Part shown: one piece after another, positions 1 through 64,000 of the stretch | Position numbering within the stretch: position 1 is the stretch's first letter | How the letters are laid out: every line of letters starts with the position of its first letter | Virus record (IMG/VR): IMGVR_UViG_3300032087_004763 | Span: 32,001-96,000 of that record | DNA from: a virus | DNA length: 64,000 nucleotides | Direction: 5' to 3' (one strand) | Notes under the pieces: model-generated | What the model was told of the DNA's origin: nothing | The model's database searches: none | Seen by the model: only the letters and a program-made list of their open reading frames with translations | Program-made: the position numbers and the translations under genes

Positions 1-81
1 TGGAAATCTTATTACCTTTGAGCAAGCTTGGATCACCTCACCACATTCTTCCATGGTGATAGTCATTAGTTCATCTTTCAT
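1..81 (-). CDS. MazG-like NTP pyrophosphohydrolase, 5' part only (runs off window)
   Basis: Manual translation MKDELMTITMEECGEVIQACSKVIRFP; EExxE motif; ATGA overlap with gp41 stop. Confidence 0.6.
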   Translation of the reverse strand, partial: MKDELMTITMEECGEVIQACSKVIRFP

Positions 82-1463
82 AGTTTCCATCCGGATGTAT
101 CAGGTTTCTCATTATTACCAAATGTATTTAGCGGTCTATCAGGTATAGGATCATCATTCATTAGATCCTGTTGTGACTCTTCAATATCATATAAGCGCAT
201 CTTAGAACGGTCAATACCAATCAAGAACCGCTTGTAGTTAGTCGGGTCATTATATCTATTCTTCAGTTGCTTGACCATAATCTGACCGGCTTGCTCAAGC
301 TCCTCTGTTGATATCAGTGCAAACATAAGATCTGCTGTCGCTGGTAAGCCAAACGATTCTGATGTATCTTCAAGACCAACATCTGAGTTTGAATAGCCAG
401 ACCTTGTAGTCTGTGTAGCCGATACAATAGGAACATCAAACTCAACCGCAAGGCCACGGATCTCTTCCGCAATCGCTTTAATATAGTTATACGAGTTTAT
501 AGCACCGCCCATTCCCTTCATTCTTGAGCTAGAACAAATATTTAGGTAATCAATAAAGATGATGTCAGGGATAAACTCCTTCTTCAGCTTAAGCTCATTG
601 AGCAGACCACGGAAGTGACCACTATGTGCTTGACCGGTCGGATATTCTTTGATGATCAATTTACCAGTCGTCTTACGTGATATATCAGCGACCTTTGTTG
701 TGAACATATCCTTTGATAACTTGTCTAACTGATCGATAGCAACGTTCAACAAGTTAGCATCGATACGTTCTGCAATCCGTTCTTCTGCCATCTCCATCGT
801 GATATACAGAACATTTGATCCTTGTGTTAGAGAAGCAGCAGCCATATGGCACATGAACAGAGACTTACCAACACCAGTGCCTGCAAGAGCGATGTTAAGC
901 GTCTTAGTCGGCAAACCTCCTTTCGTAATTCGGTTGAAGTATTCAAGGTCGAAAGATAGGCGTTCTTCCTCAGTGTGATAAAATTCGTATCTTTGCTCTG
1001 CATTTTCCGTATAGTCATGACCTACGTTATTATCAAATCCTACACCAAGTGCTTTGCTCAATAGATCTGGCAATGCACCTTTTGTCAATGACTCATGCTT
1101 TCCATCAATGATGGAGATAGACTCCATGATCGCATTATGGATTGCACGGTCCTGACACCATTTCTCAGTTGTATCACTTAACCAGACCTCATCTACATTC
1201 TCGTTTGAAAACAAATGTGGAAGAATCTCTGATGCCATACGATACTGTTCATCAGATAATCTGTCAGCCTGGTCGATCTCAATCTGAAATGCTTCGGCAG
1301 TCGGTAGCTTATTATACTTTGCTACAAACTTACCTGCCTCTTTAAAAAGGATACGATAGATACCTTCAAAATAGTCAGGCTTAATAAAAGGTAAGACCTT
1401 ACGCATGAACTTCTCATCTGTAAGAAGATTACGTAAGATCGTTTGTTCAAGATTCGCTTGCAT
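78..1463 (-). CDS. gp41: Replicative DNA helicase (DnaB-like)
   Basis: Walker A AGTGVGKS, ITMEMAEE, IFIDYL, SESFGLPATAD, KNRY. Confidence 0.97.
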   Translation of the reverse strand: MQANLEQTILRNLLTDEKFMRKVLPFIKPDYFEGIYRILFKEAGKFVAKYNKLPTAEAFQIEIDQADRLSDEQYRMASEILPHLFSNENVDEVWLSDTTEKWCQDRAIHNAIMESISIIDGKHESLTKGALPDLLSKALGVGFDNNVGHDYTENAEQRYEFYHTEEERLSFDLEYFNRITKGGLPTKTLNIALAGTGVGKSLFMCHMAAASLTQGSNVLYITMEMAEERIAERIDANLLNVAIDQLDKLSKDMFTTKVADISRKTTGKLIIKEYPTGQAHSGHFRGLLNELKLKKEFIPDIIFIDYLNICSSSRMKGMGGAINSYNYIKAIAEEIRGLAVEFDVPIVSATQTTRSGYSNSDVGLEDTSESFGLPATADLMFALISTEELEQAGQIMVKQLKNRYNDPTNYKRFLIGIDRSKMRLYDIEESQQDLMNDDPIPDRPLNTFGNNEKPDTSGWKL

Positions 1464-1722
1464 CTTTTTCCATTGATTCTGTGATTATTACATATAATAT
1501 ATCTGAGACAACCTTTTGTAGCTCTTCGTTATCTACAGTTAGATTCTCATCAGGAGATGAAACAATATCAAAGTTAAATGATATATTTTCTGTTTCTTCT
1601 ATCAACTGGAGAACACCAAATTTTACAACTGTCTCAATAAAGTCACCTTTAAGGAATCGAATACCCCAAGTATCCAGGTCTTCCTCAATGGGAACTAACT
1701 CGTAGTCTTCATTCTCCTTCAT
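1447..1722 (-). CDS. Hypothetical acidic protein at the T4 gp40 position
   Basis: ORF between uvsX and 41; likely start MKENEDY; synteny only. Confidence 0.6.
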   Translation of the reverse strand: MKENEDYELVPIEEDLDTWGIRFLKGDFIETVVKFGVLQLIEETENISFNFDIVSSPDENLTVDNEELQKVVSDILYVIITESMEKDASES

Positions 1723-2740
1723 TGATAGCCTCACTTACGATTGAGTATTTTCTTTTGATGAAGTCTGCGAAATCTGTTTCTGCCAGGATGGGTTCCCAGA
1801 AGTCAGCAGTGAGCGTATCCCGTTCTCTCGACTTTGGATCCATAAGCTCCCCAGAGCTCCGGTCGACACGACAATACCAACCGTTAGAAGGCTTAGCAAC
1901 GTAGCCCCCATCCAGAGCAACATCAAGCAGGCCGCTCCAACGCTGAACGCCACCTTCCCAAGAAACTGATATAGGTAATTTAGATTTTTCTTTAACAAAC
2001 CTTGATTTCTCCACATTGATCACAAAGTGATAACCCTTGACCTCTGTTCCTTGCTTGTCCTGTTGACGTCCAATAATCCAGATATTATCTGCTGAATAGT
2101 AAACGCCTGTACCACCTGATACAATATCTTTCGGGAACAGTCCTTGTTCTTTATATGTATGATTAACAGCAACACACGGAATATCTTTCATTGTAAGATA
2201 CGGTGTAGTCATTCTGAACAATGACTTCAGCTGCTTTGCGCGTGACATATCAGCCACGGACTTTTCATTCATTGCATCTTCTAATTCTTTCTTCGAAGCA
2301 ATATTACCGATAGAATCGATAATCACAATGACCTTATCCTTCTTGTCAATGTTCTCAAGCTGATTGATTAGATCGAACTTAAGCTCTTCAATGTTCATGA
2401 CAGGAGTGTGAAGGACTCGACCTGTGTCGATACCATACGTTGTAAAATATGATTGAGGTGAGCCAAACTCTGAATCATAAAAGAGTAAGACTGCATCTTC
2501 ATATTTCTCTAGGTATGCCGAAGCCATGATGAGTGCAAAAGAAGTTTTAAAATGTTTTGACGGACCTGCAAGGACGGTAAGTCCTGGTGTCAGCCCCCCA
2601 TCAATTGATCCAGACAGAGCCACATTAATCATCGGCACTGGCGTAGGGATCATGTCCTTTTCGGTAAAGAACTTTGAATCAGCAAGAACAGAAGACTCTT
2701 TGATCTTCGAATTCTTTTTTAGTTTATCCATTATAGACAT
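1709..2740 (-). CDS. uvsX: RecA-like recombinase
   Basis: GPSKHFKT, FYDSEFG, DSIGN, VADMSRAKQLKSLFR. Confidence 0.97.
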   Translation of the reverse strand: MSIMDKLKKNSKIKESSVLADSKFFTEKDMIPTPVPMINVALSGSIDGGLTPGLTVLAGPSKHFKTSFALIMASAYLEKYEDAVLLFYDSEFGSPQSYFTTYGIDTGRVLHTPVMNIEELKFDLINQLENIDKKDKVIVIIDSIGNIASKKELEDAMNEKSVADMSRAKQLKSLFRMTTPYLTMKDIPCVAVNHTYKEQGLFPKDIVSGGTGVYYSADNIWIIGRQQDKQGTEVKGYHFVINVEKSRFVKEKSKLPISVSWEGGVQRWSGLLDVALDGGYVAKPSNGWYCRVDRSSGELMDPKSRERDTLTADFWEPILAETDFADFIKRKYSIVSEAINEGE

Positions 2741-2904
2741 TAATTATTCACCCTTGTAATTACGACCCGATCGCTTTGAGTGATTCTTTTATCTTCAATA
2801 CGTCGGTCGAGAGCTTCCTTAGAATACACGGTATAGTGTTTTCCATTTTCTTTAAATACGCAATACGCTGTATCTGACCTTAAAGGCACGTTTCTTTTAG
2901 GCAT
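2740..2904 (-). CDS. Small hypothetical protein (~54 aa; not in ORF track)
   Basis: MPKRNVPLRSDTAYCVFKENGKHYTVYS...; AAGGAG SD; directly downstream of an early-type promoter; TAATG coupling to uvsX. Confidence 0.65.
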   Translation of the reverse strand: MPKRNVPLRSDTAYCVFKENGKHYTVYSKEALDRRIEDKRITQSDRVVITRVNN

Positions 2905-2927
2905 AGACATCTCCTTGTGGTTTGTCT

Positions 2928-2957
2928 ATTATACCATAAATTCATCCAAGAGTACAC
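2928..2957 (-). promoter_or_regulatory. Early-type sigma70 promoter
   Basis: GTGTACT-N17-TATAAT, same pattern as six other sites. Confidence 0.75.
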
Positions 2958-3969
2958 CGTTATTTGTTGGTTCACCTTGACGTTGTTCCCATCCGGATAC
3001 CCAACCAGAATTATTCGTAATCGTCGATGGTACGTGGTCGAATGTATCATCAGACCGTGGTACATAATTCTGACCAAACCGAACAAAGTCACACATCACG
3101 TCCTCATTATCTCTTGGTGCTCCACCCATGCGTTCACATAGAATATCCATGAACTCGTCAGTGGTATAACCACTTGATAGTATCTTCATACACCGGACTG
3201 CGTTGTTACCAAAATATCCATGAGACATATCATCAACTAGATCCTTGTGATAGTCTCCTAGATCATACGAAAATGCAGCATAGACAAAGTTAAATCGTTT
3301 GTGACCTTGTTCTATATTGTACTCATTCAAATAATCTACGACTTCTTTGTGAGTCTTTTTCTGACCTGTGTGTAGCCAATCAATCAGACGATCAAGTAGA
3401 CTCGGTAACTCCTCGGTCAGATAATCGATGACACTGACTCCCTTACGTGGTGAAGGTGGTTGGTTACCAATCGACGTGAACGTAGCGATCTTATTTTCTT
3501 TACGGTACTTGAGATCTGCAATCATTTGATCGATAGAATCCATAATACCCCATCGATAAACACAATTGTTTCGATATCCGTGATCGCGTGTGAAAGAAGC
3601 GCCAGAGCCTGTGGCTCGGTGTGACATATAAGCAAACAACCAGGTCTTGAGATCCCATTTATCTGTGATGTAACTATCTACTAGATCAACATGTTTTTGA
3701 CCAAGAGAGATATTCTTCAGTTGATGGTGTCTCTTTGGTGTGTCGCTTCGGTACTTGAGGTCTTGCAATACGTTCGAGAATCCTGCTGCATTTCTTGTAT
3801 AGCAATCATATATATCAATGTACTGCATCAAATCGTCATTTATTTGTCGATTAGATTCTTCTCCGACGTAAGGAATTTTACCCCAGTTACAATTTAGCTG
3901 CAGCCATTTTGCTCTGGGGTAATAGTAGTTTGTCAGAATGTCAATTGCTTCTTCGTTGATCCACTTCAT
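2929..3969 (-). CDS. Amino acid:DNA transferase-like protein (aGPT-pyrophosphorylase clade 1-like, HhH-glycosylase fold)
   Basis: Ordered motifs DDLMQYIDIYDCYTR, FVYAAFSYDLGDY, FGNNAVRC and DNEDVMCDFVRF resemble family consensus as recalled (DPIL..YxFxNVxR, FxAxQxxxDL, GPGA, DxExxLCExxKY); cluster context. Confidence 0.6.
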   Translation of the reverse strand: MKWINEEAIDILTNYYYPRAKWLQLNCNWGKIPYVGEESNRQINDDLMQYIDIYDCYTRNAAGFSNVLQDLKYRSDTPKRHHQLKNISLGQKHVDLVDSYITDKWDLKTWLFAYMSHRATGSGASFTRDHGYRNNCVYRWGIMDSIDQMIADLKYRKENKIATFTSIGNQPPSPRKGVSVIDYLTEELPSLLDRLIDWLHTGQKKTHKEVVDYLNEYNIEQGHKRFNFVYAAFSYDLGDYHKDLVDDMSHGYFGNNAVRCMKILSSGYTTDEFMDILCERMGGAPRDNEDVMCDFVRFGQNYVPRSDDTFDHVPSTITNNSGWVSGWEQRQGEPTNNGVLLDEFMV

Positions 3970-4568
3970 GATACCAATACAATTTTACAAATGTGCTCTA
4001 GTCGTTCAATGTGTTCATATGCCCTCCACGGAGTTTCATCAATAGCAACGACTCCATGACCCTTAATACCTACAATATCAAACTGAATTTTCCCTTTCGA
4101 ATCTAATTTAAGATTCTCGTGACAGGCATTACCAAGTTCGTTACTTGTAGGTGGAACATCAGGCGTGCTCTCGGCAACTCGAGTATACCTACCTAGCTCA
4201 GGAAAATAGTTGACGAGGTGGTGAAGATCTAATCCACGATGCATTGCAGCAACCGTATATGTCGGATGTAGATGTACTACAACACGCGTCTCTATATTGT
4301 GCGGTAGAGTCTTTTGTAATCCGAAATGTAATGGCAACTCGCCGCTCGGATAAAGGTTCGTGCTTATCTCCGTATACTCTAGTGCTTTACCTGTCTTACT
4401 ATCAATCTTCTTCCACATATTTGGCTGCAGATCAGGTTTGCGAATACCGCTAGGTGTAATCCAAAAATGACCTCGGTCATGATGAGCGATACTAATATTA
4501 CCATCACGAACAGTGATGAAGTTTGCATCGTAGGCACGACGCATTAGGTCTGAACAAGTCTCTAACAT
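3966..4568 (-). CDS. Class II aldolase/adducin-family metalloenzyme
   Basis: GNIS, ITPSG, PSGELPLH, VVHLHP, GHGVVA, IERLEH. Confidence 0.9.
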   Translation of the reverse strand: MLETCSDLMRRAYDANFITVRDGNISIAHHDRGHFWITPSGIRKPDLQPNMWKKIDSKTGKALEYTEISTNLYPSGELPLHFGLQKTLPHNIETRVVVHLHPTYTVAAMHRGLDLHHLVNYFPELGRYTRVAESTPDVPPTSNELGNACHENLKLDSKGKIQFDIVGIKGHGVVAIDETPWRAYEHIERLEHICKIVLVS

Positions 4569-5449
4569 TTCTTTTTCCAGTCTCTGTATGAGTCTATCTC
4601 GTCGTAGATAGATTCGTTAATTAACTCTGGTTCCTTTCCGACGTTCCAGAACAAAATATCTCTTCCTGAGTTCTTAGGTATATACTTCCACACCTTACCG
4701 TCATACGTGTCGATGTTTGGAAATGGTGGGAGGTTATCTGTTTTCTCTGACGCAGTGAATGCAAGTGGTTCTGATATTGGGGTTGCGATACCAAGCTCAC
4801 CCGCTTTCATATTCCGTGACACACAAACAGATGTAAACTTAGCGTTTGGCCAAGCAATCTGAAGCGCCCGTGTGAGCACGCCCGTGGACGTGGCAGTATA
4901 TACTTCGTTAGGCTCAGTTATAGTTGATGCAGTTTTCACAATACCTGCAGTCACCTTCTCATGCTTTAAACCAAGCGGAACGAAGAAAGCATTTGGCCTC
5001 TCGTCGGCCCACTTCTTTGCAAGTAGATTCAGATTCGGCATTGCAGCAATACGGTGGAATGAATAGTCACACCCTCGTTCAATACAGCAAGCCTGATGAT
5101 GTGATATCCTTCTTGACGAAGGCATGAACAGCATTACCTTCTTGTTATGTCGCTTTGCTACGTCAAGGAGCGAAACGCCAGCAAGACCAGTACGAGGCTG
5201 AACATAAACAATGGTATCGATACTATCAGGGAGCGAGGAAATGAGGCAGTCACCCCCGCGTACCTTAGACCCCACCAAGTAATCATCCCGGACAACCCTA
5301 ATGCCATCATGAGTGGTAACAACAGGTTCACCATAAGGGTCGGTCCAATCTCGAGCAAGACTAAAGTAGTAATCTCTTGCATCATCTGTTGTGTATAAGG
5401 GTCCGATGTCTTTGTTGATTCCGTCAATAACATGATTATTATGCGCCAA
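4562..5449 (-). CDS. PLP-dependent enzyme, fold type II
   Basis: VVRDD...GSKVR (PLP lysine), ATSTG phosphate loop, YDGKVW, LFWNVG. Confidence 0.8.
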   Translation of the reverse strand: MAHNNHVIDGINKDIGPLYTTDDARDYYFSLARDWTDPYGEPVVTTHDGIRVVRDDYLVGSKVRGGDCLISSLPDSIDTIVYVQPRTGLAGVSLLDVAKRHNKKVMLFMPSSRRISHHQACCIERGCDYSFHRIAAMPNLNLLAKKWADERPNAFFVPLGLKHEKVTAGIVKTASTITEPNEVYTATSTGVLTRALQIAWPNAKFTSVCVSRNMKAGELGIATPISEPLAFTASEKTDNLPPFPNIDTYDGKVWKYIPKNSGRDILFWNVGKEPELINESIYDEIDSYRDWKKKC

Positions 5450-6401
5450 GTGGTGATACTCCCCAATCGTTTCTGCGATAGAACGGAGGAGCTATGTGAA
5501 AACTAGATCCAAATTCCATGTATGTCTTAGCGTATTTCTCGCCGTCCATAGTGTACCATTCTTTCGGAGGTTGAATAACTTTATCAGTACGTTTATATAG
5601 CTCATTGATAAACATGTCCGTGAGCTCACGCCTTTCCGTGAATGTACCATAGAATGGAGTACCTTTATAGAAGCCAGACTTTGGTATCTTGCGATCTTCA
5701 TATTCAACTGGAACAGGTGCACAATACCATACATCCTCTGCTAAATCATTTCCTTGTTCTACATACTTTGCCACAAGGTCTTCAATGCCAGGATTATCTC
5801 GTCGTAGTAAATGATGCCTAATGTCAATAGAACCAAAGCATAGACTGACTCGACCTTTCGGAGTAGTTCCTCTGAGGAAGGATCCAAGTCCTGCTTTGAT
5901 TGCTCCAAAGAGAGTTTTACCATCGTTACGATACACCCGATCAGTGCTGCTACTAAAAGCGATGGTATGAGAATCTCCCACCATGATATCGTCATAATTT
6001 AAATCCTGCTGTTTTAGTGATGAAATGTGTTTACACCTTTGAGATACCTGATCACACCATTGTTCAGTTATCCCTTCATAAGTTGTCTTTGCCCCAATCC
6101 TCTTCTTGAGCATTGCGCCATAGTCTGGCATGTCCCAGTCTAACGATACAACATGCGAGTGAGAACAGATTAGATTAATTCTATCGTAAATCTCTTTCGT
6201 AGCACCACCAAATAGATTCAGTGTACCACCAAAGTTTGCACCATGATCGATATAGACTATTCCTGATCTAAGAATATTCGGATCGCATTTGCTGTCAATT
6301 GATGCGTCTAACTGACGACACCACGTTTTAGCCCAACCTAAAACATGAGATTTTGGATTGACAGGAATATTTGATATAGGGTTAGTTACAACGCTCAACA
6401 T
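5439..6401 (-). CDS. Two-domain protein with C-terminal SGNH/GDSL-like acylhydrolase/acyltransferase domain
   Basis: Block I VGDSH, block II G, block III FGSIDIR, block V SFHI. Confidence 0.55.
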   Translation of the reverse strand: MLSVVTNPISNIPVNPKSHVLGWAKTWCRQLDASIDSKCDPNILRSGIVYIDHGANFGGTLNLFGGATKEIYDRINLICSHSHVVSLDWDMPDYGAMLKKRIGAKTTYEGITEQWCDQVSQRCKHISSLKQQDLNYDDIMVGDSHTIAFSSSTDRVYRNDGKTLFGAIKAGLGSFLRGTTPKGRVSLCFGSIDIRHHLLRRDNPGIEDLVAKYVEQGNDLAEDVWYCAPVPVEYEDRKIPKSGFYKGTPFYGTFTERRELTDMFINELYKRTDKVIQPPKEWYTMDGEKYAKTYMEFGSSFHIAPPFYRRNDWGVSPLGA

Positions 6402-6759
6402 AATCTTTCAACTCGCTTAGCATCTGTCTCTCATACTCTGAATCATTGAGTTGCCGGTTCAGAGGAGAAGGATGCGGCATTTTAAAACTATTAAATCCAA
6501 GTCTCTTCAATGTGTTATACACCTGAGATCCAAGTGCTACTATTATATCACGATCTGATAGCATTTGTACAATCATTTTTTTATCAATAGATTTATACTT
6601 GAAGTCCCATTCAGGATCATCTGATAGATTCATGAATGAGAAGATCGGAAGGTTAATCTGTTCAGCCCAGGAGTATAACCTACGAAGTGCGGGACCTTGT
6701 TTGGTCCCGCTTACTTTCGAAGGATTTAATCCTACTATGACAATGTTTTTTCGCTCCAT
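6382..6759 (-). CDS. Minimal uracil-DNA glycosylase-superfamily protein
   Basis: IVIVGLNPS, IVALG, MPHPSPLN. Confidence 0.8.
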   Translation of the reverse strand: MERKNIVIVGLNPSKVSGTKQGPALRRLYSWAEQINLPIFSFMNLSDDPEWDFKYKSIDKKMIVQMLSDRDIIVALGSQVYNTLKRLGFNSFKMPHPSPLNRQLNDSEYERQMLSELKDYVERCN

Positions 6760-6965
6760 GCGTGGTTCACTTCTAATTGTTTCACTCTTTCAGTTAGTTG
6801 GTCTATCTGCATCACTAAGTCCTCAATTGATGTTTGGGATTGTTTTTGTTTTTCTCCTTTTTTAAAGATCGTGTCTAATACCGACGAATTCGAACTGTAT
6901 ACTAGCTTCATTGAACATCTCCTGAGTTTTACGCCATGAGTCTTGCCACGAGTCTGGTATCTCAA
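6735..6965 (-). CDS. Possible small coiled-coil hypothetical protein (start uncertain)
   Basis: Fills gap between cd and the UDG-like gene; overlaps cd. Confidence 0.3.
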   Translation of the reverse strand: MRYQTRGKTHGVKLRRCSMKLVYSSNSSVLDTIFKKGEKQKQSQTSIEDLVMQIDQLTERVKQLEVNHAWSEKTLS

Positions 6966-7317
6966 TGTCTTTCATTACAACTCTTCTGACACCGACTTGA
7001 ATAATACCCTTTGCGCATTCTGAACATACCGGTAATCCCGTCACATACATCGTTGCACCATCAAGAGATACACCGTTGTATGTTGCATTGAATATAACAT
7101 TCATTTCGGCGTGGACTACCAGCTCATATTTCCTCTGACGATTGTAGTATCTGCTGTGAGAATCATCAATCCCACGAGGAAATCCGTTGTAGCCTTGGGC
7201 CAGAACCTGGCCTTTGGCTCCGATCGCCACGGCACCAACTTTCCGTGACGGGTCTTTCGACCAGCTAGCTACTTCTTCTGCTAGCTTTAAAAATCTTTGA
7301 TCCCACTTATACGACAA
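6862..7317 (-). CDS. cd: dCMP deaminase
   Basis: SKDPS, GYNGFPRG, HAEMN, PVCSEC; likely TTG start (MSYKWDQRF). Confidence 0.95.
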   Translation of the reverse strand: MSYKWDQRFLKLAEEVASWSKDPSRKVGAVAIGAKGQVLAQGYNGFPRGIDDSHSRYYNRQRKYELVVHAEMNVIFNATYNGVSLDGATMYVTGLPVCSECAKGIIQVGVRRVVMKDIEIPDSWQDSWRKTQEMFNEASIQFEFVGIRHDL

Positions 7318-7984
7318 GGTGGAAATGCCTCTCATAAACATGGAGGTTTTGTACCTGCCATATAATATTACCTGGACGAAGATCCTGACAAGTTGATGCA
7401 TTGACATCAGTTGTAAGTCTATCTTGCACAAATCGTTGCCAAGCATAATCGTTCTTATAGCCAAAGACTACGTCATTAGAACGCATTTGTACTACGGCAT
7501 GGAGATAATCGTCTCGGATGTAATAAGTGACGGAGTTTGTGCAGATAAAATCATTCTTACCATTTTCTGAGTATTCGATCCAGATGGATGGCCGAGTGTA
7601 GATCATAGAAGCTCTTCGGCCATCAGAACTATTTATCAATTCTTGTAACACCATCTCGTACTGTCCATGATATAATGGATCAAAAATAAGATGACCATAG
7701 TTAGAGTTGATATTACCCCACTCGTCTGAACAATATTGCCATGCTTGTGGAGGTTCACGTGTACCACCATAGATGTCATGGATATTTGTAGATCCGCTCA
7801 GGTACCACTCAATCTCTGCATTCACATACTCTTGATTCACTTCACCAAAGATAGCAGGTTCGTCAGCTTGAAATGATGCACCGATCATCTCAATTGTTTT
7901 CTGACCGGTCCTATCAATAGTAAACTCTTCTGCAGCCAACTTATCAATAAAGTCGGCACGGATATCATTGACCTTCAGCATCAC
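7307..7984 (-). CDS. gp42: dCMP hydroxymethylase-like thymidylate-synthase homologue
   Basis: INSNYG, DFICTN, MRSNDVVFGYKNDYAWQ; Asp at the substrate-specificity position as in T4 gp42 (D179), not Asn. Confidence 0.88.
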   Translation of the reverse strand: MMLKVNDIRADFIDKLAAEEFTIDRTGQKTIEMIGASFQADEPAIFGEVNQEYVNAEIEWYLSGSTNIHDIYGGTREPPQAWQYCSDEWGNINSNYGHLIFDPLYHGQYEMVLQELINSSDGRRASMIYTRPSIWIEYSENGKNDFICTNSVTYYIRDDYLHAVVQMRSNDVVFGYKNDYAWQRFVQDRLTTDVNASTCQDLRPGNIIWQVQNLHVYERHFHLVV

Positions 7985-8333
7985 GGATCTCTTTCACAGT
8001 TGATGGTTTTTTACGATTGAGGAAGTCACGATCTGGATCTTGGCCGTCGATCTTACCACGAGAGTAGGCGACAGCAAACGAGGAATAGTTGATCAGATCT
8101 TTGAGTGAATCCTCGATTGATTCAAAGTTTGGTTTGTAGCTTGGATCATTCTCCATAGCTTCAAGTACTGACCACAGACGGATTGTCTTAGTATTGATCA
8201 GTTCCATAATTGACAAAATGCCACGCGGATAGTAATCTGCTTGGCGGATACGAGAGTTTTCATTCTGATAGTCTCGAGACTTTTTGTCTTGGATCTCTGC
8301 ACATTCTTGCAGGACTTTAATTGATTCACGCAT
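7965..8333 (-). CDS. Nucleotide-modification-associated domain 1 (DUF1599-like) protein
   Basis: KKSRDY, KTIRL, ESIEDSLKDLINYS. Confidence 0.7.
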   Translation of the reverse strand: MRESIKVLQECAEIQDKKSRDYQNENSRIRQADYYPRGILSIMELINTKTIRLWSVLEAMENDPSYKPNFESIEDSLKDLINYSSFAVAYSRGKIDGQDPDRDFLNRKKPSTVKEIRDAEGQ

Positions 8334-8337
8334 ATAA

Positions 8338-8808
8338 TTATCCAATTTGATTACAGAAAGGAAGTTCATTATTAACACATTCAGCAAGATACTGGTGTGT
8401 TAATCGTTTTTCGGTATTTTGATGAGTTGTCACTTCTTCAGTGATTTCATTACCTGTTAAAGGACATTTGAATTTAATAATTTCTCTAGGACAGCAAACT
8501 GCATATACATCGATCTTAGATTCATCAATTAAATCCATTACGTCCATAATACGTTTATTAGTCATATCTCCATAAGGACCACGACCTTGTTGATATGTAT
8601 TAATACGACCAGCAAATCCTAATTTACCGCCGGCTTTGCCAATTTTCATAAGTTTATTATCAACGTACATAAAATAAACAATATCACCAAGAGCAATAAT
8701 GTCTTTACGACGTAGATTTTCTTTACGGACAAAAGGCATTTGATCTCCGTCGATTTTAAAATATCCTAGATACTGTGATTTTTCACTAATCATTTGTTCA
8801 ATGTTCAT
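8338..8808 (-). CDS. denA: GIY-YIG nuclease, T4 endonuclease II (DenA)-like
   Basis: IVYFMYVDNKLMKIGKA, RINTY, SKIDVYA, E...PFCNQ parallel EndoII motifs; AT-rich. Confidence 0.6.
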   Translation of the reverse strand: MNIEQMISEKSQYLGYFKIDGDQMPFVRKENLRRKDIIALGDIVYFMYVDNKLMKIGKAGGKLGFAGRINTYQQGRGPYGDMTNKRIMDVMDLIDESKIDVYAVCCPREIIKFKCPLTGNEITEEVTTHQNTEKRLTHQYLAECVNNELPFCNQIG

Positions 8809-8834
8809 AATATGTTCTCCTCAATCTTTGTACC

Positions 8835-8863
8835 ATTATACCAAGATTTCTGGAAATGTACAT
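8835..8863 (-). promoter_or_regulatory. Early-type promoter for the modification operon
   Basis: TGTACA-N16-TATAAT followed by GAGGAG SD. Confidence 0.75.
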
Positions 8864-8869
8864 CTTTTT

Positions 8870-9814
8870 TTACATATTTTTGTAAACAAATTCAAGTGCA
8901 CGATCTGCTTCTTTATCAAGTGGGCGGTTAGAGTACCAGTTACCGGTCTCGGCATCAAGCTGCTTACACATCTGTGAGATCTCTGCAGCAGTGATAGGGT
9001 ATTGCTTTCTTACGGCGTTTGCAGCCACAGAAACCATAATTCGATACATTGTATGATACCAGCCAGTACCAGTAATCGAACGATATTCCGCTTCAAGGTG
9101 TTTCGGAAAGAACGGACAGTCATGATATGAGTTCCAACTATAGTTAGTATTGTCTAGCTTAGACTTACGATGTTCAATGATTTGCTTTTGAACTTCTTCA
9201 GGCAGCCGATCAAAGAAGTTGTTTCCATCACGTTTCTCAGTATACGGAAACTCTTTGATCAGGGCATCAGGGTCAATAGGTGATATGCCACCACCATTAA
9301 AAATAAAATTGTCAGCACCAGCGTACCGACCAGGGACATAATACATTCTTGAAAGATCGCGTGTTTGTCGATCTGCGATGTGATCCAATTTTGTGTTAAG
9401 AGCATACCAGAAGGCTTTGATTTCATCTTTTCCCACTCTTCGCTCAAGTGGAAAGACAAGCCTAAACTTAGGACTATCCGGTGTGCTGCTTGCAGTACTA
9501 TAGCAAAGATAGTACCAATCACCAACCAACTCATCAAGCTCACTCTTTAGATCTCCTTTAAATTCGTGGTCATCAACATCGACTGCACACCAACGTCCCC
9601 AGTCGACAACATTATCATTTGCTCTTGTTTTATTTATAACATAGGTCGCCGGCGAAATGAGTTGTGCATCTTTCTTCGACGCACGATCCACCTTCGCCAG
9701 GTCATATAGTAGCTTTTCAAATTCGGCGAAGGATTTGAAATCCATCCGCTTGTGCGTTTTGTTATCAAAGATACTTTTGAATAAAGTGAGGGAAGTACCC
9801 GTGGTTTCCGTCAT
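8870..9814 (-). CDS. AEP-superfamily primase-like protein
   Basis: LISPA, AVDVDD, YSTASS, KFRLVFPL, DLSRMYYVP, helical C-terminal domain; likely start MTETTG. Confidence 0.7.
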   Translation of the reverse strand: MTETTGTSLTLFKSIFDNKTHKRMDFKSFAEFEKLLYDLAKVDRASKKDAQLISPATYVINKTRANDNVVDWGRWCAVDVDDHEFKGDLKSELDELVGDWYYLCYSTASSTPDSPKFRLVFPLERRVGKDEIKAFWYALNTKLDHIADRQTRDLSRMYYVPGRYAGADNFIFNGGGISPIDPDALIKEFPYTEKRDGNNFFDRLPEEVQKQIIEHRKSKLDNTNYSWNSYHDCPFFPKHLEAEYRSITGTGWYHTMYRIMVSVAANAVRKQYPITAAEISQMCKQLDAETGNWYSNRPLDKEADRALEFVYKNM

Positions 9815-10199
9815 GGCTCGGTGCCTTCCATTCGAGTGGTTTGATGAGGTCTGGTAATCCGAGTGGATTTGGTCGTTCGGGCTTGACGCCAACTTTTTTC
9901 GCCATGTTTGCATTATGTACTTCATCCCAAGCTTTATGAGAGTTGATACCGAAGGCATCCAATGTGCCTAGGGCAACGACGATAATATCGATCAGACCGT
10001 CAACCACCTCTTCTGGGTCTTGGTCGTGATAGATCGCCTTCAATGTTTCTTTATATTCTTCGTTGATAAAATCCATACGAAAGTTAAGAAACGATTTCAA
10101 TGCTTCTTTATCGCCTTCTTCAATTTTAGTTCTTACCCATTCATGTACGCCATACTTTGCATGCATGTCATGAATATCTTTTACCATGTCATTTGACAT
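9765..10199 (-). CDS. All-alpha NTP pyrophosphohydrolase (MazG/dUTPase-dCTPase-like)
   Basis: FINEEYKE, EVVDGLIDI, EVHNANMAK, DLIKP. Confidence 0.85.
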   Translation of the reverse strand: MSNDMVKDIHDMHAKYGVHEWVRTKIEEGDKEALKSFLNFRMDFINEEYKETLKAIYHDQDPEEVVDGLIDIIVVALGTLDAFGINSHKAWDEVHNANMAKKVGVKPERPNPLGLPDLIKPLEWKAPSHDGNHGYFPHFIQKYL

Positions 10200-10222
10200 T
10201 TACTTTCTCCGTTTAGATGGAT

Positions 10223-10252
10223 ATTATACATTGATTCTCTGGGAATGTACAC
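10223..10252 (-). promoter_or_regulatory. Early-type promoter
   Basis: GTGTACA-N17-TATAAT. Confidence 0.8.
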
Positions 10253-10254
10253 AG

Positions 10255-12696
10255 TTAAATAAAAAATTCTTCAAGGGTAGCCTGCTTCTCCGCTTCCCAA
10301 CCGATTGCATTCAGAATAAAATTCAACGGCTCGATGAACGTCTTCTCGAACTGCTTGTCGTAGTCTACATATTTATGCAGCTGAAGTTCTGGAGGTAAGT
10401 AGTCCGGGAACGTGATGACATTCTCACGGATGTGGTTAGGCATCTTCAGATAGCAGAATTTGGCTTTATCCCCAGCTTGAATAAGTTCATATTTCTTCTG
10501 AAGGGACTTGTCCTTGATATAATGATTGTAGAGTAACGCACCGCGCACATGTATCGGCGTACCCTTCGTGTAGATTGATTTTCGATCTGACCATTTGACA
10601 ACCTCCGAGACACCACGTGGGAAGGATACCTCTTCTGGAGAAAGCGAGTTAAATCTTGATTTGAATTCAGCAATCGCCTGTTGCGTTTCCTCCTCAGTGG
10701 ACGAGACAATAACCTTAAAGAGTTTCTTGAGCGCATCCCTGCAAACAGCCGGGGTAGACGATTTGATGGCTTCGATCCCCATGATCTTGAGTTTGGGTTC
10801 CGCATACTGAACTCCTTCCGAGTTGTGTACGTTAAGTATGTATCTTTTCTTTGCCGTCCAGATACCACGATCGGCAATGACTTCGCGTGACATCTCCATA
10901 CGTTTCTTGTAGCAGTTCATGTTGTGGAAGAGTTCGTCGTACGCTTTCTCAAGGACTTTCTCGAAGTGGGTTTTGCACGCCTCGTCGAGGAACTTGACCG
11001 GGTCAGGCGGATTGAAATGCTGAACAAAGCTGCCAAAATCAACGTAAAGAGAATCAGTGTCAATTGCGATAACATAGTCTTTGTCCGTCTTCAGTAGTTT
11101 GTTCATCTCAGCATTGATTGCTGTCTCGGCCCACTGGATCACACGTTGACCCGTGAGTGTCACACCCTCTGCTAAGCGGAGATCAAAATATTTAAAGTAT
11201 ACGTTGCCAAGAGCACCATAGAGAGAGTTAAGAAGAATTTTGAGGGCCATCTGCCTGTTCTCAAGCTGATTAATCTCCTTCTCAAGAGCATATGTTTTTT
11301 CCTTTTCGTATTCTTGTTGAGCCGCAAGCATCATCTTTTTGATGCTCGTCCTTTCATCATAGTAGTCAATAATGATATTCGGAATCACACCTTCACGGTC
11401 TTTACGATAGAATGAACCATTTGCTGCACAGGTTGCGTCTTCTGATTGTCTATCAATCAATGTCTCGGTTGACATATTCCACTGTACAATGATGTTCGGG
11501 TACAGTGAATTTAAGTCAAACGATACTACCCAATCATGCAGTCCGACCTGAGGTTCTTTCACAAAGCCACCGGCAAAAGATTGCTTCTGTGCTGGTATGA
11601 CTTCGAGTGGTGGCACCTTCCTGAGTGACTGCAGCTTACGATAGATAATCGATTCCCATATTGCAGTCGTACCAAACGTGTCATTGTAATTGACACCACC
11701 TTTGTATGCCACTGTCATGGCAAGAGTAATCAGACCCATCTTGTCTTCAAGACGTTCGACCAACTGAACATCCTTCATGTTATAGTCGATGTATCTCTGA
11801 TAGTCATCCTTGTACAGATTACGAAGAGAACCAGATTCTTCGAAGCTGAGTTTCTTTTCACCAAGAACTACGGATGCAATGTGATCTAGCTTATAGGATT
11901 CCTGTGCACCGTACGAGTAACCAAACTTCTGGAACAGTTCTAGGTAGTCTAGCTGACTGATACCCTTGATATCGTATGTGTCTTCCTTGCGTTGACGACG
12001 TGTGACCTCACGATAATCGATCAGTCCCCACGGTGAATATTTATTCACGGCTTCTAGCCCAACGACCTTTGCCGTGCGATTAATTAGATACGGAACATCG
12101 AAGAATCGAATATTCCAGCCAGTGATTACATCAGGACTGTGAATCGGATTGTTCCAGTATTCCAGGAACTTTACTAGCAGGTCAAACTCGTTATCACATT
12201 TAATGAAGTGAACTGGTTGGATCAGGGCTTTCTCTGTATCAAAGTCGCCATAGCCCCAGACACGGTAGTAGTCGTTCTTGTTTGACTTGACCGTGATCGA
12301 TAGGACTTCTTGGTCTGCCTTTGATGGTTCAGGGAATCCATCCTCGTAGGCAGTTTCGATATCGATTGTCAGGACGTTGATTGTATCCCGGTCAAATGTG
12401 ATATCACGTGGAAATTTCTCTGTGATATATTGATGGATATAATTCTTTGCCCCATAGATTTTGTAGCCAGCCACATCACGATACATCTCGACGTGGTTCT
12501 TGGCATCTTTCATGGAGTCAAATTGGATTGAGTCTACGTCTGCTCCATCAATAGAAGTCCATCCCGTAGGTTTACGGGATGTGACATAGAGAGTTGGTTT
12601 GAATTTTTCTTTACGTTGGACACGCTCACCATTGTCGGCGTATCCTCGGTAAAGTATTGAGTTTGCATAACGATTAACTGATGTATAAAAGGGCAT
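10255..12696 (-). CDS. gp43: Family B DNA polymerase
   Basis: DIET exonuclease, [26 protein letters not shown]. Confidence 0.98.
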
Positions 12697-12719
12697 AGAT
12701 TCTCCATGATGAATAGGGT

Positions 12720-12749
12720 ATTATACACCGGATTTGAGTAAAAGTAAAC
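12720..12749 (-). promoter_or_regulatory. Early-type promoter for gp43
   Basis: GTTTACT-N17-TATAAT (T4 early consensus). Confidence 0.8.
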
Positions 12750-12751
12750 AG

Positions 12752-12889
12752 TTAAAGTGGTCCCCAGAACAATTCAGTAAGAAACATGGCTATTGCAGCA
12801 ATGCCTAAAAAATACGGGAAGACTAAAAGCGTTCTCGAAAACCAGCCAGAATTCTTAAACTCTTCCCACCACGTATCATTCCTTAACAT
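12752..12889 (-). CDS. Small membrane protein (45 aa; not in ORF track)
   Basis: MLRNDTWWEEFKNSGWFSRTLLVFPYFLGIAAIAMFLTELFWGPL; one hydrophobic segment. Confidence 0.6.
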   Translation of the reverse strand: MLRNDTWWEEFKNSGWFSRTLLVFPYFLGIAAIAMFLTELFWGPL

Positions 12890-13058
12890 CTTCGATACTT
12901 ACGATAGACGATTTCGAAATATCCTCGTAAGCTTCTTCTTCATGATTATAGAACACAATCCTATGATTAGTAGGATTCATATTTAAGTGAGGAACTTCGG
13001 AGAGAATCTTTGTAATCTTTTCTCCTGTTCTATAATGTTTAAACGTTATCTTCTTCAC
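12876..13058 (-). CDS. Small hypothetical protein (SH3/WYL-like beta fold possible)
   Basis: Likely GTG start MKKITFKHYRTGE. Confidence 0.6.
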   Translation of the reverse strand: MKKITFKHYRTGEKITKILSEVPHLNMNPTNHRIVFYNHEEEAYEDISKSSIVSIEDVKE

Positions 13059-13188
13059 ATTGTCCACAACAATCTGGTGTGCCGCATTTATCATGTACTA
13101 CTCCATCACCCTCGAGAGGATTATCTAACCATACATGGCCATCGGAGTCTGCCTCCGGGCCTTTCCATTTATCAACCGTAGACGACAT
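13039..13188 (-). CDS. Cys-rich acidic microprotein (49 aa; not in ORF track)
   Basis: MSSTVDKWKGPEADSDGHVWLDNPLEGDGVVHDKCGTPDCCGQCEEDNV; fills otherwise empty gap. Confidence 0.65.
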   Translation of the reverse strand: MSSTVDKWKGPEADSDGHVWLDNPLEGDGVVHDKCGTPDCCGQCEEDNV

Positions 13189-13720
13189 CAGCCTTCAACA
13201 TATTAAAATAGTCTAGCACTGCTTCTGGTGATGATTCACCATATGGGTCTGGATCATCTTCAGTAGCATCTGGTTCCACAAACATTTTCTCGATCACGCC
13301 GTTATCAACGATCATTGCATAGCGACGACTACGCTTACCGAAACAGACGTCTGTCATATCAACTAACATGCCCATCTTTTCAGTAAACTCTCCGTTGCCG
13401 TCTGGAATGAAATCGATCTTACCAAATGCATCTTGATCAAGCATCCACTTACGCATTACAAAAGAATCATTTACCGACAAAACGTAGATCTCGTCGATCC
13501 CATTTGCTTTGATAGCCTCTCGTTGCTCTACAAAACCCGGCACTTGATAAGTGGAACAGGTGGGTGTAAATGCACCTGGTAGGGAGAATACTAGAACTCG
13601 CTGTGCTAGAAATATGTCCTTTGTTGTTTGATCTACCCATTTAAATGGATTGTCTCCTCCAATAGACTCGTCTCTTACTCTCTTCTTGAAAGTGACGTTT
13701 GGTACTGGTTGTCCTTCCAT
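13172..13720 (-). CDS. Peroxiredoxin, Prx5/type II
   Basis: SLPGAFTPTCS, SVNDSFVM, DGNGEF, RSRRYAM. Confidence 0.95.
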   Translation of the reverse strand: MEGQPVPNVTFKKRVRDESIGGDNPFKWVDQTTKDIFLAQRVLVFSLPGAFTPTCSTYQVPGFVEQREAIKANGIDEIYVLSVNDSFVMRKWMLDQDAFGKIDFIPDGNGEFTEKMGMLVDMTDVCFGKRSRRYAMIVDNGVIEKMFVEPDATEDDPDPYGESSPEAVLDYFNMLKADVVYG

Positions 13721-13863
13721 TACCCTTGTCCTCTGTATGTCTTGTGTGATCGCCTCTTCGTTTTGTTCATCGAAGAAGTTTTAATTGTACCTCTACCGAT
13801 AGAGGTTCCTTTTTTAAAAGATTCAGGGCGCCATGCGACACCCAACGAACTCTTGCTTGCCAT
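13720..13863 (-). CDS. Small basic protein (47 aa)
   Basis: MASKSSLGVAWRPESFKKGTSIGRGTIKTSSMNKTKRRSHKTYRGQG; TAATG coupling on both sides. Confidence 0.75.
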   Translation of the reverse strand: MASKSSLGVAWRPESFKKGTSIGRGTIKTSSMNKTKRRSHKTYRGQG

Positions 13864-13964
13864 TAGTCTTTTAATCTCTTTACAAAATCAATAATGCCAT
13901 CTAGCTTCCATCTTACGATCCACCCTAAAGCGAATCCAAGTATAAATCCTAATGTCATAAACAT
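13863..13964 (-). CDS. Small single-pass membrane peptide (33 aa)
   Basis: MFMTLGFILGFALGWIVRWKLDGIIDFVKRLKD; TAATG coupling on both sides. Confidence 0.65.
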   Translation of the reverse strand: MFMTLGFILGFALGWIVRWKLDGIIDFVKRLKD

Positions 13965-14428
13965 TATGCGTTAATCCCTTCGCTATATTGTGTCTTACCA
14001 TCTACGCGTGATGCAGTTAGAATGGACTTTCTGTTATCCCCATCAGCTTTGTAGCTAACATGTACCCAACCAGAATCAGGGATACCGGGAGTATAGAACT
14101 CGAGAATAAGCTGATCAAAATCCAGGTTGTCTCGGATCCATTCTGCCAACTCTGCATTAGGAACGCCCGGCACTTCGATGTCAGCTGCTTCACCTTTGCA
14201 ATGCTGGCTCTTACTAGATCCACCAACAGCAGCATTAAGGTCAGGGGAACGATAACCGCTATTAAGCACAGTAGGACCAAAATGGTCTCGTACAGGTTGT
14301 ACAACATTTTCGAAAAGAGCGATCGCTGCATCCATGTGATCTCCCTGTGGAGTGTTGTCGATCCCCTTACGCTCAGCAGTCTGTGACTTTGTAAATTCTG
14401 CTAGGGAAAAGTTCTTAGATAGTTTCAT
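13964..14428 (-). CDS. Peptidase M15A (Zn peptidase, probable endolysin)
   Basis: MKLSKNFSLAEF, SGYRS, SQHCKGEAAD, WVHVS; ACAGGAG SD. Confidence 0.9.
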   Translation of the reverse strand: MKLSKNFSLAEFTKSQTAERKGIDNTPQGDHMDAAIALFENVVQPVRDHFGPTVLNSGYRSPDLNAAVGGSSKSQHCKGEAADIEVPGVPNAELAEWIRDNLDFDQLILEFYTPGIPDSGWVHVSYKADGDNRKSILTASRVDGKTQYSEGINA

Positions 14429-14439
14429 TTTATCTCCTG

Positions 14440-14468
14440 TAGAAAGGAGCCCCGTAGGACTCCTTCTA
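14440..14468 (-). terminator. Stem-loop (cUACGg), terminator/attenuator
   Basis: AAGGAGTCC-TACG-GGGCTCCTT followed by TCT. Confidence 0.6.
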
Positions 14469-14471
14469 ACT

Positions 14472-14708
14472 TTAGTCTTTCTTTGTGACGAACTTATAAA
14501 GCTCTTCAGCCTTAGACATGATCTCTTGAGGCTGGTACATTTTTGGTGTGTACTTCTCAAAGATTTCTTTTACGTCTTGTGAGTTTTTCTCAGCCTGATT
14601 GACCATGGTCCAGTATTGTTGATTAGCAATCTCATACTGTTGGTCCATCAGATCCTTAGCCATTTTCAATACATCGAAGCGAAGTTCGAATGGTGATTTG
14701 TTTGACAT
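14472..14708 (-). CDS. Hypothetical protein
   Basis: 78-aa ORF MSNKSPFELRFDVLKMAKD with GAGGA SD. Confidence 0.8.
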   Translation of the reverse strand: MSNKSPFELRFDVLKMAKDLMDQQYEIANQQYWTMVNQAEKNSQDVKEIFEKYTPKMYQPQEIMSKAEELYKFVTKKD

Positions 14709-14803
14709 ATCTGTGTCCTCTGTGTGTGTATATTGGCCTTCGGCCGAACATTAGAGTAACCCAAGCTAGCTAGTAATATCATACCAGCAACGATCAGATT
14801 GAA

Positions 14804-15055
14804 TTACTCTTTTCCTTTAGTCGTGTCGTCCAGGATAAACTGAACAACTTCATGATACGTCATATCTTTGAAGTCCTTGTTATGTGTCTTCAAGTGATGT
14901 GCTGTATCAAATGCCGCTTGTAAACGGCGGGCTTCAATGAACGCCTCAAAGATGCGAACAAAGAAGTTACCTACGGCCAGTGCCAGCAACATTACTGGTG
15001 CTACTGCCCTCTTCCAAGAGTAACTCAGACTCTCTTGATGTGTTGTGGTTGTCAT
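14804..15055 (-). CDS. Hypothetical protein
   Basis: Likely start MTTTTHQ with GAGGAG SD; overlaps hsp20 3' end. Confidence 0.65.
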   Translation of the reverse strand: MTTTTHQESLSYSWKRAVAPVMLLALAVGNFFVRIFEAFIEARRLQAAFDTAHHLKTHNKDFKDMTYHEVVQFILDDTTKGKE

Positions 15056-15488
15056 GTGTGACTCCTCGTGAATTTGAACTAATTTCAATTTGACGAGGAC
15101 GCATCTCTTCTGGGACGACTACTTCCAAACCAATGGCAAGTATGCCATCCGTAAGATCTGCTCCATTTACCTGAACATACTCAGACAAACGAAATGTTTT
15201 TTCGAATTTCTTGGTCGAGATATTCTTGTGAATGTATTCTCTACCTCGATTTTCATGCTTACCCCTGACCTTCAGCGATCTATCCTTTACCTCGATATCT
15301 AACTCATTGCGAGCGAAACCAGCAACTGCCAGTTCGATAAGATACTTGGTATCGTCGACCTTGACGATATTGTGTGGGGGATAGTTATCGTTCGCATGCC
15401 TTGCGACACGGTCGAGCTCATCAAACAAATGATCGAACCCTACAAACGCCGAACGTGGGAAAAGTGAATGTACACCTTGTACTGTCAT
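14967..15488 (-). CDS. Small heat-shock protein (Hsp20, IbpA-like)
   Basis: VGFDHLF, NYPPHNI, IELAVAGF, ADLTDGIL, PEEMRPRQIEI. Confidence 0.95.
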   Translation of the reverse strand: MTVQGVHSLFPRSAFVGFDHLFDELDRVARHANDNYPPHNIVKVDDTKYLIELAVAGFARNELDIEVKDRSLKVRGKHENRGREYIHKNISTKKFEKTFRLSEYVQVNGADLTDGILAIGLEVVVPEEMRPRQIEISSNSRGVTHDNHNTSRESELLLEEGSSTSNVAGTGRR

Positions 15489-15550
15489 GATTGACCTCCT
15501 AATTAAGCAAGGTTATGTTACTCGGACCGGACCTATTCCGCATCCGTTAC
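15486..15550 (-). promoter_or_regulatory. ROSE-like RNA thermometer in hsp20 leader
   Basis: ACCUU-G-CU pairs with AGGAGGU leaving a bulged G (UUGCU motif); upstream CGGA..CGGA/UCCG..UCCG hairpin. Confidence 0.7.
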
Positions 15551-15678
15551 TATATATACAGGAACCTATAAAGTTCTAGCATATATTTAAACTTTTTTGG
15601 TTGATGAATTGGATCAGGAAGCTTTCCGAAAAGCTCCAACATTTTCTCTAAATGTTTTTCTACTTCCTTTGAATTCAT
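15550..15678 (-). CDS. Small hypothetical protein (42 aa)
   Basis: MNSKEVEKHLEKMLELFGKLPDPIHQPKKFKYMLELYRFLYI. Confidence 0.55.
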   Translation of the reverse strand: MNSKEVEKHLEKMLELFGKLPDPIHQPKKFKYMLELYRFLYI

Positions 15679-15775
15679 TTTCGCATTTATCACTACAAAA
15701 ATTTACCCAATCTGCATCAATCATTTTACGAAATTCTTTTTGACAGTTAGGGCATTCGATTTTTTTATAGTTCAT
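15614..15775 (-). CDS. Small treble-clef zinc-finger protein (53 aa)
   Basis: CPNC...FCSDKC; ATGA overlap with regA stop. Confidence 0.6.
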   Translation of the reverse strand: MNYKKIECPNCQKEFRKMIDADWVNFCSDKCENEFKGSRKTFRENVGAFRKAS

Positions 15776-16182
15776 TTGTTTCCTATATTGTACTTAGGAC
15801 AAAGCTCCCATTGATCCTTATCTTTGAAAGAGATAATTTTAATTTGTCTGAGAGGAGCAAGGGGTTTTGCCGACTCACCATTCTCGATAGTGATAAGACC
15901 CCAATCAGACATGAGTGTAGCGATAGTATTTCGGCGGGCTACGTCGTTCTCTTCTAGATTAGATTTTTTTCCATCTAGGAGAAAGAGTTCTTTGAAGTGT
16001 ACTATGAAATACCTACCCTGTTTATGTAGGATATGGCACGATTGAAATAGTTTCTTGTCTTTCCGTGATGCGACTCCGATGCGAGTCAGCGTTTCTCTTA
16101 CTTTCAAAAAGTCATCCGGTTCATTGAGTGTTACCTCGAGCATCTTACTCGGGTTCCATTCTACGAGATTATTTTCTTCCAC
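15772..16182 (-). CDS. regA: Translational repressor RegA
   Basis: DDFLKVRETLTRIGVAS, QSCHILHKQGRYFIVHFKELF, PKYNIG. Confidence 0.97.
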   Translation of the reverse strand: MEENNLVEWNPSKMLEVTLNEPDDFLKVRETLTRIGVASRKDKKLFQSCHILHKQGRYFIVHFKELFLLDGKKSNLEENDVARRNTIATLMSDWGLITIENGESAKPLAPLRQIKIISFKDKDQWELCPKYNIGNK

Positions 16183-16546
16183 CTTTATTCACCTTCTTAT
16201 ATAATTCATGAATTTGGTCAGTGGAAAGGATCTCGAGTACTTGTAAGGCTTTCTCTTCGTTATAGCCATAATATTCTTTGATAACTTCCACGTCACTGTC
16301 GATTTTTTTCTTATCCCATTTTGAAAAGCGTTTCCGCTTACGTATTATATTTATCAAAAAATCGAATTGTAGACGTGAGTCTAGATGATGATTCAGATTC
16401 ATCTCATTGGCTGCAAGAACAGTATCAGGGAAATAGGATAAAGACCGATTCACCATGAAGCTGTTGTATTCTTTTTCTACGATATCATCAACCATGATAT
16501 CTTTCTTTGTGTAATTAATTGAGTTTAAAAATTCAAAAGGATTCAT
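16169..16546 (-). CDS. gp62: Clamp loader small subunit
   Basis: FMVNRSLS, LQFDFLINIIRKRKRFSKW; synteny. Confidence 0.92.
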   Translation of the reverse strand: MNPFEFLNSINYTKKDIMVDDIVEKEYNSFMVNRSLSYFPDTVLAANEMNLNHHLDSRLQFDFLINIIRKRKRFSKWDKKKIDSDVEVIKEYYGYNEEKALQVLEILSTDQIHELYKKVNKGGRK

Positions 16547-16710
16547 ATTATATGTGTCATTAAAAAGTTAGCAATGATTGATAAGCAAGTAACAATATGT
16601 AGTATTACCCAAGAGGTTCTGATGATGGCCACACGATTATCATATGGTCTTGTGGTCTCATCATCAAATGAACCAATTGCGTATTTCCATGCATTCCAGA
16701 TTCTAGACAA
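16543..16710 (-). CDS. Small membrane protein (55 aa; not in ORF track)
   Basis: TTG start, MSRIWNAWKYAIGSFDDETTRPYDNRVAIIRTSWVILHIVTCLSIIANF...; fills the 44-62 gap. Confidence 0.6.
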   Translation of the reverse strand: MSRIWNAWKYAIGSFDDETTRPYDNRVAIIRTSWVILHIVTCLSIIANFLMTHII

Positions 16711-17650
16711 AATCGACGTTCGCCATAATCTCTGTCATACAAGCCACGGTATTCAGTTCATGGTCTGCGACGAATGCATTTTTATATGAATAGTCCGCCA
16801 GGATCAAGACGAGCTGAGGGATTGACTCGGGCTTAATCTTCTCATTCATTTGATCATAGATCGCACGAAAGATAGCTGTGGCGTCAGCATCAACATTTTG
16901 CGCTACCCATGAGCGCATCTTTTTAAAGTCTTTTGATTTTAAATAATCAAAGAGAGAACTATAGGATAGAACGTTACTATCGCCCCTGTCGCTATCAATC
17001 CCCACCATAGAATGTCGCTGAAGTTCATTTAATATCCTCCTCCAGTCTGGAGCATGTTTCATAATTAAGTTAGCCAATGATTTATCATCAATGCGACTAA
17101 CGCCTTCTGCATCTAATATAGATGTTGCGCGTTTCATAAATTGGGCTGCGAGGCCTGCGAGTTCTTTTTTAGTGGTGTTAAACTCGTAAACACCGCACCG
17201 AGAGTGTAGCGGCTCGATGATCCGATTCTTAAAGTTGCATGTCAGAATGAACCGACAGTTGTTTGCAAACTCCTCGATGAATCCACGAAGAGCTGGTTGA
17301 GTTGACTGGGCGTTTAAGTAATCTGCTTCATCGAGTATGACGACTTTGTATCCACCTTGTAGTGATACAGTAGAAGCGAATTGCTTAATTTTTGTTCGAA
17401 GTGTGTCGATGTTACCAGACTCGGATGCATTGATGATGATCCAGTCTAGATCTAGTTCGTTGCACAATGCTTTAGCGACGGTAGTCTTGCCAAGACCAGC
17501 GGTACCGCTAAACATCATGTTTGGTAATTCACCACCATCTACTATCTTTTGAAAGGTGGCTTTGAGTGTATCCGGTAGGACACAATCAGAAATGGTTTGT
17601 GGACGGTATTTCTCAACCCACAAAAAATCTTGCATAATATAATCTCTCAA
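16703..17650 (-). CDS. gp44: Clamp loader large subunit
   Basis: LWVEKYRP, GLGKTT, ILDEAD, PLHSRC; true start probably MQDFLW at 17635. Confidence 0.97.
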   Translation of the reverse strand: MRDYIMQDFLWVEKYRPQTISDCVLPDTLKATFQKIVDGGELPNMMFSGTAGLGKTTVAKALCNELDLDWIIINASESGNIDTLRTKIKQFASTVSLQGGYKVVILDEADYLNAQSTQPALRGFIEEFANNCRFILTCNFKNRIIEPLHSRCGVYEFNTTKKELAGLAAQFMKRATSILDAEGVSRIDDKSLANLIMKHAPDWRRILNELQRHSMVGIDSDRGDSNVLSYSSLFDYLKSKDFKKMRSWVAQNVDADATAIFRAIYDQMNEKIKPESIPQLVLILADYSYKNAFVADHELNTVACMTEIMANVDFV

Positions 17651-17656
17651 AGGGGT

Positions 17657-17670
17657 GGGGCCGAAGCCCC
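17657..17670 (-). terminator. UUCG stem-loop
   Basis: GGGGC-TTCG-GCCCC; short U tail, so may be a stabiliser or processing hairpin. Confidence 0.5.
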
Positions 17671-17674
17671 GTTA

Positions 17675-17884
17675 TCATTCGTCGTCGTCTACGTTGAGTG
17701 CATCTTCTTGTTGAATAGATTCAATCAAAGAAACTGCTTGCACACATTGGTCACGTAGCTGACCGATTGTGGATAGTTCTTCACCTTTAAAACCACCACG
17801 TTGTGTTACTGCATCTACGACAGCAATTGTACTGCGCGAGATGCGATTAGCCAGCTCTGTGAGCTGTTCAGTCTGTTCAGACAT
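17675..17884 (-). CDS. Hypothetical protein
   Basis: 69 aa, DAVTQRGGFKGEEL; AAGGAG SD. Confidence 0.8.
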   Translation of the reverse strand: MSEQTEQLTELANRISRSTIAVVDAVTQRGGFKGEELSTIGQLRDQCVQAVSLIESIQQEDALNVDDDE

Positions 17885-17893
17885 AAGGACTCC

Positions 17894-18571
17894 TTAAGTA
17901 TTAAATGTCGACGTTTTTTCAAGAGCAATCCAGTAGTTGATGTCAAGCTCTTTGTGTGAGAATTTCGAAATGAGTTTCGAAGAGATACTTACATCATAAT
18001 CACCTGGAAGAATCTTAAGATTCGAGATGTTCAGGACGAAGTTAAACGTGGCATCACCAAAGTCACCATCAATATCGATCGAGAATGCATTTGATGTTGA
18101 GTTTTGGCTATCAACCACCGAGAGACTTAAGACTCCATCCTTGCCGGAGATAGAGACTTCATTATGGCCAAGGGCTGCAGCCGCACGCTTGAGTTTGTTG
18201 AGAGTATCGTTGTCAAGCGTGAAGGATACGTTTGCCTCAGGCATATTGATATCTTTCGCTGGGGTTGTCAATGTTTCTTCAGGTGAAAAGAAATACTTGA
18301 CCTTCGAACGACCAGATGAGTCACTGACTGTGACATACTCGTCGCTGAATTTGAGACGTGGAGTATCGACAAGGCCAAGTACTCCAATGAATTCGTTGAG
18401 ATCGTAGATACCAAAATCTTGTGGGAACTCAACGTCAACCACTGCTGTGGATAATACGTTACGTGCCTCTGAGATGGTCTTAACAGTCTTGCCGCTTCGG
18501 ATCATCAGATTCTGATTGATGTTTGAAAAGTTCTTGAGAACCTGTAGGGTATTTTCACTTAGTTCCATCAT
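17894..18571 (-). CDS. gp45: Sliding clamp
   Basis: LKNFSNINQ, FGIYDLNEF, YWIALE. Confidence 0.96.
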   Translation of the reverse strand: MMELSENTLQVLKNFSNINQNLMIRSGKTVKTISEARNVLSTAVVDVEFPQDFGIYDLNEFIGVLGLVDTPRLKFSDEYVTVSDSSGRSKVKYFFSPEETLTTPAKDINMPEANVSFTLDNDTLNKLKRAAAALGHNEVSISGKDGVLSLSVVDSQNSTSNAFSIDIDGDFGDATFNFVLNISNLKILPGDYDVSISSKLISKFSHKELDINYWIALEKTSTFNT

Positions 18572-18596
18572 GTACTCCGTGTGTGATATGTTTCAT

Positions 18597-18626
18597 ATTA
18601 TACACTATATCTGATCGCATGTACAA
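18597..18626 (-). promoter_or_regulatory. Early-type promoter for gp45 operon
   Basis: TTGTACA-N17-TATAAT. Confidence 0.8.
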
Positions 18627-18630
18627 TACT

Positions 18631-20346
18631 TTATGCGACCATCTTACTAAAGTTTTTGTCCTTGACAAATTCAATCTTCGATCTGAACTTGCCGTCGAGG
18701 ATATCACCTTTATGTGATATTACAAAAACGTTTGTATCATTTAAGTGTGATAGGATCTTCTGTAGATTCTCCACACCGTCTACGTCAAGAGAAGAATCAA
18801 AGGTCTCGTCAAGAATCAGTAGATTCGTTGAGATAGAATTCTTCATCTTTGCTATCTGCCTCCATGTAAACAGGAGACTTAAATCAATACGTTGCTTCTC
18901 ACCTTCCGAGAATGAGTCATACGTAAACTCATCTCTATGACGTGACCGAATCGTTTCTTGGAAAGACTCATCAAGATCAAAGTGCACAAAGAAGTCAAGG
19001 ATCTGCAGATACTGATTGACCAATTTATTTATCACCGGAAGATATTGTTTTATGATTTTTGTCTTGATGCCTGTATCCTTTAGCATCTCACCGATCACTT
19101 CATTATAGTTGCGCTGCTCTGCAATCTCAAGTTTTCGTTCCATGAGCGAACTCTTTTCAGTGGTGAGAACATTGAGTTCATCAACCGCCTCTCCAAGATC
19201 TGTTCCTCCCTGTTCAATTTTCGAGAGATCTGTTCGCTTATTGTTAAGTGCGGCGTTAGTCCGTGATAGCGCTTTATTATTAGACACCAGGCTTTGCTGT
19301 GCTGTTCGAAGCTTCTCTTGAACTTGAAGTGCGACCTCCATATCTGATTCCACTTGAGCCGTGTCTGTATCGACATTTTGTAGTGTGCTATTGATATTCT
19401 TGGCCGTCGCTGTAGCAGCTTCGATCTTTTCGTCTCTAAGTTCCTGACTAATATCTTGGGAACATGTAGGGCAGACATCATTGTTCTGAAAGAACTTGGT
19501 CTCTTTGACCAGCTGTTTGATTTGAGCTTTGAGATCATGTTCATGCTCCTTGAGTTGTGTTTGCTTGGTGTTAAGCTTAGTAAGCGTCTCCGATACCTTC
19601 TCGCTATTGGATTCAATGAACGACCCGAGCTCAACGTTCTCATCCGTGAGTCGAGACTGTTCGGTCTCAAGCTCAGTAATTTCTTCTTTAATCTTATCCG
19701 CATATTCTTTGTTGAGCGCTTTAACATCGCTGATGTACTTCCTCTGTGTCTCAATCTTTGAGTTAACCATATTGAATGAGTACTCAATCTCGGTAGAAGA
19801 ATCCTTGAGTGATGCGTTCTTCTCACGTAGTAATTGATTCATCTTTGAGAATACATTGATATCAAGTAGATCCTCAATCACCTCGCGGCGGTGGCCTGCA
19901 GGTAACTGCATGAATGGAATGAAGCTACTGCTACCAAGTACCACGACCTGATGAAACGTCTTGTGGTTGAGTTTCAAGATATTCTGTTCAAGTAAACGTT
20001 GGTACTCTTTTGCGTGAGATTCTTGATTCAACATGCTGCCGTTATGATAGATCTCAAAGAGACTTGGCTTGATACCACGGACAATCTTGTAGTGGTTATT
20101 ACCCACCTCAAACTCTACCTCAACCACGCACTGTTTTTGATTTACAGAGTTAACGAGCTGAGGTTTATTGATATTACGATGAGGTTTACCAAACAAGCCA
20201 AAGGAGATGGCATCTAGCATTGTAGATTTACCAGCTCCGTTCTGACCTACGATAAGGGTTGATTGTGTTCTATCTAAAAGAATTTCGGTAAATTTGTTGC
20301 CGGTACTTAGAAAGTTTTTGTACCGCACACATTTAAAGATTATGAT
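18631..20346 (-). CDS. gp46: Recombination nuclease ATPase subunit (Rad50/SbcC-like)
   Basis: GQNGAGKS, CPTC hook, FSEGEKQRID, ILDETFD; start probably ATC at 20346 (GTG 20328 in track). Confidence 0.96.
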   Translation of the reverse strand: MIIFKCVRYKNFLSTGNKFTEILLDRTQSTLIVGQNGAGKSTMLDAISFGLFGKPHRNINKPQLVNSVNQKQCVVEVEFEVGNNHYKIVRGIKPSLFEIYHNGSMLNQESHAKEYQRLLEQNILKLNHKTFHQVVVLGSSSFIPFMQLPAGHRREVIEDLLDINVFSKMNQLLREKNASLKDSSTEIEYSFNMVNSKIETQRKYISDVKALNKEYADKIKEEITELETEQSRLTDENVELGSFIESNSEKVSETLTKLNTKQTQLKEHEHDLKAQIKQLVKETKFFQNNDVCPTCSQDISQELRDEKIEAATATAKNINSTLQNVDTDTAQVESDMEVALQVQEKLRTAQQSLVSNNKALSRTNAALNNKRTDLSKIEQGGTDLGEAVDELNVLTTEKSSLMERKLEIAEQRNYNEVIGEMLKDTGIKTKIIKQYLPVINKLVNQYLQILDFFVHFDLDESFQETIRSRHRDEFTYDSFSEGEKQRIDLSLLFTWRQIAKMKNSISTNLLILDETFDSSLDVDGVENLQKILSHLNDTNVFVISHKGDILDGKFRSKIEFVKDKNFSKMVA

Positions 20347-20414
20347 TTTTTCACCCTCCGCCTACTAAATATTTTTATAGCAAGCTCTTCAACGTCTTGA
20401 TTTTCAATATAACC

Positions 20415-20443
20415 ATTATACAACAAAAATTTAGCTTTGGACA
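20415..20443 (-). promoter_or_regulatory. Early-type promoter for gp46
   Basis: TGTCCA-N17-TATAAT. Confidence 0.6.
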
Positions 20444-20467
20444 TAAAAATTTGTTGTTCTTCTTGAT

Positions 20468-21055
20468 TTAACTCTCTAAATAATTCCGTATCAGATTTTC
20501 TTTCCACGGGAGCATCCTCAAATTATCTTTATCAGCCAATACCTCAGGAGGTATATCATTTTCAAATCCAAATTTAATTGGAATAATATGATCTAACTGA
20601 TAACCATCTTCAACCCCGCACAATGTACGTGGTAAGTTATCTGGATTGATTTCGTCTTTATATTGTTCATAAATTTTCTGAGTTAATCTATGAACTTTAC
20701 CAGCATATTTTTTATATGCCGGAGTTGTTTCTTTTAATTTAGCACCTTTACCAGTGTTACAATATGCACCACAGGAAAGCGAACAATATTTTTTTCTTTC
20801 AGATGGACAACATTCAAATTCGTTATTGCAATCAGGTTTAGCACATTTGCGAGTTTCTCTTTTTCTTAAATGAGATCGATCATAACTAATTCCTTTCTTG
20901 CAACCCATCGGTGTTTTTACGCCTAACTTAGATCTCCATCGAGAAATTGACGCTAATCCACAATCTAAAGCTTCTGCTATTTGAGTCGCTGATAAATTAG
21001 TATCTCTTAATAAATCTAATTGTGCTTCTGTTAAAGATTGAAATGTTCTTTTCAT
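20468..21055 (-). mobile_element. Free-standing HNH homing endonuclease
   Basis: N-terminal HTH, Cys cluster, QLDHIIPI...NLRML...N; AT-rich; own late promoter; inserted between 47 and 46. Confidence 0.8.
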
Positions 21056-21073
21056 ATAAACTCCTTATATGAT

Positions 21074-21081
21074 TATTTATA
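21074..21081 (-). promoter_or_regulatory. T4 late promoter
   Basis: TATAAATA upstream of HNH gene. Confidence 0.75.
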
Positions 21082-21106
21082 CATTTCATTTTTTTAACTA
21101 ACACAT

Positions 21107-22168
21107 TTAAACTATATCTAAAGCCTGTGCTTCATTCATGAGGTCTGACATCTCGGATTTGATCCTTGCTTTGTCCAAGTCTGTTTCAACATTATCTATA
21201 TACGTCGATAGCAATTCTGTAGTTTCTTCTACATTAATTCCATCGTCATCGACGTTCTCACCAAGAAACTCCTGGAAGTTCTCGGCAATCTTGAGTTCAT
21301 AGATATCTTGAGCTTGGATTCTATCGAGAAACCTCTCAAACATAAATTGATCGTTCTTTGTTTGTACAACAACTTTGACAAACTTACGAGAACAATCTGG
21401 CGTATCAATACTATTATAATCTATATGGCCGTCATTGTACAATATTTTTTTGAATAATATGTGCTTATTTCTTACGGGCGTGAGCTCACGGGTCTCAGTG
21501 TCAAGCACGTGGAAGTACTTAGGATCACCTGCATCAGACCACGTCAGTTCCATCTGATTACCGAGATAGTGAATATTATCTCTCTGAGATTTTGTATGGA
21601 AGTGACCAGACAACACCATTTCAAATCGTTTAAATATTGCAGCATCCATTCCGGTCGTTGACTTAATACCACGCATCATATCGAATCCATTGAGTTCCAG
21701 ATGTGCACAGATGATCGGTGCAGTCGTTTCCTGTAACCACTTGATTGTCGAATGATAGTTCTCATTATTGATCCACGGTACAAGGCCAATACTCAATCCA
21801 TCGTATTCATAGACTGATGGTTCCATGACAATCGAGATGTTGTTCATGTAATGACCAAGTAGTTCTTTCAATGTGCAGATATTGTTTGTATTCTTATAGT
21901 AGACGTCATGGTTACCCGGGATGATATCCATCTGCATGTTGTTGTCACGCAACACGTCTAAAAATATTCTCCTGTTATGGTTAATAGCTTTCACTGAGAT
22001 TTGTTTACGGTTGTCGTAATAGTCTCCGAGGTGAAGTACTTGCTTAATATCGTTCTCGATACAATATGGAAAGAAGGTGTCCGTATAGAATCGAGTCTGG
22101 TTTTCTAGAAAGATATCCGATGAGTTACGAACATCGCAGTGTGTGTCGTTTAAAATAGCAATACGCAT
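21107..22168 (-). CDS. gp47: Recombination nuclease (Mre11/SbcD-like)
   Basis: NDTH, HLGDYYD, GNHD, SGHFH. Confidence 0.96.
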   Translation of the reverse strand: MRIAILNDTHCDVRNSSDIFLENQTRFYTDTFFPYCIENDIKQVLHLGDYYDNRKQISVKAINHNRRIFLDVLRDNNMQMDIIPGNHDVYYKNTNNICTLKELLGHYMNNISIVMEPSVYEYDGLSIGLVPWINNENYHSTIKWLQETTAPIICAHLELNGFDMMRGIKSTTGMDAAIFKRFEMVLSGHFHTKSQRDNIHYLGNQMELTWSDAGDPKYFHVLDTETRELTPVRNKHILFKKILYNDGHIDYNSIDTPDCSRKFVKVVVQTKNDQFMFERFLDRIQAQDIYELKIAENFQEFLGENVDDDGINVEETTELLSTYIDNVETDLDKARIKSEMSDLMNEAQALDIV

Positions 22169-22659
22169 TATTTAGCCTTACAATTATCAAAATGCCATTG
22201 TTTCATTTGAGGTGCACCACCAGTTTTACCACAATATGGACACTCTAATTTAGGTTTAGGTTTACCTTTGTTGGCACCACCTATTTTTCTTTTGTGCTCG
22301 TCAGAGTGAGCACCTATTTTCTTTCCTTTATTCCAAGGATCTCTGCCAATATTGGCTAATCCCATATTTTTAGCAATTTCTACAGAATCTGGTCTAGACA
22401 TACCTTTCCATGGAACATCTTTTTCAAGCCAATGTTTAGCATGATTTTTTGATATACGAGATCTTGTTTCAACATCATGTTTATAGTTGGTTGGATTACC
22501 GTAATTACCATTTTTTTCTCCATAAAAAATATTTGGATTTTTTATGAATTCATTTAAAACCATGTTTTCCCATTCTTCTTGAGAAAATTGATTAGCCGCT
22601 CGTGGTGGGTTATTAATTAAATCTAAACGCCATTGTTCGACGCCTTTATAAATAGACAT
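22168..22659 (-). CDS. NUMOD3/zinc-ribbon DNA-binding protein, homing-endonuclease-related, no recognisable nuclease domain
   Basis: GEKNGNYG, PWNKGKK, HSDEHKRKIG, CPYC..WHFDNC; start MSIY after AAGGAG. Confidence 0.7.
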   Translation of the reverse strand: MSIYKGVEQWRLDLINNPPRAANQFSQEEWENMVLNEFIKNPNIFYGEKNGNYGNPTNYKHDVETRSRISKNHAKHWLEKDVPWKGMSRPDSVEIAKNMGLANIGRDPWNKGKKIGAHSDEHKRKIGGANKGKPKPKLECPYCGKTGGAPQMKQWHFDNCKAK

Positions 22660-22727
22660 GCTGATACTCCTTAACAGTATTAGAATGGATGGAGGCTGCA
22701 ACCTCGCGATCCATATCTATTTATACA
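22647..22727 (-). promoter_or_regulatory. Late promoter plus multi-stem RNA leader sequestering the SD and start region
   Basis: TATAAATAGA (22716-22725) and its inverse TCTATTTATA after the ATG enclose two internal hairpins. Confidence 0.65.
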
Positions 22728-22738
22728 TATTGCTATCT

Positions 22739-23332
22739 TCACTCAAGGAACTCCGTTAAATCTGAGTCAGCATACACCGTACGCTTTTTCTTCTGCTTCT
22801 TCTCTTCCTTTGCAAACTCTTTGACCTTCTGATCCTGATCCTTTACCTTATCGATGCGTTCTCTCAGGACGTCAACATACGCTAAGATCTCTTGAGCTCC
22901 TTCGGCTGATGCATCAAAGCCATCAACAAAATCTTCGATAGAAGCTCTGCTCAGGTACTTCATCTTAATGTCTTGCTGTTTCTTTTCTTTTGATATTCGT
23001 CGCAGGAAAGCATACCATGTAATCTGTGTAAAATATGCAAAAGCATTTGGTTTACCAGTTCTCGTAGCGGTCTCGATATTATAATTGTATATTGCTTTTA
23101 AACAATTCTCAACCGCATCCATTACCATCTCTTCGCGATATGTGTAGCGAATAAAATTATGCTTGTGCGACAAGCCTTCAGCGATACGTAAGAAACATTG
23201 TGCAATATAGTCTGGGACTATCGGGTGTGGTTTACCTTTATCTCTTGCTTTGTTTACTTTAGTTACATAGTCGACGACTGCCTGCGAAAAATCTGCATTA
23301 TTAACGTAATGCACACTTTGTTTTTTTGACAT
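22739..23332 (-). CDS. gp55: Late-transcription sigma factor
   Basis: HYVNNADF, YIAQCFLRIAEGLS, YTYREEMVMDAVENC, NAFAYFTQI. Confidence 0.96.
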   Translation of the reverse strand: MSKKQSVHYVNNADFSQAVVDYVTKVNKARDKGKPHPIVPDYIAQCFLRIAEGLSHKHNFIRYTYREEMVMDAVENCLKAIYNYNIETATRTGKPNAFAYFTQITWYAFLRRISKEKKQQDIKMKYLSRASIEDFVDGFDASAEGAQEILAYVDVLRERIDKVKDQDQKVKEFAKEEKKQKKKRTVYADSDLTEFLE

Positions 23333-23358
23333 GTCAATCTCCATTTCATAACAGGTAT

Positions 23359-23388
23359 ATTATACAACGATGTACGAAAAAAGTACAT
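23359..23388 (-). promoter_or_regulatory. Early-type promoter for gp55
   Basis: ATGTACT-N17-TATAAT. Confidence 0.75.
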
Positions 23389-23421
23389 ACAGGTTTTTTT
23401 ATCTCGAAGGGAAAAATAGTT

Positions 23422-23451
23422 GTGTACAAATCGCAAAAATCATGTTAAAAT
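23422..23451 (+). promoter_or_regulatory. Divergent early-type promoter with no substantial downstream ORF
   Basis: GTGTACA-N17-TAAAAT with TGn extension and upstream A-tract. Confidence 0.6.
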
Positions 23452-23486
23452 AAGTGTACACGGCTGGGGGAAAGGAGTATACCGGT

Positions 23487-23867
23487 TTAATGTACTGTTC
23501 CATCATCATTTATCATTTCACCAATAGCTCTAGCATCTGAATCGTTACTAAATGCTTCATACTCAAAGGGTTCATCTTTCATATCTTTCAGTACATCATA
23601 GTAGTGTTCAACTGCAACCTTTGCTGGTTTAGACTCTGATATGATGTGATATGAATTTAATACTTGCATACTATCCGGATCATTATTCATGAGCATCCAT
23701 GGTTTAAATGTATAGTATCTCATACTAGCAGATGTATCATCAATAGCAATAATCCGGAGCGCGCGACGAACAACCATTGCATCATTGTCTTCATCATTCC
23801 ATGAAACAACTTCGCATATAATCTCTTCATCGTTTGTTAACTTAAATTGTCGGATGTCTATTGTCAT
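23487..23867 (-). CDS. Hypothetical protein (Sm-like fold possible)
   Basis: QFKLTNDEEIICEV, FKPWM; located between uvsW and 55. Confidence 0.8.
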   Translation of the reverse strand: MTIDIRQFKLTNDEEIICEVVSWNDEDNDAMVVRRALRIIAIDDTSASMRYYTFKPWMLMNNDPDSMQVLNSYHIISESKPAKVAVEHYYDVLKDMKDEPFEYEAFSNDSDARAIGEMINDDGTVH

Positions 23868-25393
23868 ATCTCTACCTCGTATGTTTTATATATGAAGTTC
23901 TCTGCCTTGTACATCTTCAATCTTTCATACGAGTGCAGTAGAGCAAAATTTTGTCGCGATCCGCTTGAAATGTCGTCCGAGATATCATACAGCTGAGTTG
24001 TTCTCCCGTCATCTGATTTTCGAAGACCCCTTCCGATTGATTGTAAGACGCGGATCTGTGACTTACTTGGAGAAGCAAATATAATATTGTGCAGATTACG
24101 AATATTGATACCAGTACTAAAAGTCCCCAGGCTAGCGACGATAATGGCGTCTGACTGTTTTTCAGTAATTTTCCGGATAGCCTCTCGATCTGATGTGTCA
24201 GTTGCTCCACTAACAAAGAAAACTTTTCGATCATCATCTGCCTTGTCCTCAATTAAATCAAATAATATTTTACCATGTTTTTCTACATATTGAAACAGTA
24301 CAAGCGTATTGCCTTTCTGTTCTAGTGCAAGATTTCGTATAAAATTATTTCGTCTTTCGTGTCTTACGATATAATCAATTTCATCCTGGTATGAGCGTTT
24401 TCCGAAATCTTCCCGATCTTTGTGTTTGAGTACAAGTCGTTTGATTTCCAGCTTTGCCAGTGTGTCATTATCTTGGAGAGTTCTGGTGGTAGTGACCTTA
24501 AATACTCTGCCGAATAATCCTTGTAGTACGAGTTCATGAGTCTGTGTCCCATCTAGTGTACCTGTTGTACCAAATCGGTATGCTGCCTCTGTGCATTTGT
24601 TCATGATTGTGGTCAGTGACTTTGACTTAAATCCGTGACACTCGTCACCGATCACCATACCAAACTGTTCAAACCACGGAGCTCCTAATTTATATATGCT
24701 TTGCCACGTGGATATACATATCGCTGTATCAAAGTCTTTATCCTTGCCAGAGTAAATGCGATGCATCCCGCGCTCGCCTTGGCCATAAGATTTAAAGTCA
24801 TCATACATCTGCTCAACTAAGCTTGTTGTCGGCACGATAACCAATACTCGTCCACCCTTCGGATAACTTGCTCCGTGTGTCAATAGCTGTAACCAGTACT
24901 TAGCTAACACATATATAATGAGTGACTTTCCTGATCCTGTAGGTGAGAGTAGTACTGCCCTTCTACGTTCTAACCCTTTACATACAGCGTCAAACTGATA
25001 GTCACGTATTTCGTGCGGGAGACTAAGACTATGGATGAAGTCAATTACTTGTTTTGGATCTACAGCGAAGTTATTAGCAGTATTGTCAGGGTATCCATAT
25101 TTAGTCTTTTCGGTGTCTACGGTATATCCTCGCTGGCCTGCAAACTTCTCGAGGTGGTCGATGAGTCCAGCAGGTAGAGTATTAGATCTGATATTGAATA
25201 ACCGAATCTTACCGTCCCACAGTTTATTACGAAACGCCGGCATAAATTTATATCCAGGAACATAGAAAGAGAAAAACTCATTCAGCTCCTGTGCCGTACC
25301 AAAATCGCAGTCTACTTGTAGTTCGCTATGACTCAGCTTCCAGACTCGAATTGTCTCCAAGCAATCATGTTCCTTATGGTTTGATGTCGCCAT
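23864..25393 (-). CDS. uvsW: SF2 RNA-DNA/DNA helicase
   Basis: WDGKIRLF, SPTGSGKS, DECH, TTGT, QSIGRGLR; start may be TTG at 25360. Confidence 0.96.
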   Translation of the reverse strand: MATSNHKEHDCLETIRVWKLSHSELQVDCDFGTAQELNEFFSFYVPGYKFMPAFRNKLWDGKIRLFNIRSNTLPAGLIDHLEKFAGQRGYTVDTEKTKYGYPDNTANNFAVDPKQVIDFIHSLSLPHEIRDYQFDAVCKGLERRRAVLLSPTGSGKSLIIYVLAKYWLQLLTHGASYPKGGRVLVIVPTTSLVEQMYDDFKSYGQGERGMHRIYSGKDKDFDTAICISTWQSIYKLGAPWFEQFGMVIGDECHGFKSKSLTTIMNKCTEAAYRFGTTGTLDGTQTHELVLQGLFGRVFKVTTTRTLQDNDTLAKLEIKRLVLKHKDREDFGKRSYQDEIDYIVRHERRNNFIRNLALEQKGNTLVLFQYVEKHGKILFDLIEDKADDDRKVFFVSGATDTSDREAIRKITEKQSDAIIVASLGTFSTGINIRNLHNIIFASPSKSQIRVLQSIGRGLRKSDDGRTTQLYDISDDISSGSRQNFALLHSYERLKMYKAENFIYKTYEVEI

Positions 25394-25779
25394 TTAATAT
25401 TATCTATTATATCAGTAAGTGTGTCACGTGTAGTCTTCCAATACTCAATCAGCTCCTCCGACTTTTGAATCTCAGGATCTGAATCATAGTAGTGGTCCAT
25501 TTCACCTTTCATAACTTTCAATCCGTTAAACGGATCCGGATCCCAACCTTTTTCTTCAAGCTCATCTTGAGACATCTTACCATTATAGTATAACCACTTG
25601 TCTTTCAACAAGGACTTCTGTTTAAGCTCAGCTCTCTTCAGCTGCAGCTTGACTTCGGTAAGATATCTTAAATATTTTGCATGTAGGTTAGGTGTATCAC
25701 GGGATGTATCATCTAATTTCATACTATTAATTTTGCAATCATTCTCCCACATAGAGAGAATCTCATTCAATTCAATCAT
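25333..25779 (-). CDS. uvsY: Recombination mediator
   Basis: PNLHAKYL, KWLYYNGK, IRNMIAWRQF; synteny. Confidence 0.9.
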   Translation of the reverse strand: MIELNEILSMWENDCKINSMKLDDTSRDTPNLHAKYLRYLTEVKLQLKRAELKQKSLLKDKWLYYNGKMSQDELEEKGWDPDPFNGLKVMKGEMDHYYDSDPEIQKSEELIEYWKTTRDTLTDIIDNIKWRHQTIRNMIAWRQFESGS

Positions 25780-25791
25780 AATATTCCTTGC

Positions 25792-26349
25792 TTATAATGT
25801 AGTAGTAACAGTAAATGAATCTGTTATTGATCCTGTTGTAGAACTTACGTTCTTTAATTCAAAATAGCTAAATCTAAAAGATGCGCTGAATGTAATATAT
25901 GTATCACCTGAAGAAGTTGACTCAAATTGTATATCACCTAGAGATGTCGGAACACAGTCTAAGTATTTAATCTGTTTAGTTAAATTATTTGTGCTATTTA
26001 GGATATGTAAGGTAATGTCAGCAAAGTGAGGAGGATTTGTTCTGCTTCTTAAAGTTGGAGCCTGCATATCTGTGTCAAGTAGTCTCCTCATCCAATTATA
26101 CATTTCGGCATAACCTTGCATCTCTTCATCTACTATGATGTTAGCAGATAGTTCATTGAAGGTTAACTTATCACCTGGGAATGGAATTGCTTGGATTTTA
26201 CGAAACGGTACCTCAGCCGCAGACATTAACATTCCAGGATGAGTCACTGTTTGACAGAAAAACTCAAGGTTTGGATAGTTAGTACGGTCAAGCACCAGCT
26301 TAAATGACGTGGGCTGTAGGTAGTTAAAATTTTCTGTTAAATTTGCCAT
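25792..26349 (-). CDS. gp3: Tail completion / tube terminator protein
   Basis: NYLQPTSFKL, FFCQTVTHPG, PGDKLTF, FRFSYF. Confidence 0.9.
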   Translation of the reverse strand: MANLTENFNYLQPTSFKLVLDRTNYPNLEFFCQTVTHPGMLMSAAEVPFRKIQAIPFPGDKLTFNELSANIIVDEEMQGYAEMYNWMRRLLDTDMQAPTLRSRTNPPHFADITLHILNSTNNLTKQIKYLDCVPTSLGDIQFESTSSGDTYITFSASFRFSYFELKNVSSTTGSITDSFTVTTTL

Positions 26350-26750
26350 TAGATATATCTATAGTTACTAAATTTAGGATTAGAGCTTTTACAACGATGT
26401 GATATAGTTGTTCTATGAATATTTGTAGCTTCAGATGCTAGCTTTAATGTATCATATATTATACCATCAATTTCTACTGATTGAGCTCTAGGATTATCAG
26501 CACCATTTAAAATTGCAGGTGTTGTTTTATACCATTTTGGTACACCGGTAAACATTTCTTTAGCTTTTTTACCCACAGCTTTTTTTTGTTTATCTGACTG
26601 AGTTTTACCATACATTCCATTTTTTTCGCCACACCATCCATGAATATAACATGGTGTAGCCCCTTCTAAAATTTTTTCTTTAGATGGTGGAATATAATCG
26701 TCCCAACGTAGTCCGGCGATTTGTTGTTTATTTGGTATAAATTCATTCAT
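26349..26750 (-). CDS. NUMOD3 + NUMOD1(HTH) DNA-binding protein, no recognisable nuclease domain
   Basis: GEKNGMYGKTQS, NPRA, IDGIIYDTLKLASEA, TISHRCKS; AT-rich; late promoter at 26756-26763. Confidence 0.7.
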   Translation of the reverse strand: MNEFIPNKQQIAGLRWDDYIPPSKEKILEGATPCYIHGWCGEKNGMYGKTQSDKQKKAVGKKAKEMFTGVPKWYKTTPAILNGADNPRAQSVEIDGIIYDTLKLASEATNIHRTTISHRCKSSNPKFSNYRYI

Positions 26751-26783
26751 ATTACTATTTATACCAAATAAAACTGCTAATAC

Positions 26784-26811
26784 AAAAAAGAAGGGCTTCC
26801 GAAGAAGCCCT
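26784..26811 (-). terminator. Rho-independent terminator after major capsid gene
   Basis: AGGGCTTC-TTCG-GAAGCCCT followed by TCTTTTTT. Confidence 0.9.
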
Positions 26812-26858
26812 CAATTATCAAAGGAGAAACATTATTATTATAATGGTATCTATCAGAC

Positions 26859-28238
26859 TTACGCGAGGATGTTATCCACTCTGAAAATGCGATAGTACTG
26901 GTTAGTCTTGACTGCAGCAAGACCGTCGGCTGGAGTAGTCCCGACGAATGGGTTTGAAGCCATACCGTAACGAGTCTTGAAGCCGATCTTAGGCTGGAAT
27001 GTATCTTCTCCAACCGCACGTACCATTGTTAATGGAACGTATGGGCAGTAGAACAGACCAGAGTCATACGGGTTAGTACCCTTATAACCAACTGTGACAT
27101 AGTCTGTAGTTGAGAACGGATCAATGTACACACGTGTACGTCCATTCAGAACACCAGCGAATGTGTTACCAGTGTCGTCAACGTTCAAGTTAGTTGACAT
27201 AGCTGGTGAGTAGTCGAGCATGCCAGAAGCAGCGAGTGCACTTGCAACGTCTGATGAACAGATGATGAAGTTACCCTTACCTCTACGAGTCTCTTTAGCG
27301 ATTGTGTTAGCTTCTCTTTCGATCTGCACAATCAGACCCTTGAACTTCTCAACTGACCAACGGCCATCAGCGTCGAGTGACAAGTTAAAGATACCCTTGG
27401 TATCAATACCGTCTTGACGAGCACCGAACTTAGCCTGTGAGTTAATCGTACGAATAACTTCACGGTTGATCTCAGCAAGAATCTCTGTAGACAGAATGTT
27501 TGCAAGCTCTGTCTCAGCGTCAAGACCATGAATCGCTTTCAAGTCTTGAGCCAATTCTAAGCTGTATTCTGCCTTCAAAGCACGCGAGCGAGCTGTTACT
27601 GTAGCTTTCTCAATCGTGAAGCCCATCTCAGCAAATGCTTGAGAAGAACCACCAGATCCGAGAGCTTCAGCAGTAGCTGTCGACATACCGGCACTTGCAG
27701 GAGGCGTACCCAATCCACCAGGTACATAAGTTGATTCTGAGTCAAGCAATGAAGAGTCATTGTCTGTATCAGAAACACCAGTTAAGCCAGAAGGACCAGC
27801 TGAACCTTGACCTGTGCCTGAGTCTCCAGAGTACTGAACCAGTGCTTCGTCGAACAGAGCTTCTGTATCTTCAGTTCTTGAACCACCACGTGCAGCACCA
27901 CCAGTAGAAGTCTGATAACGAGACTTCATAGCAAAGATGAGGCCAGTAGGACCAGTCATTGGCTGAACACCACAAACGTCATAAGCCATGAGGTTAGGCA
28001 TAGCACGACGAACGAGTGCAATCAATACTGGGTTCCAGTTAGCAGCATTGCCTGTTGCGTTAGAAGGTGTCTCCGTGAGGTGTTGCTGTTGTGCAGCTTC
28101 CTCATTGAACGCACGCTCTTGGTTTTCTAATACCGCAGCTGTTACAGCTTTACGGTGGCTATCTGTGATCGATCCAGCTGTCTCGTTGTCGAGAACCGGT
28201 GACCACTTTTCGATCAAACGATCGTATGATTCCATCAT
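26859..28238 (-). CDS. gp23: Major capsid protein
   Basis: KWSPVLD, LVRRAMPNL, VQPMTGPTGLIF, ELAQDLKAIHGLDAE, FQPKIGFKTRYG. Confidence 0.98.
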   Translation of the reverse strand: MMESYDRLIEKWSPVLDNETAGSITDSHRKAVTAAVLENQERAFNEEAAQQQHLTETPSNATGNAANWNPVLIALVRRAMPNLMAYDVCGVQPMTGPTGLIFAMKSRYQTSTGGAARGGSRTEDTEALFDEALVQYSGDSGTGQGSAGPSGLTGVSDTDNDSSLLDSESTYVPGGLGTPPASAGMSTATAEALGSGGSSQAFAEMGFTIEKATVTARSRALKAEYSLELAQDLKAIHGLDAETELANILSTEILAEINREVIRTINSQAKFGARQDGIDTKGIFNLSLDADGRWSVEKFKGLIVQIEREANTIAKETRRGKGNFIICSSDVASALAASGMLDYSPAMSTNLNVDDTGNTFAGVLNGRTRVYIDPFSTTDYVTVGYKGTNPYDSGLFYCPYVPLTMVRAVGEDTFQPKIGFKTRYGMASNPFVGTTPADGLAAVKTNQYYRIFRVDNILA

Positions 28239-28256
28239 TTCTAGGAACTCCTATTT

Positions 28257-29330
28257 TTATTTTGCTGTCTTTTCGAGAGCTGAAAGATATGATGCCATTG
28301 AACCAGAAGCTTGGACTGGAGAATCTCCGCCTTGCTCATCCTGGAACTCAGCTTCAGCTGACTCTTTGACTTCTTTATTGAAGTATGACTCTTTGACGGT
28401 CTCTACTTTCGCAGCGAAAGTTTCTTCGTCTTCAAAGTCAATATCTTCGACGAGTGATTTTAGCTTCTCAACTTGAGTCTCAGCAAGACCACGCGCAGAT
28501 TCACGAATGATTGCATCCCGCTTATAATGCTCAAGTTCTTCAGCCATAGTAATAGCTTGTGCAGTTGTATCGTTGAGTCTGTCTTCCAACTCTTCAACGG
28601 TATCTGCCAAGTCATCAACTAGGTCGACCTTAGACTCTGGTACGTCGATGTAGCTTTCTTCGAACAGGCCTTTCAGTCCTGTCATGAAGTCTTCTGCAAT
28701 CTCGGCACGTAAGCCTGACTGGATAGCGACTTGATTGTCTTCCATCCACTGTTCAACTACGTAGTTGAGGTATGAATCGACTTTTTCGACCATGTCAGCT
28801 TTTGTAGACTCAAGCTCTTCTGAGAGCTCTTCCTCATACTTTGCCTCAAGACGATCGATCTCCTCAGACAGCTTATGCTTGATAGCTGCTTCGAAGATTG
28901 TTCCGGCCTTAGTTCTGAACTCTTCTGACAAAGTGGCTTCGTCATTGATCAGAGCATTTAGGTCGTCGGAAAAGTCTGGCTGATACTGAAGTTCAGCTTC
29001 TTCTGCAGATTGATCCTCGAATGACTCACTCATGCCACCGTGATACGATGCATAAAGTTTAGCCATTTCTGACTTAGGCATACCGTTCATCTTAGTAAAC
29101 ATAGCATTAATCATGCCAGCCTTAGTCTTAGGCATTGGATCTTGTTTAGTGTTGTCACCTTTACGCTTTGGAGCGCTTCCAGTTGCATCACCAGCTTTAT
29201 CTACAGAGGCTACTGACTGTGCTTCAGCATTCTTCGGATCATGACCGTGAGCTGCTTCCACGATTTCGTCTTCGTTCTCAACGTCATCGTGGAGCTCAAT
29301 TTCTTGATCTTCAGTATATTGATCAGTCAT
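28257..29330 (-). CDS. gp22: Prohead core scaffold
   Basis: Acidic; TIFEAA, KVDSYLNYVVEQWM. Confidence 0.93.
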   Translation of the reverse strand: MTDQYTEDQEIELHDDVENEDEIVEAAHGHDPKNAEAQSVASVDKAGDATGSAPKRKGDNTKQDPMPKTKAGMINAMFTKMNGMPKSEMAKLYASYHGGMSESFEDQSAEEAELQYQPDFSDDLNALINDEATLSEEFRTKAGTIFEAAIKHKLSEEIDRLEAKYEEELSEELESTKADMVEKVDSYLNYVVEQWMEDNQVAIQSGLRAEIAEDFMTGLKGLFEESYIDVPESKVDLVDDLADTVEELEDRLNDTTAQAITMAEELEHYKRDAIIRESARGLAETQVEKLKSLVEDIDFEDEETFAAKVETVKESYFNKEVKESAEAEFQDEQGGDSPVQASGSMASYLSALEKTAK

Positions 29331-29342
29331 AATTGACTCCTA

Positions 29343-29996
29343 TTATTTTGATTTGAGTAACGAGAGGAAATTTTTAAACTCACGAATCTGTACCTCATAG
29401 AGATCTTTTCGTGGAGCTTTCTTAATTTCAGTCTCCATTTGTTCAATACGTCTTGCTTCGATGATACCGTTATTCCAAACCCAATCAACACCTTCCATAA
29501 CTCCATTAACAAAAGCATTTGGTGCAGATGGATCTTGAACGATATCGACAGCGTTGAGCATGAAGTCTTTACCGACCATCATGGCATCGCCACCTCTTTG
29601 CAGACTTCCCATACCACGAGTTGAAACGCCAACCCTAACCCCGCCATCGAGAAGACCTTCAACGATCTTACCCATAGGAGTTGCCAGTATTGTCGCTTTT
29701 CCAACAACATCGTTCCCCTTCCAATTAAGAGAATCGATCTTGTGAGAAACTTTATCTAGGTTGATCGTTGGTCCCTCAGGATGATTGAGTTCACCAACAG
29801 CTCTACCTTTTGAAACTTGTTCGTCAATATATTTGTTAACCGCAGACTCCATGACTTCTTTTGGATAGATTCTGCCGTTCCGGTTCTTTTGCTCTGCTGA
29901 AGCAAAAATACCTTCAATAGCATAACTCTTCTTACCGTCTTTCGCTTCGACGATACATTCGATGTCTTGGTCGGTATATTCTGCGATCAGTTTCAT
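29343..29996 (-). CDS. gp21: Prohead protease
   Basis: NRNGRIYP, GELNHP, VSTRGMGS, DPSAPNA. Confidence 0.96.
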   Translation of the reverse strand: MKLIAEYTDQDIECIVEAKDGKKSYAIEGIFASAEQKNRNGRIYPKEVMESAVNKYIDEQVSKGRAVGELNHPEGPTINLDKVSHKIDSLNWKGNDVVGKATILATPMGKIVEGLLDGGVRVGVSTRGMGSLQRGGDAMMVGKDFMLNAVDIVQDPSAPNAFVNGVMEGVDWVWNNGIIEARRIEQMETEIKKAPRKDLYEVQIREFKNFLSLLKSK

Positions 29997-30202
29997 TACA
30001 TTTTTCCAAACTGTTTTACAAATTGGGCGGCAGCTTTCTCCGCCTCTTTTTGTGTTCTATAAGCATCAAGTCTATCACCATCGACATAGGCGATAAACTT
30101 GCCCTTATCTTTATGAATCATTACCGATATCTTGCCTACTTTAAAATCCCGGACATGTTCTCCAGGTGGCATTCTTTTTCTTAGCTCAGTAAATAGTTTC
30201 AT
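29996..30202 (-). CDS. Small prohead-core-region protein (gp68 position)
   Basis: Coupled to gp21; late promoter at 30222-30229. Confidence 0.7.
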   Translation of the reverse strand: MKLFTELRKRMPPGEHVRDFKVGKISVMIHKDKGKFIAYVDGDRLDAYRTQKEAEKAAAQFVKQFGKM

Positions 30203-30234
30203 ATTACTTTCCGTACTTAATTATTTATATGATT

Positions 30235-30564
30235 TTAGTTTTCCACTTCATCATCTTCGTCGTATTCTTCATCATCCAAGTCGACCTCTTCATCTTCATC
30301 GACTTCTAGATCTTCGTCATCGATATCAAGATCAAGTTCTTCGTCCTCAGGCACGACATAATCATCATCTTCTGGTCCACCTTCAGCACTATGACCAGCA
30401 TAGATCCGAGATGCAATACCCATCTTCTCTTGCTCTAATGCAGACTGCATCTTAAGACCAATCTGATCATTAAAGATCTCAGTCGCCGCTGTATAATTTT
30501 GATCTAGTGTTGCTTGAATCAAATCCTCGATTGGATTTGTTGCAACTTCTGTTTCTTCACTCAT
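30235..30564 (-). CDS. Acidic prohead core protein (gp67-like)
   Basis: Very acidic C-terminus; position in head module. Confidence 0.65.
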   Translation of the reverse strand: MSEETEVATNPIEDLIQATLDQNYTAATEIFNDQIGLKMQSALEQEKMGIASRIYAGHSAEGGPEDDDYVVPEDEELDLDIDDEDLEVDEDEEVDLDDEEYDEDDEVEN

Positions 30565-30601
30565 AATTTACTCCTATGTAATATTTAATGTAAAGCGGAC
30601 A

Positions 30602-30964
30602 TTACTCAATCACCCACCGCAAGTTATCTTCGTCCCAGTATATAGCTTGTGTAGCTGGATCAAATGTGGGGGCTGGTGACGGAGCTTCCCATTGACAAGT
30701 GGTTTCGTTAAGCACCCACGATCTAAAAGGCTTCCGCGGAATAAAAGCATCGAGCTCGGCATTGTACATATAGCCACGACTCGCAAAATTTTTCCTAAAA
30801 GTGCCGTTATAACTAGTCTGTACCCAATCTCCGCCAAGTGACTTAGCAAGATACTGTTTACCCAAATCTTCATTTTCAACGCCATCTTTTGTAATTATTT
30901 CGTTAGCTAATGGTATGACATCAATTACGAATCCGTCAGATGCTATCTTTGCAAAGTGAGCCAT
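30602..30964 (-). CDS. Hypothetical protein, probable fibre-tip chaperone or partner
   Basis: MAHFAK, WVQTSYN, RKNFA, DAFIP, WEAP; coupled to Gly-rich gene. Confidence 0.75.
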   Translation of the reverse strand: MAHFAKIASDGFVIDVIPLANEIITKDGVENEDLGKQYLAKSLGGDWVQTSYNGTFRKNFASRGYMYNAELDAFIPRKPFRSWVLNETTCQWEAPSPAPTFDPATQAIYWDEDNLRWVIE

Positions 30965-31932
30965 TATGAAAGCGTCCCTGATCCAGTGAAAAGAACTACA
31001 GTGTAAGTCCCGTAAGTGCTTGTACTATATGATCCAGTTAGTGTTAGTTCACTAAGACTAGTATTGTTGAATCTAAAAATGACAGCCCCAGACCCACCAT
31101 TTCCACCGCGATTCCCCGCGCCCGTCTGGTACCAACCACCTCCACCGCCACCACCGGTGTTCGCCGTACCGTCAACCGGCCCAGTCGGATAGTATCCTCC
31201 GCGACCACCACCGCCAGCACCCCCTACCCCTGCAGCGTTAATGTTATTGGTATCCGAAGATCCTCCTCCTCCGCCTGCAAAGTATCCGCTATCACCAATA
31301 CCCGTTCCAAATAATGAGGATAAATTAACACCATCACCTCCATCGTTGGTAGAGTTCACCGCACTATAAGTTCCTCCACCTCCACCGCCGCCAACTCCAT
31401 CTGAGCCGCCGGACCCGTACACGGCCCCACCGTCATTACCTTGATTGCCATGAACTGCAGACCCTGCAGCGTAAGCACTGGGGTAATGTGAAGCGCCACC
31501 ACCAGAAGCACCGTCAGCACCATCCGTCTTAGATCCGCCTCCCCCGCCACCGTAAGCAATGCCTCCTAAATTCGTACTATCAGAACTTTTGGTGACGTAA
31601 GTATTCCCGCCATTTGAAGCGACAGTATACGATACGCCTGGTGTTCCTGCACCACCGGCGCCAACAGTGATCGTATAAGTTTCACCAGCCGCCCCCGAAT
31701 GGTTTGTAACCTGAACGACTCCTCCGCCGCCACCACCGCCTCCGCGATAGCCACCACCGCCGCCTCCTCCTCCTATAAGGACCATGTCAAAAGCAGGCAA
31801 TGATTCCACAAAATTTGGAAATCCGTTCCCTCGCTCGGCCAATTCAACATCACGAAGTGAGAAAATTCCGGGAGCAGACGACGAGGTAACAGTATTTACA
31901 ACTCCTAATTTACGACCATTGCCGCGATACAT
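30964..31932 (-). CDS. Glycine-rich (polyglycine II) adhesin-like protein
   Basis: Many GGGGG runs, GTANTGGGGGG, GGSGAVI. Confidence 0.8.
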   Translation of the reverse strand: MYRGNGRKLGVVNTVTSSSAPGIFSLRDVELAERGNGFPNFVESLPAFDMVLIGGGGGGGGYRGGGGGGGGVVQVTNHSGAAGETYTITVGAGGAGTPGVSYTVASNGGNTYVTKSSDSTNLGGIAYGGGGGGSKTDGADGASGGGASHYPSAYAAGSAVHGNQGNDGGAVYGSGGSDGVGGGGGGGTYSAVNSTNDGGDGVNLSSLFGTGIGDSGYFAGGGGGSSDTNNINAAGVGGAGGGGRGGYYPTGPVDGTANTGGGGGGGWYQTGAGNRGGNGGSGAVIFRFNNTSLSELTLTGSYSTSTYGTYTVVLFTGSGTLS

Positions 31933-32285
31933 CAGCTTATCTCCTCATAAGAACAAACTGCTTCAATATCTCCGTTTGCGCTCGCGGTAAGCTTTAGCGA
32001 TTGATTTTCTTCTAAGTAAATCGGTTTACTTAAAACGTCGAGTGTCGCGTCTGCCGGCACTCCAACAGTAGAAGCGATAGAATACGCAGTTCCAGAAATA
32101 ACAACATCGACATCAATATTTGCATCGTTTGTTCCGTCGATATTTGAGACATAAAGAGCATTTACTTTAAAGACCTTGCCACTACTACTGGAATTAGAAG
32201 CTACATTATTACCACTAGTAGTAATAGCTGTCCCTGTAGTTTTTCCTGTAATCGTAGCTACATTAACTATATTAGGTGCTGCCAT
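31932..32285 (-). CDS. Fibre adaptor-like hypothetical protein
   Basis: MAAPNIVNV...SNIDGTN...IYLEE...SYEEIS. Confidence 0.7.
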   Translation of the reverse strand: MAAPNIVNVATITGKTTGTAITTSGNNVASNSSSSGKVFKVNALYVSNIDGTNDANIDVDVVISGTAYSIASTVGVPADATLDVLSKPIYLEENQSLKLTASANGDIEAVCSYEEIS

Positions 32286-32288
32286 TTG

Positions 32289-35200
32289 TTATCCTCCAAA
32301 TACGATTGCCATGGCGATTGCTTTACCGGTAGTTACTCCGCTCTCTTGTCTCGCTTGGACATAAGCAGAGTCAACAAGCCCACTGACTTGTCCTGAGTCT
32401 AAACCTTTACCACCAGGAATATTGAATACTGTTAGAACGTCATCTGAATCCGCACCGGTCACAAGAGTTACTGATGTACCATTTGTTGCTGAATAATCAT
32501 CACTATCTACCAACAAGACACCGTTTAAGAATACGGCAACAGTGTTAGCGTTATAGCTTAATGAGTTTCCATTGTTATCATTTCCGCTAAATGATGTTGT
32601 ATTAGCTGAAGTAACGGTGTATGCAAATTGTGTTAATCCAGCGTCTCCTTGAATTATATTTCTAACGTCTGCAGAATCTAAACCGCCAGCAGTAACAGTA
32701 ATTGTTTTAGTTGCACCAGTACCTGATGCAGTTACTCCTGAACCCACAAAGTTAAGTGTAGTCGCAGCAGTAGAAAGCGAACTACCTTCTTCTTGTACCG
32801 TAAGCGACGATCCACCACCGCCACCACCAAATGTACCAGTAGGTAATCTATCAGAATCAATTGTACCTGTTACAATGTCACTAGCTGATAACACCGGGAT
32901 TCTAGCGGAATCAAATGTTCCTGATGTAATTTTAGAAGTAGGTAAATTTGGTATTGCCGATGTGCCAAGCGCTGCTACGAAAGCTGCATCAACATCAGCT
33001 GTGATGATACTACTAACTCGTACAGAATCTACAAAGTCTGTATCAATAACTGGTAGTTGAGATGTAAGTGCTAGTGTCCCGGTTGTAGTTGGTAATGTAA
33101 TATCTACATTTCCAGAATAATCACTATGTGCAGCAGACTTTAATCTTGTTCTATGTGCATTGGAAACTTCACAATAGAAGTCTGCGTACGCGACACTACC
33201 AGTACCTGTCCTGATTGTGATTCCGCCATCTTGTACAGTAACACCACCAGTTGATCCATTGCCATCAACTGTTAACACCGAGTCATCAATTAGACCTCTT
33301 AAAAACGTATTTGTGACTCGTGCATCAATTAATGTGTTAGTTTCTGCGGAATCAACAAAGTCTGTTCCAAGAGTCGGTATAGTAGGTGTATTACTAAAAT
33401 TAGTGTAATCAAGATAATATGATCCAGCCTGTCCACTTAATTTATTAGCGTTATCGGTTGGTGGTATTCTAGCTGAATCAATTGTGCCGGATGTAATGTC
33501 GCCAGCGGCTAACGCAGGAATGCGTGCTGAGTCCATAGTACCAGACGTAATGTCTGCTGCAGCTAGATCAGGTATTCTTGCCGAGTCAAATGTGCCTGAT
33601 GTAATTTTACTCGTAGGTAAATTAGGTATCGCTGACGTACCAAGAGCTGCAACAAAAGCAGCGTCTACGTCAGCAGTAATTATGGAACTAACACGAGCTG
33701 AGTCAACAAAGTTAGTGTCAATTGCTGGAATTGTTGGTGTATTTGTAAAGTTGTTGTAATTTAAATGATAGGCACTATTTTGACCACCCAGAGTATCAGC
33801 ATCAATTGTTAATGCGTTAATAAATGATGCATCAACATCTGCGGTGATAATCGAACTTACCCTAGCTGAATCAACAAAATCTGTGTCGACAGCAGGTATT
33901 GTTGGCGCACCAGTCAATGACGCGTAGGCAAAATCTTGTCTTAGTCTAACATGAGCTGAGTCTATTAACGCTATAGTTTCAATTGAGTCTAGCAATAATT
34001 GAAGAGCAACACTTGAGTCAATTGCATTTGCGGTAATTAACTTAATGGCCTCAGCTGAATCAATAAAGCTATTTCCAAGTGATGGTATTGTAGGTGTATT
34101 GCTGAAATTATTATAGTTTAAATGATAAGCGCTATTCTGGCCACCAAGAGTATCAGCATCAATCGTTAATGCGTTAATGAATGACGCATCAACGTCTGCG
34201 GTGATAATAGAACTAACACGAGCAGAGTCAACAAAGTCTGTGTCAACCACCGGTATTGATGCTGTGAATGTAATAGTATCTGTACCAGCATTTGTTGTAA
34301 TAGCAACACCACTACCGACAAGTGTTAATGTATCTGCTGTTGTGTCTGCTACTACATCACTTTGACCAGCTACCGAGATCGTTTTAAAAATCGGATCAGT
34401 CCCAGAGCCAGAAGCTTGTCGAGCTTGTACATAGGCTGAGTCAACTAATCCGATGACTGCTGCGGAATCAATACCACTACTTCCGCCTGACCCTCCACTC
34501 TGGCCAGGAGAGCCGCCTGACCCTCCACCAAATGTACCTGCAGGCAGTCTGGCTGAATCGATTGTGCCTGATGTAATGTCACTAGCTGATAACACCGGTA
34601 TTCTGGCTGAATCAAAGATTCCAGAAGTAATCTTCGATGTCGCAAGATTCGGTATAGCACTAGTTCCTAATGCAGCAACGAATGCAGCATCGACATCAGC
34701 TGTAATAATAGAACTAACTTGCGCAGAATCAATGTCACTTGATCCTCCACCACCGGTAGTAAATGTCCCTACAGGCAATCTGGCCGAATCAATAGTACCG
34801 GTAACGATATCAGAAGCACTCAGCCCTGGAATTCTAGCTGAATCGATTGTGCCTGATGCAATATCAGTAGCAGCTAATACTGGTATCCTTGCTGAATCAA
34901 GTGTTCCTGAATTAATTTGGCCTGCGCTAATTGATTTGTTAGTTAAAGTATCGGTAGAACTCGCAGTAATATAACTACCGAGATCACTGATCTGACTCTC
35001 AGTAATGCTCAAGCTTGCTTGATGTTGTGTTACATTACTAGCAGCAATTCTAGCATCAGCAAATGTGCCCGATGTGATTTTAGAAGTAGGTAAGTTTGGT
35101 ATCGCTGATGTACCAAGGGCTGCAATAAACGAAGCATCGACATCGGCCGTGATAATTGCACTTACACCAGCAGAATCTGGGAAATCAACGGTTGTGTACT

Positions 35201-35447
35201 TTATCTGATTAGTTTGAATATATCCAGCACTAATAAGAGCTAGTACTGCAGCTGAGTCTAGGCCACTTCCGCCGCTACCACCTGACTGAGCTTCAGCATA
35301 GGTTGCAATACGAGTACCACCAGCAGTTGCTCCGTCATGAACGCGTACCGTCTTATTAGTAGTATCGATTGTCAACTCACCCACAGATCCGGTAAACGCA
35401 TCGTTCTGGGTAGCAGTACCTCGTCTAAATTGTAAAGTAGTTGGCAT
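32289..35447 (-). CDS. Long repeat-rich fibre protein (1052 aa)
   Basis: N-terminal LQFRRGT..GELTID docking domain; about 30 DSx motifs; C-terminal GKAIAMAIVFG; late promoter at 35475-35482. Confidence 0.8.
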   Translation of the reverse strand: MPTTLQFRRGTATQNDAFTGSVGELTIDTTNKTVRVHDGATAGGTRIATYAEAQSGGSGGSGLDSAAVLALISAGYIQTNQIKYTTVDFPDSAGVSAIITADVDASFIAALGTSAIPNLPTSKITSGTFADARIAASNVTQHQASLSITESQISDLGSYITASSTDTLTNKSISAGQINSGTLDSARIPVLAATDIASGTIDSARIPGLSASDIVTGTIDSARLPVGTFTTGGGGSSDIDSAQVSSIITADVDAAFVAALGTSAIPNLATSKITSGIFDSARIPVLSASDITSGTIDSARLPAGTFGGGSGGSPGQSGGSGGSSGIDSAAVIGLVDSAYVQARQASGSGTDPIFKTISVAGQSDVVADTTADTLTLVGSGVAITTNAGTDTITFTASIPVVDTDFVDSARVSSIITADVDASFINALTIDADTLGGQNSAYHLNYNNFSNTPTIPSLGNSFIDSAEAIKLITANAIDSSVALQLLLDSIETIALIDSAHVRLRQDFAYASLTGAPTIPAVDTDFVDSARVSSIITADVDASFINALTIDADTLGGQNSAYHLNYNNFTNTPTIPAIDTNFVDSARVSSIITADVDAAFVAALGTSAIPNLPTSKITSGTFDSARIPDLAAADITSGTMDSARIPALAAGDITSGTIDSARIPPTDNANKLSGQAGSYYLDYTNFSNTPTIPTLGTDFVDSAETNTLIDARVTNTFLRGLIDDSVLTVDGNGSTGGVTVQDGGITIRTGTGSVAYADFYCEVSNAHRTRLKSAAHSDYSGNVDITLPTTTGTLALTSQLPVIDTDFVDSVRVSSIITADVDAAFVAALGTSAIPNLPTSKITSGTFDSARIPVLSASDIVTGTIDSDRLPTGTFGGGGGGSSLTVQEEGSSLSTAATTLNFVGSGVTASGTGATKTITVTAGGLDSADVRNIIQGDAGLTQFAYTVTSANTTSFSGNDNNGNSLSYNANTVAVFLNGVLLVDSDDYSATNGTSVTLVTGADSDDVLTVFNIPGGKGLDSGQVSGLVDSAYVQARQESGVTTGKAIAMAIVFGG
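32810..35160. repeat. Imperfect intragenic repeats in fibre gene
   Basis: Units IITADVDAxFxAALGTSAIPNLxTSKITSG (4x), ALTIDADTLGGQNSAYHLNYNNF (2x) and many SGTxDSARxP. Confidence 0.85.
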
Positions 35448-35486
35448 CGCTTCTAACCTTTAAAATACTTGTACTATTTATAACCA

Positions 35487-36725
35487 TTATAATGAACCTA
35501 AATCTAAACTGGCAACAGCCGCATCTGGTTTTAAACAGTCGTAAAATGTCCTTTGTTCTTCGCCAAAAGGTCCTAAATCTTTATCTCCAAGACCTGTTTC
35601 AGTAAACACACCTGCGCTATCGCCTTGTGTTTTTCTTAGGTCAAAGTTTGTTGTGCCCGGTATCTCGGTAGATAAAGTTCTATTTAGTGTTGAACCACTT
35701 ATCTCTTGCCGGCTACCTTCAGCATCTGTTACAAGAATACCGCCGCTAGTAGCATTAACAGAAATTTCACCTAAAAATAAACTGCTATTAGATAGGTATA
35801 AGTCTTTCCATTTTTTAGTCGGTGAACCTAAACTATAGACTGAGTCTACGGCTGGGACTAAACTTTGTTGTAGTGCGGAAAGGTAAGCAGAATCTGTTGT
35901 ACCCGTTCCACCTCCACCAGTATCGGCCTCACGAAGAGAAACATAAGCAGAGTCAACTGTAGATGTAATAAGATCAAGGACATCTCTTTCACCGAGACCA
36001 CCACCACCGAGTGAGGCTAATGATTTATTTACATTTGATACAAACCTTTGATAGTCTCCCTGATACCTATCTAATAAAGGTTTTGCATCCTCAAGAGTTA
36101 AATCCTTTCCAGCTGGTCCTTCAGGCCCTTGTAGTCCCTGAGGTCCAGTATCACCTTTCTCGCCTTTGTCTCCACGATCTCCTTTTGGCCCAACTAATCC
36201 TTGAAGTCCACGTTCTCCTTGGATTCCTTGGTCACCTTTGACACCTCGATCACCTTGTAATCCTCTGGGTCCTTGAGGACCAATGGCCCCCCGTTCTCCA
36301 GTCTCACCTTTCTCTCCACGAAGGCCTGGTATTCCCTGCTGTCCAGATAATCCGGACGGGCCTTGTGGCCCTTGAAGACCGGTATCACCTCTATCTCCTT
36401 TTTCCCCTTTTGGACCAGCTGGACCTATAAGTCCCTGCTCACCGATGAGACCTTGCTCACCCTGAATACCTTGAGGTCCTTGCTCTCCGATAGGACCAGC
36501 AGGACCTTGTAATCCTTGGGGGCCTTGTTCACCTATAAGACCTTGTTCACCGCGCTCACCCTGTGGCCCTTGCTCTCCAGTAAGACCAATAGGGCCAATA
36601 TCACCACGATCACCTTGAGGTCCTTGTCTGCCTCTCTTCGGTGGGTGAGATTTTATCTCTGCAATGTCTTCTTTCAGGTTCTTGATTGCAAGAGCCAGAA
36701 GAGCCTCATTGATAATATTCTTCAT
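35487..36725 (-). CDS. Collagen-like fibre protein
   Basis: Long uninterrupted Gly-X-Y tract; [16 protein letters not shown] module. Confidence 0.9.
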
Positions 36726-36726
36726 C

Positions 36727-38358
36727 TTAACTCTTCAGTACAGTAGCGATACTAGACAACACTTCTAATTCTTTTTCTTTCAGACTGTGGTCTATAGTTT
36801 CCTCTATTTCTAACTGAGCTGGTTCATCTTCATCTTGGTATTCAATATAGTCATATGATTCTTCTTGTGGCTCCTCTTCTTGGCCACCTTCACCGTTAAT
36901 TTCTTTCTGCATATTATCGATATCTTCATCACTGAAATGCAGGATATTCTTCATGACCCACTCTTTTGAGAAATATTCACCGACGTAGTTTTGCACCTGA
37001 TCAAGTGATTGTAGCTTTTCTCTTAGTATCTCTGCATCTTTTAATTCAGAGAAATGATTATCCATTGCGTAGGTTACAACAAGATCAGACTTCCAGTTAT
37101 TCCAATCTTCTTCTGTAATAATACCTTTGAGAATCAATTGCTTCTTTAGGATACCCATGAATAGGTGTGAGAATCTTCTACGCAGTCGATCAATAAATTT
37201 CTGAAACTTTAACTCATCTCGAGTAATCTCTGATGATCTACCAAGAGAGAACTGTGCTTCTTGCTCAAGCCTGTTGATCGGCACATTGAGTGCTCTGTAC
37301 ATTTTCTTCTGGAAGTACACGATGTCTTCGATCTCACCTAAGTTCTGACCACCTGGCAGAGATGATACCTCTGTTCCACGACCACCTTCTCTACGCGGTA
37401 ACCAGAAATCTTCTAGGAGAGCTTGGTGTTTACGGTCATCACGGATCTCACCAGTTTTTGCATCATAGACAAGTTTGTTACGATATCTTGTCATGATATC
37501 TTTCATGTACTGCTCAGCTTTACCGGTAGGCAAGTTACCTACGTCGATATAGAACATTCTTCTCTCGGGTGCACGCGCAAGACGATAGATAACTAACGCA
37601 TCTTCCATCATCCGAAGTTGATTGATTGGCTTCAGTGCTTTGTGTAGATACGAGACGATCTTTTTACGATCTTCGTTCAACAAGCCAGATGTGACATATG
37701 ATACTGCGTCTTCTGTGAGTTTAACGCCAGATGTCTTCATTGCACCTGGTTTTTCCTGATAGATGTAGTACTCGTCTACTTTTTCAATCAGCTTTGCACC
37801 AGTCGCTTGGTCTGTTTTTGTTTTAATCTGTTTTACTTTACGCATTCTTGATGCATCAATAGGTCGAATCTCTTGAATACCAGCTTTGAGATTTGACTCA
37901 TTAACAACCAAGTGATGGAACAATCTTCCATCAACATACCATCTACGGAATATGTCATGACCGTAGTCACTAAAATCTAACATTGCGTAGATGTTATCAA
38001 ATTCTTCTTTGATCTGTTTCTTAATAGAATCAGAGATATCAATACCATCAGTGTTGATATCAGCAATCATTGCATTATCGCTAATAGTAATGGACTCATT
38101 GACAATCTCTTCAATCGCCATATCGACTTCTGGATGCATCGCGACCCCACGATACTGCATCATTAACTGATAATTATCCTTTGAGTCATCACCGTCGATA
38201 TTCAGATATTGCCCATAGTGTAGACCTGAAGCAGATACATATCCCGCGCCATCATCATCACGAGCTGGAACAATAGAAGGTTTTTTAGTCGGATCCTCCG
38301 ACGCCGCCTTCTTTATTTCGAAACCGAATAAACGAAATCCTCTATCTGCTTCTGCCAT
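36727..38358 (-). CDS. gp20: Portal protein
   Basis: FRRWYVDGR, NQLRMMED, RAPERR, EDFWLPRREGGRGTE. Confidence 0.98.
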   Translation of the reverse strand: MAEADRGFRLFGFEIKKAASEDPTKKPSIVPARDDDGAGYVSASGLHYGQYLNIDGDDSKDNYQLMMQYRGVAMHPEVDMAIEEIVNESITISDNAMIADINTDGIDISDSIKKQIKEEFDNIYAMLDFSDYGHDIFRRWYVDGRLFHHLVVNESNLKAGIQEIRPIDASRMRKVKQIKTKTDQATGAKLIEKVDEYYIYQEKPGAMKTSGVKLTEDAVSYVTSGLLNEDRKKIVSYLHKALKPINQLRMMEDALVIYRLARAPERRMFYIDVGNLPTGKAEQYMKDIMTRYRNKLVYDAKTGEIRDDRKHQALLEDFWLPRREGGRGTEVSSLPGGQNLGEIEDIVYFQKKMYRALNVPINRLEQEAQFSLGRSSEITRDELKFQKFIDRLRRRFSHLFMGILKKQLILKGIITEEDWNNWKSDLVVTYAMDNHFSELKDAEILREKLQSLDQVQNYVGEYFSKEWVMKNILHFSDEDIDNMQKEINGEGGQEEEPQEESYDYIEYQDEDEPAQLEIEETIDHSLKEKELEVLSSIATVLKS

Positions 38359-38376
38359 ATTCTTTCCTTATGAGAG

Positions 38377-38399
38377 AGGGACCAGTTGTCCTGGTCCCT
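38377..38399 (-). promoter_or_regulatory. Stem-loop between gp19 and gp20
   Basis: AGGGACCAG-GACAA-CTGGTCCCT; no U tract. Confidence 0.5.
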
Positions 38400-38415
38400 T
38401 CCCTTTTATATATTA

Positions 38416-38943
38416 CTAAGTTGTGGTGTTAGTTTCGAAGTACTGGAACTCGAAGGTACATGTGAACCTTTCGATTTCATCAGTCGCTGTGTAACTTACA
38501 TCAATCGGTGAGAGGTCAGTTGGAAACGCGCCACGAATGTCGTATTTCTTTACTGTCTCTCCACTACGATCAAGCTGCTCTACAAACAGATCAGCCTCGT
38601 ACAAGACCGGTGATGCAAGACCTGCGTTAGTTGAATGAGCATTAATACCATTCATCCAACGCTCAAGACCATCACGTACCGCAAAGTCAGTATCATTAAT
38701 GATCGTGACTGTCCACGGTGCAAATGTCCTGTCTCCAGCCATCTTTAACTGTCGACCACGGAAAGGAACAATAATTGTTCCAAACGTTGATCCGGGTAGC
38801 TGAGCTGTTTCGCACAAGAAACTTGTGACTTCTACATCTCCTCCCGCATACCCTGGGTAGTTGATCGTCGCCTTGAATAAATTAGGACGAGCGCCACCAC
38901 CTCTTAGTTTTGCTTTAAAGTCATCGACTCCTAAAACTGCCAT
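38416..38943 (-). CDS. gp19: Tail tube protein
   Basis: GGARPNLF, FRGRQLKMAGDRTF, WTVTIIND. Confidence 0.96.
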   Translation of the reverse strand: MAVLGVDDFKAKLRGGGARPNLFKATINYPGYAGGDVEVTSFLCETAQLPGSTFGTIIVPFRGRQLKMAGDRTFAPWTVTIINDTDFAVRDGLERWMNGINAHSTNAGLASPVLYEADLFVEQLDRSGETVKKYDIRGAFPTDLSPIDVSYTATDEIERFTCTFEFQYFETNTTT

Positions 38944-38954
38944 TTTCTATCTCC

Positions 38955-40844
38955 TTACACTGTGCCTACGACTTCTTCGAAGTCCACACCAGTTCTCACA
39001 GCTACGAATGACAGAGTCACGTAGTTGATTGAACGTGCTGGCTTAATGAAGATGTCAGCTTTGAACTCATTACGATCGATGACAGCTGCAGTATTGTTTG
39101 TTTCGTCACACACGACTCTAAAGTCTGTGATACCCCGTCTTCCCTGTACTTCACGAAGTACTGGTTCGACAATGTTGACAAACTCAGCTCTGGTGAATTC
39201 ATCGTTGAACTCAAACAGAATCTGTTCTGCTGCTCTACCAATCGCTCTTTCTAAAATCAAGAATAAACGTCTTACGTTAATTCTATCAAACGCAGATACT
39301 CTTCCTAGGAATGTCTTATCTCCAAAGAGAAGAGCACCTTGTCCAGGAATGTTAGCAATTGGGTTAATACCCGCTTTATAAAGAGTATCTCTTTGAGCTT
39401 TTGTTGGGCTATAGTTAAGAGATGTAATGCCTAGAAGTTGACCACGTCTTGATCCAGCTGGTGAGAACCATGCTGCACGATTAATGTCCGTGGATGCCAT
39501 GATGCCTGCAACAGTTGAAGCCGCAGCAACATCGACATAACGATCATTGAACTTATCATAGACCTTAATGTAGTTATTATCTACAATCAGATATGATGAT
39601 CTGGTAAATGTCTCTGCCGTAGCAACAGTATTTGTTACCTTTGTAGCATCTGAAGTTTCATTGAGTAGGTCATCTCTACAAGGAGATGTGACAACTACAC
39701 AGTCCTTTCTAGCAGTCGCTGTTGCAACAAGGTCGTTGACGATTGTTGTTAAATTAGTTCTGCTAAACTGAGATGGCGCAACTAAGAAGTCAATCTCAAC
39801 TTGATCTTTATCTTCAAACAGATCGTGAGCAGTTGCAAACTCTGATGTACCAGCAGGACCGCCGTCAAGACCATCGGTCAATGATATTTCGTTCTTAAAT
39901 TGACCTGCAGTAGATCTACTACTATCAAGCCCGTAAGCCTTATTATCAACTGCAGCAGCTCCCGCGCCGATTGCAGTTTGATCTGAGTCAAAATTAAGAA
40001 GATAAATGTATTGTGATCTTTCGTTAATCACATCTTTTGCATAGATACTGACTCCTTCGTCGTTCTTTGCGTCAGACAGAATTGAAAGACCATCAAATCT
40101 TTCTAGAACGGTTCCCTTTGTTCCTGTTAGTAAACCATCCTCATCGACGACAATGTAATGAACTTCGTCGCCATTAGCTCCTTTATCAGCAGCAAACTTA
40201 GTAGTACCTGGTTTAGCATCAAATTCTGCTTTATACGTCCAAAGATTGTAATCAGAATCCGTACTAGTAGCCATAGCGTCAGTACTAGACAACAGTCCGG
40301 CATACGAAACCTTGATGCTGTTTCCTACGTTTCCAGGAACTCGAGCAACAAAAGAGTACTTGCCTGTTACGCTTGAAGAATCTACAGTTGCAAAGTCTTG
40401 ACCGTCCACAGCTGCAGCAAGTGTAGATTGCCTTGCATCAAAGTTAGCTTTGTTTAGAATCTTTGGATTAGCTAGGTTTAAGAAACCTTGATTGTTCGAA
40501 TCAAAGTTTTGTGCGCTATATCCACGCGATGTTAAAGCATGCGCACTAGCAATACCATTGTTCTCGGTTCGAACAACTACTAAGCTATTTGAATATCTTA
40601 AAAATTGTGTAGCCGAAAGAAAATCTCTCGACATCCACGATTGTGTTAAATCGCTATCTACAGGTGCACCAAATGTTTCGACTAGTTCGGTTTCATTCGC
40701 GATGTTTACGCGCTCACCGACCGGTCCCCATTTAAACTGACCCGCAATAGCTCCCGTTGATGACTGGACGTTTGGAACGCCACCAGTCAGATCGATCTCC
40801 CTTACGACAACCGCAGGAGATTCGGAAGGTGAAAAGAGTGCCAT
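38955..40844 (-). CDS. gp18: Tail sheath protein
   Basis: SPAVVVREID, WFSPAG, FDRINVRRLF, IKPARSIN. Confidence 0.97.
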   Translation of the reverse strand: MALFSPSESPAVVVREIDLTGGVPNVQSSTGAIAGQFKWGPVGERVNIANETELVETFGAPVDSDLTQSWMSRDFLSATQFLRYSNSLVVVRTENNGIASAHALTSRGYSAQNFDSNNQGFLNLANPKILNKANFDARQSTLAAAVDGQDFATVDSSSVTGKYSFVARVPGNVGNSIKVSYAGLLSSTDAMATSTDSDYNLWTYKAEFDAKPGTTKFAADKGANGDEVHYIVVDEDGLLTGTKGTVLERFDGLSILSDAKNDEGVSIYAKDVINERSQYIYLLNFDSDQTAIGAGAAAVDNKAYGLDSSRSTAGQFKNEISLTDGLDGGPAGTSEFATAHDLFEDKDQVEIDFLVAPSQFSRTNLTTIVNDLVATATARKDCVVVTSPCRDDLLNETSDATKVTNTVATAETFTRSSYLIVDNNYIKVYDKFNDRYVDVAAASTVAGIMASTDINRAAWFSPAGSRRGQLLGITSLNYSPTKAQRDTLYKAGINPIANIPGQGALLFGDKTFLGRVSAFDRINVRRLFLILERAIGRAAEQILFEFNDEFTRAEFVNIVEPVLREVQGRRGITDFRVVCDETNNTAAVIDRNEFKADIFIKPARSINYVTLSFVAVRTGVDFEEVVGTV

Positions 40845-40906
40845 TTTTGTTTCCTCTATTAATGATATGAATTCATAATACGGTTGTTAGTTTTTCAATT
40901 CACTAT

Positions 40907-40922
40907 TATTTATATATTTATA
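40907..40922 (-). promoter_or_regulatory. Tandem late promoters for gp18
   Basis: Two adjacent TATAAATA (40907-40914 and 40915-40922). Confidence 0.7.
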
Positions 40923-42528
40923 GATTTGGGTCGTATTCCACAGCCCACGGACCATCTTCATTTTCTATTTTTCGAATGGCATCAGATCCGTCATCTATAA
41001 ATCCAAAAGGAACCATATCATCTTGTATCTCTTTCATTTTCTTTTCAAACAGCATTTGTTTAAGATCAATATCAGTCATATCACCGAAATATTGCGTAGA
41101 AGCAAAATAGCCAAACATAACTAGGTTCATCATCAGGTCATCATGATTACCTACACTTGCCTGATAGCTAGTGCCTTTTGCTTCGAACGTAGATATCTCG
41201 AGTATTGTGTGCTCGTCCACAACCTTGAGTTTATTATTTTCTAGGATATCTTTAATAGCTGAGCAGCCGAGCCTCTTGACTTTTCGGTTCATTTCAATAC
41301 CGAGACCAGATGCTTTGACTGATGAAGACGCGTGTAGATTTTCATATTCTAGATCGTGGTATAAGCCATTACACACGACGGATCCCTGATCGTTTGACTC
41401 AACGACGATGTAAGCATCATTGTAGACTTTCGCGTACTTATATATAATGTTAGGGAAGAGTATAGGCGAGATAGTGTTATTGCGATACACGGCGACCTGC
41501 TCAAAAGGCCGGACTGAAATATCGATCAAGTTAAAAGTAGAATAGTCTTGACCTCTTCCTTTTGATACATCTACTGTCATAACATATTCGTGTTGTTTAG
41601 TCGTCTCTTTATAGACGAGAAGGTCTCCCGCTTCAAGGGTTCGAATAGGGTTATGCGCTCGGAGGCTCATCAGTGTTTCGGCATTGATGAGTGTATCACC
41701 TGTACCGAAGAAGGTATTACCAAATTCTTGGTCGAATTGTAACTGAGAAGTGTTTGCTATTGTCTGCGCTTTCCATACCTCATCTCGACCTGGAACATCC
41801 CACCAGTCCACACGGAACGGGTTAAATTCGTTGACTCCTTGGACTGCGCCTTCCCATATCTTATGAAAAACATTACCGATACCATTAGCGGTTGACGTCA
41901 CAATGATCTTTGTTTCTTTACCTGACGATACAACCGGATAGGTTGATGTATAAAACTCTGCTGCACGTTCGACGAATGCAAACTCATCGAGATACAAGAG
42001 GTTGACTGACATACCACGAATAGAAGAACCAGATGTCGCTGCAGCAACAATCCGTGAGTTATTACTAAACTCAATCGATCCTTTGTTGAGTGCCTTACAC
42101 CCAGGCTGTAGAAAGAACGGTATATTCTCGAGCATCAACGTGATACGGCCAAGCATCTCACGTGCTGTCGCACCCTTGTTTGCCATGACCGCAACTGTTT
42201 TCTCTGAGTGAAATAGCGCATACCACAGAAGATAAGCACAGGCAGATATTGATTTACCGGACTGACGGCATGCAAGAACAATATTGAATCGATTGTTCTG
42301 GAAGTGGTTGAACATGTCCCTTTGATAAGGATATAGATTGAATGTCACTAAACCTTGATCGAGAGCGATTACTTTAACATACTTTTCACAAAAGTACACA
42401 GGGTCGTTCATACATTTCGCGTACTCCTGTATAAGCTCAGGCTCCCACTTTTGCTGAACTCCATCACGTTTTACGTTTGGGTTGCCGAGATAACTACTCG
42501 TCTGTTGGGGTAACATCGATCTCTTCAC
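40918..42528 (-). CDS. gp17: Terminase large subunit
   Basis: YLGNPNVK, RQSGKS, LDEFAF, STANG, HDDLMM. Confidence 0.97.
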   Translation of the reverse strand: MKRSMLPQQTSSYLGNPNVKRDGVQQKWEPELIQEYAKCMNDPVYFCEKYVKVIALDQGLVTFNLYPYQRDMFNHFQNNRFNIVLACRQSGKSISACAYLLWYALFHSEKTVAVMANKGATAREMLGRITLMLENIPFFLQPGCKALNKGSIEFSNNSRIVAAATSGSSIRGMSVNLLYLDEFAFVERAAEFYTSTYPVVSSGKETKIIVTSTANGIGNVFHKIWEGAVQGVNEFNPFRVDWWDVPGRDEVWKAQTIANTSQLQFDQEFGNTFFGTGDTLINAETLMSLRAHNPIRTLEAGDLLVYKETTKQHEYVMTVDVSKGRGQDYSTFNLIDISVRPFEQVAVYRNNTISPILFPNIIYKYAKVYNDAYIVVESNDQGSVVCNGLYHDLEYENLHASSSVKASGLGIEMNRKVKRLGCSAIKDILENNKLKVVDEHTILEISTFEAKGTSYQASVGNHDDLMMNLVMFGYFASTQYFGDMTDIDLKQMLFEKKMKEIQDDMVPFGFIDDGSDAIRKIENEDGPWAVEYDPNL

Positions 42529-42844
42529 TTTCTTTCTGTAGTAGTCTCTGTAAGTCAGCAGTCGACCCTACAAATATATTTTGCTGATGTTCTATCTGTT
42601 TACTGTCTTTTGTTGGTTGGGTGATATCTTTATGCTTTTTATTAAGGTCCATCAGCTTATCGTTGATGTCTGAGATATTCTTCAACATGCCGGCAAGGAC
42701 TTCATACGCCCGCGGGTGCTCGGACTCACGTGCCACGTGGATCATGTCTTCGAGGCCCTCGCGACCTTTCTCAATCAGATCGTAGTATGTCTCACGCGAA
42801 TAATCATAATCGCTTTTTACATTATCATCTTTATCACTCATCAT
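42494..42844 (-). CDS. gp16: Terminase small subunit
   Basis: HPRAYEV, FVGSTADL. Confidence 0.93.
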   Translation of the reverse strand: MMSDKDDNVKSDYDYSRETYYDLIEKGREGLEDMIHVARESEHPRAYEVLAGMLKNISDINDKLMDLNKKHKDITQPTKDSKQIEHQQNIFVGSTADLQRLLQKESEEIDVTPTDE

Positions 42845-43626
42845 GCACTATCTATAATTGTCGTTATGAATCCAAAGTCAGAATCAGCCATTCCATGAAT
42901 ACCAGCTGAATCTTTTACATTTACTCGTATTGTTTCTAATCCTCTTGACGAATCGTTTAATCCGACACCAAGCTGATGCATGACAGCATCAACCTGTCTG
43001 ATAATACTACTATTAGATATTGGTCCATGGAAACTTACTTTCATTTCAAAATCAAGTGTGTATACTATCGTTCTTCTTGATTCAATAGCCCCTTCGAAAT
43101 CGTCTTGAAAAGATAGACCTTGAATAATGATTGGAATATCTTCCTTAAACTCAGGATATTCCTGTGTAAAAGGTTTAATTGTCAGTGTATACTGCGGATT
43201 AAAGAACGGCAATATTTGTTCTACTACCTGTAATGCATCATCCTGGCTTTTCGCATAAATGTTTAACTGAAAATTAATCGTCCACGGAACTGGTGGAAAA
43301 AACTTCTGCCTAGACCCAGTGCTAGAACCTAAAGTGTTGAACGTATTTACTTTTGTTAACTGTCTCGCAAGGTCATAAGTAAAGTTTGTAATCTCAAACG
43401 ACATACGAGGAAGCTTAATAGCAACTTGTGTATCAGCGCTTAGGTCTGGGTTCTCTCTTATTCTCTCTAGATATTTGTGTTTCGGTGCGTATGACAGTGG
43501 AACCTTTACTTGACTAATAACAGACCCAGCAGAATTTTTACGTAGCACGTAGAGGTTATTAAACATGCGACCGAAGATAGAAACACACTTCCGGATTTTT
43601 TCATGATAGTAGTAAGTCCCAAACAT
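42841..43626 (-). CDS. gp15: Tail sheath stabiliser/terminator
   Basis: KVPLSYAPK, LPRMSFE, EQILPFFNP. Confidence 0.95.
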   Translation of the reverse strand: MFGTYYYHEKIRKCVSIFGRMFNNLYVLRKNSAGSVISQVKVPLSYAPKHKYLERIRENPDLSADTQVAIKLPRMSFEITNFTYDLARQLTKVNTFNTLGSSTGSRQKFFPPVPWTINFQLNIYAKSQDDALQVVEQILPFFNPQYTLTIKPFTQEYPEFKEDIPIIIQGLSFQDDFEGAIESRRTIVYTLDFEMKVSFHGPISNSSIIRQVDAVMHQLGVGLNDSSRGLETIRVNVKDSAGIHGMADSDFGFITTIIDSA

Positions 43627-44510
43627 TAATTATTCTCCGGATCACCAAATGGGTTAGTTTCAGTAAAGTCTAAGAAATCAGTCGACTGAGTACTAAAGTC
43701 TAAGCTTTGTTCATTAGATGCTATCTTGTTATCTTCGGCTACAGCTGATATCGTAAAATCTGAATCCTGGATTCTTAGTGTTCCACCAGAAACGAAGTTG
43801 TGGAACTTGCCGTCATCAGCACCGGCATGAATCAGGTGTACCTTATTATCTGAGTCAGACCATTTCGAGATCTCACCCTGCATCACAACACCGCTACCGA
43901 ATGTTTGAGTCGCAATCAAGCCGATACGATCGTTAATAGACAGTGGGCTATTGTGATCAACAGTCAGTACATAAGTGTATGAGTAGTCTGTTTCAATCTT
44001 ATCTATCTCTGCGATTCCAGTGTCTAGATCTTCATCATTGTACTCGAACAAGGTAGCTCTGAGTTTAAAGACAGGTAAGTTTGACAACTGATAGAATGGT
44101 TGCTCGTGCTCCACATGGCGGATCTCAAACAACTTATTTGTCATAGGTAAGTAGATAAGATCACCCTCAAATGGCCTAACCGCTGTTACGCCGCTATCCA
44201 TCCTTGCAACTTGTTGAGTCCATCTTCTTCTCGATACAACAAATGTCGCTTCATCGCGGATCTCGACACCAAACCGAGTAAAGAGATCACCTTCTCCATC
44301 AAAGCCATCGACATTCTCAATATACATCTCAATCTTATGTGATGAGTTAAATCTTGATGGGACATCCTCACCAAAAATTCTGTCTTCTCCGACCAGATCA
44401 CGTGGAAGATAATATACATCTTGGCCGTATACTTTCAACGACTCGATGACAATATCTTCGTATAAGTTCTGTTCTGATCTGACCTTGTCAGAGAAGTATA
44501 AATTTTTCAT
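43626..44510 (-). CDS. gp14: Neck protein
   Basis: YGQDVYYLPR, EGDLIYLP, FYQL, ETNPFG. Confidence 0.95.
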   Translation of the reverse strand: MKNLYFSDKVRSEQNLYEDIVIESLKVYGQDVYYLPRDLVGEDRIFGEDVPSRFNSSHKIEMYIENVDGFDGEGDLFTRFGVEIRDEATFVVSRRRWTQQVARMDSGVTAVRPFEGDLIYLPMTNKLFEIRHVEHEQPFYQLSNLPVFKLRATLFEYNDEDLDTGIAEIDKIETDYSYTYVLTVDHNSPLSINDRIGLIATQTFGSGVVMQGEISKWSDSDNKVHLIHAGADDGKFHNFVSGGTLRIQDSDFTISAVAEDNKIASNEQSLDFSTQSTDFLDFTETNPFGDPENN

Positions 44511-44511
44511 A

Positions 44512-45267
44512 TTAACCTACAAAGAATCCTGGTGGCATCTCGTGTTCGAGACGAATGGCTTCACGATGCTGTTGAATCTCGTTTGTAGCATCATCGTAGA
44601 TCTGTCTTCCATTTAGCGTGACTCCACCTGGAAGCTGCATACCTTCAAACTTAATTAGGTTCTGACCCCACTGCTGTTTGATGAGAGACGTAGTATACTC
44701 TTTAAGCCATAGATCATTATAGATCGATGTACTTGTATCCGGATCAATGATCTGATAAACCTCTGCAATAATGTAATCACCAGCCTTGATATCATCATCA
44801 GCAAAGTCTCCAAAGATATACAGACGATTCTGCTTACGAGAAAACTGAACTTGTGGATGGCCATTGAGTTTCATGTCGAGTAATGAGAGATACTGTTGCA
44901 TCTGCTCATAGTAAGCAAGGTCACCGGCAAAATGAATTAGTGACGCCATATCGTTTAGCATCATCTGATACTTGATGTCAAAAAAGTTTCGACCAGAGTT
45001 AAAATTAGATGCTAGTGGAAAAAGCTTTGAGACATATGTAATATTTGAATTAAGAGAGATGTACTCGTTCGTAACATCAGATTCTGTCACTAGGTGTTTC
45101 AGGTATGTACGTAGCGTAGCTTCACCATGATATTCCTGATAGTATTGTAAAGCTTCGTCAACGCGATCTTCGAGTTGGTCTTCGTCGACGTTGATTTCTA
45201 TAACAGGATCACCCAACCGGCGCTTGCAATAGTCTATCAATGTCGATCTTGAGTTCGGGTTTGCCAT
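44512..45267 (-). CDS. gp13: Neck protein
   Basis: RRLGDPVIEINV, QWGQNLIKF, LPGGVTLNG; late promoter at 45295-45302. Confidence 0.95.
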   Translation of the reverse strand: MANPNSRSTLIDYCKRRLGDPVIEINVDEDQLEDRVDEALQYYQEYHGEATLRTYLKHLVTESDVTNEYISLNSNITYVSKLFPLASNFNSGRNFFDIKYQMMLNDMASLIHFAGDLAYYEQMQQYLSLLDMKLNGHPQVQFSRKQNRLYIFGDFADDDIKAGDYIIAEVYQIIDPDTSTSIYNDLWLKEYTTSLIKQQWGQNLIKFEGMQLPGGVTLNGRQIYDDATNEIQQHREAIRLEHEMPPGFFVG

Positions 45268-45312
45268 AGAATTATCCTTTAATGGTTCTATGGTTATTTA
45301 TATGTTTTGAAT

Positions 45313-46365
45313 CTAGAGGTAGCGAATATTCTGTATTCCAGGATAATTTACTAAACCTAAGACATCTGGCGTATACCCTTCAGGAAAATCAACCTCAATC
45401 CTTGGCATAACTGTATCTAAATGTAATTTACCTGCTGCTTCATATACATCATACTCTTCAGCAAGTTTCTTCATCCATAGATACCACCCATAGTCACCAA
45501 CTTCGTCACCCCGATCATTCTCTATATTTTTATTTTCTTCTACAACCCCCGGCACACGCGTATCATAAACATAGGTAGGATATCTATCGTAAAGGTGTCT
45601 CAGTTTTAAGTTACCTCTGACATGTGCATCTTTATACACAAGATAGAGTAATGTATCTTCTCCGACTACAAAGTCTGGATCATAACTATATCCGCTGACT
45701 GCGTTCTTCGAGAACATGACAAGTCTATGGTGTGTTTCCCATTTACTTAAATATTTGTAGCAGTGCGTTGCCCAATGTTTATGAGTATCAGATAGGTCAT
45801 TGCTCCAATCATTTCTCTTGGCTATGAGAGTTCCGTTAATTGCTCTCTGCCACCAGTCATAGGTATGTAAAAAACATCGTACTCCGTGACCATGAATTTT
45901 TTCTGGATTAGCCCTATCATTACAACCTAAAAATGGATCTGATACGCCTGGTACAATGGGATTGGTAATAGCCAGTAGTTCATCATAACCATTTTCTCTC
46001 CAGATACCAAATTGATATTCAAGTGCTAGTACATCAATTTCATCACTGTGCTGAGCAATTTGTTTATATGCCCAAACACCATGAGGTGTTATGAAGTCAT
46101 CTCCATCAATTAAAACCGCATAGTCATAACTAGAGGCACGGAATAAATCATAGACTGAATTTTTTCCTTGGCTCGCAGTTCCATTACTCTCAGTGACTAC
46201 ATATTCAATACTATTAGCAGTACAATGGGCAATAGCTGATTCTTTAAAATCCTCATCTTGTGTGTTAATGACAATTGTCATCTCATCAACAGGAATTGTT
46301 CTTTGATGCCTCTTAAGAGAATGCATATTTCTGCAGCAGAGAACGTAGAATCTAACAGTTTTCAT
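45313..46365 (-). CDS. GT-A fold (GT2-like) glycosyltransferase
   Basis: GKNS, AVLIDGDD (DxD), VGED. Confidence 0.7.
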   Translation of the reverse strand: MKTVRFYVLCCRNMHSLKRHQRTIPVDEMTIVINTQDEDFKESAIAHCTANSIEYVVTESNGTASQGKNSVYDLFRASSYDYAVLIDGDDFITPHGVWAYKQIAQHSDEIDVLALEYQFGIWRENGYDELLAITNPIVPGVSDPFLGCNDRANPEKIHGHGVRCFLHTYDWWQRAINGTLIAKRNDWSNDLSDTHKHWATHCYKYLSKWETHHRLVMFSKNAVSGYSYDPDFVVGEDTLLYLVYKDAHVRGNLKLRHLYDRYPTYVYDTRVPGVVEENKNIENDRGDEVGDYGWYLWMKKLAEEYDVYEAAGKLHLDTVMPRIEVDFPEGYTPDVLGLVNYPGIQNIRYL

Positions 46366-46369
46366 ACTA

Positions 46370-46897
46370 TTACTCTATCGGTTTTGTAGGCCATGTGACA
46401 TCCGTCGGAAATCCTGATTGGCCTGGTATATCTCTTAAAGCTTGTCGATACGTAATCATTGCAGTTGAAGGGTTTCTATCAGATACCATTTCGAAATCAG
46501 TTTGCATTAAAAGGACATCGCGCTTATTTCTTATCATATTAGCTAATTCATCATTTGACAAATCTTGAACAGTCCAACCAACTGTAATTGTAGTCTCTGT
46601 TTCTGTATTTGTCTTCACTAATTTTTGAGTTGACGTGTCATATGTAGGCTCAGTTTCGTACACAACTTCTTTTAGGCTACCAGTATCAGTAGTTAACTCA
46701 AAATTACTACTGCTACTTAATTTATCCCAGTGGGAGATAGCTTCTTCTACACCTTCTTTTGCAACCTCATGTATTATTGTATCGTTAAAATCGTCAACTG
46801 CTCGTCTCACATAATAGTCTGGGTTATTCTCTTTAGAATACCGTATCATGATCTGTGAACTAACTTGATCTAATTTTGTAATTTTATATGAAATCAT
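46370..46897 (-). CDS. Tail fibre assembly chaperone-like protein
   Basis: RNKRDVLLMQTD, YRQALRDIP, FPTDVTWP. Confidence 0.8.
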   Translation of the reverse strand: MISYKITKLDQVSSQIMIRYSKENNPDYYVRRAVDDFNDTIIHEVAKEGVEEAISHWDKLSSSSNFELTTDTGSLKEVVYETEPTYDTSTQKLVKTNTETETTITVGWTVQDLSNDELANMIRNKRDVLLMQTDFEMVSDRNPSTAMITYRQALRDIPGQSGFPTDVTWPTKPIE

Positions 46898-46908
46898 TAT
46901 AAATCCTA

Positions 46909-47583
46909 CTATGTAAATTTAATAAATGCCGATCCGGTATTATTACTCTGATATCGTATTGCGGTCCATAATTTTTGTAAATCATCACTTGCACTTGGAT
47001 TGCTTTGTACGAAACTCCAATAATACCGGGTTGTGGATCTTTCGTTCAAAAGTCTTGTATGTGTACCATAATAGTTTCGAGCTGTTCTATTAAATGAAAC
47101 ATCGACTGTTCCTAAACCACCAGATACACCGTCTGTTGCTTTCACGTGCATAGTGTTCCATCCATAATCAGCACTATTTGAACTCGATAGCACTAAGATA
47201 ATCGGATTTCCAGAGACGCCTGTACCAGCATAGTTAGCGATTGTGAATCCAGTTATATTATTAGATATACCTGGATTAGTTTTACTTATAGCACCAAAAG
47301 CTGCATACCAATCATCGGCTGGTGCTTCTGGATATAAAAAGTCTCCACCGTTCAATGCCTGATAACCGTGCCTCTCAGCTCCAAATGTAGTATCTTCTCT
47401 TACAGTAACAGTAGCGCTTCGAGTTGTGGCACCATAAAAATCATCAAGTGCTATTTCACCAGATGATGGAACACCAGTATATCCATCAACACCATAGTAC
47501 TCGTTGAGTCCGTGAGGCGTCGATCCACCAAACTCAGTTGCGATATCCTGTATGTCAATTGCTCCAGATGTTTGTAGAGGCAT
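46909..47583 (-). CDS. Fibre-tip adhesin-like protein
   Basis: N-terminal SGAI..DIATEFGG..LNEYY..PSSGEI..DFYG module followed by a variable domain. Confidence 0.65.
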   Translation of the reverse strand: MPLQTSGAIDIQDIATEFGGSTPHGLNEYYGVDGYTGVPSSGEIALDDFYGATTRSATVTVREDTTFGAERHGYQALNGGDFLYPEAPADDWYAAFGAISKTNPGISNNITGFTIANYAGTGVSGNPIILVLSSSNSADYGWNTMHVKATDGVSGGLGTVDVSFNRTARNYYGTHTRLLNERSTTRYYWSFVQSNPSASDDLQKLWTAIRYQSNNTGSAFIKFT

Positions 47584-48326
47584 TACATTGATCCATATGC
47601 TGTGACGTTTCCGACAACGGTCAGGTTGCCAGATGCATCGAGTTTCATTTTATTTGTACCACCAGTTGCAAAGTATAACACTCCGCTTGACTCAGTGATT
47701 GTCCAGTTACCAAGATCGACTGTTGCTGCATTTACCTTTCCGCTGACAGTCAAATCATTTGATGTTGCGTTAAACGTAAGCCCAGCATCTCCGCCAAATG
47801 ATCCACTGTTATTAAACTGAACTTGAGTGTTTGATCCACCCGGTGAAGTACTCCCACCACCTCCACCACCAAATGTGCCAGTAGGCAATCTATCAGAATC
47901 AATAGTACCAGCGGTAATTTTTGATGCATTGAGTGATGGTATTCTAGCTGCATCAAATGTACCAGATGTAATTTTAGACGTTGCTAGATTAGGTATGTCA
48001 GATGCCGATAAAGATAATCTAGCTGAAGGAACTGTACCACTACTAAGTTTCGATGCATTTAAATTAGTTAGGCTTGCGCCAGATCCAGAAAACGTTGTTC
48101 CTGTTACAGTACCACTTACAATGACACCAGCTGCATCAGTCTTTAGCTTTGTACTACCTTGGTGCATTAACTCAAAGGTACCATCACTATCCTTAGTAGT
48201 CAGCTTTGTTGCTCTTTCTTCTTTCTTAGATATAGCAGCTACAAATTCATCGGAGTCTGCAGCAGTGAATGCTACTACAGACTTAGTCTTAGTACGAGGA
48301 TTATATACGGTCTTAAATTTTGCCAT
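47583..48326 (-). CDS. Short tail fibre protein
   Basis: PGGSNTQVQFN, GNVTAYG; shares repeat module with the 32289..35447 gene. Confidence 0.75.
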   Translation of the reverse strand: MAKFKTVYNPRTKTKSVVAFTAADSDEFVAAISKKEERATKLTTKDSDGTFELMHQGSTKLKTDAAGVIVSGTVTGTTFSGSGASLTNLNASKLSSGTVPSARLSLSASDIPNLATSKITSGTFDAARIPSLNASKITAGTIDSDRLPTGTFGGGGGGSTSPGGSNTQVQFNNSGSFGGDAGLTFNATSNDLTVSGKVNAATVDLGNWTITESSGVLYFATGGTNKMKLDASGNLTVVGNVTAYGSM

Positions 48327-50185
48327 TAGGAAATTACTCCGAATTCTTCTGTAAGCGACCCTGTTAAGCCTGTTATATTATTAGCAGATCCGCTCGAAAA
48401 TGTTATCGAGTATGGAACAAAACTTGTTGCATGCCCTTGAAAAAAGTAAGGTCCGTTGAAATCATCAGCCACAAGGTTTACTACCCAATCATTAGTATCA
48501 GTTTGGTACATATCTAGCGTAAAGCTTCTAATTGAATAATTTGAACCAAGCCCTGTTAAAAGATCAGTAGTACTAGCAGATGCTTTAGTGCCTAAAGTTG
48601 AGTTATAATATACTCCGGTCCAAGTAACAGATGCACCACTTGTTTGAACAGTCAATATCGGGCTATTTGGACCACTCGAAGCTGTAATATCGTGAGCTAC
48701 CCATCTCAAATGTGTCTGAGCTGATGTTGATGCATTTGGCACCGAGTTAGAAATAGTTAAACTAGTAGCCGCATTACCGCTTGTCGTAATATCAGTATAC
48801 AATTTAACAGGAACGCTACCGGTGTTATCAGGAAAAGTAATTGTTCGATCAGCTGTTGGATCAGTAACAGTGAGTGTTGTTTCGTGTGCGTCTGCTGTAG
48901 CACCTTCAAATATAATATCTCCTGTTATATCAATCTGGCCCGTGACATTAATACCTGCGGAGTCTGTTTCAAGCTTTACGCCATTATTAGCACGAAGTGC
49001 GCACTTAGTTGTTACACCTCCTTCAAATGAAGCTGCTATTTGCGATGTACCATTATTATTAGTTGTAATTATTTGAATATCGTCGGTCTGCTTACGAGCC
49101 CAAATATAATTAAATCCGGGCGTATGTAACATAACAAGATCATCTTCGTCGCCCATTCCTAATACGCCTGCACCTAATGTGTTACCACTGATCACACTTA
49201 AAGCATTACCATCGTTTCTTAACAATAATGACGGCGGAGAGGTAGCACCTGTCTCGAGAACGACATCTTCATACATGCTAACACTATTTGAATCAAATGT
49301 TGCAACTGGAAAATTATTTGTTCTAATAGAAACATGTTGACCGGCTCTTGCATTCAATATTGTTTTACCAGCAGAGTCTTGGTAAAGTGCAGTACGATCA
49401 ATATGGCCACCCTGATCCTCATGACAAAATACTGCAACGTTAGTAGCACCTGCAAATCCACCACCAACTTTCGCGCGCCCAAAAGTTGCATGGAGATCTT
49501 GGCTAGGATGCCCTTGGATACTATTATCTGCAACTTTTAAAGCTGTTGTGCCAGCAACTTGAAGTAATAAATCACCAGTTCCATTTTCATTAATTATACT
49601 ATTACTTCCATTATGAAAAATTTCAAGATCGCTACTAGTACCGAAATTAAGTTTTTCATTATCATTGAATACAACAGTCTTGACACCGGCAGAATCTAGA
49701 CCGCTACCACCACCAAATACGCCAAGTGGTAATCTTGCAGAGTCAATTGTACCACTACCAATATTGTCTGCATTTAAAGATGTAAGCGCCGATCCAGAAC
49801 CGTAGAACCTACCGTCAGTAGTGGTTATATCACCGGTAACCGTGATTGAGTCAGCGTTGAGTCCACCAGTTATCTGAACGATATGTTTAGCTGTGTCAGT
49901 ACTTGAGTCAGTACCAATGAGAACATGACCTGAGAACTCTGCTAAACGAATCTCACCGTCGTCATCAACTTCGATTGATGGGATACCTGAGATATCGTTG
50001 ACCGAGAATATAGTTCCACCCATACTATCGGCAATAGAGAAAAGCTGACCAACCTGACCTTCGAATGATAACGTGTCACTCGACAACATATTTGCTGTGA
50101 TAGTATTGGTTTTGTCTGAATCGACGAATGCGATGTTTTGTGATTGTAGTCCGTTCTTGACTACAAATCTTTTGTCGTTAGCCAT
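48326..50185 (-). CDS. Tail fibre protein
   Basis: Start MANDKRFVVKNGL; FSVNDISGIPSIEV; FEGATADAHETTL. Confidence 0.8.
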   Translation of the reverse strand: MANDKRFVVKNGLQSQNIAFVDSDKTNTITANMLSSDTLSFEGQVGQLFSIADSMGGTIFSVNDISGIPSIEVDDDGEIRLAEFSGHVLIGTDSSTDTAKHIVQITGGLNADSITVTGDITTTDGRFYGSGSALTSLNADNIGSGTIDSARLPLGVFGGGSGLDSAGVKTVVFNDNEKLNFGTSSDLEIFHNGSNSIINENGTGDLLLQVAGTTALKVADNSIQGHPSQDLHATFGRAKVGGGFAGATNVAVFCHEDQGGHIDRTALYQDSAGKTILNARAGQHVSIRTNNFPVATFDSNSVSMYEDVVLETGATSPPSLLLRNDGNALSVISGNTLGAGVLGMGDEDDLVMLHTPGFNYIWARKQTDDIQIITTNNNGTSQIAASFEGGVTTKCALRANNGVKLETDSAGINVTGQIDITGDIIFEGATADAHETTLTVTDPTADRTITFPDNTGSVPVKLYTDITTSGNAATSLTISNSVPNASTSAQTHLRWVAHDITASSGPNSPILTVQTSGASVTWTGVYYNSTLGTKASASTTDLLTGLGSNYSIRSFTLDMYQTDTNDWVVNLVADDFNGPYFFQGHATSFVPYSITFSSGSANNITGLTGSLTEEFGVIS

Positions 50186-50227
50186 CCGGTTCACTCTCCC
50201 CTGTTATGGCGTTTACTTTTATTTATA
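50181..50227 (-). promoter_or_regulatory. Late promoter with hairpin leader pairing over the start codon
   Basis: TATAAATA at 50220-50227; GCCAT...ATGGC stem enclosing GGGGAGAGTGAACC. Confidence 0.5.
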
Positions 50228-50882
50228 TTGGAAACCTTCCACGTAACGCATTATAATTTTGTTTAACTTCATCGGCACTTAACATTCTATTATATGCTGT
50301 AAAATGTAGTAGATCACCTTTTAATTCATTTCCAGAATATGAATTACATATTTTAGTAAAATTTAAACTTGCAGATGAATTGTAACCAGATAGAGTGGTT
50401 GCCTGTACACCATCTCGATAAATGTATCCAACTCCACTTCCATCTTGTCCTGCTACAATATACCTCCATGTATCAGCTGATAATGTAGTACTCATTGACT
50501 TAGATACATCATTGTCTTTAAAAGAAAACGTTGTGCTATTTTGTCCGTATATTCCTATTTCATAATTTGCATTAGCATTATCATCTTTAAATAAAAAATT
50601 CCACCAAGTTTCTTCTTGAGATGATGGTACTCGTACAATAAAAGATATACAAAATCCAGTTGAACCACTCAGACTTGTTGAAGATGACATAGTAATGCCA
50701 TCACCTGTTCCATTTGCTTGAAGACCAGCTGATCGATCAATGGTTGATCCAGTAATTGTGCCAGTTTTGGATCCAACAGTGTCTGTAATAGATGAACCAG
50801 ATTCATAACTTTTTTTACTACTAAAATCAATAGAGAAAGCAATATTATTTTTTGCAATGTTAGGTCCAGAATGTGCAGCCAT
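50223..50882 (-). CDS. LamG/ConA-like lectin domain protein 4
   Basis: YNRMLSADEVKQNYNALRGRF. Confidence 0.8.
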   Translation of the reverse strand: MAAHSGPNIAKNNIAFSIDFSSKKSYESGSSITDTVGSKTGTITGSTIDRSAGLQANGTGDGITMSSSTSLSGSTGFCISFIVRVPSSQEETWWNFLFKDDNANANYEIGIYGQNSTTFSFKDNDVSKSMSTTLSADTWRYIVAGQDGSGVGYIYRDGVQATTLSGYNSSASLNFTKICNSYSGNELKGDLLHFTAYNRMLSADEVKQNYNALRGRFPI

Positions 50883-51586
50883 TAGAGCCCGAACCTCCCT
50901 CGTAATGCATTATAGTTTTGTTTGACTTCGGATGATGATAATGATTTATTGTATAGTCTAATACTATAACACCCCATGTCTGCTGCTTGGCTAGCGGCAA
51001 AACCACCAAGAACTGAATCTTGTTCTTGGTTCAATACCCATCCCTCTGTTGATGTTAAATTATTTGCAGCCGTATAATTGCCACTAAGCACTCCGTTTTT
51101 ATAATAATCTTGTGAACTTCCTTTGTGTACAATAGTTAATAAAAGTTTTTCACCGGCTGAATACGATATATCAGAACCTGAGTTTTTTGATTCATTAAAA
51201 GGAGTAATCTTTGAGTCAGCTTGTCTTGCAATGTAATAATTATTATCTGATGTTGTGGCCATACTATTAAAATATGTTGGAGCAGCAGAGGAAGGAGTGG
51301 CATCAAGTCGAATCCAAAATTCTAATGACCAGTAAGTTCCATCAGATAAATTGTTTAAAGCACTAACAGGTAAAGTAATGTAGTCAGAAGTTTGAGAACC
51401 GTTCATATTAAAACATCCCAAATTTTCTGTTGTGTGTGACACAGAACCAACTATAGATGCATTATATGCATTCCCACTTAAATCACTCCAAGTAGTTCCA
51501 CTGCCTGAATACGATCTCGTATTAGCAGCATCTAAACAAAGTTGCAATCCATCTGTCACAATCCTAGAACCGTGATTCAAGCTCAT
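50882..51586 (-). CDS. LamG/ConA-like lectin domain protein 3
   Basis: LDAANTRSYSGSGTTWSDLSG; YNKSLSSSEVKQNYNA. Confidence 0.85.
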   Translation of the reverse strand: MSLNHGSRIVTDGLQLCLDAANTRSYSGSGTTWSDLSGNAYNASIVGSVSHTTENLGCFNMNGSQTSDYITLPVSALNNLSDGTYWSLEFWIRLDATPSSAAPTYFNSMATTSDNNYYIARQADSKITPFNESKNSGSDISYSAGEKLLLTIVHKGSSQDYYKNGVLSGNYTAANNLTSTEGWVLNQEQDSVLGGFAASQAADMGCYSIRLYNKSLSSSEVKQNYNALRGRFGL

Positions 51587-52358
51587 AGACCAAACCTTCC
51601 TTTCATCGCATTATAATTTTGCTTCAGCTCATCAGCCGACAATCCTCGGCCATACGCAGAGATAGTAGCAATCAACGAATTTAATACGGGTGCTGAACCA
51701 ATATTTCCACTTGTATTCACATTTCTTGATCCAATTGCAATATCATTCGTAGTACCGTTTCTAGTTCTTGTAATACTGCTAAAAGCTCCTGTTTTTATTT
51801 GAACTGCATCGATATATAATCTGGCAGTAGTTCCATCTCCTGTATATGCAATATGCATCCATCGACCAGTGAGATCAGTATTAGAATATCCAGTAACAGT
51901 ATTTGCTCTCATTAAAATATAACCACCACTTGGATTAGAAGACTCAGCAGTTGCTGAAACTGATTCAATTCCTCCTGCAGTATCAATCCATAATCCATTC
52001 GTAGCACCAGAATACCAACCGCTTTGTGCTTTATTAATCAGCGTACCATAATTCCCTAAAGATTGAACATACACCCAACCACAAAGAGTAAAGTTAGTTG
52101 ATGAACCAAACACTGCAGATTCAATTTCTGAATCATGAGGTACTGATGCATAACTTCCGCTGTCAAAGTCAAGCGAACCTTTATTGTTTGCATCGAATGA
52201 TGCCAATGGGCTACCTTTAGTAGTCGCATTCCTTCCGTTACCACTTAGATCTGTCCAAGTTGTACCACTACCTGGATATGATCTAGAATTTGCTGCGTCT
52301 AGATGCAACATAAGACTATCAGTTACAATTCTAGAACCGTGATTCAAGCTCATAGACC
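51564..52358. repeat. 28-bp exact direct repeat at LamG gene junctions (51564-51591 and 52331-52358)
   Basis: ctagaaccgtgattcaagctcatagacc in both copies. Confidence 0.9.
51583..52353 (-). CDS. LamG/ConA-like lectin domain protein 2
   Basis: LDAANSRSYPGSGTTW, WMHIAYTGDG, LYID. Confidence 0.85.
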   Translation of the reverse strand: MSLNHGSRIVTDSLMLHLDAANSRSYPGSGTTWTDLSGNGRNATTKGSPLASFDANNKGSLDFDSGSYASVPHDSEIESAVFGSSTNFTLCGWVYVQSLGNYGTLINKAQSGWYSGATNGLWIDTAGGIESVSATAESSNPSGGYILMRANTVTGYSNTDLTGRWMHIAYTGDGTTARLYIDAVQIKTGAFSSITRTRNGTTNDIAIGSRNVNTSGNIGSAPVLNSLIATISAYGRGLSADELKQNYNAMKGRFGL

Positions 52359-53147
52359 GAACCTCGCTTTCTGTGCATTGTAATTCTGTAGAACCTCGTC
52401 AGCTGACAAAGCCTTTCCGTATATCCTGCAGATATCGATATATCCATACCACCCGTTATTAAACTGCACTGTACCCTCAACATTGCTACTAATTGCAAAT
52501 GGTCTAGCGGTATCATCACCGTATGTTGCTTCTGTAAGCGAGGTAGTACCAGTTGTCTTTGCTTCACCGTTGATGTAAAGAACCCTTTTACCTGTTCCAC
52601 CATCATACGTTCCAACAATATGAAACCATTTGTTAAAGTAGTCTGCATCGCTAGTAAAATTAAATCTTGTACCCACGGCTGCATTATTTGGGTTTATTTG
52701 AAATTCAACTCTGTTATGTCCTGGGGTTGCACTACTTGCTCCATCTTTTCTCACAGCAAGCCCTGTATAATCACTGAAATCAGTAGACATAATTCTATAT
52801 AATGATCCGCTGCCATCTCCTAAAGAATACACCCACGCTTCATATGTCAACCTTCCAGTAGTTTCACCTAGATATAAACTTGGATCTTTTGAGATATTGC
52901 TTTCAGGAAAAGCAATCGCAGTAGTTCCACTTTGTGCAAACAGCAAATGTCTTTGGCCAGGGAATGTAGTATCATCTACAGTAGGTGCATTACTTCCTGC
53001 ACCATCACCGAATGTTCCGTGATATCCTTGACCAGACATATCAAAATATGTTACGCCAGATCCAGGATAAGATTTTTTGTTTGCAATGTCAACATGCAAC
53101 ACAAGTTTGTCAAGAACAATTCTATTTGAATTATATACAATCGCCAT
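52350..53147 (-). CDS. LamG/ConA-like lectin domain protein 1
   Basis: TYEAWV, WFHIVGTYDG, LYINGE, ALSADEV. Confidence 0.88.
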   Translation of the reverse strand: MAIVYNSNRIVLDKLVLHVDIANKKSYPGSGVTYFDMSGQGYHGTFGDGAGSNAPTVDDTTFPGQRHLLFAQSGTTAIAFPESNISKDPSLYLGETTGRLTYEAWVYSLGDGSGSLYRIMSTDFSDYTGLAVRKDGASSATPGHNRVEFQINPNNAAVGTRFNFTSDADYFNKWFHIVGTYDGGTGKRVLYINGEAKTTGTTSLTEATYGDDTARPFAISSNVEGTVQFNNGWYGYIDICRIYGKALSADEVLQNYNAQKARFGL

Positions 53148-53149
53148 TC

Positions 53150-56100
53150 TTAGGCCTCAATCAATGTTTCTACAACTTTGTATCTTGTCGATGTCGCACT
53201 TGTACCGGTTGCAAGAAGTCTTACATCTGATCCGCTAATATCAACATCGTATGTTGCAAGATCACTGTCAGTCGTAATCGTACCATACTCAGTCGCAACC
53301 GCGGTTGTTCCATCATGTGTCACGAGTAATTCAGAGATCTGTCTCTTCGTACCTTGTGATGCAGTCACGATAAACTTCGCACCGCAATAGGATGCATGAG
53401 CAAATTCAGCGATCGATGTCTGACTAACAGATGCGACCTCGGCTGAATCACCATCGAGTGTATACGATCCGAATGCACCTATTGTGACAGGAACATCAAT
53501 ATCAAATGAAGATCCAGATAACGTCATCTTCTGACCGTTATTAATTCTGAAATTCATATTCTGGCCACTAGAAGCATTTAACCATACTTGACCACTTCCA
53601 TTCTGTATTAGTGCATAGTCATTTGTGCTATTTTTATCTACATGACTAAATCCGGCAATATCGCTAAAACCCATGTAACCGATATGAGCTCTACCGATAA
53701 CAGCTGAGATATCAGTGTCTGGGTATACCTCAAACTTTTCAGTAGGACTCGTAGTACCGAGACCTAAGTTACCCGCACTTATGTGATTATCAGTGCCGTC
53801 AGTGTAAAATGCTATTTTTTCTACACCCGAGTCATACATGTGGAATCTACCACCATTAGTAGATTTTTCAGCGATTCTTACAATATCATTAGTACTTGAA
53901 TTTGCTTGAATAGATAAACCAGATGAGGTAGAAGATACTGAACTAGATTTTATTGTTAAAGGAGATGTAGGAGCAGTTAAGCCGATACCAACACGATTGT
54001 TTGCTGCATCAACATGTAATGTATTCGTGTCAACCGTGAGATCATTGACAACTGTTAGATCGCCAGAATTACTCAGGATCATTTTGTTACTGTTATTGTG
54101 CTGATTAACAGTACCGAAATTAAAATGTAAAGATCCATCCCCGGCGCCGCCAGTGGTCTTTCTAGCAATACTCCACACATCAGTGTTAGCAGATGTACTA
54201 GCACCTTCAACAAAGTTAATAGAACTTCCCCAAGTACCATCAGATGATGACACGAGATCAAACTGAGCATCTGTTGCTTCTACTACAGCTACACCATAAG
54301 TTGTCGCGACACCGACATTTTGATCTACAATATGGAAGCTTCTCTGTGGTGAAGCCACGTTAATACCAACTTTATTATTAGCAGCATCAACGACTAGTGT
54401 ATTCGTGTCAACCGTGAGATTACCTGATATCGTAGCAGAGTCAGCATTCACAGTACCAGTAACGGTGACACCGTAAGGCGTGGTTTCTAACTTTTTAGCG
54501 GTGCTCTCATATAGTTCAACGCCATTAGTACCACCAAATATTTTGGTGTGATTAATCAGAGCTGTACCTGATTGACCAATTTCTAACGCATTGCTTTGAT
54601 TCCATTCAAGTAATGTTCTAATATATCCGTTATCAGCACCGATAATTCTAGTACCAGTAGTTAATGCTATACCAACATCATTAGCTGTATCAGGGCCCCC
54701 TCCGGCCGGATCATAAGTTACACCACCACTAAGTTCAATAGCGGCTGTACTTTGAATCAATTCACTAGTAGAGAATCCAAGAGAATCCCCAAGAATAACA
54801 TTACCGCCAATACCGAGTTCACCATTAACTGAACCAGCATCACCGATATCTAATCTTGGTGTAGAGTCGGCACTTGGCTGGAATGTGATCATCGCAGACA
54901 TATCACGTGGTGTGCCACCAGTACCGGCATCATACTGACCGATACCTACTCGGTTTCCGTTTGTCAGCATATACATTGCAGTACCGCTCTGCTGACTACG
55001 CATCAATATATTTGGATGCCAACCAGTGTACGCAGCGTTTGGTCTTAATTCTATATTGGTCTGGCCAGGAGTTCTTTCGTATCTCCATGTGCCGGTAAGA
55101 TTACTAGTACTACTAGTGGTGGTTTGAGTAACTATACCTGTAAGATTCAGAGGACCAGTTGATACTGAGTCCGAGACAAGACTACCAGTGACAGTGGCAC
55201 CGTAAGCCGTTGTTTCTAACTTCTTACTATTGTCATGGTATACTTCTACTGCTCCGTCACCTTTACATATGAGGAAGTTTTCAGTACTTCCTGACTTTCG
55301 TAGATATAACCAGTTTCCGCGAATTATAGTTGAGCCGGTTCCATCAATAAAATTAATATTTGACGAATTGTTGTGGTATATTTTTAAATCTTCACCAGCA
55401 CCAAACGTTAACCTATTAAGATCACCTAAATTAATAGAATCAGCTACAAGACTACCAGTAACAGTGACACCACCTTCTGTAGTTTCAAGTCGAGTTACGT
55501 TATCATATCTAAGCTTCACGTCACCATTTGCAGTGAATGATGCCATTTGTTCATTGTCAGCTGGATTCTTAAATAAAATCTGGCTGGTTTTAAAAATTAA
55601 AGAACCGGTTCCACCTTCATCAATGTAGCTATGAGAGCCATTATGATAAATCTGGAGGTCATTAGCATCTCCAAGTTTTATTCTTGCATTATCGGCTAGA
55701 CTAATTGAGTCAGCTATAAGACTACCGGTAACAGTAACGCCATCTGATTCAGTGGTAAGCTTCTCGGTACCGTAGTAATAGAGTCTAACTTTACCTTCAC
55801 TTCCATCAGCCTTAAAATATAAAGCTGTGGAACCAGTACCGTCATCTGTTCTTATACTAACATCTTGATCATTCGCGTTTTGTGTTATCTGCAATTCGCC
55901 AGTGTAACTTCGAATTCTTGAAACACTTCCAGTATGATCAAGTCTTAAATCATTATTGTCACCTAAATTTATTAAACCGTCATCTGGCAAGGTTAGATTT
56001 GTAACAGTTGCAGAGTCAGCTACGAGACTACCAACTACATTTACACCACCTTCTGTTGTCGCAAATCTTTCTACACCGTTATAATAAAGTTCTGCCTCAG

Positions 56101-58180
56101 CATTTTGTCTAACAACTAAACCATTTTTGTTCTCTGCAGCATTCATGATTTGGAATGTATTAGAGAGAACCTTTAGATTACCAGTACCCTGATCATTAAT
56201 ATAACTATTAGACCCATCATGATAAATTTTAAGATCTGAATCAGCACCAAACGTTGCCATTACGTTATCACTAAAATTCAAATTACCAGATGTTTTAGCG
56301 TCTTCTACATTACTTCTTAAAAATCCACTCGATTGAATATTGTCAAGCGTGTCTGCGTCTAATCCGTTACCGGATCCTTCATCAGCAGTTGTTAATACTC
56401 TATTTCCAGAACTAGTGATAGTTCTATTGAAATCAAACTCAGCATTTGAATGATCGTATGTCAGTGATGGAGTGTCTACAATGTTTGACCCACCCCATGT
56501 AATACCACCGCCATTCAGTGCAGAACTATCTGCTGCACTATCTCCAATGACAATGTTCTTGTCGTTAAGAGTAACGGTTGTAGAGTTAATTGTAGTCTGA
56601 GTTCCTTCAACTTGAAGGTTACCAAGAATCTTAACGGTCCCAGTTGCATCACCGATTGCTGCTGGATCAATGATAAACTCTGCAGGACCTCTTACCTGAT
56701 TAAAGGTTGGATTTGCAGATGAGTCAAGTGGTTGAAAGTGAGCTTTTACTTCTGCAGCTGATGGACCGGTGTATGTAAATGCACCAGTTCCGCTATTATA
56801 TGAAAAACTGCCATCACCGCCTGCATCGGTTGCAGAAAACATTCCACGCACATTAGCCGAGTCAATATCGATTGTACGATTAGCAGCAATTGTTCCACCA
56901 CCAGTAAGACCTTTACCAGCAACTACGGATACGGTTGAGTGATCAATGTGTTCATTGGCTACGAATCCAGATAAATTATCGTGAACTATATCACCGTCTG
57001 TTGTAGTGATCTCTCCTGTAGTAGAATTGTATGTAATACCTGTACCACCGGATATGGCATTCTTTGCATCCGAATCAGCACGGGCAGTCGTGTAATAAAG
57101 GTTACTACCTTCCGATAAATTACTGGTTGACTTTGTGGCTAGTCTTACATCAAATGCACTATCAGCCCTAACAGTGGTATAGTAAAGGTTCGTACCCTCT
57201 GGTAAGTTTGAGGTTGACGCATCTCCCAAGTCACTATCAAAATTTGCCTTAGTGTATACTTGTTCGACATCAAACGTAAATTGACCAGTAGCAGAATTGT
57301 AACTTAAATCACCGCCTGCACTTAACGCCCCACGGATCTCCGAGATTCTATCATCTGAGTCATGGAATGTAGTTGCAAAAGAGTTGCCATCTGCAGTATT
57401 GATCGTAAAGACGCCAGTAGCTGAATCGTATGATGTGCTTGACACACCAGCAACATTAACAGTTCCGGCTGAATCAATCTGACCTCGAGCATTAACTGTG
57501 AGGACTGGAACCTTAGACGCTGATCCATAGACAGCTGAGTCAACTCCGGTGTTTGTGATACTTAATGTATTTGATGCGCTATCGAATGTAAGACCAGTTC
57601 CGCCAAGCGCAGTTTCATCAAGAGCCGTATTGAAATCAGAGTCAAAGTTTGCTTTCGAATAAGTTGCTTCGACGTCAATTGAAAACTCACCTGTAGAACT
57701 ATTGTAGGTAATATCACCAGCACCACTGAAGAAGCTTCTGATCTGACTCTGAGATCCAGATAGATCAAACCCAACTGCGGTACCAATAGAATCTGTAACA
57801 GAGAAAGTACCTGACTGATCTTTGATTGCAAGACCGCCAAGGTTCAGAGTACTACCACTTAGATATAAGTCCCTCCATTTTGCTGCAGCGGATCCGAGGT
57901 CATACGTGCTATCAGCCGATGGAATAAGGCTACTTGATATGGTGGTAAAGACTGGTGATGACGTATTTACGAATTTTTGTGACGATGAATCAAACTGAAT
58001 GAAGTCGTTATTTGAGGCGCCTGATATTACTACATCGCTAAGACCATCAAATGAAGATCCGGCTTGCACAACAGATCGAATCGGCGTTCCAACCGTAATA
58101 CTTTTGACAATAGTTGTTCTGTCTGTAGAGGTGACCTTGACCGATCCAATCGTTCTTCCAGATAAGGTAATCTTTGACAT
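53150..58180 (-). CDS. Long tail fibre protein (1676 aa)
   Basis: EGxNLYYT repeats, DLxIYHxG...LETT..GVTVTG repeats, about 27 DSx motifs. Confidence 0.85.
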   Translation of the reverse strand: MSKITLSGRTIGSVKVTSTDRTTIVKSITVGTPIRSVVQAGSSFDGLSDVVISGASNNDFIQFDSSSQKFVNTSSPVFTTISSSLIPSADSTYDLGSAAAKWRDLYLSGSTLNLGGLAIKDQSGTFSVTDSIGTAVGFDLSGSQSQIRSFFSGAGDITYNSSTGEFSIDVEATYSKANFDSDFNTALDETALGGTGLTFDSASNTLSITNTGVDSAVYGSASKVPVLTVNARGQIDSAGTVNVAGVSSTSYDSATGVFTINTADGNSFATTFHDSDDRISEIRGALSAGGDLSYNSATGQFTFDVEQVYTKANFDSDLGDASTSNLPEGTNLYYTTVRADSAFDVRLATKSTSNLSEGSNLYYTTARADSDAKNAISGGTGITYNSTTGEITTTDGDIVHDNLSGFVANEHIDHSTVSVVAGKGLTGGGTIAANRTIDIDSANVRGMFSATDAGGDGSFSYNSGTGAFTYTGPSAAEVKAHFQPLDSSANPTFNQVRGPAEFIIDPAAIGDATGTVKILGNLQVEGTQTTINSTTVTLNDKNIVIGDSAADSSALNGGGITWGGSNIVDTPSLTYDHSNAEFDFNRTITSSGNRVLTTADEGSGNGLDADTLDNIQSSGFLRSNVEDAKTSGNLNFSDNVMATFGADSDLKIYHDGSNSYINDQGTGNLKVLSNTFQIMNAAENKNGLVVRQNAEAELYYNGVERFATTEGGVNVVGSLVADSATVTNLTLPDDGLINLGDNNDLRLDHTGSVSRIRSYTGELQITQNANDQDVSIRTDDGTGSTALYFKADGSEGKVRLYYYGTEKLTTESDGVTVTGSLIADSISLADNARIKLGDANDLQIYHNGSHSYIDEGGTGSLIFKTSQILFKNPADNEQMASFTANGDVKLRYDNVTRLETTEGGVTVTGSLVADSINLGDLNRLTFGAGEDLKIYHNNSSNINFIDGTGSTIIRGNWLYLRKSGSTENFLICKGDGAVEVYHDNSKKLETTAYGATVTGSLVSDSVSTGPLNLTGIVTQTTTSSTSNLTGTWRYERTPGQTNIELRPNAAYTGWHPNILMRSQQSGTAMYMLTNGNRVGIGQYDAGTGGTPRDMSAMITFQPSADSTPRLDIGDAGSVNGELGIGGNVILGDSLGFSTSELIQSTAAIELSGGVTYDPAGGGPDTANDVGIALTTGTRIIGADNGYIRTLLEWNQSNALEIGQSGTALINHTKIFGGTNGVELYESTAKKLETTPYGVTVTGTVNADSATISGNLTVDTNTLVVDAANNKVGINVASPQRSFHIVDQNVGVATTYGVAVVEATDAQFDLVSSSDGTWGSSINFVEGASTSANTDVWSIARKTTGGAGDGSLHFNFGTVNQHNNSNKMILSNSGDLTVVNDLTVDTNTLHVDAANNRVGIGLTAPTSPLTIKSSSVSSTSSGLSIQANSSTNDIVRIAEKSTNGGRFHMYDSGVEKIAFYTDGTDNHISAGNLGLGTTSPTEKFEVYPDTDISAVIGRAHIGYMGFSDIAGFSHVDKNSTNDYALIQNGSGQVWLNASSGQNMNFRINNGQKMTLSGSSFDIDVPVTIGAFGSYTLDGDSAEVASVSQTSIAEFAHASYCGAKFIVTASQGTKRQISELLVTHDGTTAVATEYGTITTDSDLATYDVDISGSDVRLLATGTSATSTRYKVVETLIEA

Positions 58181-58188
58181 GATCTACC

Positions 58189-58542
58189 TCACTTAGTTAC
58201 AGAAGGACTGACTTGGATTCTACCTTCTAAAATCCTTTCTCTGATAGTTGTCGCACTTGAATCTAGATAAGATATCTCTACATCATAAACATATCGACCT
58301 GCTTTTAATGCATCAGTTTGAGTGTTTGTTAGACTCAAAGAAATAATGCCGTCCGTCGGAGGACTTGCAACAATTGCAGTGAATGCAGTTGTGTCAGAAT
58401 CGCCGCTATTGTAGTTCTTCTTCATCTTAGCTGCGACTGAATGATCGGTCAGATTTTTCTTTGCACCTTGAGTGTCGACGCATTCTAATTGTATAGTGAC
58501 GTCTGCACCCTGATCTATGGTGAATTCTTCGTAAGTGGCCAT
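58189..58542 (-). CDS. BppU-like baseplate/fibre-attachment protein
   Basis: Start MATYEEFTIDQGAD; GRYVYDVEI; RILEG. Confidence 0.8.
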   Translation of the reverse strand: MATYEEFTIDQGADVTIQLECVDTQGAKKNLTDHSVAAKMKKNYNSGDSDTTAFTAIVASPPTDGIISLSLTNTQTDALKAGRYVYDVEISYLDSSATTIRERILEGRIQVSPSVTK

Positions 58543-58587
58543 GAAATACCTCGGTGATTTCTTTGTCGGACTTTCGCCCCTGCCTTG

Positions 58588-58615
58588 GATAAATAGACAA
58601 TATAGTTTATTTATA
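58588..58615. promoter_or_regulatory. Overlapping face-to-face late promoters
   Basis: + strand GATAAATA at 58588-58595; - strand TATAAATA at 58608-58615. Confidence 0.55.
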
Positions 58616-58642
58616 ATACTTTGTTTTAGAACGGAGAAATTT

Positions 58643-58927
58643 ATGGCAAGATATATTGTCACATCAAAAGTCATTGGTGATCCAACAACAAATCCTAAAT
58701 TAAGTACCTTTAGTAACGGTCAAGCAACTACTATACTAGGAGAATATGTCGCTGCTGGAAAATTAGAGGTCTTATTTGACACAATTAGTGGTAATGAAAG
58801 AACGATCTCGCTGGCATTTAAGAATAAAACTACTTGCACTGAAGTAAGATCGAAGCTCAAAGCACTTGGCGATTTTCGTAGAACTGATGTCAACTGGGAG
58901 ATTCTCAGTGAAGGATTTGAAAGTTAA
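58643..58927 (+). CDS. Hypothetical protein (94 aa), first gene of inverted operon
   Basis: GGAG SD; start MARYIVTS; TAATG coupling. Confidence 0.75.
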   Translation: MARYIVTSKVIGDPTTNPKLSTFSNGQATTILGEYVAAGKLEVLFDTISGNERTISLAFKNKTTCTEVRSKLKALGDFRRTDVNWEILSEGFES

Positions 58928-59478
58928 TGGAATACTATAAGACTCGCCTTCCTTACAATCAGGAAGAGTTGCAGAATCTATTTGATGAGATAGATGAGCA
59001 ACTGGAGTACATTTACTATGGTAGGAGTAAGAAATCTGGTTTGTTCCAGGGTATTATTCCTGAGTGCGAGATAACTAAAAATATCATGGATGACATTGAA
59101 GGGTCATTACATTGTTCATTTATAAAAGTAAATCCTGGGTGTGATTTGAAAGCGCATACTGATACAAGAGGAGTTGGAATCAACTATCCTGTCCGTGTAC
59201 CCGAGGGAAGCTACAATATACAATACGACGCCGAAGCCGAAGGAACAAGAATCCGCCAAGCTTACATGGGAAGAAGCAAGGAGTCAACAGCACAACTTTT
59301 TCTCAAAGCAAAAGAGATCTCAAGGTTTTATCTTGACCAGCCAACGGTGTTAAATACACATGTTCCTCATGGAGTCACGGGTGGTGATACACAACGAGTC
59401 GTATTGAGTGTTTCAATGAAGCCCGAGTACGATGAGTTTAATGATGTAGTTGAGAGGTTACAGGCAAGTGGATTCTAA
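58927..59478 (+). CDS. 2OG-Fe(II)/AspH-like double-stranded beta-helix oxygenase
   Basis: AHTD (HxD), LNTHVPHGV, RVVLS. Confidence 0.7.
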   Translation: MEYYKTRLPYNQEELQNLFDEIDEQLEYIYYGRSKKSGLFQGIIPECEITKNIMDDIEGSLHCSFIKVNPGCDLKAHTDTRGVGINYPVRVPEGSYNIQYDAEAEGTRIRQAYMGRSKESTAQLFLKAKEISRFYLDQPTVLNTHVPHGVTGGDTQRVVLSVSMKPEYDEFNDVVERLQASGF

Positions 59479-60139
59479 AACACAACAACTAATCGTATTT
59501 TATTCAGTGCAAGTGTTAGCACTCTTTGCACTCGTATCTTTGCAACCAAACTTTATTCTTCTGTTCTTTGGTTGGATCACATTCTGTGGTCTTGCATCTG
59601 CAGTCATTATGCATCGAGGCCTAGCACATCGAACATTTAAAGTAAGTCCGTGGATGACGATACTATCATGTCTTGCGGTACAGGGTTCTCCGTTATGGTG
59701 GATTGCAATTCATCGCAGACATCATGATCACACTGATGGAGACCTCGATGTACATTCACCTAATCACGGAATATTCCATAGCTATATCGGATGGTTACAC
59801 AAGGACGTAAAGATTAATCCACGATATATCAAAGACTATCTAAGAGATTCGACCACTAAAAAAATTGACAAATACTATGTACATATCGTCGCGTTTATGT
59901 TATTATTGTGTTTAGTGTTCCCATCCCTTATTTGGTTCTGGTTAGTTCCTGCAGCCTGGAGTTTCCATCAGGAAGCGATAGTTAACCTGTTCTGTCACTA
60001 CAAAAAGATTCGTAATATCGAGTGGCTGGGTCTTCTCACATGGGGTCAGGCAATCCATAAAAATCATCATGACAAGCAAAACACGTTTCTCTTTGGTAAG
60101 AATGATCCATGCAAAATTTTTACGTGGTTGACAAACTAG
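59468..60139 (+). CDS. Membrane fatty-acid (delta-9-like) desaturase
   Basis: His boxes HRGLAH, HRRHH, HKNHH; DVHSP; TM segments. Confidence 0.92.
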   Translation: MDSKTQQLIVFYSVQVLALFALVSLQPNFILLFFGWITFCGLASAVIMHRGLAHRTFKVSPWMTILSCLAVQGSPLWWIAIHRRHHDHTDGDLDVHSPNHGIFHSYIGWLHKDVKINPRYIKDYLRDSTTKKIDKYYVHIVAFMLLLCLVFPSLIWFWLVPAAWSFHQEAIVNLFCHYKKIRNIEWLGLLTWGQAIHKNHHDKQNTFLFGKNDPCKIFTWLTN

Positions 60140-60609
60140 AACTCCCACTATGGCAAAAAGAGTTTGATGACTTCATTCAGTATCAGCAAGAGAGCGGCCA
60201 CCGACTTGCGAAGAACTATCGATATGATTACTTACAAAGGTCTGATGAGTTAACAATACTTGTAGATGACGACGACCGCATCGCTGGTCTCGCCTGCATG
60301 CTAAAATGGAATGATGTTGCGACCCGAGTAATGTATCGCTGGGCGAGAGACCGAAGAATTGAAAGAACTGACCACGTGTATGGCGATCTATCAAAAGCTA
60401 TATTATCACATCAGCTTCCACTTGTAAACACTCCTTATGCATTTATTGGCCTCGATGGTAATCGTAAAAGGACAAATAAGAAGTGGGCGGATGCTGCAGG
60501 TTGGCAGGTAACAGAGGGAAGAGTACTACCCAAACATCATCAGCATATAGCTTATATTAAACTCAAGGAGACAGATGAACCATTCGCCTGTGAAAGAGCT
60601 TGGCCTTAG
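60109..60609 (+). CDS. Hypothetical protein, GNAT-like fold possible
   Basis: ILVDDDDRIAGLAC..RVMYRW pattern; weak. Confidence 0.45.
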   Translation: MQNFYVVDKLELPLWQKEFDDFIQYQQESGHRLAKNYRYDYLQRSDELTILVDDDDRIAGLACMLKWNDVATRVMYRWARDRRIERTDHVYGDLSKAILSHQLPLVNTPYAFIGLDGNRKRTNKKWADAAGWQVTEGRVLPKHHQHIAYIKLKETDEPFACERAWP

Positions 60610-61015
60610 ATTAATTAATCCACCACCAGCAATCAACTGGAAACGATTTAGATATGAATCTTATGCCTGGGACATTATACGATATCCTACCAACTATCCT
60701 ACTCTCAATGTAAAAAGATATAGACAACATATTGGTATAAGTATTCCAGAGCATAAGGATACAATTGAGTATTGTTCATATAACTGGAAGATTTTAGGTG
60801 ATGAACCAATCGTAATTGATGGTAAAGAATATCACTATGAGTCTGCTTTAGTAGATGTATCACGGCCGCACTCAGTACCGGCGTCAGGTAAGACAAGAGA
60901 GATATTTCGAATATCCTCGGTATCAAAATCCTATGAAGAGATATTAGAGCAACTAAGCTATTTTAAATATGGACAGGAAGTAACATACGAAGAGATGCTT
61001 GAGGCGATGGCATGA
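60575..61015 (+). CDS. 2OG-Fe(II)/AspH-like oxygenase
   Basis: PEHKD, VDVSRPHSV, REIFRIS. Confidence 0.65.
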   Translation: MNHSPVKELGLRLINPPPAINWKRFRYESYAWDIIRYPTNYPTLNVKRYRQHIGISIPEHKDTIEYCSYNWKILGDEPIVIDGKEYHYESALVDVSRPHSVPASGKTREIFRISSVSKSYEEILEQLSYFKYGQEVTYEEMLEAMA

Positions 61016-61476
61016 TTATCGAATTGTTAGAAACCGATCAAGAGATTGATTTAGAATATCTAAGACTTGAATATAAGCATGCGCCAAAGGTAGTAAAGAA
61101 TAATCGTGCGGGTGTTAATCTCAAAGCAGTTGAGGGTGTTGATCCGCTCGAGGCGATGTATGACATCAACGTAGGTGAATATGAGTGGCTCATTAGCGGT
61201 TACACTAAGGAACTAATAGAGTCACTCGGAGAGTTTACTAGATGTAGGTATCTCTCTATTGGACCACAGTTTTGTATGAAGATCCATTCAGATTACAAAG
61301 AGAGATACCATATTCCCATACACACAAACGAATATTGTGGATTTTTTGATAAACATCTAAACACATATAAGATGGAAGTGGGTAAGCTATATCGCCTCAA
61401 CGCTACACACCCGCACTCGGCATTCAATATCGATAGGAATGAATGGAGAACTCATCTCATCCTAGAAAAAGCTTGA
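61012..61476 (+). CDS. Aspartyl/asparaginyl beta-hydroxylase-family protein
   Basis: RCRYL, IHSD, RYHIPIHTN, HPHSAFN, RTHLI. Confidence 0.8.
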   Translation: MIIELLETDQEIDLEYLRLEYKHAPKVVKNNRAGVNLKAVEGVDPLEAMYDINVGEYEWLISGYTKELIESLGEFTRCRYLSIGPQFCMKIHSDYKERYHIPIHTNEYCGFFDKHLNTYKMEVGKLYRLNATHPHSAFNIDRNEWRTHLILEKA

Positions 61477-62157
61477 GTAATGTCTCCAACTATCAGGCCT
61501 ATTCATCATATGAGTGAAATGAACGTATTTAATATCTGGATGAAACTCATCTAAAAATATATAATCATTTCCGGTAACATCGATGTATTGATTTGTGATT
61601 TTACTTTGCCATCTAGCATAGTCAAAAGAATCCATTTGCTCATTACTCATCCATCTTGTAAACCACGCATTTGGCATTAGTTTTAGTTTTAGGTTTTTCT
61701 TTACGTGGTCTTCTACAAAGAACTGCTCACCATTTACAGGGCCTTTTGTAGTACCGTTTTCAATATAGTGCCTTTGCCACTTGTCAGTATTCGACATAAA
61801 CTCATCATAGATATATCGGCAGTCTTGAGGATAGTATTTAAAAAAACCGCCATTGATTTTATAATCGGGAGTTGAATCTCTCCACCATCCTGGCATAGCA
61901 ACAAACTCACCACGTTCGATAGGATATTCAAATATCTTCTTGTAGTCATTCACCAAAAGCACATCGATATCCATAACACAGATTGGTTCATCAATATCGA
62001 GTGACATACCGTACATCTTATTCCATTGTAAGATTACATCATCACGTATCGGTTCGCGAATCCAAATAAACTCATATTCAGGTAGTTTAGATTCTAGATA
62101 AGTTTCGTACTCAGGCCCATATCGATCACCGATTCTAACTGCTACTATCTTCATCAA
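61462..62157 (-). CDS. Nucleotide-diphospho-sugar transferase (GT-A, GT8-like)
   Basis: WNKM, MDIDVLL (DxD), INGG, GEQ, VHFT. Confidence 0.7.
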   Translation of the reverse strand: MMKIVAVRIGDRYGPEYETYLESKLPEYEFIWIREPIRDDVILQWNKMYGMSLDIDEPICVMDIDVLLVNDYKKIFEYPIERGEFVAMPGWWRDSTPDYKINGGFFKYYPQDCRYIYDEFMSNTDKWQRHYIENGTTKGPVNGEQFFVEDHVKKNLKLKLMPNAWFTRWMSNEQMDSFDYARWQSKITNQYIDVTGNDYIFLDEFHPDIKYVHFTHMMNRPDSWRHYSSFF

Positions 62158-63209
62158 CTTACTGCTATAATACCTTCGTCATTTTTCATAGAGCATATTC
62201 TTTTACACTTACTCATTGCTGTAGATTTATCTTCTAATGATTCAAAGAGTAAATAAGAAAACCATTCGCTATTTACTATTTCCTTTAATGATTTGTCTTT
62301 TAGCATAAAGTTTCCATTAAGAAAAGACTTCCATATTCCTGTTGGTTCTACTTCACTGTGTGACCCAAGGTAACAGCATGGATAGACTTGCGTGGTATTT
62401 AATATTTGTAAAGAACCTGCTTCAGCTTTTACACAAGTAATATAATCATAGTCTTCAGCTAAATGTACAGTCCTGTGATCCCTAGTTCTTCTTCTTAGTG
62501 CTTTGGGGTCTCTTCTAAATCTAGGATTAGTAGACTGTTCTAAACTCTCGAGCTCGCCATTTTCATTCTTAAATTCCCATATTGGCCCCTGTTTAAACCT
62601 ATTCGATTCTATAGGAAGTACATCAAAGCATCCATAGTCATTAACCATTTTTACAATGTCGTCAAAATATTTTTCATTGTGTTTGAATATGATCGTTAAA
62701 ACTGTAACTCTAGCTCCACTTAATGCAAAGGACTGTAAATTGTTTAAAACTTTTTTTAAATCAGTTCCTCTTCTATATTTTTCATGCATTTCTTGATTAA
62801 TACCATCAACGTCAAAAGTCACTTTTAATCTATCTGAATCAATACTCCCTAGTTTATACCACCAGTCTTCATCACGCATACTACCATTACTATTCATTGA
62901 AACTGTAGTCAACGAAGAACTTTGAAAGATATATTCAACTATTTCGAGTATATCTTTGCACATCCCTGGATCACCATACGTACCAGAGAAGTGAATATTT
63001 TTGATATGATTTAGATCCTCGACACTAAAATATGATTTAAAATCGTCAATACTCCATGAGTTGATTTCAAACGGTCTCTTAGTAGATTTCCCTAATGTTC
63101 CCCACCTATCAGTCCTGAGACATTGAGGGCATTTAGCATTACAATATGTAGTTGCCTCAACAATGAGAGATAAAGATTTATTTTCGTATGCTTCTGCCCA
63201 AGTCTTCAT
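62154..63209 (-). CDS. Radical SAM enzyme with SPASM/twitch domain
   Basis: CNAKCPQC, GTYGDP, NSNG, YPCC, CKRIC. Confidence 0.9.
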   Translation of the reverse strand: MKTWAEAYENKSLSLIVEATTYCNAKCPQCLRTDRWGTLGKSTKRPFEINSWSIDDFKSYFSVEDLNHIKNIHFSGTYGDPGMCKDILEIVEYIFQSSSLTTVSMNSNGSMRDEDWWYKLGSIDSDRLKVTFDVDGINQEMHEKYRRGTDLKKVLNNLQSFALSGARVTVLTIIFKHNEKYFDDIVKMVNDYGCFDVLPIESNRFKQGPIWEFKNENGELESLEQSTNPRFRRDPKALRRRTRDHRTVHLAEDYDYITCVKAEAGSLQILNTTQVYPCCYLGSHSEVEPTGIWKSFLNGNFMLKDKSLKEIVNSEWFSYLLFESLEDKSTAMSKCKRICSMKNDEGIIAVS

Positions 63210-63766
63210 TTACCTACTACCATGAATCGATTAAATTTTTCTAATTTCAATTCACCAGCATAGTGTATATCAATAAAGTCCAGTTCGTCTAAAAAATCAT
63301 CTAAACTATTTTTACAATTAATGTGTTCATCAATCTCAAAGTAGTTATTTGATTGTAATGTAATCCAGCTTCTATGTTCATTTATTTCCAATATTTTATT
63401 TATGTAATCCTGTTCTACATGCTCACAGCTGGTACATATAACAGAATTAAATAAACCATTTTTCTTCCTAAAGTAGTCTAACATATCATCAGTAGCAAAC
63501 TCAACATCAGGATATAGAATCTTTCCATATTTTTTACAGCCTGGATCTATATCAACAGATCTGGCGTTTCCTAATTTATTCGCTAGATTACCATACCAAC
63601 CACCGAGTATCAAATGATGATCGGCTTCATTTGGAATATGTTCTACCAACCACTCCTTACTTTTCTCTTGGTTTTCATTAACGCTGTTTATGACATCTAA
63701 GATTCTAAATGGATCATCATAATATGCTTTTTTAATTGCCTTGAAAATATTGTCCAAAATCTTCAC
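63206..63766 (-). CDS. Class I SAM-dependent methyltransferase-like protein
   Basis: ILGGWYG, SVDID, ICTSCEH, LQSNNY. Confidence 0.75.
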   Translation of the reverse strand: MKILDNIFKAIKKAYYDDPFRILDVINSVNENQEKSKEWLVEHIPNEADHHLILGGWYGNLANKLGNARSVDIDPGCKKYGKILYPDVEFATDDMLDYFRKKNGLFNSVICTSCEHVEQDYINKILEINEHRSWITLQSNNYFEIDEHINCKNSLDDFLDELDFIDIHYAGELKLEKFNRFMVVGK

Positions 63767-64000
63767 CGTTATACGTTACAAGAGGGGTTGGTTCTTTCCA
63801 AGGATTTGCATGAGACGACATAATACCATCTTCGAACAAATCATAGTCGATCTTTTCCCAAAATAAAAACCTATCTACACCTTTATACTTTCGCATAAAG
63901 AAGTCTTTATTCTTGAGAAAGTAATCCCATATATGTGATTGATCTCCTTCCCAATACATCATCGATGAGTTAATAATAGTATTGCCACTCCTCCAATAAT
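63732..64000 (-). CDS. Glycosyltransferase-like protein, 3' part (starts beyond window)
   Basis: Frame open to window end: ...INSSMMYW...YKGVDRFL. Confidence 0.5.
   Translation of the reverse strand, partial: YWRSGNTIINSSMMYWEGDQSHIWDYFLKNKDFFMRKYKGVDRFLFWEKIDYDLFEDGIMSSHANPWKEPTPLVTYNGEDFGQYFQGN

What the first reader, a model, noticed from the sequence alone, without database searches (positions are those of the whole stretch)
2929..8863. Candidate new cytosine hypermodification pathway: dCMP-type hydroxymethylase coupled to amino acid:DNA transferase and PLP machinery
Seen: one tightly overlapping operon from the early promoter at 8835-8863 encodes DenA-like nuclease, NMAD1, TS homologue, dCMP deaminase, UDG-like, SGNH-like, PLP fold-II, class II aldolase and an aGPT-PPase1-like protein. 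The TS homologue reads RSNDVVFGYKND, with Asp at the position that makes T4 gp42 dCMP-specific (dUMP enzymes have Asn). Established: amino acid:DNA transferases plus PLP enzymes are characterised in THYMIDINE hypermodification (5hmU to 5-PmdU to amino-acid adducts, e.g. phages M6 and ViI), whereas T4-type hmC is glycosylated. Inference: this phage appends an amino-acid- or amine-derived group to hmC rather than a sugar. Alternatively it reaches hmU by deaminating hm-dCMP, which would also be an unusual route.
Basis: partly seen in the sequence, partly recalled or inferred. Interest (0 to 1): 0.88.

Follow-up and report, generated by a model that had tools for sequence, protein, structure and literature searches.

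The report
Predicted non-sugar hydroxymethylcytosine DNA hypermodification operon
A marine T4-like phage carries, where T4 keeps its DNA sugar-transferase gene, a conserved enzyme set related to the machinery that decorates thymine with amino acids, but paired with a cytosine-specific hydroxymethylase, so it probably makes a DNA base that has not yet been described.

Summary
Three calls are weak: DenA-like, NMAD1 and SGNH-like.

The thymidylate synthase (TS) homologue is a true T4 gp42 orthologue, with an active site almost identical to T4's. It has Asp at both diagnostic positions, which marks a 5-hydroxymethyl-dCMP synthase.

The 346-aa protein has no Pfam hit. A confident model (pLDDT 93) is closest, among 48,161 solved chains, to PaMx11 gp46, a solved amino acid:DNA transferase. 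It keeps a Glu-x3-Cys motif.

The PLP protein is a homologue of M6 gp52, the decarboxylase that acts on DNA-linked amino acids.

The 320-aa GDSH-motif protein is fused to the 346-aa family in seven independent lineages. In cultured Aeromonas phage 44RR2.8t it is fused to a related helical domain. This mirrors the kinase plus helical-domain build of 5-hmdU DNA kinases, but no such kinase is present.

The module occupies the beta-glucosyltransferase slot between gene 42 and uvsX. In 45 related and 7 distant phage contexts it travels with Asp-type TS homologues. A phage ThyX argues against a hydroxymethyluracil route.

Best reading: post-replicative, kinase-independent, amino-acid-derived hypermodification of hmC. 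The product is unproven. This is a new variant of a known kind.

The parts
8835..8862 (-). Sigma-70-like promoter candidate (TGTACA-16-TGgTATAAT) ahead of the operon
   Evidence: 10 of 12 matches with an extended -10, followed by GAGGAG and ATG. The same TGTACA...TATAAT pattern recurs at 10251-10223 and 6571-6542. This is a consensus match only.
8338..8808 (-). Small endonuclease-like protein (156 aa), possibly GIY-YIG or DenA-like
   Evidence: phrog_1111 'endonuclease' E=4.8e-6. No Pfam hit and no tblastn hit in cultured phages. Weak assignment.
7965..8333 (-). NMAD1-like small helical protein
   Evidence: PF07659 (NMAD1) E=0.045, below the cut-off. phrog_18404 and phrog_1485 E~1e-12. Conserved beside the hydroxymethylase in relatives. 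Likely start at 8333.
7307..7981 (-). dCMP hydroxymethylase, orthologue of T4 gp42 (5hm-dCMP synthase type)
   Evidence: PDB 1b49 E=1.4e-70. MRSNDVVFGYKNDYAWQ here against MRSNDVVFGFRNDYAWQ in T4. Cys in DFICTN. 52-55% identity to T4-like gp42. The Asp/Asp signature is read against PMC13326640.
6862..7341 (-). dCMP deaminase
   Evidence: PF00383 E=9e-22; phrog_174 E=9e-45. Start inferred at about 7341.
6382..6759 (-). Mini UDG-superfamily protein (125 aa) with GLNPS and HPSPLN motifs
   Evidence: PF03167 E=1e-6, above the cut-off. Sequence. Present next to the deaminase in only some relatives.
5439..6401 (-). p13881 protein (320 aa): conserved partner enzyme with an invariant GDSH motif, SGNH-like
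   Evidence: phrog_13881 E=9e-92. Invariant H19, N62, G65, G66, R101, G142-D-S-H145, D160, G190, D193, H197, E233, R237, R257, H302 across 16 diverse members. Fused N-terminally to the x346 family in 7 representative clusters and to a HMUDK_hel-like domain in Aeromonas phage 44RR2.8t ORF233c. Weak Lipase_GDSL leads.
4562..5449 (-). PLP fold-type-II-like enzyme, homologue of the DNA-acting decarboxylase M6 gp52
   Evidence: phrog_7093 E=1.8e-32. hhalign to M6 gp52: probability 92%, E=5e-7, with K62 aligned to the proposed PLP lysine K36 and a shared C-terminal PFP..YD.K.WK...FWN(V/I)G motif (PMC8989533). Homologues in distant contexts carry PF00291.
3966..4568 (-). Class II aldolase/adducin-family enzyme, an optional accessory
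   Evidence: PF00596 E=4e-25. Nearest NCBIfam models are MtnB and 3-oxo-tetronate-4-P decarboxylase, all far below their cut-offs. Adjacent to the module in 4 of 45 related loci and elsewhere on the locus in 2 more (L022, L039).
2929..3969 (-). x346: HhH-glycosylase-fold enzyme of the amino acid:DNA transferase / HMUDK_hel superfamily, with conserved E289-x3-C293
9765..10199 (-). MazG/PRA-PH-type all-alpha NTP pyrophosphohydrolase, candidate dCTPase (context gene)
   Evidence: PF01503 E=1.2e-9. Conserved upstream in relatives and present in distant module contexts. The dCTPase role is inferred by analogy with T4 gp56.

Best explanation
The operon is a two-stage cytosine hypermodification pathway.

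Stage 1 works on nucleotides and follows T4 logic. A MazG-type NTP pyrophosphohydrolase, perhaps with the NMAD1-like protein, lowers dCTP. The gp42 orthologue converts dCMP to 5-hydroxymethyl-dCMP. The dCMP deaminase, together with the phage ThyX just outside the window, keeps dTTP supplied. Replication therefore inserts hmC in place of C.

Stage 2 works on DNA and replaces T4's glucosylation. The 346-aa HhH enzyme (x346) flips out hmC and uses its conserved Cys293 and Glu289 for covalent catalysis at C6, as amino acid:DNA transferases do. It works together with the GDSH-motif protein (p13881), which takes the place of the P-loop 5-hmdU DNA kinase. The hydroxymethyl group is activated or substituted and an amino-acid-type group is attached. 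The gp52-like PLP enzyme then decarboxylates or otherwise trims that group on the DNA. The aldolase-family enzyme is an optional extra tailoring or donor-supply step.

Shown here: the gene identities, the folds, the fusions, the synteny and the co-occurrence. Inferred: that DNA is the substrate, that cytosine is the target, the order of steps, the role of p13881 and the nature of the product.
For: 1. The TS homologue is a gp42 orthologue with catalytic Cys, Asp at the ThyA-N177 position and Asp at the ThyA-D169 position. The signature is read against PMC13326640.

3. The PLP protein is homologous to M6 gp52, with the PLP lysine aligned.

4. Seven p13881+x346 fusions exist, plus the 44RR2.8t fusion of p13881 with a HMUDK_hel-like domain. 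This parallels the kinase+HMUDK_hel fusion in SP10 gp186 and the adjacent gp54/gp55 pair in M6.

5. The module lies between gene 42 and uvsX, where a T4-type phage (Tequatrovirus teqskov) has beta-gt.

6. 45 viral loci keep hm, p13881, PLP and x346 together despite rearrangements. Seven distant contexts all pair the module with TS homologues that have Asp at both positions: L067, L068, L069, L070, L076, L077 and 44RR2.8t.

7. ThyX is present. No 5-HMUDK, AADT, HMUDK_hel, alpha-gt or beta-gt Pfam hit was found in the 142-kb record.

8. Aeromonas phages 44RR, 31 and 25 have genes 42 and 56 but no glucosyltransferase (PMC2993671).
Against: - There are no chemical data; the product is not known.
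- x346 does not reach any Pfam threshold, and hhalign to clade-2 AADTs finds nothing. The link to HMUDK_hel has only 13% probability.
- I could not verify residue by residue that C293 superimposes on gp46 C247.
- M6 gp55, a HMUDK_hel protein, was dispensable in vitro (PMC8989533), so the family nearest to x346 has no proven catalytic role.
- A dCMP deaminase or dUTPase/DCD-like gene accompanies the module in most contexts, which would also fit an hmU route.
- The record is only 84% complete, so absent genes may lie in the missing part.
Confidence: 0.6

Rival explanations
1. Hydroxymethyluracil route. The dCMP deaminase converts 5hm-dCMP to 5hm-dUMP. hmU enters the DNA, and the x346, p13881 and PLP proteins then perform a thymidine-type hypermodification.
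For: A dCMP deaminase sits directly after the hydroxymethylase here and in many relatives. All characterised members of the superfamily act on hmU-derived bases (PMC8989533). A UDG-like gene lies in the operon.
Against: The phage encodes ThyX, so it makes canonical dTMP. No 5-HMUDK kinase is present. All seven distant contexts checked by motif, and the three close-clade sequences aligned (window, L018, L031), have an Asp-type (dCMP) TS homologue, whereas the M6 T-hypermodification cluster checked here has an Asn-type enzyme. T4 itself has a deaminase only for dTMP supply. The module sits in the beta-gt slot.
Confidence: 0.12
2. The target is hmC in DNA but the chemistry differs. The p13881-x346 pair transfers or removes an acyl or other non-amino-acid group on the hydroxymethyl, for example an ester. 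The PLP and aldolase enzymes only make the small-molecule donor rather than acting on DNA.
For: p13881 has Ser-His hydrolase/acyltransferase-like motifs. Aeromonas phages carry the fused enzyme without the PLP homologue. The aldolase is dispensable. L068 lacks a PLP homologue.
Against: The PLP protein is specifically related to the DNA-acting decarboxylase M6 gp52 rather than to metabolic PLP enzymes: it has no PDB or NCBIfam hit. Relatives of this PLP domain are found with ParB-type 'DNA modification methylase' genes. The PLP gene is adjacent to x346 in nearly all loci.
Confidence: 0.15
3. This is not a DNA modification. x346 is a nucleoside or nucleotide glycosylase like the queuosine salvage enzyme DUF2419/Qng1, or a DNA repair glycosylase, and the neighbouring genes belong to nucleotide salvage.
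Against: The conserved Glu-x3-Cys-acid motif is shared with HMUDK_hel, not with glycosylases. BFVD neighbours are all aGPT-Pplase-superfamily proteins. The linkage to a hydroxymethylase and a gp52-like PLP enzyme across unrelated phages is strict.
Confidence: 0.05

Closest known systems
Thymidine hypermodification pathways of phages M6, ViI, PaMx11, PhiW-14 and SP10 (5-HMUDK kinase, aGPT-Pplase2/AADT, PLP decarboxylase; PMC8989533, PMC11472151)
   Same: A TS-family hydroxymethylase supplies a 5-hydroxymethylpyrimidine. An HhH-fold enzyme of the same superfamily carries a conserved Glu/Cys pair. A homologous fold-II PLP enzyme is present. The genes are clustered near the replication genes, and a catalytic domain can be fused to the helical domain.
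   Different: The hydroxymethylase here is the dCMP (Asp) type, not the dUMP (Asn) type. There is no P-loop DNA kinase; a GDSH-motif protein takes its place. Only one HhH protein is present, and it forms a clade of its own that no Pfam model recognises. The phage also makes dTMP with ThyX.
T4 hmC glucosylation (gp42, gp56, gp1, alpha-gt and beta-gt)
   Same: An orthologous gp42, a replication-module position between DNA polymerase and uvsX-41, a dCMP deaminase and an NTP pyrophosphohydrolase. The tailoring genes occupy the beta-gt slot.
   Different: No alpha-gt or beta-gt homologue was detected. The tailoring enzymes are of HhH/Cys, GDSH and PLP types, not glycosyltransferases.
5-hydroxymethylcytosine carbamoyltransferase, which makes 5-carbamoyloxymethylcytosine (MetaGPA, PMC8670742)
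   Same: A non-sugar group is placed on the hydroxyl of hmC in phage DNA. The system was found in environmental viromes next to TS-family hydroxymethylases and deaminases.
   Different: That system uses a single carbamoyltransferase. The enzyme families are unrelated, and there is no PLP or HhH component.
CmoA/CmoX/CmoY 5-carboxymethylcytosine-glycine amide system of Synechococcus phage S-B43 (PMC12783734)
   Same: An amino acid ends up linked to C5 of cytosine in phage DNA.
   Different: That system is driven by a Cx-SAM-dependent methyltransferase homologue, is sequence-specific, and uses an ATP-dependent amide ligase. It has no hydroxymethylase and no shared enzymes.
5-hydroxycytosine arabinosylation in RB69 and DLP3 (PMC13326640)
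   Same: T4-like phages once grouped as 'gene 42 but no glucosyltransferase' turned out to carry a new cytosine modification.
   Different: Those TS homologues carry Asn at the ThyA-D169 position and make 5-hydroxy-dCMP. The one here has Asp, as in T4. Tailoring there is by arabinosyltransferases.

Membership tests
T4 gp42-type dCMP hydroxymethylase (5hm-dCMP synthase) | Thymidylate synthase fold and close sequence similarity to T4 gp42 | tested here: met
   PF00303 E=2e-14. PDB 1b49 (T4 dCH) E=1.4e-70 over residues 5-224.
T4 gp42-type dCMP hydroxymethylase (5hm-dCMP synthase) | Catalytic Cys, Asp at the ThyA-N177 position (dCMP specificity) and an acidic residue at the ThyA-L143 position | tested here: met
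   DFICTN and GYKND align to T4 DFMCTN and GFRND. Criteria from PMC13326640.
T4 gp42-type dCMP hydroxymethylase (5hm-dCMP synthase) | Asp, not Asn, at the ThyA-D169 position, which separates 5hm synthases from 5-hydroxy-dCMP synthases | tested here: met
   RSND as in T4. The two PDB entries titled only 'Thymidylate synthase' (9iqu, 9iqc) have RSQN at this position; I take them, unverified, to be 5-hydroxy-dCMP synthases. Criterion.
T4 gp42-type dCMP hydroxymethylase (5hm-dCMP synthase) | Enzymatic formation of 5hm-dCMP | not testable with these tools
   Needs an enzyme assay or in vivo LC-MS.
Amino acid:DNA transferase (Pfam PF18724 ADDT, former aGPT-Pplase clade 2) | Match to the family profile | tested here: not met
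   No hit for x346 at E<=10. 1 of 67 family members hits at E=0.001. hhalign against an 8-member AADT alignment finds nothing.
Amino acid:DNA transferase (Pfam PF18724 ADDT, former aGPT-Pplase clade 2) | Fold of PaMx11 gp46/PUGT (HhH-glycosylase-like) | tested here: met
Amino acid:DNA transferase (Pfam PF18724 ADDT, former aGPT-Pplase clade 2) | Catalytic Cys with a nearby Glu (gp46 E243/C247) | tested here: inconclusive
   E289 and C293 have the same spacing and are at least 90% conserved. They lie in the last long helix of the aligned core. Residue-level superposition was not available.
Amino acid:DNA transferase (Pfam PF18724 ADDT, former aGPT-Pplase clade 2) | Works downstream of a P-loop 5-hmdU DNA kinase | tested here: not met
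   No PF18748 match in the 142-kb record and no kinase in the module in related loci.
HMUDK_hel (Pfam PF18723, former aGPT-Pplase clade 1) | Match to the family profile | tested here: inconclusive
   No Pfam hit. hhalign to a 7-member alignment gives E=0.0022, probability 13%, over 151 columns, aligning D236/D204, G254-N-N-A/G-P-G-A, E289-x3-C293-D/E-x3-C295-E and R297/K299. This is stronger than the clade-1 versus clade-2 signal from the same tool. Foldseek probability to Pplase1/HMUDK_hel proteins is 0.97-1.0 for the five best, and 0.47-0.82 for PhiW-14, Lucky3 and the Nodularia phage.
HMUDK_hel (Pfam PF18723, former aGPT-Pplase clade 1) | Fused or adjacent to the P-loop kinase domain PF18748 | tested here: not met
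   The partner here is p13881, not a kinase.
M6 gp52 / ViI gp226 PLP-dependent DNA-amino-acid decarboxylases (phrog_7093) | Sequence homology including the PLP-binding lysine | tested here: met
   phrog_7093 E=1.8e-32. hhalign 92%, E=5e-7, with K62 aligned to K36. The window protein itself has no PF00291 hit, but its homologues do.
M6 gp52 / ViI gp226 PLP-dependent DNA-amino-acid decarboxylases (phrog_7093) | Decarboxylation of an amino acid tethered to a DNA base | not testable with these tools
   Needs biochemistry.
SGNH/GDSL hydrolase-acyltransferase superfamily (for p13881) | Blocks I (GDS), II (G), III (GxND) and V (DxxH) in order | tested here: inconclusive
   The family has invariant GDSH142-145, nearly invariant G161, GN(S)ID190-193 and invariant H302 in SVH(L/I)xP, but no block V Asp. 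2 of 16 members hit PF00657 at E~0.02. The ESM lead scores 0.93. No PDB sequence hit.
Class II aldolase/adducin (PF00596) | Match to the family profile above the cut-off | tested here: met
   89.2 bits against a cut-off of 22.2. No NCBIfam equivalog is reached.
Uracil-DNA glycosylase superfamily (PF03167) | Match to the family profile and motif B HPSPL | tested here: met
   29.3 bits against a cut-off of 24.3. HPSPLN and GLNPS seen. Activity untested. The protein is unusually short at 125 aa.

The most novel reading that the evidence does not exclude
A kinase-independent route to a new natural DNA base. A Ser/His (GDSH) enzyme is paired or fused with a Cys-bearing HhH base-flipping enzyme. Together they convert the hmC of replicated phage DNA into an amino-acid adduct, which a DNA-acting PLP enzyme trims to an aminoalkyl-type cytosine. 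The system would be widespread in marine T4-like phages and in unrelated phages from gut and other environmental metagenomes. A simpler form (the fused enzyme alone) would operate in cultured Aeromonas phages 44RR2.8t and 31, whose DNA modification has been an open question since 2010.
Probability: 0.45. Interest if true: 0.9.

Novelty: new variant of a known kind. Interest (0 to 1): 0.78.

Why it matters
The known non-sugar hypermodifications built on a 5-hydroxymethylpyrimidine are almost all on thymine. On hmC, only sugars and a carbamoyl group are known. If this reading is right:

- The amino acid:DNA transferase and PLP chemistry extends to cytosine.
- A new activating enzyme replaces the DNA kinase.
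- The group of T4-like phages with gene 42 but no glucosyltransferase gets an explanation.
- A very abundant set of 'hypothetical' marine virome genes gets a function. The 320-aa protein alone has 587 clusters at 90% identity.

Such bases change how phage DNA behaves toward restriction enzymes, CRISPR nucleases, sequencing and virome library preparation. The enzymes could also become tools for labelling hmC.

Tried and rejected
- Pfam, NCBIfam and PHROGs gave nothing for x346.
- Sequence searches of the PDB gave nothing for x346, p13881 or the PLP protein, either as single sequences or as profiles.
- The first AlphaFold run, on a shallow 15-sequence alignment, gave pLDDT 53 and was discarded. 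A 67-sequence alignment built from the representative search fixed this.
- Foldseek against the PDB found nothing significant; AGOG appeared at TM 0.3-0.5. The first BFVD attempt failed for technical reasons.
- hhalign of the x346 family against clade-2 AADTs, and against single M6 proteins, gave no significant match.
- No DNA-level or x346 protein-level match was found in cultured phages, and none for the endonuclease.
- Own-genome searches for PF18724, PF18723, PF18748, PF08761, PF09198 and PF11440 were all negative. The record is 84% complete, so absence is not proof.
- Weak MGDG_synth and T4-Gluco-transf hits in single p13881-family members (E=8e-4 and 0.078) were treated as chance.
- The Iyer et al. 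2013 paper that defined aGPT-Pplase and NMAD domains is not held in the library, so I could not check whether it had already noted an hmC-linked clade.
- A T4 gp1-type dNMP kinase was not searched for.

Full report
**Setting.** The window is bases 32001-96000 of a 142-kb IMG/VR record of an uncultured T4-like phage, estimated 84% complete. The finding lies in the replication module, on the minus strand. The gene order is: family-B DNA polymerase (10255-12696), a MazG/PRA-PH NTP pyrophosphohydrolase (9765-10199), a conserved unknown gene, then the operon, then UvsX (1709-2740) and a gp41-type helicase (78-1463).

**Observation.** All nine ORFs are real, and most overlap their neighbours by 1-30 nt. 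A TGTACA-16-TGgTATAAT site with a GAGGAG ribosome-binding site precedes the first gene. Promoter-like sites as a class are no more frequent than in shuffled sequence.

- Firm identities: TS homologue, dCMP deaminase, UDG-superfamily protein and class II aldolase.
- Indirect identities: the PLP enzyme (phrog_7093) and the aGPT-Pplase-like protein (by structure).
- Weak identities: endonuclease (phrog_1111 E=5e-6), NMAD1 (PF07659 E=0.045) and the 'SGNH-like' label.

**The hydroxymethylase.** The protein is 52-55% identical to gp42 of T4-type phages and hits the T4 dCMP hydroxymethylase structure at E=1.4e-70. Its active-site strand is almost identical: MRSNDVVFGYKNDYAWQ here, MRSNDVVFGFRNDYAWQ in T4. 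The catalytic Cys sits in DFICTN.

A 2026 study showed that some 'gene 42' homologues (RB69, DLP3) are flavin-dependent 5-hydroxy-dCMP synthases. They are marked by Asn at the ThyA-D169 position, while Asp at the N177 position gives dCMP specificity (PMC13326640). The protein here has Asp at both positions, so it is the 5-hydroxymethyl type.

**The 346-aa protein (x346).** No profile library or PDB sequence search recognises it.

- It is conserved at 67-99% identity in 45 viral contigs.
- A profile search of 1.84 billion representative proteins found 132 clusters.
- With a 67-member alignment (A4), AlphaFold gave an all-helical model at pLDDT 93, pTM 0.91.
- Against predicted viral structures, the top hits are members of its own family (E~5e-15, TM 0.74-0.84), one of them annotated as carrying an amino acid:DNA transferase domain. 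They are followed by 'Pplase1' and '5-hmdU DNA kinase helical domain' proteins of phiRSL1, SP10 and PhiW-14.
- An ESM feature search pointed to the same two Pfam families.

Profile-profile comparison finds nothing against clade-2 transferases. It does align 151 columns with HMUDK_hel, the former aGPT-Pplase clade 1 (E=0.0022). That alignment places the family's most conserved residues (D236, G254, E289, C293-D294, R297) on the invariant D204, G-P-G-A, E-x3-C295-E296 and K299 of HMUDK_hel. With the same tool the two recognised clades barely detect each other, so the weak statistics are expected.

The Glu-x3-Cys spacing equals that of the catalytic E243/C247 of gp46. I could not obtain a residue-level superposition.

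I conclude that x346 is a new clade of this superfamily. A catalytic role for Cys293 is inferred.

**The PLP enzyme.** Its profile aligns with M6 gp52 at 92% probability (E=5e-7). K62 falls on K36, the proposed PLP lysine, and the two share a distinctive C-terminal motif. M6 gp52 and ViI gp226 decarboxylate amino acids already attached to DNA (PMC8989533). Homologues of this domain also occur inside or beside ParB-type 'DNA modification methylase' genes in Erythrobacter and Microcystis phages. That fits a DNA-directed role.

**The 320-aa protein (p13881).** It is very common in marine metagenomes: 587 clusters at 90% identity, all unnamed. Sixteen diverse members share an invariant GDSH motif. 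They also share motifs in the positions of SGNH blocks II, III and V, with His302 about 158 residues after Ser144.

The decisive fact is architectural. Seven representative clusters are p13881+x346 fusions. The 795-aa ORF233c of cultured Aeromonas phage 44RR2.8t is p13881 (E=2e-59) fused to a HMUDK_hel-like domain (E=7e-4). This mirrors the thymidine systems, where the P-loop 5-hmdU DNA kinase is fused to HMUDK_hel (SP10 gp186) or adjacent to it (M6 gp54/gp55). So p13881 occupies the kinase's place. No PF18748 kinase is present in the record.

**Cytosine or uracil?** Four lines favour hmC.

1. In a T4-type phage (Tequatrovirus teqskov) the order is polymerase, imm, gene 42, beta-glucosyltransferase, uvsX, 40, 41. 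Here the p13881-PLP-aldolase-x346 block sits exactly between gene 42 (with the deaminase and the UDG-like gene) and uvsX. No alpha-gt or beta-gt homologue was found.
2. Among the 45 related loci, those with enough flanking sequence keep the hydroxymethylase with p13881, PLP and x346, although the deaminase and the gene order move around.
3. The module also occurs in unrelated phages with pol III alpha, pol A, RecA/SNF2 or ERF backgrounds, one of them from a gut metagenome. There it again lies near a TS homologue, and each of the seven examined has Asp at both positions: GFCID, GLGND, GMTND, GFPYD, GWPYD, GYKND, and YRND in 44RR2.8t. The M6 enzyme, by contrast, has Asn.
4. The phage encodes ThyX just outside the window. 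It therefore makes ordinary dTMP, and the deaminase has the same job as in T4.

The hmU route through deamination of 5hm-dCMP remains possible, at about 0.12.

**Mechanism proposed.**

- Nucleotide stage, largely by homology to T4: dCTP is depleted by the MazG-type enzyme, gp42 makes 5hm-dCMP, and the deaminase plus ThyX make dTMP. A dNMP kinase was not looked for.
- DNA stage, inferred: x346 flips out hmC and adds Cys293 to C6. p13881 supplies activation of the hydroxymethyl group (for example O-acylation to create a leaving group) or performs the transfer itself. An amino acid adds to the exocyclic methylene. The gp52-like enzyme then decarboxylates it.
- From my own knowledge, not tested here: C5-methyltransferases can substitute the hydroxyl of hmC through the same covalent C6 intermediate without phosphorylation. 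That would make a kinase-free route chemically reasonable.
- The aldolase-family gene is adjacent in only 4 of 45 loci and elsewhere on the locus in 2 more, so it is an optional add-on.

**Comparison and novelty.** Searches of the held literature found no description of an amino-acid or PLP-type modification of hmC, nor of these gene families. Known cytosine cases are:

- glucosyl-hmC;
- arabinosyl-5-hydroxycytosine (PMC13326640);
- 5-carbamoyloxymethylcytosine (PMC8670742);
- glycans on TET-derived hmC;
- 5-carboxymethylcytosine-glycine amide (PMC12783734).

Petrov et al. noted in 2010 that Aeromonas phages 44RR, 31 and 25 have genes 42 and 56 but no glucosyltransferase (PMC2993671). The fused enzyme found here is a candidate explanation and offers a cultured test system.

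I rate this a new variant of a known kind. The logic is that of the thymidine pathways, moved to cytosine and with a different activating partner. The product is unknown, and nothing here is biochemical evidence.

Noticed in passing
window 6382-6759 (-): A 125-aa UDG-superfamily protein. Its motif A, GLNPS, resembles those of MUG and SMUG, and its motif B is HPSPLN. It is about half the usual size and lies next to the dCMP deaminase in only some relatives. It could be a glycosylase for U or hmU that arises by deamination of C or hmC, but this was not tested.
   Followed up: partly
L073:7001-9388 (Aeromonas phage 44RR2.8t ORF233c) and L073:5408-6931: This cultured T4-like Aeromonas phage carries a 795-aa fusion of the GDSH protein with a HMUDK_hel-like domain. 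A phage-encoded sodium:solute symporter homologue lies directly upstream. No homologue of the PLP enzyme was found in these phages.
   Followed up: partly
L071 (Erythrobacter phage vB_EliS_R6L gp1) and L072:5986-6696 (Microcystis phage Mae-JY30): Homologues of the operon's PLP-like protein (31-34% identity) are annotated 'DNA modification methylase'. They are fused to or adjacent to ParB/sulfiredoxin genes, which suggests a wider family of DNA-directed PLP-fold enzymes.
   Followed up: no
L077:8001-9176 and L077:9158-10144: In another T4-like metagenomic phage the x346 homologue is followed by a weakly related paralogue (profile E=1.5e-6). This recalls the paired clade-1 and clade-2 proteins of the thymidine systems. 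A small APS-kinase/AAA_33-like gene lies after uvsX (L077:13679-14101).
   Followed up: no
window 8870-9958 (-): A conserved protein with no Pfam hit (362-aa ORF; the likely true start gives about 290 aa) lies between the MazG-like gene and the operon. It is present in most relatives and is a strong match in L077 (phmmer E=1e-139). Function unknown.
   Followed up: no
window 10251-10223, 8862-8835, 6571-6542 (-): The same promoter-like pattern, TGTACA-N16-18-TATAAT, occurs three times on the coding strand. One copy is inside the UDG-like gene, upstream of the p13881-PLP-x346 block. It may be this phage's early or middle promoter type.
   Followed up: no
G000:C1:31210-31779 (just before the window start): A ThyX gene lies immediately downstream of the helicase end of this gene block.
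   Followed up: partly
L069:1-4359: A distant phage that carries the module encodes a DNA polymerase III alpha subunit interrupted by an intein (Pfam Intein_splicing hit in the precomputed annotation).
   Followed up: no

Follow-up and report, generated by a model that had tools for sequence, protein, structure and literature searches.

We found that a 64,000-nt stretch of a viral genome (the window) carries a translationally coupled operon of six genes that is, by sequence comparison, a reduced and very divergent variant of a mini-desaturase module recurring in marine T4-like phages. Until now, phage desaturases were interpreted as stand-alone genes for membrane fluidity. The desaturase here anchors a conserved multienzyme block found in at least 21 marine T4-like phage lineages, among which is a cultured phage of SAR11. 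A single product of this block would mean that phages direct lipid or lipo-amine chemistry in host-virus pairs that are among the most abundant in the ocean, and the window would then supply the smallest gene set for expression and assay. If the genes instead act independently, the block would be a routine component of a hypervariable island that is already known. No description of the mini-desaturase module was found in the published literature searched.

The operon and its genomic surroundings

The operon and the features that flank it are listed below.

53150 to 58180, minus strand: fibre gene, 1676 aa, following the tail-fibre-assembly-like gene
58189 to 58548, minus strand: tail-fibre-assembly-like gene, 119 aa (phrog_1084, 1.2e-23; phrog_3304, 4.2e-16), 46% identical to Mosig_00070
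58549 to 58642, no strand assigned: divergent control region, 94 bp between the tail-fibre-assembly-like gene (minus) and ORF1 (plus)
58643 to 58927, plus strand: ORF1, 94 aa, soluble orphan, lead gene of the operon
58927 to 59478, plus strand: ORF2, 183 aa, probable AspH-like Fe/2OG cupin
59450 to 60139, plus strand: ORF3, 229 aa, TTG start, predicted mini membrane di-iron desaturase
60109 to 60609, plus strand: ORF4, 166 aa, modelled GNAT fold, very small family
60575 to 61015, plus strand: ORF5, 146 aa, candidate mini-cupin by motif only
61012 to 61476, plus strand: ORF6, 154 aa, predicted AspH-family Fe/2OG hydroxylase
61462 to 63766, minus strand: convergent enzyme block, ORF7 to ORF9
61462 to 62157, minus strand: ORF7, GT8-like, Glyco_transf_8 family, paralogue of a phrog_1962 glycosyltransferase
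62154 to 63209, minus strand: ORF8, Radical_SAM (5.2e-11) and SPASM (9.6e-5) matches
63206 to 63766, minus strand: ORF9, methyltransferase-like

ORF1 to ORF6 are real genes and form one translationally coupled operon, with successive overlaps of 1, 29, 31, 35, and 4 nt; ORF3 has an alternative in-frame GTG start at 59468, with GAGAGG upstream. They are also the sole credible plus-strand genes of the window. The window holds 92 ORFs of at least 90 aa, 12 of which lie on the plus strand besides the operon, each overlapping a minus-strand ORF of equal or greater length; the strand call is ambiguous at one place (30132 to 30455 on the plus strand versus 30235 to 30564 on the minus strand). A greedy gene call over the whole 142,381-bp record gave one other plus-strand ORF in the window, a doubtful one of 58 aa at 10020 to 10196. 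The original prediction of six overlapping ORFs at these positions, alone on the plus strand, was borne out by both scans.

Purifying selection on ORF1 to ORF4 and ORF6 is indicated by comparison with two ∼90%-identical relatives, L008 and L009. The dN/dS ratios were 0.11 to 0.17 for ORF1, 0.04 to 0.05 for ORF2, 0.03 to 0.04 for ORF3, 0.06 to 0.09 for ORF4, and 0.01 to 0.03 for ORF6, and the alignments of the operon ORFs contained no indels. The ratio for ORF5 was 0.26, calculated from just six synonymous and six nonsynonymous changes. Among the sequencing runs listed, near-identical DNA was present in 20 runs from nine studies, and no RNA run was among them. A search of 50,697 phage records with the cassette DNA gave no match, and locus searches with ORF3, ORF6, the ORF4 alignment, proteins P0004 and P0006, and the AspH alignment returned near-identical relatives or nothing.

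The control region carries TATAAATA on the minus strand (58608 to 58615) and GATAAATA on the plus strand (58588 to 58595), and GGAG at 58633 to 58636 lies 6 nt ahead of the ORF1 ATG. Across the whole record, 16 of 19 minus-strand TATAAATA sites are at most 150 nt upstream of a minus-strand gene start, versus just 5 of 15 minus-strand VATAAATA variants. The control-region sequence ahead of ORF1 has no canonical TATAAATA on the plus strand, only GATAAATA. At the nucleotide level, this region is 97 to 100% identical in L008 and L009 and the flanking genes are 85 to 93% identical.

The virus is pelagimyophage-like, and the window falls within its hypervariable "host recognition cluster." In this genome, as in the cluster of pelagimyophages and cyanomyophages treated by Zaragoza-Solas et al. 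2020 (PMC7029224), a hypervariable island lies between VrlC (DUF4815) and the neck gene gp14 and contains fibres, glycosyltransferases, and radical SAM cassettes. The portion of that paper on the cluster names AspH as core to pelagimyophages, but it does not describe a desaturase-oxygenase block and mentions "Desaturase" once, for freshwater phages. A RiPP cassette consisting of a precursor and a radical SAM/SPASM maturase was considered and dropped because ORF8 runs on the opposite strand and searches of L008 and L009 found no homologue of it; both of these close relatives keep ORF1 to ORF4 and ORF6 (L009 also keeps ORF5).

Predicted enzyme classes

ORF3 is firmly predicted to be a four-TM desaturase of the SCD/Delta9 His-box type. 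It scored 53.8 bits against Pfam PF00487 (cut-off of 29.7; 3.1e-14), and its profile matched mouse and human SCD1 in the PDB (4ymk and 4zyo; 3.7e-10 and 3.2e-9). The ligand residues, comprising the His boxes H55x4H60, H88x2H91H92, and H203x2H206H207 plus N179x3H183, are invariant in 58 to 60 of 60 phage mini-desaturases. Hydrophobic stretches at residues 11 to 55 and 139 to 172 in a hydropathy scan are consistent with 2+2 TM helices, and none of the other five ORFs encodes a membrane protein. The His-box pattern and the 2+2 TM layout are identical to those of SCD1, but ORF3 falls short of the solved chains by ∼110 residues, its termini and loops being trimmed. The Pfam score, the SCD1 match, and the complete set of ligands uphold the earlier desaturase label. 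A tblastn search of the 50,697 phage records with ORF3 found only Mosig and two bacterial-looking records.

The class of ORF6, an AspH-family Fe/2OG hydroxylase, is likewise a firm prediction. Its match to Pfam PF05118 was marginal (23.8 bits, cut-off of 22.6; 4.6e-5), it carries the motif H92-S-D ... H135, and it joins the AspH family of the mini-desaturase modules (4.8e-19; hhalign 97.6%). Among solved structures, it matched the Cpz10 beta-hydroxylase (7v4f, 2.2e-7) and L-proline cis-4-hydroxylase (4p7w, 0.015). Searches of the phage records by tblastn with ORF6, ORF4, and the Mosig desaturase and AspH proteins returned nothing beyond Mosig. A PF05118 scan of the whole phage record was uninformative because it missed even ORF6.

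ORF2 is probably an AspH-like cupin, as suggested by indirect profile links and an invariant HxD..H..R pattern. It has no Pfam match, and the profile of its family found nothing in the PDB. Against the module families, it matched a 202-aa family (4.5e-11), the AspH family (4.6e-5), and an M76-like family (2.7e-4); hhalign linked ORF2 to the 202-aa family at 80% (1.4e-5) and the 202-aa family to AspH at 60% (8.6e-5). Residues H77, D79, P88, P139, T140, H148, and R157 are invariant in all eight aligned sequences, with an insertion of ∼28 aa between the HxD (H77, D79) and the distal His (H148). The AF2 model of ORF2 failed (pLDDT of 38.5).

ORF5 is a candidate cupin by motif only (H60-K-D ... P-H99-S-V ... 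R) and is apparently dispensable. Searches of Pfam, PHROG, NCBIfam, and the PDB gave no match, and a relative search returned its own cluster alone. Alignment by hhalign placed it in the catalytic-core register, but with E values of 0.06 to 0.16, and a protein atlas pointed to AspH and 2OG clusters at 0.92, which we treat as a lead only. In L008, ORF5 has been cleanly deleted in frame, leaving a 14-codon remnant and the rest of the operon untouched; it is kept in L009 and in contigs from all four runs examined. Shallow hhalign comparisons of ORF2 and ORF5 with a three-sequence AspH profile were not significant, and pairwise BLASTP among ORF2, ORF5, and ORF6 gave just one weak match, between the HxD regions of ORF2 and ORF6 (E value of 0.005). 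A hydropathy scan found no hydrophobic segment or membrane anchor in any of the three. The original prediction of three 2OG/AspH-like oxygenases thus stands for ORF6, through PF05118 and Cpz10, and is probable for ORF2, through its indirect profile links; for ORF5 it is unproven, with the motif and the atlas lead as its indications.

ORF4 has a GNAT fold by structure only. It had no match in Pfam, PHROG, or NCBIfam. The AF2 model (pLDDT of 75.1, pTM of 0.71) matched GNAT-fold proteins throughout the Foldseek matches listed (best, 7.1e-6), and nearly all of 50 VIA-align rows were GNAT-superfamily acyl- or acetyltransferases (Z of 10.1 to 12.8 over 123 to 149 residues), so that the proposed GNAT-like label holds at the level of fold. 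The canonical GNAT CoA loop motif is Q/RxxGxG/A, and the CoA pyrophosphate loop of ORF4, inspected by eye, is not canonical. Neither hmmsearch nor hhalign matched ORF4 to the GNAT family of the mini-desaturase modules. An exhaustive HMMER search of 1.84 billion representatives gave six matches, three of them real (98%, 48%, and 37% identity); the matches P0005, P0007, and P0008 were rejected as giant repeat proteases with compositional similarity via DDDGG-type repeats.

ORF1 is weakly similar (hmmsearch E value of 0.02, hhalign E value of 0.14) to a 95-aa protein whose gene immediately precedes that of the desaturase in 11 other loci, and the two may be diverged counterparts. It had no Pfam, PHROG, or NCBIfam match, and its relatives among 5.8 billion clusters were only those 96 to 97% identical. 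The suggestion that this protein is a carrier did not survive inspection. ORF1 has no His and one Cys, and neither a DSL motif nor any other carrier motif or ACP-like helical pattern was seen by eye; roles as an electron carrier or an ACP were dropped.

Mini-desaturase modules in other phages

An IMG/VR search with the ORF3 desaturase yielded 59 further usable loci in 20 lineages, with desaturases of 207 to 240 aa at just 25 to 34% identity. Because many of these loci end at a contig end or at the 6-kb flank, gene counts are lower bounds and absences are uncertain: genes co-directional with the desaturase encode AspH in 44 loci (18 lineages), TauD in 46 (18 lineages), a HisC-like PLP enzyme in 46 (17 lineages), a methyltransferase in 40 (15 lineages), and GNAT in 22 (6 lineages). 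Immediately upstream of the desaturase is AspH or the 95-aa protein in 25 copies counted, and immediately downstream is the PLP enzyme or AspH in 44. The desaturase-oxygenase linkage is recurrent, and its presence in 18 of 20 other lineages supports the earlier proposal that these genes act together. The profile of the module PLP enzyme is HisC/CobD-like (1.4e-4); a sphingolipid-type (SPT) reading of this enzyme was rejected, as the profile matches HisC/CobD-type enzymes and not oxoamine synthases.

We define the module as an SCD-type desaturase of 207 to 240 aa, encoded by a T4-like phage, with one or more AspH-type oxygenase genes running in the same direction; the window has this arrangement in ORF3 and ORF6 (and ORF2). 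Profile searches found no HisC-like PLP enzyme, TauD, or SAM methyltransferase in the window block, and L017 and L018 also have none of the three. Accessory gene content differs greatly among lineages, and proteins of the ORF1, ORF2, ORF4, and ORF5 types are absent from most desaturase modules. Independent occurrence of the genes in relatives, which the original prediction named as evidence against a joint pathway, is seen in part: ORF5 is deleted in L008, and these four types are rare in modules.

Four context classes were scored around the modules: a tfa-like gene (5 of 59 loci), an Mtd_N protein (5 of 59), rSAM/GT8/DegT-type enzyme-island genes, and the replication genes UvsX, DnaB, and ThyX (adjoining 6 of 59). 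Within the flanks covered, 21 of the 59 loci had none of these classes.

The block Mosig_00072 to Mosig_00081 of Pelagibacter phage Mosig EXVC030M (MT647606) has been annotated but not interpreted. Mosig is a marine T4-like phage in the same size class as the window virus, and its order AspH>DES ... GNAT>AspH parallels ORF2>ORF3 ... ORF4>(ORF5)>ORF6. Its block also has a tfa-like gene (46% identical to that of the window) and fibre genes on one side and radical SAM genes on the other. The Mosig block differs in that six extra genes (for a PLP enzyme, two methyltransferase-family proteins, a peroxiredoxin, an unknown, and TauD) separate the AspH-DES and GNAT-AspH pairs and in being oriented like the fibre genes; the window operon is inverted. 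The desaturases are 27% identical, ORF6 matches the M72 AspH only weakly (phmmer E value of 0.0018), and ORF2 and ORF4 have no significant match to their counterparts.

Possible substrates and known systems

Our preferred explanation, which we rate somewhat below an even chance, is that the operon putatively tailors a substrate of the host membrane lipid type through oxidative and acyl chemistry. The metal ligands are intact, and the enzyme classes of ORF3 and ORF6 and the GNAT fold of ORF4 are supported; the single common substrate, its lipid nature, and every chemical step are what we infer. Located in the host inner membrane, ORF3 would place a double bond in an acyl chain, drawing on O2 and an electron donor of the host. 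Hydroxylation of the same substrate or its head group would fall to the soluble Fe/2OG cupins (ORF6, probably ORF2, perhaps ORF5). The GNAT-fold ORF4 would use acyl-CoA to acetylate or acylate an amine of this substrate, and ORF1 would be a small accessory protein. The likeliest substrate would be a host membrane lipid-type molecule (a phospholipid, an aminolipid, or a lipid-A-type acyl chain), and the outcome would be a remodelled envelope of the infected cell rather than a modified virion. The location of some modules beside UvsX, DnaB, and ThyX fits a self-contained metabolic cassette. Points against the explanation are the unanchored cupins, the soluble substrates of the solved proteins closest to ORF6, the noncanonical CoA loop of ORF4, and the variable gene content of the modules.

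A stronger form of this proposal, which we consider doubtful, is that the module is a dedicated phage pathway with the desaturase and AspH-type hydroxylases as its irreducible core and the 94- to 95-aa protein as a dedicated partner. Such a pathway would make or retailor one specific envelope lipid or lipo-amino compound in streamlined marine bacteria and alter the cell surface (for example, as a superinfection block or in preparation for lysis or adsorption), and the window would hold its minimal working set. The variation in accessory genes, the loss of ORF5, and the near-absence of relatives of ORF1, ORF2, ORF4, and ORF5 make a single fixed pathway doubtful.

Co-located but independent auxiliary genes, with the desaturase alone raising bulk membrane unsaturation as cyanophage vFADs do, the oxygenases and GNAT protein unrelated, and the operon a product of phage gene packing, are an unlikely explanation in our estimate. 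It would account for the wide variation of partners between lineages and for the deletion of ORF5 from L008 (92% identical) with the remainder intact. It also has precedent in the relevant parts of published accounts, where vFADs act alone (PMC5776448) and cyanophages carry many orphan 2OG oxygenases (PMC3037559). It does not account for an AspH-type neighbour kept in 18 of 20 lineages at such low desaturase identity, for the recurrent immediate neighbours of the desaturase (AspH or the 95-aa protein upstream of 25 copies, the PLP enzyme or AspH downstream of 44), or for the tight overlaps within the operon. Similarly improbable in our view is a pathway that tailors not a bulk membrane lipid but a small molecule of soluble or amphiphilic character made in the infected cell, for example an N-acyl amino compound or other secondary metabolite. 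The best solved matches of ORF6, Cpz10 (caprazamycin) and a free-proline hydroxylase, point that way, as do fuller modules that add a HisC/CobD-like PLP enzyme, TauD, methyltransferases, peroxiredoxin, and GNAT, a typical tailoring set. However, the anchor enzyme is an integral-membrane acyl-chain desaturase, the window block has no PLP, TauD, or methyltransferase gene, and the island in the window showed no core synthase (NRPS, PKS, or ligase).

Another possible role is modification of the phage's own tail-fibre or virion proteins (Asp/Asn-type hydroxylation, acetylation) to tune host recognition, in keeping with the protein-hydroxylating archetype of PF05118. The highly conserved 94-bp control region shared by the operon and the fibre operon, and the tfa-like and Mtd_N neighbours at five loci each elsewhere, are in line with this, as is the position of the operon, flanked by fibre genes within the host recognition cluster (PMC7029224). 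We nevertheless find such a role quite improbable: it is not evident what a membrane desaturase would do to proteins, the plus strand before ORF1 has only GATAAATA in place of canonical TATAAATA, and replication genes adjoin the module at 6 of 59 loci, with no scored context class at 21. The fibre-modification reading, and with it the virion-protein or glycan target raised in the original prediction, is weakened by modules that lie beside replication genes.

Tailoring of a host membrane lipid has several partial parallels among known systems. The cyanophage desaturases vFAD-I and vFAD-II are active Delta9 lipid desaturases in yeast ole1, according to the section of Roitman et al. 2017 (PMC5776448) that deals with them. 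Like ORF3, they are phage-encoded membrane His-box desaturases of the Delta9 type; they are described there as DesC-like, host-derived, single AMGs, whereas ORF3 is a minimal 229-aa enzyme in an oxygenase operon. Cpz10 (7v4f; PMC9814697), the solved protein that best matches ORF6 (over the HxD..H core), is a small AspH-family cupin of 182 aa, but it is a Streptomyces secondary-metabolite enzyme of caprazamycin biosynthesis that acts on a nucleoside intermediate, and nothing ties ORF6 to that substrate. The nearest solved relatives of ORF6 act on soluble small molecules, not lipids (PMC9814697).

The lipid A analogy drawn earlier with LpxO fares less well, since ORF2, ORF5, and ORF6 have no membrane anchor like that of LpxO and the nearest solved relatives of ORF6 hydroxylate small molecules. 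LpxO is an AspH domain with a membrane anchor. In the OlsB/OlsC/OlsE aminolipid system, one membrane lipid is processed jointly by an enzyme of N-acyltransferase fold, an acyl hydroxylase of the AspH family, and a di-iron oxygenase of the membrane. The operon differs from LpxO/OlsC in its unanchored cupins and from OlsB in that ORF4 is a short, generic GNAT protein and not of OlsB size, but, compared by description and not by sequence, its combination of enzyme types parallels that of LpxO/OlsC and OlsB/OlsC/OlsE.

A coupled operon on the + strand

The 64-kb window covers 32001-96000 of an IMG/VR virus record of 142,381 bp, and its - strand carries nearly all of the genes. The original prediction that six overlapping or coupled ORFs are its only + strand genes was confirmed by an ORF survey, a gene call, and dN/dS.

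58549-58642: 94 bp separating the fibre operon from ORF1
58643-61476, + strand: operon ORF1 to ORF6, successive overlaps of 1, 29, 31, 35, and 4 nt

Each of the remaining 12 + strand ORFs of at least 90 aa overlaps a - strand ORF of equal or greater length, and the sole other + strand ORF left by a greedy gene call was a doubtful 58-aa ORF (10020-10196). The operon was compared with two relatives of ~90% nucleotide identity, L008 from IMG/VR and L009 from a metagenome. Apart from a deletion of ORF5 in L008, the six genes contained no indels, and dN/dS was 0.01 to 0.09 for ORF2, ORF3, ORF4, and ORF6, 0.11 to 0.17 for ORF1, and 0.26 for ORF5. ORF1 to ORF6 are real genes.

The 94-bp region is 97 to 100% conserved, while the flanking genes are 85 to 93% identical. 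Higher conservation in a divergent intergenic region than in its coding neighbours suggests that regulatory signals for both operons are densely packed there. Within it, the canonical T4-type late motif occurs on the - strand only, and GATAAATA is located 47 nt before ORF1. The whole record has two further islands of + strand genes, at 22271-26884 and 114721-118818 in its own coordinates, beyond the window or at its border. Each has a canonical TATAAATA 6 to 20 nt ahead of a + strand gene, from which the cassette studied here differs.

ORF1 to ORF4, ORF6, and the GT8-like ORF7 are kept in the close relatives. In L008 (3000-3040 versus window 60575-61015), ORF5 has been cleanly deleted in frame between the short similar words GTGAAAGAG and GAAGAGATG; a 14-codon ORF remains, which overlaps the start of ORF6 and is coupled to it through the retained ATGA. 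ORF5 itself is kept in L009 and in contigs from all four runs examined. Neither L008 nor L009 yielded a homologue of ORF8, the radical SAM gene. Contigs from three of the four runs contained a joint that skips 320 nt within ORF7 (61551-61872). Three seawater and marine runs yield contigs that break at 59960-60560, with alternative alleles at 4 to 7 differences per 127 nt; within the cassette, polymorphism is highest at the 3' end of the desaturase gene and in the GNAT gene.

Protein families of the six genes

ORF3 is a fatty-acid desaturase, as had been predicted, matching PF00487 (3.1e-14) and SCD1 structures (3.7e-10). Its hydrophobic helices form two pairs, and the His boxes HX4H, HX2HH, and HX2HH are present together with NX3H. 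Its 229 aa fall well short of the 318 to 339 residues of the solved SCD1 chains. ORF6 belongs to the AspH family of Fe/2OG oxygenases, with a PF05118 score barely over the cut-off; among solved proteins, its best relatives are Cpz10 from caprazamycin biosynthesis (2.2e-7) and a hydroxylase of free proline.

ORF2 had no Pfam match, and its structure model failed. Profiles built from related loci matched it to a 202-aa family found in these modules (4.5e-11) and gave a weaker match to AspH (4.6e-5); hhalign linked ORF2 to the 202-aa family at 80% and that family to AspH at 60%. H77, D79, H148, and R157 are invariant in an alignment of eight sequences. ORF5 has an HKD..PHSV motif and a language-model lead, with no significant support in profile, relative, and hhalign searches. 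Where three 2OG/AspH-like oxygenases had been predicted, ORF6 stands, ORF2 is probably a second one, and ORF5 is an unproven candidate.

ORF4 had no family match, and searching 1.84 billion representatives exhaustively yielded six matches, three of them real. The Foldseek matches listed for its AF2 model (pLDDT 75.1) were GNAT-fold proteins, and nearly all 50 VIA-align rows belonged to the GNAT superfamily (Z 10.1 to 12.8), so the predicted model bears out the expected GNAT-like protein. ORF1 is an orphan; a 95-aa protein lies just upstream of the desaturase at 11 further loci, and its likeness to ORF1 is weak and unproven.

The mini-desaturase module

An IMG/VR scan with an alignment of ORF3 and the desaturase of Pelagibacter phage Mosig, the closest named phage, returned 60 loci. 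Leaving out the near-identical L001, and L026, whose desaturase was missed in ORF picking, 58 loci plus Mosig gave 59, which fall into 20 lineages when desaturases are grouped at 90% identity. Desaturase length is 207 to 240 aa, except for one cut copy of 138 aa.

Families in a co-directional block with the desaturase. Many loci are incomplete, so all counts are lower bounds.
TauD: at least 46 of 59 loci, at least 18 of 20 lineages
HisC/CobD-like PLP enzyme: at least 46 loci, at least 17 lineages
AspH: at least 44 loci, at least 18 lineages
SAM methyltransferase: at least 40 loci, at least 15 lineages
GNAT: at least 22 loci, at least 6 lineages
M76-like: at least 22 loci, at least 9 lineages
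Peroxiredoxin: at least 21 loci, at least 9 lineages

The order in Mosig is AspH>DES>PLP>MT>Prx>unknown>TauD>MT>GNAT>AspH, and that in the window is ORF1>ORF2>DES>ORF4>ORF5>ORF6: Mosig's two end pairs without the middle, running opposite to the fibre genes. The divergent tfa<|AspH>DES layout recurs in L017 and L018, which, like the window, are without PLP, TauD, and methyltransferase genes. The window carries a minimal, very divergent variant of the module.

Some loci (L015, L017, L018, L059, and L060) have two mini-desaturase genes in one block, and the L059 and L060 blocks also contain a B12-binding radical SAM enzyme. In Mosig (7332-7913, 9775-10386), a gene annotated as an NADPH-dependent FMN reductase clusters with the module methyltransferase family (BLAST, single linkage), and one annotation or the other may be mistaken. 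In L006 (CAKLQH020000002.1, "Acinetobacter phage MD-2021a"), the surroundings of a 390-aa desaturase hold btuB, baeSR, trpC, and ugpQ and look like bacterial chromosome sequence rather than phage.

Genomic setting and possible function

One flank of the operon holds a tail-fibre-assembly-like gene (phrog_1084/3304), a 1676-aa fibre gene, and four ConA-like lectin paralogues, followed by neck, sheath-stabiliser, and terminase genes. The opposite flank holds the GT8-like, radical SAM/SPASM, and methyltransferase-like genes, a second glycosyltransferase, and further fibre-like genes, together with a protein of the VrlC type (DUF4815) and, for the baseplate, gp8, gp9/10, gp6, gp25, and gp5. The locus is the VrlC-to-gp14 "host recognition cluster" described in pelagimyophages and cyanomyophages (PMC7029224). 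The lectin paralogues (50223-53147; 219 to 265 aa) stand in tandem just downstream of the fibre gene, each with a Laminin_G_3/ConA-like lectin domain, and are probably interchangeable receptor-binding tips.

With fibre genes on both sides, modification of a virion protein might be considered, and we judge it quite improbable. Within the flanks of the 59 loci, rSAM, GT8, or DegT-type island genes were found at 25, a tfa-like gene at 5, an Mtd_N protein at 5, UvsX, DnaB, or ThyX-type replication genes at 6, and none of these at 21. The module is not bound to fibre genes, and its varied contexts favour a self-contained cassette landing in hypervariable regions.

Our analysis shows the enzyme classes of ORF3, ORF4, and ORF6, their ligands, the coupling of the genes, and the recurrent linkage, and it is the substrate and all of the chemistry that we infer. 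Our tentative reading, held at somewhat less than even confidence, is that the operon performs oxidative and acyl tailoring of a host membrane lipid-type substrate. It is unlikely that these are independent auxiliary genes; the loss of ORF5 in L008 would fit that reading, and the overlaps and the recurrent co-directional blocks speak against it. A small-molecule product is equally unlikely; it would fit with Cpz10, a beta-hydroxylase acting on a small molecule (PMC9814697), and against it stands the desaturase alongside ORF6, which is of the fatty-acid type.

In the literature listings and paper passages searched, we found no published description of the module. The hypervariable island (PMC7029224) and phage desaturases (PMC5776448) were already known, and to these the window adds a minimal and very divergent form of the module.
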